Shown: positions 1-32,000 of the stretch, in pieces
How the letters are laid out: every line of letters starts with the position of its first letter
Numbering within the stretch: position 1 is the stretch's first letter
Source of the DNA: Candidatus Brocadiaceae bacterium
GTDB taxonomy: Bacteria; Planctomycetota; Brocadiia; Brocadiales; Brocadiaceae
Length of the DNA stretch: 32,000 nt
NCBI GenBank assembly: GCA_039794405.1
Contig: JBDIVL010000002.1
Coordinates: 39,403 to 71,402 of the forward strand
Direction: 5' to 3'
Translations under genes and position numbers: made by a program
The notes under the pieces: model-generated
What the model was told of the DNA's origin: nothing
Databases searched by the model: none
The model's input: the letters and a program-made list of their open reading frames with translations, nothing else

Positions 1-720
1 GAAAGCGTTGGCTTGCACCAAATTCCCGGGGATCGATTAATCGAGTTAATTCTGGACTCCCCATTTGATTATAAAAAGCAGGCAATTATCGGTATCCCCA
101 CAGACATTTCAGAACCAAAAGAACCCGGTTTTGCATTGGCCCTTGAAGAGAACATCCTAAAGACAGTAAAAATTTCAAAGGGTCGCGCCCTGATTTTATT
201 TACCTCATACAGCCTCCTTGATAATCTCTATAAGAGATTAGAACCGCAGATTACACCACTCGGCTATACCTGTCTAAAACAGGGAATGGACAACCGGCAT
301 AATCTCCTGGAAACCTTTAAGAAGGACAAAACGTCCGTGCTCTTTGCTACGGATAGTTTTTGGGAGGGGATCGATGTAAAGGGGGATGCATTGGAATGTG
401 TCATTCTCACCCGATTACCATTTAAAGTACCTACAGAACCTATTATAGAAGCAAGGGCAGAAGCCATTGAGACAGCGGGCGGAGATGCCTTTTATAACTA
501 CTCCTTGCCTATAGCAGTAATCAAATTCAAACAAGGATTCGGAAGACTCATACGCAGCCGTGATGACCGGGGGATAGTGGTTGTCTTTGATAACCGTATC
601 ATAACGAAAAGGTACGGACATGTGTTTCTCCAGTCTCTTCCCGGTGCAAGGTGCATTAAAGATAAAAGTGAGGTTGTTTTTCGAGAAATGGGCCTGTTTT
701 TAGGAGGTGACAAGCTATGA
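1..720 (+). CDS. dinG: DinG/Rad3-family ATP-dependent DNA helicase, C-terminal part (5' end lies outside the window)
   Basis: The frame is open from base 1. Helicase C-terminal motifs are present: FATDSFWEGIDVKGDALECVILTRLPF and KQGFGRLIRSRDDRGIVVVFDNR (motif V/VI-like). The stop overlaps the next start (ATGA at 717-720). Confidence 0.7.
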   Translation, partial: ESVGLHQIPGDRLIELILDSPFDYKKQAIIGIPTDISEPKEPGFALALEENILKTVKISKGRALILFTSYSLLDNLYKRLEPQITPLGYTCLKQGMDNRHNLLETFKKDKTSVLFATDSFWEGIDVKGDALECVILTRLPFKVPTEPIIEARAEAIETAGGDAFYNYSLPIAVIKFKQGFGRLIRSRDDRGIVVVFDNRIITKRYGHVFLQSLPGARCIKDKSEVVFREMGLFLGGDKL

Positions 721-1604
721 AGATTTTTTTAACAGGTAGCACAGGTTTTGTTGGAAAGCAGATACTGCAGGATTTGATCAACCATAATCATCAGGTGAGG
801 TGCCTTGTCCGGCAAGGTTCGGAACGCAAGATTACACAGCACAAAAACGTCGATATCGCGCACGGCGATATTACCGATGCTTCCAGTTTACAAGATAAAC
901 TGGAAGGGTGTGATGCCGCAATTAACCTCGTTGGCATTATCAGGGAATTTCCGAGAAAAGGGATCACTTTTGAGAGGTTACATTATGAAGGGACGGTAAA
1001 CATGGCCAGGGCTGCCCGTTCGCAGGGCGTCCGGAGATTTATACAGATGAGCGCATTGGGGGCACGACCGGACGGAAAAACCCCGTACCAGCAAACGAAG
1101 TTTCGTGCGGAAGAATTTGTGAGAAACAGCGGGCTTGATTATACGATATTCCGCCCATCAATTATCTTCGGACGCGAGGATCAATTTGTTAACCTGTTTG
1201 CCAATATGCTGAAGAAGCAGCAATTCGTGCCTGTTGTGGGTAACGGAAAATACAAGATGCAACCCATTGCGGTGGAAAACGTTTCCATGGGTTTTGTAAA
1301 ATCAATAGAACAGGAAAATGCCGCAGGAAAGACCTTTGAAGCAGGGGGTCCCGAAATATTTGAGTTTAACAAGATCATTGATATCATTGGTGAAGTCTTA
1401 TGTCTGCCGCCGCATAAGCTCCATATCCCAGTCTTCATTATGGGTTTTATGGCGGAACTGCTTGACTGGATGCCATCCTTCCCTGTTACAAAAGAGCAGA
1501 TCACCATGCTCCTGGAAGGTAATGTTTGTGATGAAAGACCGTTCTATGGGCATTTTGGGATCAAGCCTATTGGATTTAAGGAAGGGATATCGAGGTATCT
1601 TTAG
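717..1604 (+). CDS. NAD(P)-binding atypical short-chain dehydrogenase/epimerase (NmrA/NDUFA9-like)
   Basis: N-terminal Rossmann motif MKIFLTGSTGFVGKQI. Length is 295 aa. There is a 4-nt overlap with the upstream helicase gene. Confidence 0.7.
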   Translation: MKIFLTGSTGFVGKQILQDLINHNHQVRCLVRQGSERKITQHKNVDIAHGDITDASSLQDKLEGCDAAINLVGIIREFPRKGITFERLHYEGTVNMARAARSQGVRRFIQMSALGARPDGKTPYQQTKFRAEEFVRNSGLDYTIFRPSIIFGREDQFVNLFANMLKKQQFVPVVGNGKYKMQPIAVENVSMGFVKSIEQENAAGKTFEAGGPEIFEFNKIIDIIGEVLCLPPHKLHIPVFIMGFMAELLDWMPSFPVTKEQITMLLEGNVCDERPFYGHFGIKPIGFKEGISRYL

Positions 1605-1692
1605 ATTATTACCAGTAATCTATTGTCTGTTGTCTATATTGTGTTATTGGTATTCTATACTTTACACTTATGGAAAGGAGGAAAAGTCGTAC

Positions 1693-3162
1693 ATGAGGGG
1701 CATTTTAGCGGCTGTTATTACATCAATATTTTTTAGCGCTTTTTGGAACGTGTCGGAGGCTGGAAATCTGGATAAAGGAGTAGGGCCGTACGGGGAATTC
1801 TGGAAACCGATACCAACTCAGAGATACTGGGCTCCGGATTATTTTTACTCACCGCCTGAAGAACCCAAAGGGACCTTCCGTGCAGATGAGTGTGTTACCT
1901 GTCATAAGGCAATAAACCCGGGATTAGTAAAGGCGTGGGAAGAGAGCGGCCACGCCGATTTTGGACAGCTTCAGGATTATCAAAAGGAGAAGTTGTCCGA
2001 GATAGAAAAAGTCCTTGGGAGAAAGCTTGCCCAGGTAGGCTGCATTGACTGCCATGGGAAGATCGGATCTGAAACGCTGGACCACGAAAAAGATCTCCTG
2101 ATGCCAAATCCTGCCCATTGTGGTGAGTGCCACAAACAGGAGTACGAGGAATTTGAATCTGAGAAGCAATACGGTATCCCCGATTGGAAACCAGGCAGGG
2201 AAAGCCATGCAAAAGCATACGATGCAAACCTGGATGTAGATGTATGGGCAGCAGTAGACAAGAATATTGTTCAGGGTTGTGATATGTGCCATAACATCCA
2301 GCACAAATGTGATAGCTGTCATACACGCCACGCCTTCAAGGCATCTGAATCCAGGAGACCTGAGGCATGCCAAACCTGCCATAACGGGCCTGATCACCCC
2401 GATATTGAATACTACAGAGATTCAAAGCACGGTACTATATACTTTATTGAAGGCCAGAACTGGGATTGGAACAAACAATTGAAAGACGCCAACTATATTT
2501 CACCCACCTGTCAATCCTGCCATATGTATTATAAAGGACAATATTCACATAATATGGTGAGAAAGGCCATCATGGGTGAGGGTGACGTGCTGTTTTATGA
2601 CAACGTCTTGAAAGGGATCAAGCCAACAGATTATATAAAAAACAGTAAAGAATTACTATCAAGGCGGGAGGCGTGGATTGAGGTCTGTGTTCAATGCCAT
2701 TCAACACGATTTTCCCGTGACTACCTCGATTCGATGGATAAGGCATCGGATTTAATTTTTCAATACGTAAGCGACGCCTATGCTACTATTAAATCACTTT
2801 ACGAGGAAGGAATACTCTACCCCATGCCTGAAGACAGACCAAAGGCACCTGCTCCGGTGACAGAGAAATATCCCGACCTATTGGGTGGTTTTTATGGAGA
2901 ATTCTGGGCAAAAGAAGGGAATCCAAGTAAGATTGAAAAGGATTTTCTCTATATGTGGGAAAATGATGCCTTCCTGGTCAGAAAAGGCATGGCACACATG
3001 AACCCTAATGGTTTCACCTATATTTCCTGGTCAAACCTGCTCAAGAAGTATGTGGATATACAAAGCGAGGCAAATAACCTGAGACGGCTTGCTGCCCTTG
3101 AGAAGAAAACGAAGTTAAGGACTGCAAAAGGAAAAAAGAAGAAGGGTGCAGATTACCGCTGA
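1693..3162 (+). CDS. hao: Secreted octaheme cytochrome c of the hydroxylamine oxidoreductase (HAO)-like family
   Basis: Eight CXXCH motifs: CVTCH (1891-1905), CIDCH, CGECH, CDMCH, CDSCH, CQTCH, CQSCH, CVQCH. The start was moved to the ATG at 1693, which has GGAGG 13-17 nt upstream and is followed by a signal-peptide-like MRGILAAVITSIFFSAFWNVSEA. The product is 489 aa. Confidence 0.8.
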   Translation: MRGILAAVITSIFFSAFWNVSEAGNLDKGVGPYGEFWKPIPTQRYWAPDYFYSPPEEPKGTFRADECVTCHKAINPGLVKAWEESGHADFGQLQDYQKEKLSEIEKVLGRKLAQVGCIDCHGKIGSETLDHEKDLLMPNPAHCGECHKQEYEEFESEKQYGIPDWKPGRESHAKAYDANLDVDVWAAVDKNIVQGCDMCHNIQHKCDSCHTRHAFKASESRRPEACQTCHNGPDHPDIEYYRDSKHGTIYFIEGQNWDWNKQLKDANYISPTCQSCHMYYKGQYSHNMVRKAIMGEGDVLFYDNVLKGIKPTDYIKNSKELLSRREAWIEVCVQCHSTRFSRDYLDSMDKASDLIFQYVSDAYATIKSLYEEGILYPMPEDRPKAPAPVTEKYPDLLGGFYGEFWAKEGNPSKIEKDFLYMWENDAFLVRKGMAHMNPNGFTYISWSNLLKKYVDIQSEANNLRRLAALEKKTKLRTAKGKKKKGADYR

Positions 3163-3184
3163 GAACGCTGAGATTGTAGACATA

Positions 3185-3217
3185 TTGGAAGCTGGAAGTT
3201 TAATTTCCAGCTTCCAA
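3185..3217 (+). terminator. Stem-loop 22 nt downstream of the HAO-like stop (13-bp perfect stem, 7-nt loop), no U-tract
   Basis: ttggaagctggaa (3185-3197) pairs perfectly with ttccagcttccaa (3205-3217). It lies between convergent genes. Confidence 0.5.
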
Positions 3218-3389
3218 CCTCTCCCTTCCGGTCTCAATCTGCCGTGTTATCTGATAGACCTGATGCATATCTCTTGTTCATAGACCTGCCCCCAAACCAT
3301 AGAGTACATCATTTGCAACTTGTACTATCTCCTTTTCGTATTTTTGGCTGCGGCTGTGCCGCGCCAGGATGTACCTAATGAATGTTTGA

Positions 3390-3959
3390 TTAAAGTTCTT
3401 CATCAAATCCTGAGAACTTGCAAGCGATGTAGCTTCTCAATAGATTCCTGACTGATCTATCTACTTCCGCAAATATCCTCTGTATACCGGCACGGTCTTT
3501 TTCCGGTGTATGTCCTTTAATCCACACAAGCTCTGGTGAAAGCTCATCATAGAGCGTAAAAATACCTTTGTAGATATCTGCATTTACTAATGTTGTACCT
3601 TTTCTTTTACTGAGATAATTGACGCTATTGAGCTTCTTTCTCCGCCGTAACAAATTAACTGCTGCACAGCAGTCTGTGTAAATTGTTATTGATCCCATTT
3701 CTCCGGAGGGCGTGTGCTCATTATCCAATTTGACTGATTCGAGAGCCCAGAGAAGGGTCTGAAGCTCCAATCGCGTATTCGTTGTATTCTTTATAATCCT
3801 TGTTTTCACTGCATCCGGAAAATACAACCCCTCTGACACCTTCTTACCTTTTAGTATCTCATCAGGGCAATTTGGAATACACAAAAATCCCCCTACTCCA
3901 AACCTTCCTGATGGATTGTAGCTAGAATCAATAACAATTGTTACATGAGATTTATTCAC
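3390..3959 (-). CDS. RNase H-like (RNase HI fold) protein
   Basis: The spacing of acidic residues matches the RNase H DEDD pattern: VIDSS, LELQTLLWALE, IYTDC, WIKGHT...AEVDR. It starts 22 nt downstream of truD on the same strand. Confidence 0.5.
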   Translation of the reverse strand: MNKSHVTIVIDSSYNPSGRFGVGGFLCIPNCPDEILKGKKVSEGLYFPDAVKTRIIKNTTNTRLELQTLLWALESVKLDNEHTPSGEMGSITIYTDCCAAVNLLRRRKKLNSVNYLSKRKGTTLVNADIYKGIFTLYDELSPELVWIKGHTPEKDRAGIQRIFAEVDRSVRNLLRSYIACKFSGFDEEL

Positions 3960-3981
3960 TGAGACACCAAAATATTACTTA

Positions 3982-5298
3982 TCATATTACCCGGTTAGGC
4001 TCTTCATGATATTGCCCATCCTGTGCCTGACTGAATAATCTTTTGATGAGCATTGTGCCATAACATCCTCGTGGTAAAAAAAATTTCAGGATTAATTTTC
4101 TCTTATTCTGGTAAATTTCGTCCTCTGAAGAATCAACTAATAATTCTCCGGGTATAATTATTGATCTTCTTTCTGAACCTCTGAAAAACGTTTGCCGTAT
4201 TTTTCGTATATTAAACATGGGAGGTCTTACCGCATGATCTTTTAATATCTCCGAATAAAGAATTTCAGTAAGGGCATCAGACATCCTGATATTGGATGCG
4301 GGGGTTGGAATATCCAACTTTTCCAGATATTCTTTATGCTCATCATCCAATCGCTGATAAAAAAGATAATCTCCTGCAGTACCTCTATAAACTTTTAACG
4401 TATCTTTGCTTATCGATTTTACGATTCTCCGGAGAAGTTCATTCCATAGATACGATTGGTATGCTGAAAAAAAGAGTGACATTTCCTCATGAGGCATTTT
4501 TTGAAGTATCATGGTAAAATCCTTTGGGTTCTTTTTTAAATACCCGAAGGCTTCTTTTTCAAATCTGGATTTTGCCTGTTCAAGACATACTTGCCAGTTA
4601 CCCCAATTTTCAAAAAGAAATCTCTTGTGATCTTTTTCCTCCTTGCTATCCTCCGGACGAATGTGAGTAAAGTATATCTTCAATGCGCCGTTATAATGCT
4701 TCTTAAGAATCCTTTCTGCAAGGAATCCCTGCCGGGGATCGAAGCTTCCAAATCGTTGGTCATCAAAATAATTGGGATATCCGTCATTTCTTACTTTATC
4801 AATCTCATGAAGTGCTGGCTTTATATCGTCTTCTATAAGGTTCCTGATAGTAATAGTAAATCTGTTACCCTTTATGAGGTCAGGTCCCATGGGTCTGTCC
4901 ATGAGACCAACGGGATGAAGAGAATAATGCTCTTCACAAATCTCTGTGGCTTTTTCTCTTTTACCCTCTTCTAACCCACCTGGAGTAAACAGGAACCGGG
5001 GAGAATTCGTGGGTGAAATAACTTTATCCTTCCTGTATGACGTAAATGGGTGCTGATTATGAGCGTGTTGTGTAACCGTTATGTATTGGGATGTGAGGGC
5101 ATGTTTATCCTTTTTACCACCGTAAGAGAAATTTGAAAACGGTACATTGAGTCTTTTGGAAAGCCTTTTTATGGCATCGACGGTATTCCATCCCTCCTTT
5201 TTCAACAAACAGACGACATAGTTTCCATTTTTCTGAAATGGGATATCGGCTATCTCTTCGACAATAAAATCTTCTGGTTTTACCTTTATTTTTAGCAT
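3982..5298 (-). CDS. truD: tRNA pseudouridine synthase D
   Basis: N-terminus MLKIKVKPEDFIVEEI, catalytic-Asp motif GGKKDKHALTSQ, and PNYFDDQRFG. All are typical TruD signatures. Confidence 0.85.
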   Translation of the reverse strand: MLKIKVKPEDFIVEEIADIPFQKNGNYVVCLLKKEGWNTVDAIKRLSKRLNVPFSNFSYGGKKDKHALTSQYITVTQHAHNQHPFTSYRKDKVISPTNSPRFLFTPGGLEEGKREKATEICEEHYSLHPVGLMDRPMGPDLIKGNRFTITIRNLIEDDIKPALHEIDKVRNDGYPNYFDDQRFGSFDPRQGFLAERILKKHYNGALKIYFTHIRPEDSKEEKDHKRFLFENWGNWQVCLEQAKSRFEKEAFGYLKKNPKDFTMILQKMPHEEMSLFFSAYQSYLWNELLRRIVKSISKDTLKVYRGTAGDYLFYQRLDDEHKEYLEKLDIPTPASNIRMSDALTEILYSEILKDHAVRPPMFNIRKIRQTFFRGSERRSIIIPGELLVDSSEDEIYQNKRKLILKFFLPRGCYGTMLIKRLFSQAQDGQYHEEPNRVI

Positions 5299-5356
5299 GG
5301 ATTTTTTTCATGTGCATGGTACCGATCAAAAACGTATCGGCCAATGCTAAACACAT

Positions 5357-5493
5357 GGTTCAATCTACAAGATTGAACCCAATGTCATTAAGTTAAGCTA
5401 CCTGCTGTAAAAGTCCCTCTTAAAAAAGGGGGAACAAAGGGGGTTGTTTTGATCAATAATCCTTAACTTAATGACGTTGAGATTAAACCAACC
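5357..5493. repeat. Composite intergenic structure: GGTTCAATC hairpin, an 18-bp long-range stem enclosing 64 nt, and a GATTAAACCAACC half-site
   Basis: Hairpin ggttcaatc-tacaa-gattgaacc lies at 5357-5379. caatgtcattaagttaag (5380-5397) pairs with cttaacttaatgacgttg (5462-5479). The half-site gattaaaccaacc lies at 5481-5493. Confidence 0.6.
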
Positions 5494-5524
5494 ATAAATT
5501 AGGCCTTCGGCGACTTTAATAGTG

Positions 5525-5548
5525 AGTGGCAAGGCGCGCCTTGCCACT
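5525..5548. repeat. Perfect 24-nt GC-rich palindrome
   Basis: agtggcaaggcg/cgccttgccact is fully self-complementary. It sits in the AT-rich spacer downstream of the urea transporter gene. Confidence 0.6.
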
Positions 5549-5609
5549 ACATCGGCAGTTTACGCATTGAAGCAGGATGAATCAAGCGAAGCAGACCCAT
5601 CGCAAAGCC

Positions 5610-5644
5610 GTTTAAACAGCTTAAACTGTTTAAACCGTTTTTTT
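5610..5644 (+). terminator. Plus-strand intrinsic-terminator-like hairpin followed by T7
   Basis: gtttaaacag (5610-5619) pairs with ctgtttaaac (5626-5635). This is followed by cg and then ttttttt (5638-5644). The stem is AT-rich and no annotated plus-strand gene lies upstream. Confidence 0.3.
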
Positions 5645-5745
5645 CGTAAGCCAATACTTCATCCATTCCTACATGCCTCCCCCCATTATCCCTTTCAGTA
5701 AGGAGGACAAAGGGAATATCTTCAACAAAATTTTGAGTAACTACG

Positions 5746-6639
5746 CTATTTGCGGGCCTGATGCAGTTCCATTTCACCAGATTTACGAATAAAAATATAG
5801 GTAATTCCCTTTTCAAGCAGTAAGGCCAGCCAGGTAGATATAACAAAGGGTGAAGTCAGGGTAATTATCCCTAAATTCGCTATCCCATACGTCATAAAAA
5901 CAGAGACCGCGATCGACATGATTCCCGGGATTAAAAAACTCCACTTTTTGTTCGAGAATGCGATACCACACAGGACTGCATTAAAGCCAAACAATCCTAT
6001 ATTTATCATGTTTAACGGCAGTGAGCAAACGAGGGATACAATAGTTCCCAGCAGCACTCCCAATAAGGTATAGAATGCCGATATTCTTGAACTAACAAGT
6101 ATCCCAATAAAAAACATGATACCAGTAATGGTGTTTTCCTGGAACATAACCTGTCCAATACCCTTGCTCACAGCGGGAATAACTTCTATAGTATGTGCAA
6201 TTGGCAATGGTGATGTTCGCAACGGGATGATATTCAATGACAGTAACACGGCCATGAGTATCCATGTTGAGATAATGAAAGGTGCCGTGTAGGGAGGCAA
6301 CCTCCATTTCGTCATTCTATGCATAATGATTGTTGACAAAATGGAGCCAAAGACCACAGCAACTACAGACAAAGCATTGAATCCAAAGAAGTATATGGTC
6401 GCTAAAGCAACCAGGGTACTATTATAACCATAGAGACCCTGTTGAATATCACTCTGCTTATATTTGAAGAGTAGGGCAATGGATGTTCCTATGAGAACAC
6501 CTATGACAGCCCCAATGCCCATAGGCCAGGAATTATAAAAAATCCCGATTAAAAATAAAATCCCCGTTGTTACATTATTGAGTAAAAATACCTGGCTGAT
6601 TCCCCTAAGCACTATTTCTGAAAAATTTTTGGTATTCAT
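5746..6639 (-). CDS. Urea transporter (UT family) membrane protein
   Basis: The family's internally duplicated signature is present: LRGISQVFLLNNVTTGILFLIGI and KGIGQVMFQENTITGIMFFIGIL. The protein is polytopic and hydrophobic, 297 aa. Confidence 0.8.
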   Translation of the reverse strand: MNTKNFSEIVLRGISQVFLLNNVTTGILFLIGIFYNSWPMGIGAVIGVLIGTSIALLFKYKQSDIQQGLYGYNSTLVALATIYFFGFNALSVVAVVFGSILSTIIMHRMTKWRLPPYTAPFIISTWILMAVLLSLNIIPLRTSPLPIAHTIEVIPAVSKGIGQVMFQENTITGIMFFIGILVSSRISAFYTLLGVLLGTIVSLVCSLPLNMINIGLFGFNAVLCGIAFSNKKWSFLIPGIMSIAVSVFMTYGIANLGIITLTSPFVISTWLALLLEKGITYIFIRKSGEMELHQARK

Positions 6640-6668
6640 AAATCTCTATGAATTTTGTTTTTCTACTG

Positions 6669-7211
6669 CTATTTTATGGTATCAGGATTTTCTTTATCAA
6701 ATTCCCATTGTAAGGGATTATTGATAATGTATTGCCTGATTTTGTCTAATTCATTTCTGTTTCGGATAATATGATCATAGAAACGGGATTGCCATACTGT
6801 TTTGCCATAGGATTTTCGGATTTCATTTATCAATTTCGTCGTTACCGCCTTACATGACCTGATTATTGTTGGAATAGAATTGGATATTGGTTTGCCGAAT
6901 TGTTCGAATATAGGGACACGGTGCTCCGTGTCCCTACCGTCATCTAAAATTATGATTATTCCATGGATATGATTTGGCATTACAACGTATTTATCCAATA
7001 TAACATTTGTGCGTATTTCTGACGTTTTCATCCATTCATTTTCAACAATTACCCCATACTTGCTCAACAATATCTCACCGTTTAACACATTTCCTAAAAT
7101 GCATTCTTTGTTATATGTACATATCGTTATAAAATATGCACCTGCCCTGGAATAATCATATTCCTTTAATCGGACCGATCTGCGATGGTGTTTGTCTGGA
7201 TTATATGTCAT
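6669..7211 (-). CDS. IS200/IS605-type HUH Y1 transposase-like protein (REP-associated tyrosine transposase-like, COG1943-type)
   Basis: YFITICTYNKECILG, HUH motif MPNHIHGIIII, and a C-terminal catalytic Tyr region WQSRFYDHIIRN. Length is 180 aa. It is associated with palindromes at 6911-6936 and 7234-7261. Confidence 0.8.
   Translation of the reverse strand: MTYNPDKHHRRSVRLKEYDYSRAGAYFITICTYNKECILGNVLNGEILLSKYGVIVENEWMKTSEIRTNVILDKYVVMPNHIHGIIIILDDGRDTEHRVPIFEQFGKPISNSIPTIIRSCKAVTTKLINEIRKSYGKTVWQSRFYDHIIRNRNELDKIRQYIINNPLQWEFDKENPDTIK
6911..6936. repeat. REP-like palindrome inside the transposase-like CDS
   Basis: tagggacacgg-tgct-ccgtgtcccta has 11-bp arms and encodes GRDTEHRVP just after the HUH motif. 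Confidence 0.7.
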
Positions 7212-7233
7212 TTTCTTTCCCGACTGTACCGGT

Positions 7234-7261
7234 GTAGGGACACGGGGCGCCGTGTCCCTAC
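7234..7261. repeat. REP-like palindrome 22 nt upstream of the transposase-like start codon
   Basis: gtagggacacgg-ggcg-ccgtgtccctac has the same core GGGACACGG/CCGTGTCCC as 6911-6936. Confidence 0.7.
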
Positions 7262-7306
7262 ATTTGTTTATGTATTTATTCTTTGTGTATTCTTGTAATA
7301 ATTGTA

Positions 7307-7822
7307 TTATTCAGGTTCAGGGTATCCAGGATTTTCTTGAGTAAACCAACGATGTTCGTAACCGTCATAACCATAATATTTACTATGAAATTGATCCATA
7401 GCTGCACGATATTGCCCAAGAATAAGAACAGCATCACTGTTTTAGTGAACAAAACCACTTTCACGGATTTGTGGAATGATCTTAAACAAAGAAATTATAT
7501 TTTTAGCTGTGTCCTCACCGATTCGTAATCCCTTTTTTGTCATGGACATGCCCATTCCTACCTCGGTACACTCAGAAGCTTTTATTAATATGTTAATAGC
7601 TTCCTTTTCTCTATTTTTTTTGGACAGGTATCCTAAGCTATTAAACGAGTTAGTTAACGAGGTGTGTAAAGCGTTATCTTGAAGTGAAGGGGATTTCCAA
7701 AGCAAAAATGGGTCTAAATACAAAGGAATGTCTTCGTTCAAAAACGGTATTGCAAAACCAACTTCTTCTTGTGTGAAAGTTAAGTTGTAGTAATCATTTA
7801 ACCTTGGACGAATTAGTGCCAC
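7307..7822 (-). pseudogene. Hypothetical gene interrupted by an in-frame TAA (7442-7444); probable truncated or decayed gene
   Basis: A 126-codon ORF with a GTG start (the frame stays open upstream without a start codon) ends at TAA. The same frame then continues with protein-like NSDAVLILGQYRAAMDQFHSKYYGYDGYEHRWFTQENPGYPEPE to the TAA at 7307-7309. Confidence 0.4.
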
Positions 7823-8238
7823 GATGTTCAGATCCTTAAAGAAAATGTTGATTAATTTTTTTGTTCACATTGCGGATATGCAGCCTTCTAGTGAAGACCT
7901 ATTAATATTTTTCTCTACTAAATATTCCTGCGGTATAAGATTAGAAACAGTATGTTTAAACTCATCGAGATTTCTTCGTGATATGTGTTTTTTTTAGGGG
8001 CTAAAATATTCTAGGATTTCATGTGCCTTTAATAGTCTTTTCTGCGAATTTATTAGTAGCCTCTTCCTGTCTCCAGTTACGTGCTTCTAATTCTAATCTC
8101 CATTTTCTATTTAATCGTAAAGAACACCTATTTTAAAAAATTCGATGGTATTAGATTTGAGTTGATCAATTTATAGCTTAAATCCTTTTTTCTTGTCAAG
8201 GTATTTTATTTGTCCAAAAAAGTGGATAGGGGTGAAAA

Positions 8239-8668
8239 GATGGAGTGAGAGAACTACGGAAACCACAGATTGCACAGATTTCACAGATAAAAACCTTAAA
8301 TTAGATCGGGTTTTAAAGGACAAAAACCCAACGACTTTTCTGTCATTCATTCCGAACACATTCACTCTGTGATGGGTGAACTCCGTGAGGAATCTTAACA
8401 GTAACAGCCCAAGATTCCTCACGATGTTCGGAACAAGGATTTCTCCCGGAGCCTGTCCTAAGCGAAAGATTTCTCGTCACTTCGTTCCTCGAAATGACAA
8501 AAGAAATGAGTGAAATGACAAAAAGAGAAGAGGTCGAAATGACACATAGAGCATACAACTTTGAAATTCCTAAACCCCAAGTTAGTGAATGGATATTCAA
8601 CTTATCTACCCATTTACTCATCTACCAAAATCTGTTAAATCTGTGCAATCTGGGTTTTTCCATCTCTT
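8239..8668. repeat. MITE-like non-coding element with terminal inverted repeats and nested internal hairpins
   Basis: The inverted-repeat core cagattgcacagatttcacagat (8266-8288) matches the reverse complement of 8630-8652 at 22/23 positions. An internal 13-bp perfect stem joins 8384-8396 and 8411-8423. An outer 9-bp stem joins 8350-8358 and 8425-8433. GAAATGA(C/G) occurs four times (8491, 8503, 8512, 8536). No credible ORF is present. Confidence 0.5.
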
Positions 8669-8705
8669 TTTATCAGACTGGGGCTTTACTTTACTTCGCT
8701 AGATT

Positions 8706-10229
8706 TTATTTTGGACTAGCGTTTTCCAATATGGCATCTACCAGCCCTGGAATAGTATATTCCTTGGCCTTAATCGTAACATGAAGCCCCATCTCCTCGG
8801 CGGTCTGTGTGGTAATGGGACCGATGCTGGCGTACTGGACATGGCCATTTAAACCTGCAATGTTTTTTTCACCGATGATCTGAACAAAGTTCCTTACGGT
8901 AGATGAGCTGGTAAAGGTGACAATATGGACTTCTCCATTTTTGATCTTCTCCGCAAGGTTAACATTCTTTGGCTGTGCCATAATGGTTTTATAAGCCACC
9001 AGATCGGTAACCTCTCCACCCAATTTTCTCAATTCTTCAGGTAAAAAGCTCCTGGCGATGTCTGCCCTTGGCAGCAGGAATTTTTCACCTTTGATAACCG
9101 TTACCTTCTTGAGTTCCTCTACAACAGATTCTGCAACAAATTTCGGTGGCCGGCAGTCAACTTTTATATGGTATTTTTCGATTCCACTCTCTGTTGCAGG
9201 GCCGATAGCGCACAGCTTTATGCCCTTCAGGTCCCGGATATCCCTTCCCAGCTCAAACAATCGTTGAAAGAAGGCATCTACTCCGTTGATGCTGGTAAAG
9301 ACAAGCCAATGGTAGGAATTGATATTGTTTATGGCCTCATCGAGGGGATGAATGGTATCCGGTTTTGCAATCTCAATGGTAGGAAATTCGATGACATGGG
9401 CACCCCATTCACTTAATTGGTCTGCAAATTCACTGGCCTGATCCCTTGAACGTGTTACAACGATCGTCTTCCCGAATAAGGGCTTGGTCTCAAACCAGTT
9501 GAGTTGTTCTCTAAGCTTTACAACCTCACCAACAATGGTAATGGCCGGGGGCTTTATATCCTTGGCTTTCTGTACAATCGTGTCCAGCGTTCCTACCACG
9601 GTTTTTTGTTGAGATCTGGTTCCCCATCGGATTACGGCAACAGGGGTGTCTTTGGAGCGGCCGTGTTTTATGAGCTGTCCGGTAATATACGGAAGGTTCT
9701 TAATTCCCATATAAAAGGTGAGCGTACCGATTCCTGTGCTGATCTTTGCCCAGTCAATAGAACTCTCATCTTTTGTAGGGTCTTCATGCCCGGTAATCAG
9801 CCCGAAGGTTGAAGTAAAATTACGATGGGTAACGGGTATGCCTGCATAGTTAGGAGTTGCGATAGCAGCAGTAATACCAGGAACTACCTCAAAGGGTATG
9901 TGATGCTCGTAAAGCACCAGTGCCTCTTCTCCACCGCGTCCGAAGACATAGGGATCACCACCCTTTAACCGGGTTACTACTTTATTCTCCAGCGCCTTTT
10001 TCACGAGAAGCATATTAATCTCTTCCTGCTCAAGGGTGTGTGCACCCCCTTGTTTTCCAACATAGACCAGTTCCGCATCCGATTTAGCAACTTTCAGGAG
10101 GTCAACATTTACCAGATAATCGTAAATAATTACATCGGCCTTTTTAATACATTCCAGGCCTTTTATGGTAATAAGCCGTGGGTCACCCGGACCTGCGCCC
10201 ACAAGATACACGATGCTCCGTTTCATCAA
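8706..10229 (-). CDS. cobA: Uroporphyrinogen-III C-methyltransferase / uroporphyrinogen-III synthase fusion (CobA/HemD)
   Basis: The N-terminal SUMT signature is VYLVGAGPGDPRLITIKGLECIKKADVIIYD...LKGGDPYVFGRGGEE. The C-terminal ~250 aa are HemD-like (TIVVTRSRDQASEF...VTFTSSSTVRNF). Confidence 0.85.
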   Translation of the reverse strand: MMKRSIVYLVGAGPGDPRLITIKGLECIKKADVIIYDYLVNVDLLKVAKSDAELVYVGKQGGAHTLEQEEINMLLVKKALENKVVTRLKGGDPYVFGRGGEEALVLYEHHIPFEVVPGITAAIATPNYAGIPVTHRNFTSTFGLITGHEDPTKDESSIDWAKISTGIGTLTFYMGIKNLPYITGQLIKHGRSKDTPVAVIRWGTRSQQKTVVGTLDTIVQKAKDIKPPAITIVGEVVKLREQLNWFETKPLFGKTIVVTRSRDQASEFADQLSEWGAHVIEFPTIEIAKPDTIHPLDEAINNINSYHWLVFTSINGVDAFFQRLFELGRDIRDLKGIKLCAIGPATESGIEKYHIKVDCRPPKFVAESVVEELKKVTVIKGEKFLLPRADIARSFLPEELRKLGGEVTDLVAYKTIMAQPKNVNLAEKIKNGEVHIVTFTSSSTVRNFVQIIGEKNIAGLNGHVQYASIGPITTQTAEEMGLHVTIKAKEYTIPGLVDAILENASPK

Positions 10230-10302
10230 TAGAACCTTTCATATATTCGATTATTTTCATACAAAATTTAAATAATTATGATATTGAAAATTACGGTATT
10301 AA

Positions 10303-12096
10303 TCAACTATGTTTTTCGTACTGTTTTATTCTCTCTATGGCCTCGGCTGCATTCTCCCGGACATCTTCATTCTTATGAAGGGTTAAGGCCTGAAGTGCTG
10401 AAAGTGCCTTCGGATTGCCTATTCTACCCAGTGCCCATACAGCCGAGCTTATGACCGATGGCTCTTTGTCCTTTAGCGCCCATAGAAGTGAGGTAACGGC
10501 ACGGTCGTCTCCAATCCAACCCAGGGTTTGCGCTGCTCGCTCCCTGGTAAACCCGTTTATTTCATGAAGTAAACCAATGAGTGCATTTACTGCGGGGGTG
10601 CCGATCTTTATCAGCGCCCATCCTGCCCTGCGTCTTGTTACTTCTTCATTATCTCTCAAGGCATCTATTAAGGACGGTATTGATTTTTTTCCGATTCCGG
10701 CTAATGCCCATGCAGCCTTTGTACGTGTCCATGCAGCATTTTCTCCGGCATCAGTAACCAAAACATTCGCAAGGGTGTTTATGGCTTTATCACTACCAAG
10801 ATGACCCAACGCCTCAGCACAAGCGCTTTTAACATACCAGTCTTTCTCTTTCGAGAGGGCTTCTGTCAGCGCAAACACTGCACTCCGGTTTTTGAATGTA
10901 CCTAAGGTTCTCGCGATATCATACCTGACCCATTGATTTGTTTCTGTTTTTAACGCCTCAACAAGCGTTGATACAGAACGGGTGTTGCCTAACCTTTTCA
11001 ATGCAAGGACAGCTTCTCTCCGCACCTCGGCATCTTTATCCTTCAGGAGAGGTTGTATATACTCCGATGCATCTTTATCATCACAAAACCCAAGTGCCCA
11101 GGCGGCATTTTGTCTTACGTGGAAGTGTTTATTCTTAAGGAGTTTTACGAAAGACGGCATAGTATATTTATTTGGTAATATCAGAAGCGACAGAGCGGCG
11201 GTTCTTGACTTATCATAATCTGCATCTTCTATTGTTTCTACCAATGTTTTCACATTCCCCTGAATAGAGGCAGGGTTACTGCCTTCATCTTTCCGGATAT
11301 TACTCATTCTGGCATTTTGCTGTTTTTCCCGGAAGATTGTCCGGTCTTCGATGTTGAGAATATCCATGGCAACACATGGGTAATCTATGAGGATAACGTC
11401 AGTACCTCTCTTAATCAGATCTTTTATAGCCTTTCTGTTGTCGCTGCCAAGTACCATCGAGAATACATACTTCTTTTCTTCGTGGATACGGGCAACTTTT
11501 TCCTCTGTCAACTCCTCTGATGACAGAAAAACAAGTTCTTTACCAGGTTGGCTTATTTCATTCGTATCTAAATTTCTCAACGTACCCCAGAGGTACACTT
11601 GCGAAGCCATTTCAAATACTTCGATAAGGTCCATGATTTGCTTCTCGAGGCAGGTCTGTTTGACATTTAAAATCAACTTGAGCTTATTTATCCTGGAGAA
11701 TTGGAGGACCTCAGAAAGAAGTGGTACTCGTTCATTCTCAAACTCCATACCACGCCATGACCCGGCATCATATTGCCGTATTTCGGCATATGATAACTGG
11801 TCAACACGTCCCTTCCCGTCGGTTGTTCTATCAATTGTCTCATCACACATCAGTATAAGTTGATTATCCTTTGTTCGTCGAATGTCAATCCAAATTCCAT
11901 CGATACCCAGCTCAGAAACCCGCTTTAATGCAGCAAAAGTATTTTCAGGAACATCTTCTAATATCCCGTGATGTGCAATGATTTCGACGTGCCCTGTATT
12001 TTCTGCCAGAGCAGGTATTGTCAAAAGGGGCAAAGAACACAGGACGAGGAGTGAGATGTATTTCAGACTTTTCAGATATTTTCGATAAAAAGGCAC
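10303..12096 (-). CDS. Secreted glycerophosphodiester phosphodiesterase (GDPD) domain fused to a C-terminal array of HEAT/PBS-lyase-type repeats
   Basis: GDPD motifs: IIAHHGILEDVPENTFAALKRV and DIRRTKDNQLILMCDETIDRTTDG. HEAT-like units recur about every 31 aa (VRQNAAWALG, VRREAVLALKRLG, VRYDIARTLG, and others). The start was moved to the GTG at 12096, with GGAG 6 nt upstream, giving the signal-peptide-like MPFYRKYLKSLKYISLLVLCSLPLLTIPALA. Confidence 0.75.
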   Translation of the reverse strand: MPFYRKYLKSLKYISLLVLCSLPLLTIPALAENTGHVEIIAHHGILEDVPENTFAALKRVSELGIDGIWIDIRRTKDNQLILMCDETIDRTTDGKGRVDQLSYAEIRQYDAGSWRGMEFENERVPLLSEVLQFSRINKLKLILNVKQTCLEKQIMDLIEVFEMASQVYLWGTLRNLDTNEISQPGKELVFLSSEELTEEKVARIHEEKKYVFSMVLGSDNRKAIKDLIKRGTDVILIDYPCVAMDILNIEDRTIFREKQQNARMSNIRKDEGSNPASIQGNVKTLVETIEDADYDKSRTAALSLLILPNKYTMPSFVKLLKNKHFHVRQNAAWALGFCDDKDASEYIQPLLKDKDAEVRREAVLALKRLGNTRSVSTLVEALKTETNQWVRYDIARTLGTFKNRSAVFALTEALSKEKDWYVKSACAEALGHLGSDKAINTLANVLVTDAGENAAWTRTKAAWALAGIGKKSIPSLIDALRDNEEVTRRRAGWALIKIGTPAVNALIGLLHEINGFTRERAAQTLGWIGDDRAVTSLLWALKDKEPSVISSAVWALGRIGNPKALSALQALTLHKNEDVRENAAEAIERIKQYEKHS

Positions 12097-12293
12097 AAAA
12101 AACTCCAAATCCAAATTCCAAACAAATTCCGTAACAATTCAGTTCACCGCAAGGGCACAAAGGACGCAAAGAAAAAACTTACGAATATCCGGCTTCTTAT
12201 AGTATTACTCCGTAAAAACTTCTTTTTGTAAGTTTTTACCTCCCCTTAGTCTCCTCTTTGTGAAGGAGAGAATCGGAAGGCCGTTATTGCTCT

Positions 12294-12340
12294 ACCACCC
12301 CTCTTTCCCCTCCTTCGCAAGGAGGGGAAAGAGGGGTGGT
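12294..12340 (-). terminator. Perfect 22-bp stem / 3-nt loop hairpin 31 nt downstream of the LptC/LptA-like gene
   Basis: accacccctctttcccctcctt (12294-12315) pairs perfectly with aaggaggggaaagaggggtggt (12319-12340). There is no U-tract on the minus strand; T-rich sequence follows on the plus strand. Confidence 0.45.
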
Positions 12341-12371
12341 TGTCTTTTGGTTGCGGTTTTGCTGCGATGTG

Positions 12372-14309
12372 CTATTTTTTACTATTCTGCAATTGCCAGT
12401 GCGGCCTGCCTTCCCATGTAACACGGTTCTCTGCCATATTAAAATATACCTTGTCAGAGAATGTCTTTGATCCCTCTTTCCGCAATTCTGCTTTTGGATT
12501 GCCTGTCATTATGGCTATATCCTGAACCAAATCCCAAATAAGAAATGAGCCGAACCCTTCACAACCATGTAAGACCTTACTAAAAAAATAGGTATTACCA
12601 GTTGCTATGATTTTACTTATTTTTTGGCTGTCATTCAGATACGCATCTATTTGATCACCATTCAACTTCTGTCCACCTCGCGTAGCCTGAACTTCTTCAA
12701 AAAAACTTACTTTTTTCAGGTCGTCATTATAGGTCATTCTCTTAGACCAATCGACTGTCACATCCGATTCTTCAACACCCTCTTCCCCTTTTTCATACAA
12801 ATTTCCTTTGCCTTCACAGAGGACGCTATTTCTGTCTTCATAGAAAAGTACTTTCGGTGAAAAAATCTGCCTTCTATTTCCTTCCCGCAAGATTGCAAAG
12901 GGGTGACCCCTCAAGGTGGTAACTTTATTTTTTGCATTCCAGGTAACCTGGTCCCCAACAGCTTCATTGTATAAACTGCCTTTCTTATCTATAATATGAA
13001 TTTTTTCTGTTGCCTTCATATTTTGCATACTGAAATCATTTTCATTAAATACCACATACAGGTTATCACAAGAAAGGGTAGAATTTCCCCTTCTGACTTC
13101 AATATTTTTTTCGAAGCTAGCCTCCCGCGTTCCATCCAGGAAATTCATTTTCCCTTCCCATTTCACGTTAATGTTTGTATCAGGTTTATCTGTCCTGGCT
13201 GTAGTATCTTTTTCCTTTGATTTTTCTCTGATCTTTGCCTTTAAGCTGCCGGAACTCGGGACATCTATCTTACCAGTATCTCTATAAAAGATCATCTTCA
13301 GTGCATCAATACTCAGCACATCATTAACAAATTCAGCCTTTTGGGCATCCTCCAGGATTGCACTTTGGGTGTTAACATCCCATGTTAAAAAACTTCCCTT
13401 GGCAATTTTTGTCCCCTGGGAGGCGAGTACATTTCCACTTGCAATGGCCTGCTCCGTTTTTTTTGTTTTCTGGTTAAGGAAGATGACTAGTTTATCTGAA
13501 TAAACAGTCGCACTGCCTCTTTTTGTCTGTACATTATCGTTAAAGGTCATAATATTTGCATCTGCACTTCTATCAAATACCAGTTGTCCACTCGATTGGA
13601 TATAGGTTTTCTCAAGAGGCATTTCTTTCGTGTCCGTTTCCTCTAAAGAAGCTGTATCATCAACATCGTCCTTGGAAAGGAAAAAGAGGTCGTTTTTGAC
13701 ACCATCCATTTCCATTTCAGCATTTTTTTTAATCCACATCTTTTTATTAGCAAGGTCTATCTCGCACCCTTGACCGGTAATTACTATACCCTGGCCATGT
13801 ATCGTAACAAAATCATCCGTGGATACCAGTTTTTTTTCAGGCAAGTATCTCATATAGTCTGTATTGAGTTTCGTTTCGAGGTCGAAATGGATAATTACAT
13901 TCTCAGAGAGATAACCCTCGTTCGTAACCCTATTCATCTCACCATTATCAGAAGTAATGAATACGGACTGCGTACCACTTTCAGTATTTGTAGTATCACG
14001 GACCTCAATTTCCGGAGTAATAATCTTATACATATCATTATCCAGAAGAATGGTATCCTTGCCACGCATGATTAAAAATTCTTCTCCTTTTTCATCATAG
14101 TTTGGAATAGAAAGATCTTGTACTGTTTGTGTTACTGTGCCCTGATTACTTTTATTATATACCGGATCATGAATAGCGGGATTTTCCTGAGCAGGATTCT
14201 CCTTCCGGCCCTTTGTATCCTTTCCTGGTTGAGATATAACAAGAGACACAATGATGGTGAGGATACAGGCAATAGGAGTACCAATAAATATATATCTTCG
14301 TTTTGTCAT
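12372..14309 (-). CDS. Membrane-anchored protein with LptC-like and repeated LptA/OstA-like beta-jellyroll segments (putative)
   Basis: There is a single N-terminal TM segment (IFIGTPIACILTIIVSLVI). It is followed by repeated beta-rich modules resembling LptC/LptA patterns (GNV..., TW/TF ... G ... repeats, for example ASGNVLASQGTKIAKGSFLTWDVNTQSAILED). The assignment is from pattern memory only. Confidence 0.45.
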   Translation of the reverse strand: MTKRRYIFIGTPIACILTIIVSLVISQPGKDTKGRKENPAQENPAIHDPVYNKSNQGTVTQTVQDLSIPNYDEKGEEFLIMRGKDTILLDNDMYKIITPEIEVRDTTNTESGTQSVFITSDNGEMNRVTNEGYLSENVIIHFDLETKLNTDYMRYLPEKKLVSTDDFVTIHGQGIVITGQGCEIDLANKKMWIKKNAEMEMDGVKNDLFFLSKDDVDDTASLEETDTKEMPLEKTYIQSSGQLVFDRSADANIMTFNDNVQTKRGSATVYSDKLVIFLNQKTKKTEQAIASGNVLASQGTKIAKGSFLTWDVNTQSAILEDAQKAEFVNDVLSIDALKMIFYRDTGKIDVPSSGSLKAKIREKSKEKDTTARTDKPDTNINVKWEGKMNFLDGTREASFEKNIEVRRGNSTLSCDNLYVVFNENDFSMQNMKATEKIHIIDKKGSLYNEAVGDQVTWNAKNKVTTLRGHPFAILREGNRRQIFSPKVLFYEDRNSVLCEGKGNLYEKGEEGVEESDVTVDWSKRMTYNDDLKKVSFFEEVQATRGGQKLNGDQIDAYLNDSQKISKIIATGNTYFFSKVLHGCEGFGSFLIWDLVQDIAIMTGNPKAELRKEGSKTFSDKVYFNMAENRVTWEGRPHWQLQNSKK

Positions 14310-14445
14310 AAGAGTTCGAAAAAGGGTTTTTTGTTCTCAGGGATTATTATCCATATTATATAAATTTCATACAACTATTAGCACGATATTTTTCCAAAAT
14401 TTCATTAGCCTTCTATAGATAACTTAAGTAGAAATGCCCAAAGTC

Positions 14446-14620
14446 GGTACAATCTTGTGGATTAAACCAAAATTTAGAATTGATTGATAAATTTTTGGTT
14501 GGTGTCGGCTTAGGAAAACGTGCCAACCATTTCGGTTCAATCGTGGACGATTGAACCAACCCTGAGAATACTCCTGGAGCCGGAATGACAATGCCTGTTT
14601 TCGGATAGACTCTTAAACCC
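14446..14620. repeat. Mosaic intergenic repeat cluster: one degenerate and one intact GGTTCAATC hairpin plus two shared modules
   Basis: Degenerate hairpin ggtacaatc-ttgtg-gattaaacc lies at 14446-14468. Intact hairpin ggttcaatc-gtggac-gattgaacc lies at 14534-14557. ccctgagaatactcctg (14560-14576) matches 27071-27087 at 16/17. ggaatgacaatgcctgttttcggataga (14582-14609) matches the reverse complement of 29558-29585 at 26/28. Confidence 0.65.
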
Positions 14621-14626
14621 CGTTTG

Positions 14627-17197
14627 CTATAAAACAGAGGATACTTCTGAAGTTTCAGGCGACAGATTCATAGTGTGAATATCTGTACGGCTTAAAGGCA
14701 GGCCAATATAAAAATCCGTTCCAACACCTTCTTTACTCTCTACGTAGAGAATCCCTTCGTGATCCTTTATGATTCTATACACTATCGCCAGTCCAAGTCC
14801 GGTACCTTTATCCTTATTCGTAAAGAACGGCTCAAAGATATGTGAAATATTCTCGGCAGGAATGCCTGCGCCCTTATCAGAGATTTTAATAATATAGTAG
14901 TGTTTATTATTCAATACATGAAATGAAAATGGGGCAAAGGAAAAGAAAACACAACAAGCGCTTGCCTTCGCCATTTTTCTAAATCCTAAAAGGTTATCTA
15001 TCAAATCCGTATTCACTTTAATGTACCCGCCTCCTGGCGATACATCAATACTATTTTGTAGAATATTTATCAGTACCTGCTTAATCTTATCTTCATCTGC
15101 AATAAGCCGGTACCCTCTTTCTTTTACATCTGCAGTTATCTCCACACCCTTCGTTCGTGCGGTGTTTTTGAATAAATTTACTACATCCATTATTACAGAA
15201 TAAGGGTCCATGTGTTGTAAGATAGGCTGAGAGGGTTTTGCCAAATTGAGCAGATCTTCAATAATTCTGTTAATCCTTTCTATTTCCTTTACAGCAACCT
15301 GCTGGAAGCCCGTGTGAAAGTCTTTATCATCCTTTTTGTATGGAAGCAGTTGAAAATAAGTGTTGATGGCCACAAGTGGATTTTTTATCTCATGGGCAAT
15401 ATTGGCTGCAAGGGTACCAAGATGGGCCAGGCGCTCGGAGTGCTGCTTTTCTGCCTGGAGTGATTTCAATTCTGTAAGGTCTGTCAGGATTATTAAGGAG
15501 CCAAGCCTCTTCCCGTCCTCTGTCTTGAGTTTGGTTGTTGTAACATCGCACGGAATCTTTTTCTCTCCTTCCTCAATAATAGTTTCGATATTATAATATT
15601 CTGTGTCACTTGTAAGGGTGTGCTTCAATATCTGGTACGTCTCTTTACCAAGCTTTTTCAGTATTATTTCGGTGGTATTTTCACCCTTCAGCCCAAGGAT
15701 TCTTTTCGCTTCATTATTCAGAAAGGTAACTTCTCCGTTATTATCCACAACGATAACCCCATTTTTTAAGCTCTGAAGAATATTATCCCTGAAAGTTTTA
15801 GCTTCCCTCAACCCTGAATAGAGACGGGCATTGTTGGCTGCCATGGCTAACTGGCCGGAAAACGCGAGAAACATTTGAATATCTTCCTGGGTAAATATCT
15901 TTTTATTAATCTTCCTTCCCAAAAGGATTATGCCAAAGAGATCATTCTCCTGAAATACAGGGATACAACTGTCTACATCGAGAGAAGCTAATTTATCTTC
16001 TAGTAAATAATCAAATTTGCTGTGAGTAAAACGGCTCAATTGGTCACGAGAGAGAACCGTTTTATTTTGACAAAGCCATGTAACTATCGGTTCTTGTTTG
16101 GAGAAGAACAGGTTATCTCCAGGTGTAAAATTTATCGCTGCTCTCAAATTATAGTGTTGGGTAACCACATCCTTAAGAAGAATGCATATCTTCTCCATAC
16201 CTATAGATTCGTTTAGATACTGGATGGCATGATGGAGAAGCCCGTCTAAATTGTGGATAGATGAGAACATCGTTGTAGAATCACTGAGAATTTTTGGGTG
16301 ACTATATTTCGTACGAAATATAGTCTTTTCAATAATGTGTTGAATTGACTCCCGGGCAGATACAAACGTTATAGCCATTACTATGGTAGAAACAATAGTG
16401 GTAATTGTATTTTTATACTCTGATCCAGGGAGTATACTGCTTAAGAATAGTACAACAGCAAAATAGATTGCACTAAGAGCAATGGATAGAACGACATAGA
16501 CGGTACTCCGTTTAATTATCAGACTGATATCCATAAGGTGATACTTTATGATAGTGTAAGCTACAGTTGCCGGGATAGGAATGGATACCAAGGGTACAAA
16601 CCTCTCAATCTGCCATATGTCTAATATTGGCAAAAGAAAGTTTGTAATAATTGCTATAAAGAAAAACAAGAAAACTCCCAAGAACATGTATTGAATTTGC
16701 AACCTTTTGATCCCATAATAACGCAGACTTTTTTTGTAAAGACCGTATAGTGAATAAATCATGCAGGGTATAAAATAAAGCCAAAAAATATGAAATAGAG
16801 GACCGTATTTGGCACGAGGAAACTGGTTCTCAAAAGAAACCGAATCAACAATGTAGGAAGAAAGGAACGATAGAATCGTACTTACCGTGAAGAAAAAGAT
16901 ACTTAAGTGCTTGTCAACGGATCGCTCTACTTTATCCGGGAAAATAGAGGAAAAAAAGAAAAACGAAGAGGGTATAAAAAGAGCTGCACAATAGACCAGC
17001 TTCAATCTGTAGGCAGCCGATGTAGGATCTGTAGTACAAACCACAAGAAAAATAAAAAATATCCATATAGACAAAACATGTGAAAAGATACAAAATCTTT
17101 TGTTAAGAATACTTACAGGCTCTCTTAAAAACACAAAGATTCCGAGTCCGGCAATTAACAGGCATATCAGAATATATACTATTTGAGTTGCAAGCAC
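14627..17197 (-). CDS. Membrane sensor histidine kinase (multi-TM N-terminus, GAF, PAS, HisKA, HATPase_c)
   Basis: About seven hydrophobic helices span the first ~290 aa. The H-box is AHEIKNPL and the ATPase motifs are DKGAGIP...FEPFFTNKDKGTGLGLAIV. The GTG start lies 11 nt after the upstream KS stop, with GAAGG 6 nt upstream. Confidence 0.85.
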   Translation of the reverse strand: MLATQIVYILICLLIAGLGIFVFLREPVSILNKRFCIFSHVLSIWIFFIFLVVCTTDPTSAAYRLKLVYCAALFIPSSFFFFSSIFPDKVERSVDKHLSIFFFTVSTILSFLSSYIVDSVSFENQFPRAKYGPLFHIFWLYFIPCMIYSLYGLYKKSLRYYGIKRLQIQYMFLGVFLFFFIAIITNFLLPILDIWQIERFVPLVSIPIPATVAYTIIKYHLMDISLIIKRSTVYVVLSIALSAIYFAVVLFLSSILPGSEYKNTITTIVSTIVMAITFVSARESIQHIIEKTIFRTKYSHPKILSDSTTMFSSIHNLDGLLHHAIQYLNESIGMEKICILLKDVVTQHYNLRAAINFTPGDNLFFSKQEPIVTWLCQNKTVLSRDQLSRFTHSKFDYLLEDKLASLDVDSCIPVFQENDLFGIILLGRKINKKIFTQEDIQMFLAFSGQLAMAANNARLYSGLREAKTFRDNILQSLKNGVIVVDNNGEVTFLNNEAKRILGLKGENTTEIILKKLGKETYQILKHTLTSDTEYYNIETIIEEGEKKIPCDVTTTKLKTEDGKRLGSLIILTDLTELKSLQAEKQHSERLAHLGTLAANIAHEIKNPLVAINTYFQLLPYKKDDKDFHTGFQQVAVKEIERINRIIEDLLNLAKPSQPILQHMDPYSVIMDVVNLFKNTARTKGVEITADVKERGYRLIADEDKIKQVLINILQNSIDVSPGGGYIKVNTDLIDNLLGFRKMAKASACCVFFSFAPFSFHVLNNKHYYIIKISDKGAGIPAENISHIFEPFFTNKDKGTGLGLAIVYRIIKDHEGILYVESKEGVGTDFYIGLPLSRTDIHTMNLSPETSEVSSVL

Positions 17198-17208
17198 AAT
17201 TTACCTTC

Positions 17209-18453
17209 TTATGGATAATTTCTTAATATAAGAACAGCATGTGTTCCCCCTACACTATGACTATTTATAAGCGCTGTATCCATGGAAAATCGCCTTGCAT
17301 GGTTCGGAACATAGTCAAGATCACATTGAGGATCGGGTACAGCCAAATTCATCGTAGGAGGGATGATCCCATTTTTTAGACTAAGGGACGTTGCCACTAC
17401 TTGAAAACCACCTCCTGCAGCAAATGATTGGCCTGTCATAGATTTGACAGAACTTACGGGGATCTTATATGCACGGCTACCAAAGAATGTTTTAAATGCA
17501 TTCGTTTCTGCCACATCATAGCTAGGAATAGCATTTCCGTGAGCACAGATATAATCTATCTCTTCCTTTCTCATTTTGCTATTGATTAGCGCCTGTTCTA
17601 ATCCAATAACTAATCCTGTTCCACTTATATCATTTTGAAAAATATCTTGTGCATCACATGAAGTGGCATAAGATACAATTTCAGCATAAACATCTGCCCC
17701 TCTTTGTAAGGCATGATTCAATTCTTCAAGTACTATTGATGCTGCACCTTCACTCAGTACCATACCATCGCGATTTTTATCGTAAGGTCTAGATGCTTTC
17801 TCAGGTTCATCGTTTCTCTGTGAAAGAATCCCCAAGGCACATAATGCAGACATAATAAAGGGAAAAATAGGTGTGTCCGCACTCCCCACAATTGCTACAT
17901 CTACATCTCCTTGTTTTATCATCCTATAACCCCAATTTACAACTTCGAGCCCGGTTGAACATCCCGATGATAGCGTGGAATTAGGCCCGTTAATTTTTAG
18001 TTCCGAACAAATATAGCCTGTTGTTGCATGCGGTGTAAGTTCTGGAGCAGTAATACGGCTTACTGCCTGAGGTCCTGAATTGAAATATTTTCCGTACTGT
18101 ACTTCATATAAATCATTATCGGCCCCTAATGTAGTTCCAAAACACACGCCGCACCTATCTCTATTTTCCCTACTCAGATCAATATTAGAATCTGCAACCG
18201 CCATCTTTGATGCTGCAATACCAAAGGGGGTAAATCTTGCACTTCTTTTTACTATTTTCGGGTCAACATAATCACAAGGATCAAAGTCTCTTATCTCTCC
18301 CGCAATTCTTGTGCTAAGAGCAGATGGATCAAAGGATGTGATCCTCGATATGCCTGAACGTCCATTAATCAACGCATCCCAGTACGCATCTTTTCCAATA
18401 CCATTGGGTGCTAAGATTCCCAAACCAGTAATGACAACACGCCTTGTTACCAT
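17209..18453 (-). CDS. FabF-fold beta-ketoacyl-ACP synthase paralogue with Cys-His-Gln in place of Cys-His-His
   Basis: RRVVITGLGILAPNG; active-site Cys in GPNSTLSSGCSTG; first His in CAHGNAIPSYD. The KSMTGH motif reads KSMTGQSFAAGG, and NSFGFGG reads NSHSVGG. Confidence 0.85.
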   Translation of the reverse strand: MVTRRVVITGLGILAPNGIGKDAYWDALINGRSGISRITSFDPSALSTRIAGEIRDFDPCDYVDPKIVKRSARFTPFGIAASKMAVADSNIDLSRENRDRCGVCFGTTLGADNDLYEVQYGKYFNSGPQAVSRITAPELTPHATTGYICSELKINGPNSTLSSGCSTGLEVVNWGYRMIKQGDVDVAIVGSADTPIFPFIMSALCALGILSQRNDEPEKASRPYDKNRDGMVLSEGAASIVLEELNHALQRGADVYAEIVSYATSCDAQDIFQNDISGTGLVIGLEQALINSKMRKEEIDYICAHGNAIPSYDVAETNAFKTFFGSRAYKIPVSSVKSMTGQSFAAGGGFQVVATSLSLKNGIIPPTMNLAVPDPQCDLDYVPNHARRFSMDTALINSHSVGGTHAVLILRNYP

Positions 18454-18468
18454 AGGATCTTTCCTTCC

Positions 18469-20274
18469 TTAAAGAGTATCTTTATTTATTGAAGGAAAAT
18501 TTCTCTCTGCTATCCTTCTGCTATAGTCATTTATCCTTTGATAAACATCCCGAAGAAAGCTGTAGTCCGTAGTTAGTAAGGCTAAATCGCTTCTCATTTT
18601 AAACTCTTCCAATCCTTCTTGGCCTAAAAACCCGGCACTTCTTGCCGCAAGGCAGTGCTCATCTGAAACATTTACGGTATAACCCATTTCTCTAACTTTT
18701 CTCTCCATCAGACCGGCCATCTTTAACATATCCAAGTACTGCATCCCCTGTAAGGAAATATTTAGTTCAGGCCATGTACTTGGGTCCTTCGTAAGCTCAT
18801 ACTCATAGCGCAAAAATGTTTGGACATAATCACCAGGTAAGTCGAAACCATATCGATAAGGTTCTAATTGCCAGGATGTAGCAGGCAACGGTGTACCCGG
18901 AGTTATAAGAACAGAATCAGGCTTATAGTTTTCACCTTTTAGTCCCTGAAGGAAACATAAATTCTCTTCCAAGACTTGCTCATACGTTATGCCACTACCG
19001 TGAGGCAGCGGGCAAGGATAAATAAAACTTACACCCACATCAAGATGTTTCTTTTGATTGTAAGATGCCTGCTTCATGGCCTTAATCGTAAAATACATAT
19101 CCTCCATGCAATTACCTTTATGGATAACCTTTGAGAGTATCTCGTCATTAGCAACTTCAACACCCATGAAAACAGCCTTGAGTCCAGAACGTATTATTGA
19201 CTCGTAAACCTTAACCAACTCATCCATCCGCTCTTTTGCCCTGTTCTCTGCCCGGATAAACATTGAATATTCAATAATCAAACCCTCCTTTAATAATGCT
19301 TCGGCAATGCGCCTGCCCAGAGAAACAGGTGTTACGGAACCTGCAAATCTAAAGAGCCCGATACCCGTCTCATAAATTGTTTTCTTTATTTCATTGAGGG
19401 TTATATCAACATCTCGCGCTTGATATTTTCCCGTAATGTTTGGATGCGTACAAAAATTACACTTCCCGTAGTAACATCCCGAAGACTCGTTTATAACCGC
19501 TATGTTTACCTTCCCGTCATCCTTCTCATATAAGGGAAAAAGTTTTGAGTTTAACGGAACTCTTTGAATAGACGTCTCTTTCACTTTGCCACTACCATCC
19601 CTATATATCAAATTAAAGATCTCACCGGCTTCGGCAAGGGCAGTAATTCTTTTTATTACCTCAGGTTTTGCATATCCTTTAGAATACGACTCCCTTACTA
19701 TGTTCATGATCTTTGCCAAGGTTATCTCACCCTCAACATCTATACAAAAATCAAATGGGCTTTTCTCCAATGCATGTACCTTGAATTGGTTAACCTGCGG
19801 TCCACCGGCAATCACTAAAGTATTCGGGCTTGTTTTCTGAACTTTCCCGGCAAGCTTCTCTGCGTATGAAAACCTGTGGCCAAGCCATGTCTTGATTCCA
19901 AGCACTTTTACCTGATTTTCACATATTTTTTGAACCAGATCATCAATATACTTTTCCATTCTCCCTTTTAAAATCTCTGTGAGATTATCTTGAAGCGCAT
20001 CCCATTCCATCCTCAAAGAGGATGGAGCATCTCCTTTTCTTTCACGAAAAATTTGCTCAGAGAGTTCTGATAATCTTGGTGTGAGATTATTTCTTGTAAA
20101 TGATGTGTAAAATTCGATTCTTGCAGGATCTTCGATGGTAATGTTAAATCCAGCTTCTTTACATGTCCTGGCCAATGTTCCAATACCATTTTCTTTAAAA
20201 CAATCACTAACGGAATAGGCCTTTCCCATAAACGAATTCCAGAGCATAAGATCTATGCCATACAAATTATTCAT
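18469..20274 (-). CDS. B12-binding-domain (class B-like) radical SAM enzyme
   Basis: The N-terminal half is Rossmann-like (VLGIKTW...LVIAGGPQVN). The cluster motif GCYYGKCNFCTH lies at 19450-19476. The start was moved to the ATG at 20274, with GGAG 6 nt upstream. The product is 601 aa. Confidence 0.8.
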   Translation of the reverse strand: MNNLYGIDLMLWNSFMGKAYSVSDCFKENGIGTLARTCKEAGFNITIEDPARIEFYTSFTRNNLTPRLSELSEQIFRERKGDAPSSLRMEWDALQDNLTEILKGRMEKYIDDLVQKICENQVKVLGIKTWLGHRFSYAEKLAGKVQKTSPNTLVIAGGPQVNQFKVHALEKSPFDFCIDVEGEITLAKIMNIVRESYSKGYAKPEVIKRITALAEAGEIFNLIYRDGSGKVKETSIQRVPLNSKLFPLYEKDDGKVNIAVINESSGCYYGKCNFCTHPNITGKYQARDVDITLNEIKKTIYETGIGLFRFAGSVTPVSLGRRIAEALLKEGLIIEYSMFIRAENRAKERMDELVKVYESIIRSGLKAVFMGVEVANDEILSKVIHKGNCMEDMYFTIKAMKQASYNQKKHLDVGVSFIYPCPLPHGSGITYEQVLEENLCFLQGLKGENYKPDSVLITPGTPLPATSWQLEPYRYGFDLPGDYVQTFLRYEYELTKDPSTWPELNISLQGMQYLDMLKMAGLMERKVREMGYTVNVSDEHCLAARSAGFLGQEGLEEFKMRSDLALLTTDYSFLRDVYQRINDYSRRIAERNFPSINKDTL

Positions 20275-20435
20275 AGAAAACTCCGCAAAAATCAAAGTTA
20301 CACAAAAGGCATCTCCTTTTAGTTTTTTCTAACCCAAGTTCCCATCATATGTTTCCTAGCCCGGCAAAGCTGCAACTCAAATCCTTAATTCGAGTAATGG
20401 GGTATTGTTGTGAAAGAAACGCCAATATTCTGTCA

Positions 20436-20699
20436 CTAAACAGATTTCTTATCAATTTTTTGTTTTACCAGATTAGCCATCCCTTGTATGGTTAAATTCC
20501 TACTTGCTTCTTCATTAGAAATCTCTACATTAAACTCCGTTTCAATACTATATAATAAATTTATCATCTCGGCAGATTCTATACCGATATCATCAACGAT
20601 ATGTGAACTGATGGTAATATCCTCAGCATCCATCCTGAGTTCTCTTGATATGATTTTTTTAAGCCTTTCTACAATCAAATCTTCTGTAAGATTTTGCAT
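20436..20699 (-). CDS. Dedicated acyl carrier protein
   Basis: The protein is 87 aa, acidic, with a four-helix pattern. The phosphopantetheine-site region is DDIGIESAEMINLLYSIETEF, where the canonical form is D-S-L. Confidence 0.8.
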   Translation of the reverse strand: MQNLTEDLIVERLKKIISRELRMDAEDITISSHIVDDIGIESAEMINLLYSIETEFNVEISNEEASRNLTIQGMANLVKQKIDKKSV

Positions 20700-20732
20700 T
20701 ACCCGCCCTCCTAATTTACGTTATCAGATAGT

Positions 20733-21974
20733 TTAAAAAACTTTCTTAATCACGATAGTTGAATTATTGCCACCAAAACCAAAAGAGTTTGACATGGCAG
20801 CATTGATTTCCTTCTTTCTGGCTTTATTGGGTACATAGTCCAAATCGCATTCAGTATCTGCATTTTCTAAATTAATCGTAGGAGGGATTATGCTATTTTC
20901 CATAGCCAAGATACATGTTATAAGTTCTACTGCACCGGCAGCACCTATCAAATGTCCTGTCATTGACTTTGTTGAGCTTATCGGTATTTTATATGCATTG
21001 TCTCCAAAAACCGTTTTTATTGCTTTTGTCTCTCCACTATCATTTGCCAATGTTGATGTCCCATGTGCATTAATATAATCAATATCTTGAATATCCAGGT
21101 CGGCGTCTCCTATTGCCAAACGCATTGACTTGCATATCTGTATCCTGTCCTTTGAAGGCATGGTCATATGAAAGGCGTCACTGGTAGCTCCATAACCAGC
21201 TATCTCAGCATAGATATGCACACCTCTTTTTCTGGCATTTTCTTCCCTTTCTAGAATCAAAATGCCGGCACCCTCTCCCATTACAAATCCGTCCCTTTCC
21301 CTGTCAAAAGGCCTGCTCGCCTTTTCAGGCTGGTCATTTCTTTTTGACATAATTCTCAAGGAACAGAAAGCCGCAAGATTAAGCGGAAAAATGGGTGCCT
21401 CAACCCCGCCGGTTAAAACAAAATCAGCTTGGCCCGATTTGATTATATTTCTGGCAATTCCAATAGCTTGATTACCACTTGAACATGCCGTTGCACCAAC
21501 TAAACTTTGACCTGGAAGATTGAAAAAACCCGAGATTACATTTGAGGCATTTCTATTATCTTTAGGAGGCTTAGTCCGTAGGGTATAATTGTTTTTCTCT
21601 ATTGCGGTTTTTTCATCATAATATAATAAAGTTTCAATTCCTACCCCAATCAATACTCCAACCCTGTTTCTATCTATCCGAGAAAAATCCAGACCAGCAT
21701 CCTTTACTGCCATTTGAGCCGCTGCCAGGCCAAATTGTGAACACCTGCTCAAATTATTCGCCAACTCCTCGTGCATGTATTCTCCAGGGTTAAAATCCTT
21801 TACTTCTCCGGCAATTTTCGTAGGATAAGCTTCTGTATCAAACCTTGAGATACTTGATATCCCCGATTTGCCACTCATGGAAGACTTCCAGAATGAATCT
21901 ACTCCAATTCCAATTGGCGTAATAACTCCTATTCCGGTTACTACAACCCTATTCTTTTCCATTCGGTCGTTCAT
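20733..21974 (-). CDS. fabF: Canonical beta-ketoacyl-ACP synthase II (FabF type)
   Basis: All catalytic signatures are present: GATACSSGNQ, NAHGTSTLANDSGE, SSTKSMTGHLIGAAGAVE, NSFGFGGNN. The start is ambiguous (ATGs at 22016, 21992, 21974, 21962). Choosing 21974 gives 413 aa with MNDRMEKNRVVVTG. Confidence 0.85.
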   Translation of the reverse strand: MNDRMEKNRVVVTGIGVITPIGIGVDSFWKSSMSGKSGISSISRFDTEAYPTKIAGEVKDFNPGEYMHEELANNLSRCSQFGLAAAQMAVKDAGLDFSRIDRNRVGVLIGVGIETLLYYDEKTAIEKNNYTLRTKPPKDNRNASNVISGFFNLPGQSLVGATACSSGNQAIGIARNIIKSGQADFVLTGGVEAPIFPLNLAAFCSLRIMSKRNDQPEKASRPFDRERDGFVMGEGAGILILEREENARKRGVHIYAEIAGYGATSDAFHMTMPSKDRIQICKSMRLAIGDADLDIQDIDYINAHGTSTLANDSGETKAIKTVFGDNAYKIPISSTKSMTGHLIGAAGAVELITCILAMENSIIPPTINLENADTECDLDYVPNKARKKEINAAMSNSFGFGGNNSTIVIKKVF

Positions 21975-22102
21975 TTTAGATGAAACCCTCATTTGTTTAT
22001 TCGTTAATTCCACCATATCGCATACAATGAACAAAAGGAAAGTATATTTTTTAGCACCGCGTATATACTTTTTCGTGAATAGTCACTATTCCACCACTAC
22101 TG

Positions 22103-23332
22103 TCAAAAACGTTGAAAAACGAATGATACATTATTACCGGCATAATCGAAGTTATTTGAAAGCACGATATTAATGGGTCGGAAATCAGACCTTTTAAGAA
22201 TGGAAATTGATGTGCACTTTGGATCGATATTCTCAAGGTTGTTTGTTTGGGGTAAAATATGTTTTCTCAGGGATAACAATGAGAAAATTATGTTAATCGG
22301 ACCGGAAGCACCTATAGAGAATCCCAAACTACCTTTTGTTGAACTTACAGGGGTTTTCCGGTCATTATCACCTAAAATGGATTTTATTGCTTCTGCTTCC
22401 TCTACGTCTTCCCTTATCCCGGATATGCCACTCGCATGAACATAATCAACACTTACAGGATCAAGAGATGCAGAGGACAACGCCTGTTTTATACAAGAAA
22501 CCTTAGAATAGAAATTTGTATTTTTCTGGTTTTCAGAATTGTTATGACAATAAGAGGTTCCAAATCCAATGATCTCGCCATAAATACTGGCACCCCTTTT
22601 TTCTGCGCTCTGAAGTGTTTCCAGGACAACGATACCAGCCCCTTCACTCAGGATAAAGCCTTTTCTTGCAATATCAAAAGGACAGCTAGCCCGATTTGCA
22701 TCAGCACTATTTGGTTGAAATAAACCTTTAGGTCCTAATTCCTCAAAAACTCTTGGTAACAATGGTGCCTCAGTTCCACCCGCAACTATTGCATCGATAT
22801 TATGGCGTTGCAGTGTATTAAATGCCTGAATGATACTGTAATCCCCTGAACACCCACCACATGAAAATCCAACGTTAGGACCTTTAAGGTTTAATTCTAT
22901 TGCAACCTCACCTGACGGAGCATTTGCAAGATTATTTTGCATTAAGAGCGGATGAACCCTTCTCGGACCTTCAAGGTAAAGCACCTGAAGTTGTTTTTCG
23001 ATACTATAGAGTCCACTATAAGCACTGCCAATGAAAACACCAATTTTTTCCCTATCAAACTCTTCACCAATTTTTGCATCAGCTAATGCCATCTTCGCGG
23101 CAGCCAGGGCAAAACTCGCAAAACGATCGACTTTATCTTTTTTCGTTTCAGGAACGTATGTTTCGAGTTCCGGGCCGGATACTCTGCCAGCATATGTTCT
23201 TATATTAGCACCTTCTATCTCAAATTCCTTTATTCCCGATATACCAGACAGATATCTTTCCCAGTTTTCATGTATACCAACACCCAGCGGACTAACAATA
23301 CCAACGCCAGTAACTACTATTCGCTTTTTCAT
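22103..23332 (-). CDS. KS-fold protein lacking the canonical catalytic residues (chain-length-factor-like partner)
   Basis: The KS fold is clear (KKRIVVTGVGIVSPLG, SEGAGIVVLE). In an ungapped register, GPNVGFSCGGCSG places Gly at the catalytic Cys position of FabF GPSISIATACTSG. AHGTST reads HASGIS (His to Ser) and KSMTGH reads KGSLGF (His to Phe). Confidence 0.75.
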   Translation of the reverse strand: MKKRIVVTGVGIVSPLGVGIHENWERYLSGISGIKEFEIEGANIRTYAGRVSGPELETYVPETKKDKVDRFASFALAAAKMALADAKIGEEFDREKIGVFIGSAYSGLYSIEKQLQVLYLEGPRRVHPLLMQNNLANAPSGEVAIELNLKGPNVGFSCGGCSGDYSIIQAFNTLQRHNIDAIVAGGTEAPLLPRVFEELGPKGLFQPNSADANRASCPFDIARKGFILSEGAGIVVLETLQSAEKRGASIYGEIIGFGTSYCHNNSENQKNTNFYSKVSCIKQALSSASLDPVSVDYVHASGISGIREDVEEAEAIKSILGDNDRKTPVSSTKGSLGFSIGASGPINIIFSLLSLRKHILPQTNNLENIDPKCTSISILKRSDFRPINIVLSNNFDYAGNNVSFVFQRF

Positions 23333-23390
23333 GAGTCAGCCACTTTATTTCTCTTGCAAATTGTTCAAAATAAGACTTAAGAGTTTCTAT

Positions 23391-25529
23391 CTAAATGTAG
23401 TCTTTAAGAAAATCTGAAATAGGTAAAAAGACATAAACCTTACTACCTTTTCCCTCCTTAGAAGAGATATAGATAAATCCTTCATGTTCTTCAATTATTC
23501 TCTTGGATATTGAAAGTCCAAGTCCGATATTATGCGGCTTTGTTGTAAAGAAAGGAAGGAAGATGTTTTTGAGTTCATCCCGGGGAATACCGGCGCCCGT
23601 ATCCTGGATTATTACTTCAACGTACTTCAATGGTAACCCTTTCAACGCACTAGTACCATTGTATCTGCTATGAGACCCGCCATTATTGAGAAAACTATGT
23701 GATCCGGCAAGCCTCTTCTCATCCAGTAAGACATGTGAAATCTCAGCAGTCAATGTCCCGCCATCGGGCATAGCCTCTACTGCATTAAGCACCAGGTTTG
23801 CCAATACCTCTTCCAATTTTTCACAATCCCCTTGTATGGCTGCGGTTTCTTCCGCATACTTTTTCAGTAACTTGATATTGGATTCTGCCATCCTATCCCT
23901 ATAGGAGTCCAGCACCTGATCTAAGAGAAGCCTGATATCTGCTTTTCTTCTCATAAGATCTCTATTTTCTCCCAAAGTTGTCAGCTTTTTTGTCATAAGG
24001 TCGAGATTACTTACCTCTCTCCGCGCCACATGAGAAAATTGTTCCATAAACTCTTTATCTTCTATTTTTTCAGGGAACAAATCCATAAAGGTCTTAACAG
24101 CAACCAGGTGGTTTTTAACGTAATGGGCCATATTATTACTCAGCATGCTGAAGAACGCCTTTTTCTCGAGATCTTTTACCTTTAACTCCAGTTTCTTAAT
24201 CTCGTTTAAATCGGATAATACCATAATCGCGCCAAGTTCCCTGTCGGCATCTACCAGCAAGGATGTACTAACAGCATACGTAGAATGGGTTACCGGATCA
24301 CGAATCTCGCTCATCCTATAAGTTTTTTTATCTTTCAAGGTCCTCAAAATAACATCGGCAAAAACAGAACCGATATGTTTGACATCCTTCCCCAGCACTT
24401 CATGCGAGGGAATATGTAACATTTTTGAGGCGCTTTGATTAAAAGTATTAACCTTACCGTCACTATTTATAGCAATCACACCACAGGGAATATTTTCTAA
24501 GACGTTCTCATTATGAACCTTCCTGACATTTATTTCCTGGTAAAGAAATGCGTTCTCCACCGCCATACCTATATATCCTGCCAGCATAGATAACAATTCA
24601 ATATCTTCATCAAAATAGGCCTTTCCCGTAATCTTGTTTCCTAAGGCAATCACACTAATAATGTTCCCCTTAGCGAAGATCGGTATACACAGTTGTGCCT
24701 GCAAAAGGTTCATCTCTCTCTGTATCCTGATAGCCTCACGCCCGGTTAATCTTTCCGAAGCGATTTCTCTATCGATAACGTCCTTACTTAATATCTGATG
24801 GTTCCTGGTTAGCCATGACATAATACCATGCTCGTTTAAGAAGCAAATATCCCGAAATGCCCTTTCGTCTAAGCCAAGACAGCGATAAGGTCTGCTTATC
24901 CCTTCCTCCCTGTTTATCAATATGAACACTACCCTTCCAACCCTAAATATCTCAGCCAATGCCTCAACAGTAAGATCAACAAGCTTCTCAAGATTATATA
25001 CATGTGTTAACGCCTTCGAGAATTTCTGAAACACTTCCTTGTAGGTAAGGCGGATATCACCAGACCTCATTTGTTTATGAGAGGTCAATTCATCCGATAA
25101 TCCATTCTCTTTACTCATCGGCTTTAAATTTTTTACCTGCAATTGAGTAAAATTCAACACTCGTTTTAATTCCTGCCTTTCTAAAGCCCTTTCTAAAGCC
25201 TGTTGTATCATCTCCTTTTTCAGAGGTTTTTCAAGAAGTTCATAAGGTCTTACTCTTAAGGCTTCTTCAGATAATACTGGCTGGGCTGCAGGAACTATTG
25301 CAATAATCGTTGGATCAATTTCTATTTGCCGAAGATTCTCGATGAGTTTATTAGCCCCGTCGTCACGTAAAATAACATCCAGGAAAGCCACATCAATGTC
25401 TTTTCTAAGGAATATCTGTAATGCTTCTTCGGATGTTTTTGCGGTGTGAATTATACAGTCTCTGTTAAGAGACCTTTTGAGGAAGTTGTGAATGGAATTA
25501 TCATTTGAGATCACCAGAAATGAATGCAT
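23391..25529 (-). CDS. Hybrid sensor kinase: N-terminal receiver, GAF, PAS, HisKA, HATPase_c
   Basis: Receiver features are FLVISND...DVAFLDV. The H-box-like motif is MAHYVKNHL and the ATPase motifs are DTGAGIP...FLPFFTTKPHNIGLGLSISKRII. The start was moved to the ATG at 25529, preceded on the minus strand by G8 and a 7-nt spacer. Confidence 0.85.
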   Translation of the reverse strand: MHSFLVISNDNSIHNFLKRSLNRDCIIHTAKTSEEALQIFLRKDIDVAFLDVILRDDGANKLIENLRQIEIDPTIIAIVPAAQPVLSEEALRVRPYELLEKPLKKEMIQQALERALERQELKRVLNFTQLQVKNLKPMSKENGLSDELTSHKQMRSGDIRLTYKEVFQKFSKALTHVYNLEKLVDLTVEALAEIFRVGRVVFILINREEGISRPYRCLGLDERAFRDICFLNEHGIMSWLTRNHQILSKDVIDREIASERLTGREAIRIQREMNLLQAQLCIPIFAKGNIISVIALGNKITGKAYFDEDIELLSMLAGYIGMAVENAFLYQEINVRKVHNENVLENIPCGVIAINSDGKVNTFNQSASKMLHIPSHEVLGKDVKHIGSVFADVILRTLKDKKTYRMSEIRDPVTHSTYAVSTSLLVDADRELGAIMVLSDLNEIKKLELKVKDLEKKAFFSMLSNNMAHYVKNHLVAVKTFMDLFPEKIEDKEFMEQFSHVARREVSNLDLMTKKLTTLGENRDLMRRKADIRLLLDQVLDSYRDRMAESNIKLLKKYAEETAAIQGDCEKLEEVLANLVLNAVEAMPDGGTLTAEISHVLLDEKRLAGSHSFLNNGGSHSRYNGTSALKGLPLKYVEVIIQDTGAGIPRDELKNIFLPFFTTKPHNIGLGLSISKRIIEEHEGFIYISSKEGKGSKVYVFLPISDFLKDYI

Positions 25530-25952
25530 TGGCAGACCCCCCCCTCTTCCCAATTACCTGTAAAAGTATTTGTACTTATTACAATAGGCAGATGAAATGA
25601 ATGATGTCTGAGTAAAAAATGGTATAGATTTATAGAGTATGATACCCAGAATGTCCACCATTGTCAATAACGAGTGTTTTATATAAGTTAAATAACCTCA
25701 AAATAAAATATCATAGAGCATTGCAAAACTTCCCGAAAAACAGAGAGCTTCTAAAGCCTACAACAGTGACATTCTGTTTTTATAAGACTATAGTTTACTG
25801 AAAAATTAAATTTTTATTGTTTTTATCGTCAAAATATATTACTTTTTTAGGGCTTTTCCAAATAATTTTTTCACCTTTTATCAGGTAGAATAAAATCATT
25901 GTATGAGATTGGCATTAAAAATCTGAATTCATAATTGGAGGAACTACTATAT
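25530..25952. promoter_or_regulatory. AT-rich divergent control region between the kinase/KS operon and the HD-GYP/FadL operon
   Basis: This 423-bp spacer separates divergently oriented genes and has no credible ORF. Individual promoter hexamers could not be assigned with confidence. Confidence 0.4.
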
Positions 25953-26984
25953 ATGGAACAAAAAATTACATCATCAAACATATTAGTAGTGGATGATGAT
26001 CTCGGCGTAAGAGAATCATTAAAAATGATCCTAAAAGACAGGTATTTTATTTCTACTGCATCAAATGTTGATGAAGCCGCCAATGCCTTGAAAGAAATTA
26101 GCCCATTAACAATCTTCCTGGATATAAGAATGCCCAAATCGAATGGGCTTGATTTTCTTAAAAGGATGCAATCTACTAACCCTTCGATTCCAATAATTAT
26201 CATTACGGCATTTCCTTCTTCACAAACTGCAATAACGGCATTGAGAAATGGTGCCTTTGATTATATCGTGAAACCCTTTGAGCCATCAGAAATACTTGAA
26301 ACAGTAGAAAGGGCTTCGCAGCATTATGCTGAATTATCGGAAAAAGACCGGCTTATCTATAACCTGAGAAAGGCCGTTCACAAAAATTTCTTTTCAACGA
26401 CAGAAGCACTCTTGCTCGCAATAGATGCAAAAGACTCATACACTGCAGGTCATTCGAAAAGGGTATCTCAACTGTTTTCCTTTGTTGCAAAAGACCTCGG
26501 CATGAGCCAATCGAAAATTGAAGTCTTTCAATATGGAGCATTTCTCCATGATATCGGGAAAATAGGTATCAGCGATAATGTACTAACAAAGCCAGGTATC
26601 CTTACCGACGAAGAATTCCTTTTTATAAAGCGCCATCCTGAAATTGGCTATAAAATTCTTGAACCTATCAATTTTTTAAAAGAATGTTTATTAATCGTTC
26701 GTCATCACCATGAATGGTATAACGGTACTGGTTATCCAGATGGACTCAAAGGAACAGAAATTCCTCACGAGGCTACTATCCTTTCTATCGTAGACGCCTA
26801 CGATGCGTTAACCACTGATAGGCATTATCGCAAAAAATATACCCACCCAAATGCACTTGCGATTATTACAGAAAGAATACATACTCAATTTACACCAACC
26901 TTGACGGAGAAGGTTCTTACTTCCATTAACACATATCATAGAATTAATACGAGTGATGAACCATTTGAAGAGTTTTCAAAATGA
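25953..26984 (+). CDS. Response regulator with HD-GYP output domain (RpfG-like c-di-GMP phosphodiesterase)
   Basis: Receiver features are ILVVDDD...FLDIRMP...K. HD is LHDIGKIG and the HD-GYP signature is HHHEWYNGTGYPDGL. The start was moved to the ATG at 25953, with GGAGG at 25937-25941. Confidence 0.85.
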   Translation: MEQKITSSNILVVDDDLGVRESLKMILKDRYFISTASNVDEAANALKEISPLTIFLDIRMPKSNGLDFLKRMQSTNPSIPIIIITAFPSSQTAITALRNGAFDYIVKPFEPSEILETVERASQHYAELSEKDRLIYNLRKAVHKNFFSTTEALLLAIDAKDSYTAGHSKRVSQLFSFVAKDLGMSQSKIEVFQYGAFLHDIGKIGISDNVLTKPGILTDEEFLFIKRHPEIGYKILEPINFLKECLLIVRHHHEWYNGTGYPDGLKGTEIPHEATILSIVDAYDALTTDRHYRKKYTHPNALAIITERIHTQFTPTLTEKVLTSINTYHRINTSDEPFEEFSK

Positions 26985-27045
26985 AAATGATTTGTGCAGT
27001 TAAGTATCTCAACATAAATATTTGTATCTTTATTTTCCCAAAGAT

Positions 27046-27087
27046 GGTTCAATCTTGCAGATTGAACTATCCCTGAGAATGCTCCTG
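27046..27087. repeat. GGTTCAATC hairpin plus CCCTGAGAATGCTCCTG module, 17 nt upstream of the FadL-like start
   Basis: ggttcaatc-ttgca-gattgaac lies at 27046-27067. ccctgagaatgctcctg lies at 27071-27087 and matches 14560-14576 at 16/17. Confidence 0.65.
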
Positions 27088-27104
27088 ATAAGGGTACAAA
27101 AATT

Positions 27105-28460
27105 ATGTTCAGGTACTTAAATAATATTTGTATACAGGTGCTTACGATAAAACGACCGCTCGTATTTTGTATTTTTACTCTTACTCTCCTTTCATCCTTT
27201 TTTGAAAGAGCAAATGTATTTGCACAAATAGCATCAGGATTGCATAACCCCGCCCTGGGGGCTTCAGCGCTCGCTCAAGGAAACGCCTTTGCAGCCCGTG
27301 CGAATGATACATCTGCCATAGCATTTAACCCGGCCGGACTTATGCAACTTGAGAGACCGGAGATCTCCTCAGGTGCCAGCGTCCTCTTCTCATCAGTAGA
27401 ATATCACAATACCAATATTGATGAAGAAATGGAGGCAATAAATGTTGTTCCGAATATGTATTTTGCAAGTCCAATTATTGAAAACAAACTATCTGCAGGT
27501 ATCGGAATAATCGCCCCTTATGGCCTCGATGGTGAATGGGATGATGACGGATTCTCCAGATTTGTAGTTACAGATTTTAGTTTAAGAATTATTAATATAA
27601 ATCCAACTCTAGCCTTCAAACCATTTTCTTTCCTCTCTTTCGGTGCAGGGTTTAACTATTATTATGCAGATGTTGAACTAGGAAAACATATGAATACAGG
27701 TTTAGTTAATTCAGTCTTAACCGGTTCCATCCTGGATAATAGCACTCCTGAGGGAATCCAGGACCTTGATATGCATGGAGATGCTTTTGGATATAATGCT
27801 GGTATGCTCTGTAATATTACTCCACGTCATAGTATTGGGGTTTCATTTCGAAGCAAGGCAGATATAGATTTTGAAGGTAAGTTGAGACTCTCCAACCTGA
27901 GCGGCGCAGCCGCATCGTTATTTGGTTCCCATACCTTTGTTTCAAAAACTTCCACAACTGTTACAATACCGGAAATGCTCTCATTTGGTTATGCATATAA
28001 ACACGGAAGTCTCTGGAGTATAGAAGCAGATGTTCAGTGGACAAACTGGTCCCGGTTCGATATCCTCAAATCCCATTTCAGACCAACAAATCCCTTGTTA
28101 GAGGCAAATAAGGAGGATATTCGAAAATGGCATAACACCCTGGGGTTTGCTCTTGGTGGTGAATATAAGTTCAATGAAGCTATAAAAATACGAGGTGGCT
28201 ATGCCTTTCATGAGTCTCCGGTTCCAGGCGAAACCTTTGAACCCTCGGTCCCTCAAAGTAGCAGGCATGCGTTATTTACAGGATTCGGATATAGTTGGGG
28301 AAAAAATTTAAACAAATGGATAGATTTTGCTTATGGAATTGTATTCTACGAAAACAGAAAAATAGATAATTCTGTAGGGGATTCCGTACAAGGTCCTATT
28401 GATGGACATTACGACCTTATTACACATATCGCAGCTATAAATTTTAATTACAGGTTTTAA
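27105..28460 (+). CDS. Outer-membrane hydrophobic-compound/long-chain fatty acid channel (FadL/OMPP1/TodX family)
   Basis: A signal peptide is present. The family motif is AIAFNPAGLMQL, the sequence has alternating beta-strand character, and the C-terminus is INFNYRF with a terminal Phe. Confidence 0.75.
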   Translation: MFRYLNNICIQVLTIKRPLVFCIFTLTLLSSFFERANVFAQIASGLHNPALGASALAQGNAFAARANDTSAIAFNPAGLMQLERPEISSGASVLFSSVEYHNTNIDEEMEAINVVPNMYFASPIIENKLSAGIGIIAPYGLDGEWDDDGFSRFVVTDFSLRIININPTLAFKPFSFLSFGAGFNYYYADVELGKHMNTGLVNSVLTGSILDNSTPEGIQDLDMHGDAFGYNAGMLCNITPRHSIGVSFRSKADIDFEGKLRLSNLSGAAASLFGSHTFVSKTSTTVTIPEMLSFGYAYKHGSLWSIEADVQWTNWSRFDILKSHFRPTNPLLEANKEDIRKWHNTLGFALGGEYKFNEAIKIRGGYAFHESPVPGETFEPSVPQSSRHALFTGFGYSWGKNLNKWIDFAYGIVFYENRKIDNSVGDSVQGPIDGHYDLITHIAAINFNYRF

Positions 28461-28517
28461 TATTAAAGAAAAATTTACTCAATATCGTACGGTCACTTTG
28501 CATAGGTAAAAACACTT

Positions 28518-29318
28518 ATGATAGAGATAAAACGAATTCACCTATTTGAGTTAGAAGATTTAAAATGGTTTCCGGCAGTATTTCGTAATCTATTAACTGA
28601 TGCTCTGCAATTTAACATAACAGCATTCCAAATTTATACACCAGTTATTTCACTTCTTAAAAAACTCATACACCATATGAATACAACGCAAATCATTGAT
28701 TTGTGTTCCGGTTCTTCGGGACCGTGGATAAAACTACAAACCCAATTAGCATACGAAAAGCATCCAGTATCTGTCACACTAACTGATAAATATCCAAATA
28801 TTAAAGCATTTAAAAGGACTGCAGAACTATCCAAAAATCAAATACAGTATATTGAAAAGTCAGTTGAAGCAACGAATGTACCAGCACACTTAACGGGAAT
28901 TAGAACCATTTTTACCGGTTTTCATCATTTCAAACCAAATCTTGCAAGGGCTATATTACAAAATGCGGTTGATCAGGAAGCAGCTATTGGCATTTTTGAA
29001 TTCACAGGGAAGCGCTTGCAAAATTTGCTCCTCACTCCCGTTATTACGCCATTGACTATTTTCTTAACAACACCATTCATAAAGCCAATCACCTTTACCA
29101 GAATCTTTTGGACATATATGATTCCAATTATCCCTCTAGCTACTACATGGGATAGTATCGTTTCTTACTTAAGAACGTACTCACCCCAAGAGCTTAAGAA
29201 ACTAGTTAGTTCTCTCAATAGTAAAGGCTATGTATGGGAAATAGGAGAGGCTGCTTCTTCTAAAGGAAAAATTATCACCATCACCTATCTGCTTGGATAT
29301 CCCGAACATCCAAAGTAG
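28518..29318 (+). CDS. Putative SAM-dependent methyltransferase-fold protein with a hydrophobic C-terminal segment
   Basis: The motif-I-like sequence is IIDLCSGSSGPW, followed by LTDKYPN. Hydrophobic stretches are LLLTPVITPLTIFLTTPFI and IFWTYMIPIIPLATTW. This is a weak, pattern-only call. Confidence 0.35.
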   Translation: MIEIKRIHLFELEDLKWFPAVFRNLLTDALQFNITAFQIYTPVISLLKKLIHHMNTTQIIDLCSGSSGPWIKLQTQLAYEKHPVSVTLTDKYPNIKAFKRTAELSKNQIQYIEKSVEATNVPAHLTGIRTIFTGFHHFKPNLARAILQNAVDQEAAIGIFEFTGKRLQNLLLTPVITPLTIFLTTPFIKPITFTRIFWTYMIPIIPLATTWDSIVSYLRTYSPQELKKLVSSLNSKGYVWEIGEAASSKGKIITITYLLGYPEHPK

Positions 29319-29537
29319 CACTCATGAACTGAGCTAAAGTATCCAGTGGATGAACTCAAGCCATGGGGAGAAATAACCCAGAGACCGGAAAGGGTAAACG
29401 TTCACCTTTGAGCTAAAGGCAGCCGAGCTGGTTAACCGTCCGTAGTTAAACCGAAAGTTTGGTACGCATCATAAGCTTGAGCTTGACATCGATTCAGAAA
29501 TTACAGACCAACTTCAAACGTGTTGCTCAAGACCCAG

Positions 29538-29585
29538 AATTGAACCAACCTTGAGGATCTGTCCGAAAACAGGAATTGTCATTCC
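29538..29585. repeat. Half-site AATTGAACCAACC plus an inverted copy of the GGAATGACAAT-CCTGTTTTCGGA module
   Basis: aattgaaccaacc lies at 29538-29550. The reverse complement of 29558-29585 (ggaatgacaattcctgttttcggacaga) matches 14582-14609 at 26/28. Confidence 0.6.
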
Positions 29586-29784
29586 AAATGAAGGAGAATA
29601 AGGTAAAGAAATGATTGGTATTTAAAAGATTATTAAAAAAAACGGACACTTCGGCAACTCTTTTCGGTCCATGGAGAGACACACAGCAGTTATGTAGGAT
29701 ATTGTCCACCGAAAATAAGCAACATGGACGAATGAACGATATTTTCGTGGGCAATACCCACCCAACTAGATTAGCTTGATTTTA

Positions 29785-31008
29785 TTAAATAGCCACCTTT
29801 GCTCTACTTTTCTTTTGAGTTTCAGGCTTAAGACCTATCTCTTCATCGGTAAGATAACAAGCAGGGTCATGCTCCCACATGTCGCCATAGTATGCTTCTG
29901 CCCTTGCCCTGAAATTTCCACTGCATATATTAAGCCATCTGCACTTCGAACAGCGCCCTTTGATATATGGGTTTTTGTTCTTCAATCTGGCCATTAACTC
30001 GTTAGAAGTGTCCTCCCAAATCTCGCTAAACTTCCTCCTCCTTATATTTCCGAAGGAATATTGCCTCCAGAACTGATCTGCATGTACCTCACCATCCCAA
30101 CTTATACAAGCAAGCCCTTTGCCAGAGCTGTTTCCTTCATTCCACTGGAGAAGTTCAAGTACATCTTTCGCCCTTTTGGGATCTTCCTTCAAGAGACGTA
30201 GATATACGTATGGCCCGTCGGCATGATTATCTACTGTGAGTACCTCTATTTTTCTTCCCCTGTCATGTGCTTCCCTCGTCTTATCCATTATAAGATCCAC
30301 AACTTCCCGGGTTTCCTTATGAGAAAGATCTTCATCTATTAAATTAGAACCCCTGCCTGAGTAGACCAGGTGATAGAAACAGACCCTTGGGATACCCTCT
30401 TCCTCAATAAGCTGGAAAATACCAGGGATATCGTGAGCATTCCTTTTATTGATGGTAAAACGCAGGCCTACCTTGATTCCTACAGACATACAATTTCGTA
30501 TACCCTCTAAGGCTGCTTGAAACGCACCAGGAATGCCACGGAAACGATCGTTTGTCTCTTTAAGGCCATCAAGACTTATTCCTACATAGGAAAGTCCGAA
30601 TTTTTTTAATTCATTCGCCTTTTCCCTTGTAATGAGTGTGCCATTCGTACTAATAACAGCCCGCAAACCCTTCTCTTTAGCATAACCAATGAGTTCAAGA
30701 AGATCAGATCTCATAAGAGGCTCTCCACCTGAAAAAAGAATTACAGGAGCCCCATAATTTGAAAGGTCGTCCAACATAGCTTTTGCCTCTTGTGTGGATA
30801 ATTCATTCGGATATTCAATATCCTTTGATTGAGAATAGCAATGGATGCATTTTAAATTACAACGTTGCCCTACATTCCACACTACAACAGGTTTTTTATC
30901 CTGAGAAAATTGTAATAAATGTGATGGTAGCTTCTTAGATTCTCTACCATATCGCAATGCATCAGAGGGTTCTACCGTACCACAATATAACTTTGATATA
31001 CCAATCAT
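29785..31008 (-). CDS. Radical SAM protein with a SPASM/twitch-like C-terminal Cys region (NirJ / AhbC / AhbD family, heme-modification type)
   Basis: The CX3CX2C motif is QRCNLKCIHCYS. The N-terminus ISKLYCGTVEPSDALRYG recalls NirJ/Ahb-type proteins. C-terminal cysteines are CISWDGEVH...GRCSKCRWLNICSG. Confidence 0.65.
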   Translation of the reverse strand: MIGISKLYCGTVEPSDALRYGRESKKLPSHLLQFSQDKKPVVVWNVGQRCNLKCIHCYSQSKDIEYPNELSTQEAKAMLDDLSNYGAPVILFSGGEPLMRSDLLELIGYAKEKGLRAVISTNGTLITREKANELKKFGLSYVGISLDGLKETNDRFRGIPGAFQAALEGIRNCMSVGIKVGLRFTINKRNAHDIPGIFQLIEEEGIPRVCFYHLVYSGRGSNLIDEDLSHKETREVVDLIMDKTREAHDRGRKIEVLTVDNHADGPYVYLRLLKEDPKRAKDVLELLQWNEGNSSGKGLACISWDGEVHADQFWRQYSFGNIRRRKFSEIWEDTSNELMARLKNKNPYIKGRCSKCRWLNICSGNFRARAEAYYGDMWEHDPACYLTDEEIGLKPETQKKSRAKVAI

Positions 31009-31210
31009 GTTACTACATCTCCTGCAAAGGTGTGGTTAACAAACCACATGTTATGTCTATAAGCATCATAGACTTTTTCCTATTTACCATATTAAGAATT
31101 GTAACGAAAAACAATTATTAAGTAAAAAAGATTTTGCTATTATAGCATCCAACAGATGAAATAGAACATCACATAATAAAACAAAATGAACCACAATTTG
31201 ATTAAACCAT

Positions 31211-31234
31211 CACGGACAAACGAGTTTGTCCGTG
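31211..31234 (-). terminator. 10-bp stem / 4-nt loop hairpin 48 nt downstream of the beta-propeller gene stop
   Basis: cacggacaaa (31211-31220) pairs with tttgtccgtg (31225-31234). It is immediately adjacent to a GATTAAACCA half-site at 31200-31209. Confidence 0.4.
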
Positions 31235-31282
31235 CCACCCTATCTAAAATACTGTTCGGTTTCATCCCTTGAGTACTATAGT

Positions 31283-32000
31283 TTACTCACCTAGTGCATA
31301 AATCTTCCAGTCCACACAACCGATATAGAGCGTACTTTTTGCATCAATCGCTGGTGAAGAGAGTAAAGGCTCACCAATCATTGCATTCCATTTAAGGGAC
31401 CCATCGTTATGAATAGCATATACCTTACCATCCCATGAACCAATGTAGATAACACCATTTGCGTCAATTACCGGTGATGCTGTAATTGAATTTCCGGTTT
31501 TAAATTTCCATTTTAAGGTACCATCTTTTTTTATCGCACAAAGAAAACCATCCTGTGTCCCAATATAGATTGTTTGATCAGTATCAACAGCCGGGGAAGA
31601 GTGTGTCCGGCTACCCAAGTCAAACCCCCATTTTAATGTCCCATCAAGATTAACGGCATATAATTTCCCATTCATATCGGCAATATAAACCGTACCATCG
31701 CCAACGGCAGGAGAGGCATCCAGCTTGCCTTCTGTTTCAAGACGCCATTTTAAACTTCCGTCCGGATTCAAGGCATACAAATGTTTATCCCAGGAGCCGA
31801 CATAAATGGTATTATCCGGCCCTATAGCAGGCGAAGAGGTCATAATCGGTGCTCCGGTATCATAACTCCATGAAAGCCTTCCGTTATTACCGATGGCATA
31901 GAGTTTCCCATCGTAAGAACTAACATATACATTACCTTTTTCATCAATTACTGGTGAAGAATGAATAGCCCCCTTGGTCTGAAACTTCCACTTTAACCTT
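31283..32000 (-). CDS. PQQ-like / BamB-like beta-propeller repeat protein, C-terminal part (5' end outside the window)
   Basis: About 40-aa repeats of the form Y(V/I)G(S/T)xDGxLYA(L/V/I)xxDG(S/T)LKW recur throughout. The reading frame stays open through 32000. Confidence 0.75.
   Translation of the reverse strand, partial: RLKWKFQTKGAIHSSPVIDEKGNVYVSSYDGKLYAIGNNGRLSWSYDTGAPIMTSSPAIGPDNTIYVGSWDKHLYALNPDGSLKWRLETEGKLDASPAVGDGTVYIADMNGKLYAVNLDGTLKWGFDLGSRTHSSPAVDTDQTIYIGTQDGFLCAIKKDGTLKWKFKTGNSITASPVIDANGVIYIGSWDGKVYAIHNDGSLKWNAMIGEPLLSSPAIDAKSTLYIGCVDWKIYALGE

Follow-up and report, generated by a model that had tools for sequence, protein, structure and literature searches.

The window, i.e., the whole 32,000 nt stretch of DNA analysed here, carries seven co-directional ORFs on its minus strand, with a response regulator and a FadL-type channel encoded divergently next to them (Table 1). 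The host is an anammox bacterium of the Brocadiaceae. ORF calling recovered all seven genes of the block described in the first-pass annotation, and Pfam profile searches agree with the domain content listed there: three KS proteins with ketoacyl-synt N and C domains, an acyl carrier protein (ACP), a B12-type radical SAM enzyme (rSAM) and two kinases, hereafter HK1 and HK2. The reported gaps of 58, 128, 33, 161, 15 and 11 nt are reproduced when the same starts are chosen (FabF ATG 21974, rSAM ATG 20274, HK1 ATG 25529); the mechanical TTG start of FabF at 22034 gives a 68 nt gap. For the rSAM we prefer ATG 20274 since its orthologue P0001 also has 601 aa. Alignment to solved FabF bears out that only one of the three FabF-fold paralogues has a canonical triad, the other two reading Cys-His-Gln and, in the dead protein, Gly-Ser-Phe. 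KR, DH, ER and AT domains, said to be missing from the block, were found by Pfam neither there nor in the remaining window.

Table 1. Features of the seven-gene block and its divergent neighbours, numbered from the first nucleotide of the window.
Feature	Position	Strand	Assignment and remarks
HK1 kinase ORF	23391-25553	-	REC-GAF-PAS-(H-box)-HATPase hybrid sensor kinase, cytoplasmic; likely start ATG 25529
Dead FabF-fold protein (CLF-like)	22103-23332	-	Pfam and alignment to solved FabF
FabF-type KS	20733-22034	-	Pfam, TIGR03150 and alignment; likely start 21974 or 21962
ACP, 87 aa	20436-20699	-	PP-binding, PF00550
B12-binding-domain rSAM, 601 aa	18469-20274	-	Mechanical ORF to 20295; ATG 20274 preferred
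FabF-like KS, Cys-His-Gln	17209-18453	-	Pfam and alignment
HK2 membrane sensor kinase	14627-17197	-	Pfam: HisKA_7TM, GAF, PAS, HisKA, HATPase_c
Response regulator with HD-GYP	25935-26984	+	Pfam Response_reg and HD_5; divergent from block
FadL/TodX-type outer-membrane channel (hydrophobic molecules)	27105-28460	+	PF03349; adjoins HD-GYP regulator
Sigma-70-like promoter candidate, TTGACA-17-TATCAT	25639-25667	-	~86 nt 5' of HK1

This arrangement is not due to chance, because the same order recurs: the full set is present in 8 other genomes and the core order is repeated in ~28 Brocadiaceae/Anammoxibacter loci. The block is a composite of a conserved core and an optional cassette formed by the dead KS, FabF and ACP. 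The core (HK1, B12-rSAM, Cys-His-Gln KS and the 7TM kinase HK2, plus the divergent HD-GYP regulator and FadL) is found throughout Brocadiaceae and also in Ca. Anammoxibacter, while word- or pattern-prefiltered searches returned no core orthologue in Scalindua or K. stuttgartiensis, the best Scalindua rSAM match being 26%. Full modules, at only 23-45% identity, also lie on two unclassified contigs: L079, ordered rSAM-KS-HK2-HK1-NtrC-RR_HD, and L099, with rpoN, FadL, rSAM, KS, HK2, HK1, NtrC and RR-HD genes.

The tight spacing, the lack of terminator-like sites on the minus strand in any intergenic gap of the block and the placement of the promoter candidate only upstream of HK1 point to a single operon. 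With 11/12 consensus matches, this site is the best in the region and probably marks the operon start; it is kept as a candidate because promoter-like sites are no more numerous here than in shuffled sequence. A search for sigma-54 promoters gave none 5' of the genes in the block or in related loci. A sigma-54 activator gene is present in many of the relatives' loci, 9-30 nt from the next gene; the window lineage is without one, and no DNA-binding regulator was found at its locus.

Within the cassette, the dead KS reads Gly/Ser/Phe in place of Cys/His/His, and the residue after the first of these (+1) is an invariant Cys (SCGGCSG). Its Brocadia orthologues read Ala/Ser/Phe, and across orthologues the catalytic-Cys position is Gly, Ala or Thr. 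These orthologues share 59-100% identity, their named sources are all Brocadia, Brocadiaceae, Planctomycetota or Scalindua records, and the next best matches are ordinary FabF at 39%. In the loci compared, the dead KS always adjoins a FabF gene. The latter protein has a canonical Cys-His-His triad by alignment to B. subtilis FabF (404 bits), and its orthologues, at 69-98% identity, come from Brocadia, Brocadiaceae and Planctomycetes sources and one Bacteroidota-labelled MAG. The ACP (PF00550, 37.2 bits) has its attachment serine within DIGIESAEMI, and this serine is conserved in all cassette orthologues; by sequence it is best described as a dedicated acyl carrier protein. The trio is kept as a unit in four contexts (window-type, Brocadia-type, L086/L087 and L088). 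Kuenenia, Jettenia, Loosdrechtia, B. sapporoensis and B. pituitae do not have it at this locus, and in Scalindua-type genomes it sits elsewhere.

Could these simply be housekeeping FAS II fabF and acpP genes lying by chance between regulators? The FabF-type KS does exceed the TIGR03150 fabF equivalog cutoff (522.6 against 493.75 bits; the other two KS proteins, with 417.6 and 335.1 bits, stay under it). However, the ACP misses every AcpP equivalog cutoff (52.6 vs. 106, 50.8 vs. 70.45 and 52.1 vs. 71), Pfam finds no fabH, fabD or fabG in the window, and FabF precedes ACP. B. fulgida has a separate canonical pair, which is ordered acpP-fabF (BROFUL01968/01969; PMC9821293). In addition, the cassette is missing at the locus in complete anammox genomes such as those of B. 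pituitae and Jettenia, and beyond the Brocadiales-type orthologues the FabF matches fall to 56-59% and then to Firmicutes FabFs, the nearest named relatives, at 53-56%. A housekeeping role is therefore extremely improbable, and the earlier description of the block as a specialised ACP-dependent add-on is probably right.

Assignment of the rSAM relies on its B12-binding domain (PF02310, 33.4 bits, cutoff 32.1) and, given that the Radical_SAM match falls just short of its cutoff (27.4 vs. 29.5 bits), on an invariant Cys motif, the Pfam matches of its orthologues and a structure model. In place of the canonical CxxxCxxC, the cluster motif is a non-canonical Cx4Cx2C (GCYYGKCNFCTH; C267, C272 and C275), also invariant in distant relatives and in the L087 paralogue, so that three Cys would still be available for a 4Fe-4S cluster. 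The AF2 model (pLDDT 92.8) has OxsB, TsrM and AprD4 as nearest solved folds (Foldseek E 1e-16 to 1e-11, TM 0.5-0.65). All of them have a B12-type Rossmann domain at the N-terminus with a radical SAM barrel behind it, but identity is only 12-16%, the three known enzymes have CxxxCxxC, and the window protein has its own helical C-terminal domain of ~130 aa. AprD4 has the same B12-type domain without cobalamin. The window enzyme presumably acts on an acyl chain. Close rSAM orthologues were found only in Brocadiales-type records; relatives at 30-37% identity, from many phyla, lie beside AMP-binding ligases (17 neighbouring ORFs) and FeeM/LuxI-like N-acyl amino acid synthases (12 neighbouring ORFs), with HD-GYP regulators in 8-9 loci, and their further neighbours include MacB/MMPL exporters, methyltransferases and OlsB/FeeM-type aminolipid acyltransferases.

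Wherever a locus is sufficiently complete to judge, the Cys-His-Gln KS follows the rSAM. Its third triad residue is Gln in most Brocadiaceae and in Anammoxibacter, His in six Brocadia loci and Asn in L079 and L099; an exhaustive search showed Gln or Asn in the nearest representatives as well. HK2 starts 11 nt past the KS stop, after a ribosome-binding-like GAAGG, and the pair is tightly spaced in relatives too, in line with the apparent coupling of the last kinase to the KS gene noted previously. HK2 follows the KS in the Brocadiaceae loci reaching far enough, mostly with gaps of ~5-20 nt, although L019, L023 and L026 have wider ones. We also considered metagenomic loci in which the KS is nearer to the Cys-His-Gln KS than to FabF and the ORF downstream was called with confidence: in all seven an HK2 homologue lies directly downstream (gap -4 to +12 nt), with the full 7TM-GAF-PAS-HisKA-HATPase architecture checked in one of them, L089. 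By comparison, no HK2-type kinase immediately follows in ~70 ordinary acpP-fabF loci.

At the other end of the operon, HK1 shows Response_reg, GAF, PAS and HATPase_c domains and an H-box-like MAHYVKNHL, with no HisKA by Pfam, and scores 222 bits against the NCBIfam AtoS-like model. It is kept at the same position across Brocadiaceae (54-67% identity). Jettenia and B188 have a shortened REC-PAS version, and at many further loci the tblastn alignment covers only ~450-500 codons. The first-pass annotation called kinases at both ends unusual. They are indeed present, but the wording understates the case: no partners of the KS and rSAM are better conserved, which makes the kinases an integral part of the unit.

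The divergent regulator carries the motif HHEWYNGTGYP and is a predicted c-di-GMP phosphodiesterase output, although at 200 bits it misses the cutoff of 400 of the corresponding NCBIfam response regulator model. It is syntenic in most Brocadiaceae loci, and 9 non-anammox loci from other phyla have a homologue immediately 5' of the rSAM. FadL (PF03349, 242 bits; NCBIfam FadL, 139 bits, under cutoff) is likewise syntenic in most Brocadiaceae loci, with a homologue in L099. Lipid-transport genes are also near, namely LptC/A within the window and Mla genes in L001.

The first-pass annotation linked the block to ladderanes, in which case the B12 rSAM would form or help to form cyclobutane rings on an ACP-bound chain supplied by the KS paralogues. 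Published candidate clusters do contain such parts, namely FabF paralogues, a dead KS, an ACP and a B12 rSAM (PMC2649909; 10.64898/2026.05.19.726425), and the ring-forming enzyme is not yet known (PMC13459092). The dead KS and close rSAM orthologues were found only in Brocadiales-type records, and OxsB, the nearest solved rSAM relative, performs ring chemistry. The consensus candidate, Cluster I (KustE3603-3608), encodes amxACP, FabZ, FabF2, FabFmut, a desaturase and a B12 rSAM (10.64898/2026.05.19.726425). Both this cluster and our block have an active FabF paralogue adjoining a dead one, plausibly in a chain-length factor (CLF) role, their own ACP, a B12-domain rSAM and anammox hosts. The parts list drawn up earlier stands for these components. 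We found no FabZ/FabA or amine-oxidase/desaturase domain in the seven proteins or the remaining window (Pfam), unlike Cluster I with its FabZ and phytoene-desaturase homologue. The dead KS of Cluster I has Val (or Thr) with Asn/Glu/Cys where ours has Gly/Ser/Phe, and its rSAM is of a different family; ours scores 55.2 bits against TIGR04072 (rSAM_ladder_B12, lipid biosynthesis), with a curated cutoff of 360. Our block adds a third KS and two kinases. Its distribution among anammox genera is uneven, in contrast to the high conservation described for Cluster I.

Each of the three KS proteins is closer in score to ordinary FabF than to 9s5h_B and 9s5h_C, which we take to be probably the amxFabF heterodimer: 262 bits for the dead KS against P. 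aeruginosa FabF vs. 188 and 182 against 9s5h_B and 9s5h_C, and, for the FabF-type KS, 404 bits against B. subtilis FabF vs. 330 against 9s5h_B. The five lineages whose locus is without the cassette are ladderane producers. Homologous modules on unclassified contigs, rSAM relatives in many non-anammox phyla and the failure of prefiltered searches to find core orthologues in Scalindua and K. stuttgartiensis also count against the proposal, which we regard as very unlikely; the block is not Cluster I. Compared by description, kuste2802-2805 of K. stuttgartiensis (AcpS, B12 rSAM, FabF and non-canonical FabB; Rattray 2009, Javidpour 2016; PMC4790861) is similar in placing a B12 rSAM beside FabF and a non-canonical KS, but has an ACP synthase and neither ACP nor kinases, and its KS is reported as Phe/Asn/Glu. 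Identity with that locus was rejected; prefiltered searches gave no K. stuttgartiensis orthologue of the window rSAM.

From gene context, we infer that the block may encode a sensor-coupled pathway whose specialised acyl product would most likely be a lipid-like signal, in an autoinducer-like synthase-sensor circuit, and put the probability of this reading at roughly 40%. One operon would hold two layers: a core in which the B12 rSAM and Cys-His-Gln KS are co-transcribed with the 7TM-GAF-PAS kinase, the second kinase lying upstream, and the cassette, inserted in the window lineage and some Brocadia. amxFabF2 and amxFabFmut form a KS/CLF-like heterodimer (10.64898/2026.05.19.726425); by analogy, FabF and the dead KS would pair to prime a short acyl chain on the dedicated ACP and lengthen it, with malonyl transfer and reduction supplied by housekeeping FAS II. 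The rSAM would then alter an unactivated acyl-chain carbon via methylation or C-C bond formation, and the Cys-His-Gln KS, by its predicted activity, would perform the committed condensation on the modified acyl group. The product would be a low-abundance lipid-like molecule. The co-translated 7TM kinase would detect it in the membrane, and neighbouring cells would do so after its entry through FadL. The kinase would signal to the HD-GYP regulator, and hence to c-di-GMP hydrolysis, and to the sigma-54 activator where present.

A synthase-sensor arrangement is suggested by the KS-HK2 pairing in Brocadiaceae, L079, L099 and the seven metagenomic loci with their gaps of -4 to +12 nt, and the output by the HHE...GYP motif of the response regulator. 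A lipid signal is suggested by the neighbours of the rSAM relatives (N-acyl amino acid synthases, AMP-binding ligases and HD-GYP regulators) and by L087, where a FeeM/autoinducer-synthase homologue, a related Cx4Cx2C rSAM and an MMPL exporter are encoded after the cassette. Operons of a synthase, a multi-TM kinase and a regulator are typical of agr, comQXPA, cqsA/cqsS and rpfF/C/G circuits. Among fatty-acid-derived signals, the DSF system has the RpfF synthase, RpfC kinase and RpfG HD-GYP regulator, and the alpha-hydroxyketone systems have CqsA/CqsS and LqsA/LqsS. Like these, the block sets a lipid-metabolism-type synthase gene beside a multi-pass membrane sensor kinase with fatty-acid uptake or activation genes near, and an HD-GYP response regulator as output recalls RpfG. 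Unlike them, it has a FabF-like KS and an rSAM in place of a crotonase or PLP enzyme, and its kinase input is HisKA_7TM-GAF-PAS. Counting against a signal circuit, the block encodes no thioesterase, acyltransferase or other release enzyme to free the product from ACP, and the window lineage offers neither a sigma-54 promoter nor a DNA-binding regulator.

In several respects the gene context fits kinase-regulated membrane-lipid remodelling equally well. Here the rSAM would modify acyl-ACP (e.g., by mid-chain methylation) and the KS would elongate the product back into FAS II, following FabA/FabB logic, while the 7TM kinase would sense the membrane like DesK and tune the operon. The parts are ACP-dependent, the KS is always paired with the rSAM, a membrane-embedded kinase is coupled to the KS, FadL and lipid-transport genes are close, and rSAM relatives adjoin aminolipid acyltransferases and MMPL exporters. 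Yet the main predicted output is a c-di-GMP phosphodiesterase and not a transcription factor, the sigma-54 activator being missing in the window lineage, and enzyme genes flanked on both sides by kinases of the same operon are atypical of lipid homeostasis regulons. Nor did prefiltered searches find the module in K. stuttgartiensis or Scalindua, whose non-ladderane fatty acids are similar. We consider remodelling somewhat unlikely.

Less probable still is a conventional secondary-metabolite cluster (type II PKS/FAS-like or N-acyl amino acid-related) making an antibiotic, pigment or surface lipid, with the kinases as mere regulators. The KS/CLF-like pair with its own ACP speaks for it, as do the joining of cassette relatives to FeeM, rSAM and MMPL in L087 and the AMP ligases, methyltransferases and MacB exporters beside rSAM relatives. 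As in type II PKS (actinorhodin ActI, ishigamide Iga11/Iga12), an active KS, an inactive paralogue and an ACP come together with no acyltransferase. But the decarboxylating Gln of the PKS CLF is replaced by Gly/Ala/Thr, cyclases, aromatases and ketoreductases are absent, and the active KS, unlike that of type II PKS, still passes the fabF equivalog threshold. Tailoring, release and export genes are missing from the block. Moreover, the KS-kinase pair persists in metagenomic loci with no other biosynthetic gene, which is hard to explain if the kinases are merely regulators of a large pathway.

FeeM-type long-chain N-acyl amino acid synthase clusters are comparable through the distant rSAM relatives and the L087 cassette, both beside FeeM/LuxI-like acyltransferases, while FeeM, PEP-CTERM and exosortase genes are all absent from the window. 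Such clusters were reportedly linked by Craig, Cherry and Brady in 2011 to PrsK/PrsR of the PEP-CTERM/exosortase system. HK2 and the L001 sigma-54 activator resemble these two proteins below cutoffs and were rejected as members (PrsK TIGR02916, 109.1 vs. 300 bits; PrsR TIGR02915, 385.3 vs. 502.6 bits).

We found no literature description of the seven-gene block. Returning to the sensor-coupled pathway that we favour, the locus would represent an undescribed unit in which a FabF-type condensing enzyme and a B12 rSAM are wired to membrane sensor kinases.

All seven consecutive minus-strand genes described by the first-pass annotation were recovered as ORFs, and the reported intergenic gaps of 58, 128, 33, 161, 15 and 11 nt take the same values when its start codons are used (ATG 25529 for the first kinase, ATG 21974 for the middle ketosynthase (KS) and ATG 20274 for the B12-binding radical SAM enzyme, rSAM). 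The rSAM start is supported by an orthologue of 601 aa (P0001). A Pfam search of the block proteins bore out every domain claim, finding three proteins with KS N and C domains, one PP-binding protein (ACP) and an upstream and a downstream kinase, HK1 and HK2; the rSAM protein scored 33.4 bits for B12-binding (cutoff 32.1) and 27.4 bits for Radical_SAM, slightly below 29.5. Alignment with solved FabFs likewise agrees that only one KS, the FabF, has a canonical triad. The best minus-strand sigma-70-like promoter candidate is located upstream of HK1 and no terminator-like site was found within the intergenic gaps of the block, consistent with a single transcript. Block composition is uniform with the flanks. 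A search for sigma-54 promoters (GG-N10-GC, at least 8/11 consensus matches) returned nothing in any intergenic region of the block, nor upstream of rSAM or the dead KS in 24 related loci, and an Rfam scan of 14000-29500 found no riboswitches, neither cobalamin nor c-di-GMP.

Features of the window discussed in the text
Feature	Position	Strand	Remarks
NAD-epimerase ORF	717-1604	+	
HAO-like multihaem ORF	1318-3162	+	Multi-haem_cyto, 279 bits
Urea-transporter gene	5746-6639	-	
IS200-like Y1 transposase fragment	6669-7211	-	
Low-GC stretch	7000-8700		35% GC; short unannotated ORFs only
Tetrapyrrole methylase-HemD fusion	8706-10229	-	
Glycerophosphodiester phosphodiesterase-HEAT repeat fusion	10303-12114	-	603 aa; downstream of HK2
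Fused LptC/LptA-like protein	12372-14309	-	645 aa; directly downstream of HK2
HK2	14627-17197	-	HisKA_7TM-GAF-PAS-HisKA-HATPase
KS	17209-18453	-	Cys-His-Gln
rSAM	18469-20295	-	
ACP	20436-20699	-	
FabF	20733-22034	-	Cys-His-His
Dead KS	22103-23332	-	Gly-Ser-Phe
HK1	23391-25553	-	REC-GAF-PAS-HATPase; H-box-like MAHYVKNHL
Promoter candidate	25667-25639	-	sigma-70-like
HD-GYP regulator	25935-26984	+	HHEWYNGTGYP
FadL	27105-28460	+	
Protein after FadL	28518-29318	+	266 aa; no Pfam or NCBIfam match
AhbC equivalog (12,18-didecarboxysiroheme deacetylase)	29785-31008	-	739.9 bits, cutoff 650

The proposal that the block is a specialised ACP-dependent system was upheld. Its FabF does exceed the equivalog threshold for fabF, with 522.6 bits against 493.75, as a housekeeping FAS II locus would have it; the ACP falls below every AcpP cutoff and, as had been noted, ketoreductase, dehydratase, enoyl reductase and acyltransferase domains are lacking, from the block and from everywhere else in the window. 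We regard a housekeeping role as extremely improbable.

Orthologues of rSAM with 65-94% identity are found in Brocadia, Jettenia, Kuenenia hertensis, Loosdrechtia and Wunengus, and with 52-53% in Ca. Anammoxibacter; beyond these, many other phyla and DPANN archaea have rSAM relatives of only 30-37% identity. The closest species representative to the window is a Brocadiaceae MAG (L005, 89% identity). Protein search and species-representative scan, both prefiltered, returned no orthologue for K. stuttgartiensis and a best match of only 26% identity for Scalindua, so that the gene is likely absent from both. The layout is constant in about 28 loci from Brocadiaceae and Anammoxibacter: one strand has FadL and an HD-GYP response regulator, and the opposite one HK1, an optional sigma-54 activator, an optional cassette (dead KS-FabF-ACP), rSAM, KS and HK2. 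Activator and cassette occur together in eight Brocadia loci, B. carolinensis among them; the activator alone in Kuenenia, B. sapporoensis, B. pituitae and others; the cassette alone in the window and L005; and neither in Jettenia, Loosdrechtia and Wunengus-like MAGs. Jettenia has an HK1 cut down to REC-PAS, and the HK1 match is likewise short in the other loci of this last group. Where present, the activator lies in several loci 9-30 nt from the next gene, which makes co-transcription of regulators and enzymes probable. The two kinases that bracket the block are indeed there, as first described, and are more than incidental flanks: no other genes accompany rSAM and KS so constantly.

One Ca. 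Anammoxibacter locus (L037) has a 570-nt intergenic region between sigma-54 activator and rSAM with runs of an ACAAATT heptamer (about 10 copies, ~9800-9990), TTGGTTA runs immediately 5′ of the rSAM start, and a second B12 rSAM (457 aa, 92 bits vs TIGR04072, the ladderane-cluster family) after KS, where HK2 otherwise stands.

The coupling of KS and kinase extends further. At least 80 loci were listed in a metagenome scan for KS, of which about 70 are ordinary acpP-fabF pairs without a kinase adjoining the KS and serve as a negative control. In nine others the KS is nearer to the window Cys-His-Gln KS than to FabF, and in 7/9 the next gene downstream encodes a kinase, with a gap of -4 to +12 nt; for the one kinase examined (L089), the complete 7TM-GAF-PAS-HisKA-HATPase architecture was confirmed. 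The eighth locus has a weak kinase match only and the ninth none. The whole module was found on two unclassified contigs, whose proteins share just 23-45% identity with those of the window: rSAM-KS-HK2-HK1-NtrC-RR_HD in L079, and rpoN, a kinase, FadL, B12 rSAM, KS, HK2, HK1, NtrC and RR-HD in L099. In L100, an ORF of 598 aa that lies upstream of the KS was considered as a hidden rSAM and rejected (no Pfam match, hhalign probability 0.04); it is probably spurious.

In the KS following rSAM, most Brocadiaceae and Anammoxibacter have the triad Cys-His-Gln, six Brocadia loci that all have both cassette and sigma-54 activator (L009, L013, L014, L015, L024, L032) have Cys-His-His, and L079 and L099 have Cys-His-Asn, which suggests repeated swaps at a tolerated position. 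Many of the nearest KS relatives (42-50% identity; exhaustive search of 1.84 billion representatives) also have Gln or Asn. Since the third residue is always a hydrogen-bond donor in the examined loci, a working active site may be argued for by analogy with Cys-His-Asn enzymes. Many of the closest relatives have about 800-870 aa and two KS-fold halves (P0349, P0350, P0353, P0355 and others) and are natural KS-KS (KS/CLF-like) fusions.

Orthologues of the dead KS share 59-100% identity, their named sources being Brocadia, Brocadiaceae, Planctomycetota or Scalindua records without exception, and the next matches are ordinary FabFs at 39%. Their triad positions hold Ala/Gly/Thr, Ser and Phe/Leu/Tyr. 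One residue past the lost catalytic Cys (SCGGCSG in the window) stands another Cys, which every anammox orthologue retains (as G[AG]CSG, or as GTCSS in S. japonica); a more distant protein in L088 reads GYASG, without it. This Cys might act as a displaced nucleophile or have a structural role. The ACP serine is kept in DIG(I/V/A)ESA(E/D)MI. Past Brocadiales-type orthologues and a few matches at 56-59%, the nearest named relatives of the FabF are Firmicutes FabFs (53-56%). The trio is present at other loci too, as ACP-dead KS-FabF in a Planctomycetes MAG (L086) and as dead KS-FabF-ACP in L087, there followed by a FeeM/autoinducer-synthase homologue, an rSAM and an MMPL exporter; the S. japonica orthologue (T/S/L) shares 62-67% identity with the dead KS of both. 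We therefore consider the cassette an old, movable anammox unit, which the window lineage and some Brocadia fused into the kinase operon. The L087 rSAM (12398-13987) is 27% identical to that of the window, with Cx4Cx2C in both. Transposase genes (DDE_3, DDE_Tnp_1) border the L087 cassette (7172-7576) and the Jettenia module in L002 (18449-19453), which fits units moving within anammox genomes.

By analogy with amxFabF2/amxFabFmut (bioRxiv 10.64898/2026.05.19.726425), FabF and dead KS probably form a KS/chain-length-factor-like heterodimer with a dedicated ACP. The pairs differ: each of the three window KS aligns with a better score to ordinary FabFs than to 9s5h chains B and C (probably the amxFabF2/amxFabFmut heterodimer), and the dead residues reported for amxFabFmut (Val/Thr and Asn/Glu/Cys) are unlike those of the window dead KS.

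The link to ladderanes, suggested earlier from the parts list, survives only as a weak candidate. Four clusters have been proposed (Rattray 2009, Javidpour 2016: kustd1386-91, kuste2802-05, kuste3335-52 and kuste3603-08; PMC2649909, PMC4790861), the last now viewed as central by the field (10.64898/2026.05.19.726425; PMC13459092), and the block composition agrees with none of them. Identity with kuste2802-2805 is ruled out by composition and reported residues. The order non-canonical FabF, FabF, ACP in kuste3348-3350 is that of the cassette, whereas its residues, compared as reported only, are Ser/Ser/Asn. The window rSAM reaches 55 bits against TIGR04072, for which the cutoff is 360. The evidence gives no indication of the ladderane core pathway, and ladderane synthesis is very unlikely.

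The window rSAM has the motif Cx4Cx2C, which replaces CxxxCxxC in this family and is invariant from anammox bacteria to DPANN archaea. The high-confidence structure model of the window rSAM (pLDDT 92.8) has remote matches only among solved structures: OxsB, TsrM and AprD4. Counting two ORFs either side of rSAM at about 44 non-anammox loci, we found 17 AMP-binding ligases, 12 FeeM N-acyl amino acid synthases and six UbiE-type methyltransferases, along with MacB/ABC or MMPL exporters; at 8-9 loci an HD-GYP regulator lies directly 5′. A Latescibacterota operon combines HK, RR, RR-HD-GYP, rSAM and FeeM with almost no gaps. Such neighbours suggest that the family acts on acyl chains in small, regulator-linked pathways. 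Ligases and exporters would also accord with an ordinary secondary-metabolite cluster, a reading that we think improbable for the block.

Other genes of the window include the HAO-like cytochrome noted before; as mechanically called, its ORF overlaps by about 290 nt with that of the preceding NAD-epimerase, and a later true start is probable. HAO-like orthologues directly adjoin HK2 in Wunengus-like MAGs; in the window 11 kb lie between. The urea-transporter gene adjoins the Y1 transposase fragment, and this region with the low-GC stretch may be an insertion or rearrangement scar. The LptC/LptA-like and phosphodiesterase fusions are envelope- or lipid-related, and K. hertensis has MlaD/E/F genes in their place. 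Haem-pathway genes, unrelated to the block, flank the region, AhbC being syntenic with FadL in several relatives. Among related loci, the 266-aa protein was detected in Jettenia only (L002, 70% identity).

Taken together, these results show a specialised acyl pathway with embedded sensors. Systems such as agr, comQXPA, cqsA/cqsS and rpfF/C/G typically unite synthase, multi-pass kinase and regulator in an operon, and from gene content we give an autoinducer-like circuit a probability of roughly 40%. The cassette would deliver a short ACP-bound chain, rSAM would modify it and the Cys-His-Gln KS would perform the committed condensation; the co-translated HK2 would read the product, with output via the HD-GYP regulator and, in loci that have it, the sigma-54 activator, and FadL would provide outer-membrane passage. 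Weak points of this circuit are that the block contains no release enzyme and that the scans revealed neither a sigma-54 promoter nor a riboswitch. Membrane-lipid remodelling under kinase control is the main rival, and seems to us somewhat unlikely. More speculatively still, KS (Cys-His-Gln/Asn) with a co-translated 7TM-GAF-PAS kinase could define an unrecognised multi-phylum family of lipid-derived signalling systems, often partnered by the Cx4Cx2C B12 rSAM, HD-GYP regulator, sigma-54 activator and FadL. The KS, with or without rSAM, would make the ligand of its own kinase and the output would be c-di-GMP turnover, possibly controlling aggregation or granule formation in anammox bacteria, where a lineage-specific acyl precursor would come from the KS/CLF/ACP cassette.

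Literature searches turned up no account of the rSAM-KS-kinase module. New here is, first, that the link between a FabF-like KS and a 7TM sensor kinase, partnered by rSAM, HD-GYP, sigma-54 and FadL, is conserved and extends well past anammox bacteria and, second, that anammox bacteria have another KS/CLF-like pair with a dedicated ACP, distinct from the structurally characterised amxFabF2/amxFabFmut. A tempting but weak ladderane candidate is removed, the distribution separating the block from Cluster I (KustE3603-3608) and from ladderane production. Known lipid-modifying radical SAM enzymes nearly all act on isoprenoids (PMC13459092), and the Cx4Cx2C B12-domain family would add acyl-chain substrates to that field. 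If KS and kinase are a signal synthase-receptor pair, they would represent a new chemical class of bacterial signalling and offer a handle on the aggregation of organisms important in wastewater nitrogen removal.

Follow-up and report, generated by a model that had tools for sequence, protein, structure and literature searches.

A class B-type radical SAM enzyme with a conserved CX4CX2C loop in a putatively accessory, fatty-acyl-modifying gene module of anammox bacteria

Gene organization of the locus

The window analyzed in this study is the whole stretch of 32,000 nucleotides from a Candidatus Brocadiaceae bacterium. A gene at 18469..20274 on its minus strand encodes a class B-type radical SAM enzyme of 601 aa (designated rSAM here), as identified by the ORF call and Pfam. 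The same ORF can alternatively be read from a TTG codon at 20295 (18469..20295, minus strand), which gives a protein of 608 aa; the ATG codon at 20274 is the likely start, because GGAG is located 6 nt upstream and the identical protein in the database (P0001) has 601 aa.

A ketosynthase (KS) gene at 17209..18453 lies 15 bp downstream of rSAM on the same strand, and the two genes are adjacent in 22 of 27 anammox loci. The encoded protein has the N- and C-terminal KS domains of Pfam with a Cys-His-Gln (C-H-Q) triad, which departs from the Cys-His-His (C-H-H) triad of FabF-type KSs; C-H-Q is found in 61 of its 73 orthologues and C-H-H in 12. Its score with the TIGR03150 model is 417.6 bits (cutoff, 493.75), and that with the subfamily model NF005589 is 400.4 bits (cutoff, 387). 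A further 11 bp downstream is the gene for a HisKA_7TM-GAF-PAS-HisKA-HATPase sensor kinase (7TM kinase; 14627..17197, minus strand; Pfam), which is likewise adjacent in 23 of 27 anammox loci.

On the upstream side, a gap of 161 bp separates rSAM from the gene for an acyl carrier protein of 87 aa (ACP87; 20436..20699, minus strand; Pfam PP-binding), in which Ser42 lies in a DIGIES motif. It is preceded by the gene for a canonical FabF-type KS with the C-H-H triad (20733..22034, minus strand; 522.6 bits with the TIGR03150 fabF model against a cutoff of 493.75) and by that for a chain-length-factor-like KS homologue (22103..23332, minus strand), which has the KS domains of Pfam and is predicted to be catalytically dead. 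In the latter, Gly/Ser/Phe replaces Cys/His/His, and A/G-S-F occupies these positions in all 10 of its 10 orthologues. The start codon of the FabF-type KS gene is uncertain, and its orthologues have 414-427 aa. The first gene of this same-strand run encodes a Receiver-GAF-PAS-HATPase hybrid sensor kinase (23391..25553, minus strand; Pfam) and is syntenic in anammox loci. On the plus strand, a divergent gene encodes a response regulator with an HD-GYP domain (25935..26984; Pfam Response_reg and HD_5; HHEWYNGTGYP), and a second one encodes a FadL/TodX-type outer-membrane transporter for hydrophobic compounds (27105..28460; Pfam Toluene_X, 242 bits), which is syntenic in anammox loci and in locus L086. 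The first-pass annotation had placed the radical SAM gene between ketosynthase genes with an ACP alongside, and this arrangement holds.

In anammox genomes, which include those of Brocadia and Jettenia, the downstream C-H-Q KS and the 7TM kinase are the constant neighbors of rSAM. The inactive-KS/KS pair and the ACP are optional components, found at just about 10 of the 27 loci; all 10 loci with the pair contain an ACP87 orthologue. ACP87 is not amxACP, and it shares 28% identity with the housekeeping ACP of Kuenenia stuttgartiensis. No ketoreductase (KR), dehydratase (DH), or enoylreductase (ER) gene is found in the cluster. A sigma-54 activator gene is located alongside the module in other genomes; in 37 anammox loci, the regions upstream of rSAM and of the dead KS gave no hit to the sigma-54 promoter consensus (TGGCAC-N5-TTGCA, with at least 9 of 11 matches and GG and GC required). 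A scan for sigma-70 promoters and terminators gave counts at chance level. Rfam at the gathering threshold gave no match in the whole window and thus no sign of a B12 or SAM riboswitch.

Domain architecture and fold of rSAM

The rSAM protein takes the form of an N-terminal Rossmann-type domain followed by a radical SAM barrel and, at the C terminus, a conserved helical domain. The core of the Rossmann-like (cobalamin-binding-type) domain is located at 19711..19953 on the minus strand (Pfam PF02310, residues 115-195 of the 608-aa ORF), with a B12-binding score of 33.4 bits (cutoff, 32.1). The partial-barrel core of the radical SAM domain is located at 19057..19482 on the minus strand (Pfam PF04055, residues 272-413 of the 608-aa ORF), and its score of 27.4 bits is under the gathering cutoff of 29.5, which is passed by relatives such as P0091 and P0107. 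The assignment of rSAM to the superfamily therefore rests on the cysteine triad described below, the profile match to OxsB, and the fold.

The AlphaFold (AF2) model of rSAM (pLDDT = 92.2, pTM = 0.90) has the partial (β/α)6 barrel of the superfamily, preceded by the Rossmann-type B12-binding domain that defines class B. The best structural matches in Foldseek are OxsB, TsrM, and AprD4, and the probability is 1.00 for these three as well as for PylB, HydE, and LipA. OxsB is the nearest solved relative both by profile (E = 1.8e-10, with the cluster loops aligned) and by Foldseek (E = 2e-16). The profile alignment covers residues 151-457 only of OxsB and places the rSAM loop on the OxsB sequence GCDYSRCTFC; the fold and profile matches to OxsB and TsrM extend over both the Rossmann and the radical SAM domains. 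These results bear out the earlier description of the gene at 18469-20274 as a B12-type radical SAM enzyme with an N-terminal Rossmann-like half.

No universal cobalamin-ligand motif is known for class B enzymes, and AprD4, a noncobalamin enzyme, illustrates that cobalamin binding does not follow from a B12-like domain. The Rossmann domain of rSAM might likewise be empty, in which case the 5'-deoxyadenosyl radical would act by itself, e.g., in the dehydration, desaturation, or epimerization of a hydroxy- or keto-acyl intermediate instead of a cobalamin-dependent C-C bond formation. This is consistent with the position of AprD4 among the best structural matches (Foldseek E = 5e-12), with a Pfam B12-binding score that barely exceeds its threshold, and with the presence of the family in DPANN archaea and Patescibacteria, which have reduced genomes and are unlikely to synthesize B12. 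However, the best matches are to OxsB and TsrM, which are genuine cobalamin enzymes, and the Rossmann domain is kept at full length throughout the family; we therefore regard a cobalamin-free enzyme as improbable.

No curated NCBIfam cutoff is reached by rSAM. The top score is 58.5 bits with PhpK (cutoff, 600), followed among the class B equivalogs by BchE (56.9 bits; cutoff, 481) and rSAM_ocin_1 (47.2 bits; cutoff, 282), and the scores with the HpnJ and RiPP C-methyltransferase equivalog models are also below the curated cutoffs. The first-pass annotation had allowed that rSAM might fall into a radical SAM family of known, unrelated function, and no such family emerged from this comparison.

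Conservation of the cysteine triad

The predicted [4Fe-4S]/SAM loop has the sequence C267-YYGK-C272-NF-C275 (601-aa numbering), encoded at 19450..19476 on the minus strand (codons from 19476 to 19450). A regular-expression scan for C-x(2-7)-C-xx-C returned this single site in the whole protein, in agreement with the earlier view that it is the only plausible triad. The three-Cys motif of the radical SAM superfamily is thus present as a CX4CX2C variant, a spacing already catalogued in the literature among other variant cluster spacings. CX4CX2C occurs at the aligned position in all 98 of 98 homologues (matches at E ≤ 1e-3), including those from other phyla with 33-37% identity, and none of them has the standard CX3CX2C. 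An alignment of 22 sequences with identities down to 33% contains 58 invariant columns, and the triad is among them; no other cysteine is invariant, so no auxiliary cluster is indicated. The same alignment shows that the CX4CX2C clade is conserved over its full length, including the Rossmann domain.

In a neighbor-joining tree of 125 sequences from the family and its sister enzymes, the clade that contains rSAM has 32 leaves, of which 30 are CX4, 1 is CX5, and 1 gave no match in the motif scan, whereas most sequences outside the clade (85) are CX3. A sequencing artifact or indel as the origin of the CX4 spacing was considered and is ruled out by the conservation among homologues and in the tree. 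The unusual spacing noted in the first-pass annotation is accordingly real and conserved; it is, however, not unique but the trait of a clade with a solved precedent in OxsB. Furthermore, CX3CX2C sister enzymes fill the same rSAM-KS-kinase module in a Poribacteria metagenome-assembled genome and on two further contigs, so that the spacing alone does not signal special chemistry. HpnR-like paralogues in the sister modules score 252-258 bits. Judged by its sequence, rSAM is a member of an unnamed, cross-phylum class B-type clade, the hallmark of which is a loop one residue longer, as in OxsB. It is a real, well-conserved radical SAM enzyme from a family that has never been studied.

Distribution and gene context outside anammox bacteria

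The clade comprises about 30 clusters at 50% identity, with hundreds of sequences. Members of the family are spread over more than 10 phyla, and their hosts include DPANN archaea, Patescibacteria, and the cultured Sporomusa acidovorans (DSM 3132); Glassbacteria and Poribacteria are the taxa of some representatives as judged by cluster membership. Family members outside anammox bacteria adjoin genes for acyl-AMP ligases, FeeM N-acyl-amino-acid synthases, PlsC acyltransferases, lipid exporters, and two-component or HD-GYP regulators. A ligase, FeeM, or PlsC gene lies within three genes of rSAM in 24 of 37 nonanammox loci, as labeled by our own ORF calls and blastp against a few references, by which some genes in the locus survey are under- or mislabeled. 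Gene fusions join FeeM to rSAM (P0110 and P0122), rSAM to PlsC (P0091), and rSAM to a class I methyltransferase (P0107). Patatin, palmitoyl thioesterase, and MacB/LolA-like and MMPL exporters are also encoded nearby, the patatin and thioesterase neighborhoods being found in DPANN archaea.

Regulatory genes recur in these neighborhoods. A kinase or response regulator is encoded within three genes of rSAM in 26 of 27 anammox loci and 14 of 37 other loci (raw counts). In Latescibacterota, Gemmatimonadales, and others, an RR-HD_5 gene is located directly upstream of the family member. The FeeM partner is fused to or adjoins PilZ and cNMP-binding domains, and the C-H-Q KS outside anammox bacteria adjoins a sensor kinase in all 4 of the 4 loci examined. 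That KS and rSAM are wired to 7TM sensor kinases in a conserved manner across phyla suggests regulated lipid remodeling or signaling.

Relationship to ladderane biosynthesis

An anammox host, FAS-like neighbors, and a dedicated ACP bring to mind the ladderane cyclobutane-forming enzyme. In such a role, rSAM would act during elongation, jointly with both the KS/inactive-KS pair and the second KS, and form the four-membered rings on a short enoyl intermediate bound to the ACP, in line with a "stepwise" ladderane model analogous to Jaw5. OxsB, the closest solved relative, makes a four-membered ring. The literature describes its reaction as nonmethylating, favors radical SAM enzymes for ladderane ring formation, and contains the proposal of a stepwise rSAM-plus-elongation route. 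However, the distribution of the genes argues against this role. Members of the family occur in more than 10 phyla that are not known for ladderanes, as in S. acidovorans and the DPANN archaea, and no homologue of rSAM, the C-H-Q KS, or the 7TM kinase was found in the ladderane makers K. stuttgartiensis and Scalindua in searches of large databases in which only some entries are named. In addition, the KS pair and ACP are missing from most anammox loci.

Nor does rSAM match a candidate gene of Clusters I to IV. The locus was initially equated with the kuste2802-2805 cluster of K. stuttgartiensis, because both hold a radical SAM gene beside FabF-like genes, one of which is noncanonical; this assignment was rejected, as no window protein is orthologous to the candidate genes. 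In Table S2 of Javidpour et al., which gives the synthesized gene sequences, kuste2802 is a true AcpS, whereas kuste2803 begins MKKLVLINPHPMG. A blastp comparison of rSAM with kuste2803, kuste3608, and kuste3342 gave no match over the published N-terminal ~130 aa only, and a comparison with kuste3343 by eye, likewise limited to the published N terminus, revealed no resemblance. On the published N-terminal fragments, no K. stuttgartiensis candidate gene of Clusters I to IV is orthologous to a window protein. The TIGR04072 model (rSAM_ladder_B12) scores 55.2 bits on rSAM against a cutoff of 360. By these sequence comparisons, rSAM is none of the published ladderane candidates Kuste2803, Kuste3608, Kuste3342, and Kuste3343, and the module seems to be accessory and apparently missing from the best-studied ladderane producers. 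A role as the ladderane cyclase is accordingly very improbable. The first-pass annotation had named rSAM as the best candidate for unusual chemistry, i.e., C-C bond formation, methylation, or cyclization; in the sense of ladderane ring formation, this idea does not fit the distribution.

Proposed function

On balance, we lean toward rSAM being an acyl-chain-modifying class B enzyme of a regulated accessory lipid module rather than a core ladderane cyclase. The gene contexts suggest that rSAM probably modifies a fatty-acyl chain in anammox bacteria. The earlier proposal of an acyl-ACP substrate was drawn from the adjacent ACP, which is not a conserved partner; an acyl thioester is nevertheless plausible, because acyl-AMP ligases, FeeM synthases, and PlsC acyltransferases are the neighbors or fusion partners of relatives in other phyla. 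In the proposed mechanism, C267, C272, and C275 would hold the [4Fe-4S] cluster, at which SAM would be cleaved to the 5'-deoxyadenosyl radical. The radical would take a hydrogen from an unactivated carbon of the thioester-activated chain, and a new C-C bond would be formed with the cobalamin in the Rossmann domain. The outcome may be methylation, the commonest reaction in class B, or alternatively a rearrangement or cyclization as in OxsB. To set mid-chain methylation against the gene distribution, the literature was searched for 10-methylhexadecanoic acid in Kuenenia, with no result. In anammox bacteria, rSAM would work with the tightly linked C-H-Q KS, which would pass the modified chain into elongation, and the dedicated KS/inactive-KS pair with its ACP would probably supply an ACP-bound primer, both here and in about ten other genomes.

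The genes lie amid sensor kinases, next to a FadL transporter and a regulator of the HD-GYP type and, in other genomes, a sigma-54 activator; the product is therefore most likely a conditionally made speciality lipid and not the constitutive ladderane core. It could be a membrane-remodeling acyl chain or a lipid signal. In the latter case, the module might be mainly a lipid-signal circuit, in which rSAM and the KS (FeeM elsewhere) make a modified fatty-acyl autoinducer, which the cotranscribed 7TM or hybrid kinases sense and pass on to regulators of the HD-GYP (c-di-GMP) and sigma-54 types, with a logic like that of DSF (RpfF/B/C/G) or CAI-1 (CqsA/CqsS). FeeM shares the fold of LuxI-type synthases, and the kinases and response regulators near rSAM (raw counts, as above), the upstream RR-HD_5 genes in several phyla, the PilZ and cNMP-binding domains of the FeeM partner, the kinases beside nonanammox C-H-Q KSs, and the nearby exporters and FadL all agree with signaling. 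The neighboring regulators may, however, simply govern a membrane-lipid operon; the PlsC fusions and the DPANN patatin and thioesterase contexts point to bulk lipid remodeling, and no signal molecule is known. We therefore consider a dedicated signal circuit unlikely. The broader conjecture that the rSAM/C-H-Q-KS pair and its FeeM-linked relatives are synthases of new rSAM-modified fatty-acyl signals, sensed by kinases and relayed to HD-GYP and sigma-54 regulators, is more doubtful still; if true, DSF/CAI-1-like lipid communication would reach across more than 10 phyla, with anammox bacteria and DPANN archaea among its users.

With acyl-chain modification in an accessory module as the preferred reading, the results add to radical SAM enzymology a hitherto uncharacterized OxsB-like clade, in which the CX4CX2C loop is fixed and the links to fatty-acyl chemistry are clear. 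For anammox biology, they add a fifth FAS-like locus, which has so far stood outside the ladderane literature because the model organism seems to lack it, and the distribution data indicate that ladderane synthesis is not to be assumed for this locus.

Comparison with known systems

Kuste2803, Kuste3608, and the TIGR04072 family are likewise radical SAM proteins with a B12 domain; their genes adjoin those for FabF-like proteins in anammox bacteria, and a role in the modification of acyl chains has been proposed for them. The published N termini of Kuste2803 and Kuste3608 have no detectable similarity to rSAM, and these proteins occur in K. stuttgartiensis, whereas rSAM apparently does not. In Cluster I, too, the gene for an inactive KS immediately precedes that for an active one, and a dedicated ACP is encoded nearby, a logic like that of a KS with its chain-length factor; the amxFabF2/amxFabFmut pair, with amxACP, decarboxylates malonyl-ACP to start synthesis. 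The two pairs are paralogous rather than orthologous, with identities of 30-39% in the N-terminal ~130 aa, and the dead triads differ, being G/A-S-F here, while amxFabFmut has Val/Thr for Cys and Asn/Glu/Cys for the two His residues. The amxFabF2/amxFabFmut pair is a heterodimer.

Acyl-activating or acyl-building enzymes are encoded beside a hybrid or multi-TM kinase and an RR-HD-GYP protein in the DSF and CAI-1 loci (RpfB/RpfC/RpfF/RpfG and CqsA/CqsS), as in the window module; their synthases, the crotonase RpfF and the PLP enzyme CqsA, are not homologous to the products of the window synthase genes. In jawsamycin biosynthesis, the radical SAM enzyme Jaw5 works with the KS-driven elongation of an iterative PKS to form carbocycles on the thioester-bound acyl chain during its growth. 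Jaw5 is HemN-like and does not depend on cobalamin, and its likeness to the window module is one of logic only. The hopanoid methylases HpnR and HpnP and other class B lipid methylases alkylate unactivated lipid carbons and belong to class B like rSAM; the HpnR model, however, gives only 25 bits on rSAM (cutoff, 650), and the substrate is a hopanoid in place of the fatty-acyl thioester presumed for rSAM.

The closest counterpart is OxsB of oxetanocin A biosynthesis (PDB accession numbers 5UL2, 5UL3, and 5UL4), the partner of which is OxsA. With 744 aa, OxsB is about 140 residues longer than the 601-aa rSAM, and at only 15-16% identity over the Foldseek alignment, it is a remote homologue outside the family. 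It acts on a nucleotide, whereas the neighbors of rSAM are KSs, an ACP, and kinases. Nevertheless, the two enzymes have in common a cobalamin-type Rossmann domain and the radical SAM barrel, and among solved class B enzymes CX4CX2C is confined to OxsB, the loop of which matches that of rSAM residue for residue.

Gene organization of the locus

The radical SAM gene (18469-20274, minus strand) is the fifth of seven minus-strand genes arranged in one run with gaps of 11 to 161 bp. The run begins with a receiver-GAF-PAS-HATPase hybrid kinase (23391-25553), followed by a ketosynthase (KS) with Gly, Ser, and Phe in place of Cys, His, and His (dead KS; 22103-23332), a canonical Cys-His-His KS scoring above the FabF cutoff (20733-22034), and an 87-aa ACP (20436-20699) ending 161 bp upstream of the radical SAM gene. 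A KS with a Cys-His-Gln triad (C-H-Q KS; 17209-18453) comes sixth, so that KS genes lie on both sides of the radical SAM gene, and a HisKA_7TM-GAF-PAS kinase (7TM kinase; 14627-17197) is last. Genes for an HD-GYP-domain response regulator and a FadL/TodX transporter are transcribed divergently from the run; no KR, DH, or ER genes are present at the locus.

Read from TTG, the radical SAM ORF (18469..20295, minus strand) encodes 608 aa; translation more likely starts at ATG 20274 (601 aa), as judged from the GGAG six bases ahead of it and the 601-aa length of the identical database protein P0001. The protein scores 33.4 bits against Pfam B12-binding (cutoff 32.1) and 27.4 bits against Radical_SAM (cutoff 29.5). 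The profile check against known radical SAM families proposed in the first-pass annotation placed it in none: no NCBIfam model comes near its own cutoff, with top scores of 58.5 for PhpK (cutoff 600) and 56.9 for BchE (481), and TIGR04072, "lipid biosynthesis B12/rSAM," gives 55.2 bits (360).

Other genes in the window

The radical SAM/SPASM protein at 29785-31008 (minus strand) scores 739.9 bits against TIGR04546 (AhbC, 12,18-didecarboxysiroheme deacetylase; cutoff 650), which indicates an alternative siroheme-dependent heme pathway unrelated to the radical SAM finding. Also tetrapyrrole-related is a 507-aa protein encoded in the same window at 8706-10229 (minus strand), in which a tetrapyrrole methylase domain (TP_methylase) is fused to a uroporphyrinogen-III synthase domain (HemD). 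The 614-aa multiheme cytochrome ORF at 1318-3162 (plus strand; Multi-haem_cyto, 279 bits) overlaps an NAD-dependent epimerase-like gene (717-1604, plus strand) by 287 bp, and the cytochrome gene itself probably starts downstream of the listed position. At 5746-7211 (minus strand), a urea transporter (PF03253, 240 bits) adjoins a 180-aa ORF with a weak partial match to an IS200-like Y1 transposase (25.4 bits). The region at 10303-14309 (minus strand) encodes a 603-aa protein with a glycerophosphodiester phosphodiesterase domain and many HEAT repeats and then a protein of 645 aa that contains LptC and repeated LptA/OstA domains; for lipid or LPS handling, these two architectures are unusual.

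The CX4CX2C motif

Cys267, Cys272, and Cys275 (C-YYGK-C-NF-C) map to 19476..19450, the interval in which the first-pass annotation had located the only plausible triad; a motif scan of the whole protein confirms this, finding no second C-x(2-7)-C-xx-C site. Only these three cysteines are invariant in the family alignment, and thus an auxiliary cluster is not indicated. The CX4CX2C spacing occurs at the aligned position in 98 of the 98 homologues found in a search of 5.8 billion proteins, which rules out the indel or sequencing artefact that the same annotation had considered. The loop is CYYGKCNFC in anammox homologues and C-x-W/Y-G/N-K-C-x-F-C in homologues from other phyla with 33 to 37% identity. 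When 1.84 billion cluster representatives were searched with a profile, 215 clusters matched at E ≤ 1e-30, of which the top ~35 are CX4 (two being CX5); the next-ranked group is a sister family of 540 to 560 aa with canonical CX3CX2C. In a neighbor-joining tree of 125 sequences, the window protein falls within a 32-leaf clade (30 CX4, 1 CX5, and 1 without a motif-scan match), whereas 85 sequences outside this clade have CX3. Given the conserved spacing and the CX4/CX3 split in both clusters and tree, the extra loop residue is, by sequence comparison, a clade-defining trait rather than an artefact, and the protein is confirmed as a real, conserved, uncharacterised enzyme.

Anammox loci and published ladderane candidates

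With named homologues of the enzyme at 65 to 94% identity in Brocadia, Jettenia, Wunengus, Loosdrechtia, and Kuenenia MAGs, the host belongs to the anammox bacteria (Brocadiales). The loci compared come from a scan of one genome per GTDB species, and we called their ORFs and labelled them by blastp ourselves. The core that stays constant in anammox bacteria is the radical SAM gene followed by the C-H-Q KS (22/27 loci) and the 7TM kinase (23/27), with the hybrid kinase upstream, often together with a sigma-54 activator. Of 73 orthologues of the partner KS, 61 have a C-H-Q triad and the other 12 have C-H-H. The ACP, whose position had suggested an acyl-ACP substrate at first pass, proved to be an optional neighbour, as only the window and ten further loci have the dead-KS/KS/ACP trio. 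In trio loci L011, L015, L016, L026, L028, L030, and L034, the hybrid kinase and the dead KS are separated by a sigma-54 activator; the window (23332-23391) lacks this activator, and only 58 bp lie between the two genes there.

Searches with the radical SAM protein, C-H-Q KS, and 7TM kinase retrieved Brocadia, Jettenia, Wunengus, Loosdrechtia, "Kuenenia hertensis," and Anammoxibacter, and no protein named K. stuttgartiensis or Scalindua was among the matches in two databases. This evidence is negative yet consistent over three genes and two databases, and the module is apparently absent from both. Identity of the locus with the K. stuttgartiensis kuste2802-2805 cluster was rejected by the gene sequences of Javidpour et al. 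(Table S2), in which kuste2802 is a true AcpS and the N-termini of kuste2803, kuste3608, kuste3342, and kuste3343 are unrelated to the radical SAM protein. The three KS proteins and the ACP of the window include no orthologue of any K. stuttgartiensis candidate; the housekeeping FabF (47%) is the closest K. stuttgartiensis match of the KS proteins, and the ACP does not match amxACP. The eight KS genes of K. stuttgartiensis (as counted by Rattray et al.) are all at other loci.

Relatives outside anammox bacteria

In the species-representative scan, the CX4 family was found in Thermodesulfobacteriota, Kiritimatiellae, Omnitrophota, Latescibacterota, Gemmatimonadales, SAR324, KSB1, Glassbacteria, Patescibacteria, and DPANN archaea; a cultured carrier is Sporomusa acidovorans DSM 3132. 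The Kiritimatiellae MAG CSSed165cm_27R1 has at least five CX4CX2C paralogues on separate contigs (L041, L042, L043, L047, and L072), and a second, CSSed165cm_338, has one more (L056), which suggests a lineage-specific expansion. At non-anammox loci, the immediate neighbours of the radical SAM gene include an acyl-AMP ligase on the upstream side and a FeeM-type N-acyl-amino-acid synthase on either side. Within three genes, 24/37 loci have a ligase, FeeM, or PlsC, and 14/37 have a kinase or regulator. One block recurs, namely, HK, RR, RR-HD_5, and radical SAM, followed by FeeM or a methyltransferase. Fusions comprise FeeM+radical SAM, FeeM+cNMP-binding+radical SAM, radical SAM+PlsC acyltransferase, and radical SAM+class I methyltransferase. 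DPANN loci carry patatin and palmitoyl thioesterase, and other loci carry exporters (MacB/FtsX, LolA-like, DUF1302, and MMPL). The non-anammox MAG contig L004 (GCA_041643075.1) has a dense lipid cluster at 500-16400 with PlsX, two PilZ proteins, a receiver, PlsC, FeeM, a 426-aa B12 radical SAM protein, an AMP ligase, a radical SAM-PlsC fusion, a further PlsC, a second family radical SAM protein, and an AMP-ligase-PlsC fusion.

Members of the C-H-Q KS subfamily are also encoded outside anammox bacteria (47 to 55% identity; C-H-Q in 43/47). Three contigs, one of them from a Poribacteria MAG, combine such a KS with a CX3CX2C sister-family radical SAM protein (27 to 29% identity with the window protein), an HpnR-like second B12 radical SAM protein, and a HisKA_7TM kinase; one of the three also has a sigma-54 activator and FadL. 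On a fourth contig, the KS adjoins a hybrid kinase and an exporter. Gas-vesicle genes (GvpL_GvpF) are the first genes of the Poribacteria-type contigs L085 and L088, a few kb from the sister module. The first-pass interpretation is supported in part: an acyl-thioester substrate and unusual chemistry are plausible, but an essential role in ladderane ring formation is unlikely because the module occurs in non-ladderane phyla and apparently not in K. stuttgartiensis or Scalindua, and because equivalent modules employ the CX3 sister enzyme.

Proposed function and comparison with known enzymes

KS, ACP, FeeM, PlsC, acyl-AMP ligase, and thioesterases all handle an activated fatty-acyl chain, which makes a thioester- or adenylate-activated fatty-acyl chain the probable substrate class. 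The genes are persistently linked to sensor kinases, HD-GYP, PilZ or cNMP domains, exporters, and FadL. These links are compatible with conditionally regulated membrane-lipid remodelling as well as with a lipid-signal circuit.

AlphaFold2 modelled the enzyme from a 22-sequence alignment with high confidence (pLDDT 92.2, pTM 0.90). Foldseek against the PDB ranked OxsB first (E = 2e-16), followed by TsrM (3e-15) and AprD4 (5e-12), and OxsB was also the top hit in a sequence-profile search of PDB chains (E = 1.8e-10). In the profile alignment, GCDYSRCTFC of OxsB aligns with GC-x-YGKC-x-FC of the family. A published review sets OxsB apart from other radical SAM structures by its CX4CX2C loop and states that it does not catalyse methyl transfer; RadicalSAM.org catalogues CX4CX2C among variant spacings. 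The unusual spacing noted at first pass is real but has a precedent in OxsB. By analogy with AprD4, which serves as a warning, cobalamin binding may be absent.

As predicted from the enzyme class, the enzyme would abstract hydrogen at an unactivated carbon of the acyl chain, and cobalamin-assisted C-C bond formation would follow; methylation is the most common outcome of this class, and an OxsB-like rearrangement would be the alternative. The C-H-Q KS of anammox bacteria, which is translationally close, would feed the modified chain into elongation, and the optional dead-KS/KS pair and ACP may supply a dedicated primer. This pair resembles the amxFabFmut/amxFabF2 heterodimer, which decarboxylates malonyl-ACP and thereby primes synthesis.

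Follow-up and report, generated by a model that had tools for sequence, protein, structure and literature searches.

Does a ketosynthase (KS) that has lost its catalytic residues serve as the chain-length partner of the active ketosynthase encoded beside it? The question is raised by two adjacent genes in a 32,000-nucleotide stretch of DNA from a Candidatus Brocadiaceae bacterium (GenBank assembly GCA_039794405.1, contig JBDIVL010000002.1, positions 39,403 to 71,402 of the forward strand), which we call the window and whose own numbering is used below. Ladderanes are among the unusual lipids that anammox bacteria produce. A sequence-only reading of the window had compared the two genes with a KS/chain-length factor (CLF) pair. 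Both open reading frames are present on the minus strand. The first encodes a FabF-like ketosynthase of 409 aa with a dead active site, the proposed CLF-like subunit (22103..23332), and the second its active partner, with 413 aa from the ATG at 21974 (20733..21974). Full-length N- and C-terminal ketoacyl-synt domains were found in both proteins (Pfam). We propose that the two genes probably encode the halves of an obligate, FabF-derived KS/CLF-like heterodimer that, together with an acyl carrier protein (ACP), would build a defined acyl chain.

The inactive active site and its cysteines

The upstream protein aligns with P. aeruginosa FabF without gaps and with top posterior confidence across the three catalytic motifs (HMMER). 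The sequence SCGGCSG faces TA(C)TTG and places G160 (22853-22855, minus strand, as for all features below) at the nucleophile position, within the active-site elbow S157-C-G-G-C-S-G163 (22844..22864). HASGIS faces NAHGTS, with S301 (22430..22432) at the first catalytic His, and KGSLGF faces KSMTGH, with the Lys kept as K333 and the second His replaced by F338 (K333-GSLG-F338, 22319..22336). Translation bears out the coordinates of the elbow and of these two sites. The gate has changed as well. F395-D-Y-A-G399 (22136..22150) replaces the FGFGG gating loop, the hinge Gly being lost and the gate Phe converted to Tyr (58/61 family members have Tyr), and the residue equivalent to Asp265 of loop 2 is also missing; the role of the gating loops in ketosynthases is taken from the literature (PMC7138838).

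These losses extend through the family. Across 62 members, the nucleophile column contains Ala (45), Gly (11), Thr (3), Val (2) and Pro (1), and Cys in none. The column of the first His is Ser in 61/61 members, that of the second His is Phe (30), Leu (21), Tyr (8), Cys (1) or Val (1), and both K333 and S301 are invariant. The TIGR03150 score of 335.1 lies below the cut-off of 493.75 and the catalytic triad is absent, which excludes the protein from the FabF equivalogs. Its AF2 model (pLDDT 87) nevertheless has FabFs as its nearest structures, with TM values of 0.92-0.93. The substitution of Gly, Ser and Phe for Cys, His and His within a preserved fold, first noticed in the sequence-only reading, is thus borne out by the ungapped alignment, the AF2 model and the family counts: the dead site is real and ancient, and the FabF fold is intact. 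The orthologues are 59-89% identical. Between the window and Brocadia, identity amounts to 70% for the dead ketosynthase, 77% for the active one, 73% for a third ketosynthase (KS3) and 74% for a radical SAM enzyme (rSAM) of the same cluster. Judged from this sequence conservation, the dead ketosynthase is under strong constraint.

Aromatic PKS CLFs have Gln at the nucleophile position. The dead-ketosynthase family has no Gln in this column, in agreement with the earlier remark that the replacement differs from the classic CLF one. The C-G-G-C motif, to which that remark also drew attention, is not conserved as such, because its first Cys is variable (Cys in 37, Ser in 20 and Asn in 5 members), but its second Cys, C161 (22850-22852), occurs in 61/62 members and also in P0226, a 42%-identical relative with the sequence STGFCSG. 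A second family-specific cysteine, C217, takes the place of the Arg in ASRPFD in 59/61 members. An Fe-S or metal site made of four conserved cysteines was considered and rejected, since C280 and C373 are common in ordinary FabFs and only C161 and C217 are specific to the family.

The conservation of Cys161, the invariant Ser301 and Lys333 and the additional family-specific Cys217 could be explained by an upstream protein that is itself catalytic, acting through Cys161, aided by Ser301 and Lys333, as an acyl-ACP transacylase, a loader or a thioesterase-like enzyme. However, the structural models place this residue off the elbow. In the AF2 models, the helix begins at residue 159 in the dead ketosynthase, followed by G160, and at residue 163 in the partner, followed by C164, and the strand/helix boundaries of the two proteins are shifted by the identical 4 residues. 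This matching register means that C161 lies one residue past the nucleophile position and not at it. A shifted alignment that would make Cys161 the true nucleophile was rejected as the main reading, because no gap interrupts the alignment on either side as far as the SG..AI..AF helix. The sequence-only reading had named a flanking Cys at the nucleophile position, with compensating catalytic residues, as evidence against its proposal; alignment and register both keep C161 at +1. Moreover, P0041, a cluster that stands for 21 sequences, has Ser at the position of C161, and the dead ketosynthase lacks the two catalytic His as well as the hinge of GFGG and the Asp of loop 2 that open the site to acyl-ACP. 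The +1 residue is small and buried (Ala, Thr or Ser) in ordinary ketosynthases, so that Cys161 may be purely structural. We therefore regard a catalytic upstream protein as improbable. The near-invariance of Cys161 together with Cys217 suggests that the dead subunit may do more than form a wall.

The active partner and its gene neighbourhood

The downstream ketosynthase has C164, H304, H341 and K336 together with the GFGG gate. Its TIGR03150 score of 522.8 exceeds the cut-off of 493.75, and with the C164/H304/H341 triad this identifies it as a FabF equivalog. An upstream ATG, called by others, would give a protein of 427 aa, but the orthologues favor the 413-aa start. The protein had been described as canonical. 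This is correct for the catalytic residues and the TIGR03150 assignment, but not for the helix-loop-helix region (residues 111-148, 21531..21644), which is remodelled: GPxRVSPFFVPMMI is absent, 4 residues are deleted and the segment reads YYDEKTAIEKNNYTLRTKPPKDNRN. The more general motif GPxR[VI]SPFF[VI]PMMI, which implies a symmetric homodimer, is not found in it either. The remodelling is kept in 97/97 listed relatives (68-98% identity) and in a second group of 5 (56-59%), and occurs in no canonical FabF of the same list. Hydrophobic residues make up 4-6 of 17 positions of the helix-loop-helix in the active partner vs 9-11 of 19 in FabFs. Residues 115-140 have an AF2 pLDDT of <50, a low confidence that may only reflect an alignment built from canonical FabFs.

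In FabF dimers, and also in the anammox heterodimer amxFabF2/amxFabFmut (amxFabFhet), the substrate tunnel of a subunit lies beneath the helix-loop-helix of its partner (Granatino et al. 2026, bioRxiv 10.64898/2026.05.19.726425). With a short and polar helix-loop-helix, the live subunit would have no normal hydrophobic tunnel as a homodimer. The dead subunit, conversely, has a helix-loop-helix of near-canonical length, and its segment VHPLLMQ (22937..22957) is highly conserved in the family (H127 in 60/60, L130 in 59/60, M131 in 61/62 and Q132 in 61/62 members); the distant relative P0226 has VHPRLMQNN at this site. This reciprocal asymmetry of the two subunits argues for an obligate KS/CLF-like heterodimer.

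The genes of the pair remain together. The order dead ketosynthase, active ketosynthase, ACP was found in 9/9 independent full-length loci beyond the window organism, comprising four of the Brocadia type, four of a second cluster type (type B) and one distant locus (L091), in which the relatives of the dead and the active ketosynthase share 42% and 59% identity, respectively. Contigs L081 and L082, which come from the window organism itself, show this order too, with which the short contig L092 is consistent. In the window, the ACP (87 aa, 20436..20699; Pfam PP-binding) carries its attachment Ser in DDIGIES; in an alignment, this Ser matches that of the DSL motif in ACPs of known structure. 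In a neighbor-joining tree built without CLF sequences, the dead clade joins its L091 relative in 90/100 bootstraps and the partner clade joins its own in 100/100, and the dead and partner clades are sisters in 0/100. Hence, the two ketosynthase lineages have co-diversified.

The window organism, Brocadia-type genomes and type B genomes, the last of these probably marine or Scalindua-like, have the cassette; at the corresponding locus of Jettenia, Loosdrechtia and Kuenenia hertensis it is missing. A scan of a genome collection with the pattern MKKR[IV]V[VI]TG gave orthologues at only 4/80 loci, because this generic pattern filled the scan with ordinary FabFs. As the closest named relatives, Brocadia, Wunengus and Jettenia were found at 70-77% identity, and Logan contigs are nearer.

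The operon context goes beyond the pair to which the sequence-only reading referred and includes, besides the ACP, a B12-binding radical SAM enzyme and a third, atypical ketosynthase. The cassette lies upstream of the radical SAM gene, which is followed by KS3. The radical SAM open reading frame extends from the first TTG (18469..20295; Pfam B12-binding and Radical_SAM), and its start is likely the ATG at 20274, giving 601 aa. Its cluster motif CYYGKCNFC (19450-19476) has the CX4CX2C spacing seen in 98/98 members of a family that is spread across anammox genera. KS3 (414 aa, 17209..18453) has C165 and H305, with Q342 replacing the second His and HSVGG replacing FGFGG. KS3 always follows the radical SAM gene, even in genera without the cassette. 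The flanks are histidine kinase genes. The upstream one, with response-regulator, GAF and PAS domains (23391..25553; Pfam), is syntenic in Brocadia, Jettenia, Loosdrechtia and Kuenenia hertensis, and the downstream one, with 7TM, GAF and PAS domains (14627..17197; Pfam), is syntenic in all type A loci. No KR, DH or ER was found in the cluster, and no FabZ or phytoene-dehydrogenase homologue in the window. Counts of promoters and terminators within the cluster were no better than in shuffled sequence.

Since KS3 shares the operon in the window, and also has a non-canonical helix-loop-helix and no gate Phe, it might be asked whether the dead ketosynthase is paired with KS3 rather than with the adjoining active enzyme. 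The distribution of the genes makes this highly improbable: KS3 occurs without the dead ketosynthase in Jettenia, Loosdrechtia and Kuenenia hertensis, and the type B and L091 loci keep the dead ketosynthase and its adjoining partner but lack KS3.

It is also conceivable that the two ketosynthases form separate homodimers, their adjacency reflecting shared regulation, and that the dead one is a scaffold or acyl-ACP-binding protein, or regulates the radical SAM enzyme or KS3. The S. brodae amxFabFmut, a related dead ketosynthase, crystallized as a homodimer (bioRxiv 10.64898/2026.05.19.726425), which indicates that self-association is possible for such proteins. The near-canonical length of the helix-loop-helix in the dead subunit would fit this arrangement, as would the lack of electrostatic asymmetry between the two ketosynthases; we compared net charges over three segments in all families and found no clear pattern, and neither the two helix-loop-helix motifs nor their interacting helices showed the charge complementarity reported for amxFabFhet. 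However, a homodimer that forms its tunnel unaided is difficult to square with the polar, shortened helix-loop-helix of the active partner. Furthermore, the pair is found together in three unrelated cluster contexts, while the radical SAM enzyme and KS3 occur without it, and the paralogous amxFabF2 and amxFabFmut co-purify and are active only together, being inactive when expressed separately (bioRxiv 10.64898/2026.05.19.726425). We consider separate homodimers improbable, on a par with a catalytic upstream protein, and favor the heterodimer.

Comparison with known condensing systems

The closest parallel is amxFabFhet itself, encoded in ladderane Cluster I (KustE3605/3606, PDB 9s5h/9s5i), in which helix-loop-helix residues of amxFabFmut line the tunnel of the partner and tune its preference for probe length (Granatino et al. 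2026, bioRxiv 10.64898/2026.05.19.726425). Both systems occur in the same host group, both have a FabF-derived dead ketosynthase directly upstream of an active one, and each cluster has an ACP of its own and encodes a B12-binding radical SAM enzyme. The window pair is, however, not the Cluster I pair, an identity that is ruled out by bit scores against PDB chains, by the substitution pattern and by cluster content. The dead ketosynthase scores 182 bits against 9s5h_C vs 263 against P. aeruginosa FabF, the former value being below that of any of ~35 ordinary FabFs, and it is thus not an orthologue of KustE3606/Broful02170. The active ketosynthase scores 330 bits against 9s5h_B vs 404 against B. 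subtilis FabF. In amxFabFmut, Val or Thr replaces the Cys and Asn, Glu or Cys replaces His, whereas the dead family has Ala/Gly, Ser and Phe/Leu/Tyr. Cluster I contains amxACP, amxFabZ, a phytoene-dehydrogenase homologue and a TIGR04072 radical SAM enzyme; the window lacks the FabZ and the dehydrogenase, and its radical SAM enzyme reaches only 55 bits for TIGR04072, where 360 is the cut-off, and is of another family. Finally, electrostatic asymmetry like that of amxFabFhet was not seen in the window pair, in which it is the live subunit that has the remodelled helix-loop-helix.

An active ketosynthase with an adjoining Cys-less partner of the same fold is also found in the type II PKS KS-alpha/CLF (actinorhodin, PDB 1tqy), in Iga11/Iga12 (6kxd) and in ApeO/ApeC, and for these type II PKS and polyene-type pairs, as for the window pair, the proposal is that the partner gives the chain tunnel its shape where the two subunits meet. 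The likeness does not extend to ancestry. KS and CLF of type II PKS are sister paralogues, whereas the dead and live ketosynthases of the window are not each other's closest paralogues (0/100), and the gene order here has the dead ketosynthase first. The actinorhodin KS, not the CLF, matches the dead ketosynthase, and only at 1.2e-47; no CLF chain appears among its top 60 PDB sequence matches or its top 50 fold matches. Nothing similar to an aryl-polyene (APE-like) cluster was found in the window. Thus, the dead ketosynthase belongs neither to the type II PKS CLF clade nor to the amxFabFmut family, and its nearest relatives in sequence and structure are ordinary FabFs. The proposed analogy with KS/CLF pairs is supported, indirectly, by the fixed adjacency and co-diversification of the two genes and by the reciprocal asymmetry of the helix-loop-helix, but not as membership of the CLF clade. 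Both window ketosynthases resemble ordinary FabFs in fold and length, and the downstream one also in its Cys-His-His-Lys set and GFGG gate; unlike these, they are encoded together with a dedicated ACP, away from the housekeeping fab operon.

A further cluster, kuste2802-2805 of K. stuttgartiensis, encodes an 'ACP synthase', a B12-binding radical SAM enzyme, a FabF and a 'non-canonical FabB' and has been called almost exclusive to anammox organisms (Rattray et al. 2009, PMC2649909; Javidpour et al. 2016, PMC4790861). Compared by its published description, it resembles the window in having a B12-binding radical SAM gene beside a FabF, a non-canonical ketosynthase and one more 'synthase'. The residues tabulated for Kuste2805 by Rattray et al. 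(Phe163, Asn298, Lys328, Glu333 and Gln342) fit no member of the dead-ketosynthase family and look more like amxFabFmut. No Kuenenia stuttgartiensis name was returned in the look-ups of the family cluster, and Kuenenia hertensis has the radical SAM enzyme and KS3 but no ketosynthase pair at this locus.

Proposed function and significance

In the proposed heterodimer, the downstream subunit would carry out all of the chemistry: an acyl group would be loaded onto C164, and malonyl-ACP decarboxylation and Claisen condensation would proceed behind the GFGG gate by way of H304, H341 and K336. Lacking the nucleophile, both His residues and a functional gate, the upstream subunit would be non-catalytic. 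Its VHPLLMQ segment would wall the acyl tunnel of the live subunit and may thereby set the chain length or shape that is accepted. Directly observed here are the residues and how far they are conserved, the order of the genes and their co-diversification; that the subunits form a heterodimer, that the dead one walls the tunnel and controls chain length or priming, what is made and which steps follow are what we infer from them. In the window, the acyl-ACP product would probably be modified by the adjoining B12-binding radical SAM enzyme and handed on by KS3.

A bolder interpretation, which we offer tentatively and consider unlikely, though somewhat less so than a catalytic upstream protein or separate homodimers, is that the trio is an independently evolved, FabF-derived cassette with a heterodimeric condensing enzyme, mobile as a unit between clusters and nearly always accompanied by a CX4CX2C B12-binding radical SAM enzyme, that supplies an acyl-ACP for radical chemistry on lipids. 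The reaction might then form C-C bonds or add C-methyl groups, and what is made in anammox bacteria could be the non-linear portion, produced separately, of ladderane-type or mid-chain-branched fatty acids. The product might be passed on by KS3 or, elsewhere, by a FeeM-like N-acyltransferase, and Cys161 and Cys217 of the dead subunit might serve a separate purpose, such as redox chemistry, metal binding or the retention of an intermediate.

If the pair proves to be ordinary, little will change, as the concept of KS/CLF-like pairs is already established for anammox bacteria. To our knowledge, the Cluster I heterodimer is the only biochemically characterized condensing system in these organisms. 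The window adds a second anammox pair of a dead and a live ketosynthase with its own ACP, of separate origin and associated with a different B12-binding radical SAM enzyme and a third atypical ketosynthase. With three to five genes, the cassette is small and lends itself to reconstitution in vitro, and the lipid profiles of genera with and without it could be compared in the search for its product.

Catalytic residues of the upstream protein

In a full-length HMMER alignment to P. aeruginosa FabF, the three catalytic motifs of the KS-fold protein encoded at 22103-23332 on the minus strand (409 aa; the dead KS) align without gaps and with maximal posterior confidence, placing G160 at the nucleophile position, S301 at the first His, and F338 at the second His. 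This bears out the sequence-only reading, which had assigned Gly, Ser, and Phe to these positions. The catalytic Lys is retained (K333). Against the FabF model TIGR03150, the protein scores 335 bits, below the cut-off of 493.75 bits. In the AlphaFold2 models of the dead KS and its partner (pLDDT 87 for both; pTM 0.91 and 0.90, respectively), the strand and the next helix lie at 153-156 and 159 in the former and at 157-160 and 163 in the latter, an offset of four residues identical to that between G160 and C164 of the partner. Therefore, Cys161 (22850-22852) is the residue following the nucleophile position, and the nucleophile is lost with no flanking Cys in its place, as had been proposed.

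About 55 clusters at the 90% identity level are 59-100% identical to the dead KS; beyond them, identity falls straight to 39% or less, and the matches are ordinary FabFs. Named family matches belong to Brocadia, Brocadiaceae, Scalindua japonica, or Planctomycetota. Column counts were taken over 62 members. The nucleophile column contains Ala in 45, Gly in 11, Thr in three, Val in two, and Pro in one, and so the earlier remark that the classic CLF Gln is absent extends to the family. The first-His column is Ser in 61 of 61, the second-His column is variable (F30/L21/Y8/C1/V1), and the Lys is kept in all 61. The gate Phe is replaced by Tyr in 58 members. The dead KS has also lost the two residues that drive gate opening in FabF, namely the hinge glycine of GFGG and the Asp of loop 2 (PMC7138838). 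Cys161 is found in 61 of the 62 members, and a second family-specific cysteine, C217, replaces the Arg of ASRPFD in 59 of 61. A residual catalytic role for the conserved Cys161, which stands one position past the lost nucleophile, is improbable. The C-G-G-C arrangement noted previously does not hold as a motif, as its first Cys varies across the 62 members (C37/S20/N5).

When a family profile was run against 1.84 billion representatives, the family came out as one 50% cluster, and a single distant relative was recovered besides it: P0226 (42% identity; motifs STGFCSG and VHPRLMQNN). The same library holds many 780-880-aa tandem KS-KS fusions (P0227, P0229-P0235, and others), which are KS/CLF-like pairs joined covalently: the N-terminal domain is active, and the C-terminal domain is without the catalytic His residues.

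The active partner and the helix-loop-helix motif

The downstream KS (20733-21974, minus strand; 413 aa) carries every FabF catalytic signature, as first read: C164, H304, H341, K336, and GFGG, with 522.8 bits to TIGR03150. Its start is ambiguous, the open reading frame (20733-22034, minus strand) opening at a TTG that gives 433 aa and other gene callers choosing an ATG for a 427-aa product; comparison with the N-termini of orthologues favors the ATG at 21974.

Though its catalytic residues are canonical, the partner departs from ordinary FabFs in the helix-loop-helix motif. This motif, through which FabF subunits contact each other and which lies over the substrate site (bioRxiv 10.64898/2026.05.19.726425), is replaced (YYDEKTAIEKNNYTLRTKPP...) with a four-residue deletion. 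The change occurs in 97 of 97 listed relatives (68-98% identity) and in a second group at 56-59%, and in none of the canonical FabFs of the same match list. The segment contains 4-6 hydrophobic residues out of 17 in the partner versus 9-11 out of 19 in FabFs. In the dead KS, the motif is full-length, with an invariant VHPLLMQ.

[quoted passage not shown] On this precedent, we read the asymmetry of the window pair as follows: selection would act on what the dead subunit provides to the live site, and what the live subunit provides to the dead site would have decayed. The rival arrangement, in which the dead KS and the catalytically complete active KS form independent homodimers, is unlikely; a live-subunit homodimer would be left without its normal tunnel wall.

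The gene cluster and its counterparts

The seven genes run on the minus strand in the transcription order response-regulator/GAF/PAS histidine kinase (23391-25553), dead KS, active KS, 87-aa ACP with its attachment Ser (20436-20699), B12-binding radical SAM enzyme (rSAM, 18469-20295), third KS (KS3, 414 aa, 17209-18453), and 7TM/GAF/PAS histidine kinase (14627-17197). The intergenic gaps are 58, 128, 33, ~140, 15, and 11 nt, and no convincing terminator was found between these genes; a single operon is plausible.

The order dead KS, active KS, ACP (the cassette) is kept in every full-length locus examined. On the short contig L092, a KS-domain ORF directly follows the dead KS, the partner is fragmented, and no ACP lies within the contig. 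In type A loci, comprising the window plus four of Brocadia type, the two kinases flank the cluster throughout, and the cassette leads into the rSAM and KS3 described above. In four type B loci (L089, L090, L093, and L094), probably from marine or Scalindua-like anammox genomes, the next genes encode a FeeM-like N-acyl amino acid synthase (N-acyltransferase) and a different 530-aa rSAM (~25% identity); L093 continues with an MMPL transporter and DUF1329/DUF1302 proteins. This content suggests an exported N-acylated lipid. A distant cassette (L091, 2005-10821; 42%/59% identity, GC 46%) lies directly downstream of genes for nitrogenase-like NifH and NifD/K homologues (two of the latter, Oxidored_nitro), a zinc-ribbon rSAM, a 4HBT thioesterase, and a hydrolase.

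In a neighbor-joining tree of KS proteins (100 bootstraps), the dead clade has a support of 100 alone and 90 with L091 added, and the partner clade has 100 when L091 and the group at 56-59% identity are included. Support for the dead and partner clades as sisters is 0. The two lineages have thus long traveled together and did not arise by recent tandem duplication.

In Kuenenia hertensis, Jettenia, and Loosdrechtia (L084, L087, and L088), the same locus consists of kinase, rSAM, KS3, and kinase, with no cassette or cassette remnant there. Therefore, the cassette is an accessory unit, and rSAM-KS3 is the core across anammox genera. The upstream kinase is shortened to ~495 aa in two of these loci, and in K. 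hertensis a sigma-54 activator stands in its position. The cluster neighbors at 25935-28460 (plus strand) and 29785-31008 (minus strand), comprising a response regulator with an HD domain, a FadL/TodX-type outer-membrane transporter, and a SPASM radical SAM enzyme, are syntenic in these three genomes. Elsewhere on the minus strand of the window are a 645-aa single ORF with an LptC domain and several LptA/OstA-type domains (12372-14309), perhaps a bridge protein for LPS transport that arose by fusion; a 603-aa protein with a glycerophosphodiester phosphodiesterase domain and a long HEAT/PBS-lyase repeat run (10303-12114); and a urea transporter gene adjoining an IS200-like (Y1 transposase) fragment (5746-7211).

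The rSAM family occurs in all named anammox genera matched. Its cluster motif, CYYGKCNFC (19450-19476, minus strand), is CX4CX2C in place of CX3CX2C, as in 98 of 98 family members, distant ones included; the unrelated-looking type B enzyme is likewise CX4CX2C (CSYGRCGFC). A sequence search found no solved relative of the window rSAM. Distant relatives (33-37% identity) come from DPANN archaea, Latescibacteria, and Spirochaetes. One of them, P0218 (L085:7001-9418; 35% identical), is fused to a PlsC-type acyltransferase, in a locus with PlsX, more acyltransferases, acyl-AMP ligases, a FeeM-like enzyme, and two more B12-rSAMs, and this context supports a lipid as the candidate substrate of the window rSAM. 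KS3 always follows the B12-rSAM, also in genera without the cassette. It has Cys165 and His305, but the second catalytic His is replaced by Gln342 (one Brocadia orthologue retains His), and the gate reads HSVGG instead of FGFGG. By analogy with Cys-His-Asn enzymes, KS3 may still condense.

Relation to known ketosynthase pairs

The Cluster I pair (KustE3605/3606) co-purifies and has a CLF-like architecture; both proteins are needed together for the decarboxylation of malonyl-ACP and the formation of acetoacetyl-ACP (bioRxiv 10.64898/2026.05.19.726425). The window pair is not this pair: bit scores to chains B and C of 9s5h are lower than those to ordinary FabFs. Unlike amxFabF2/amxFabFmut, the dead KS has different catalytic substitutions, and the cluster contains no FabZ or phytoene-dehydrogenase homologue and an rSAM that is not TIGR04072. 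A K. stuttgartiensis cluster of similar content, kuste2802-2805, has been described (Rattray et al. 2009, PMC2649909; Javidpour et al. 2016, PMC4790861); the published active-site residues of Kuste2805 match no member of the dead-KS family.

A type II PKS CLF is also ruled out for the dead KS, whose neighbors are FabFs by sequence and by fold (TM 0.92-0.93). In contrast to such a CLF, it lacks Gln in the nucleophile column, and it does not group with its own partner as a sister. The earlier proposal of a KS/CLF-like pair is plausible in its pairing, backed by the fixed order, the parallel lineages, and the amxFabFhet precedent, and not in its type II PKS likeness. From this comparative evidence and direct precedent, the two proteins probably form a KS/CLF-like heterodimer, best seen as a variant of that theme that is new and evolved separately. 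[quoted passage not shown]
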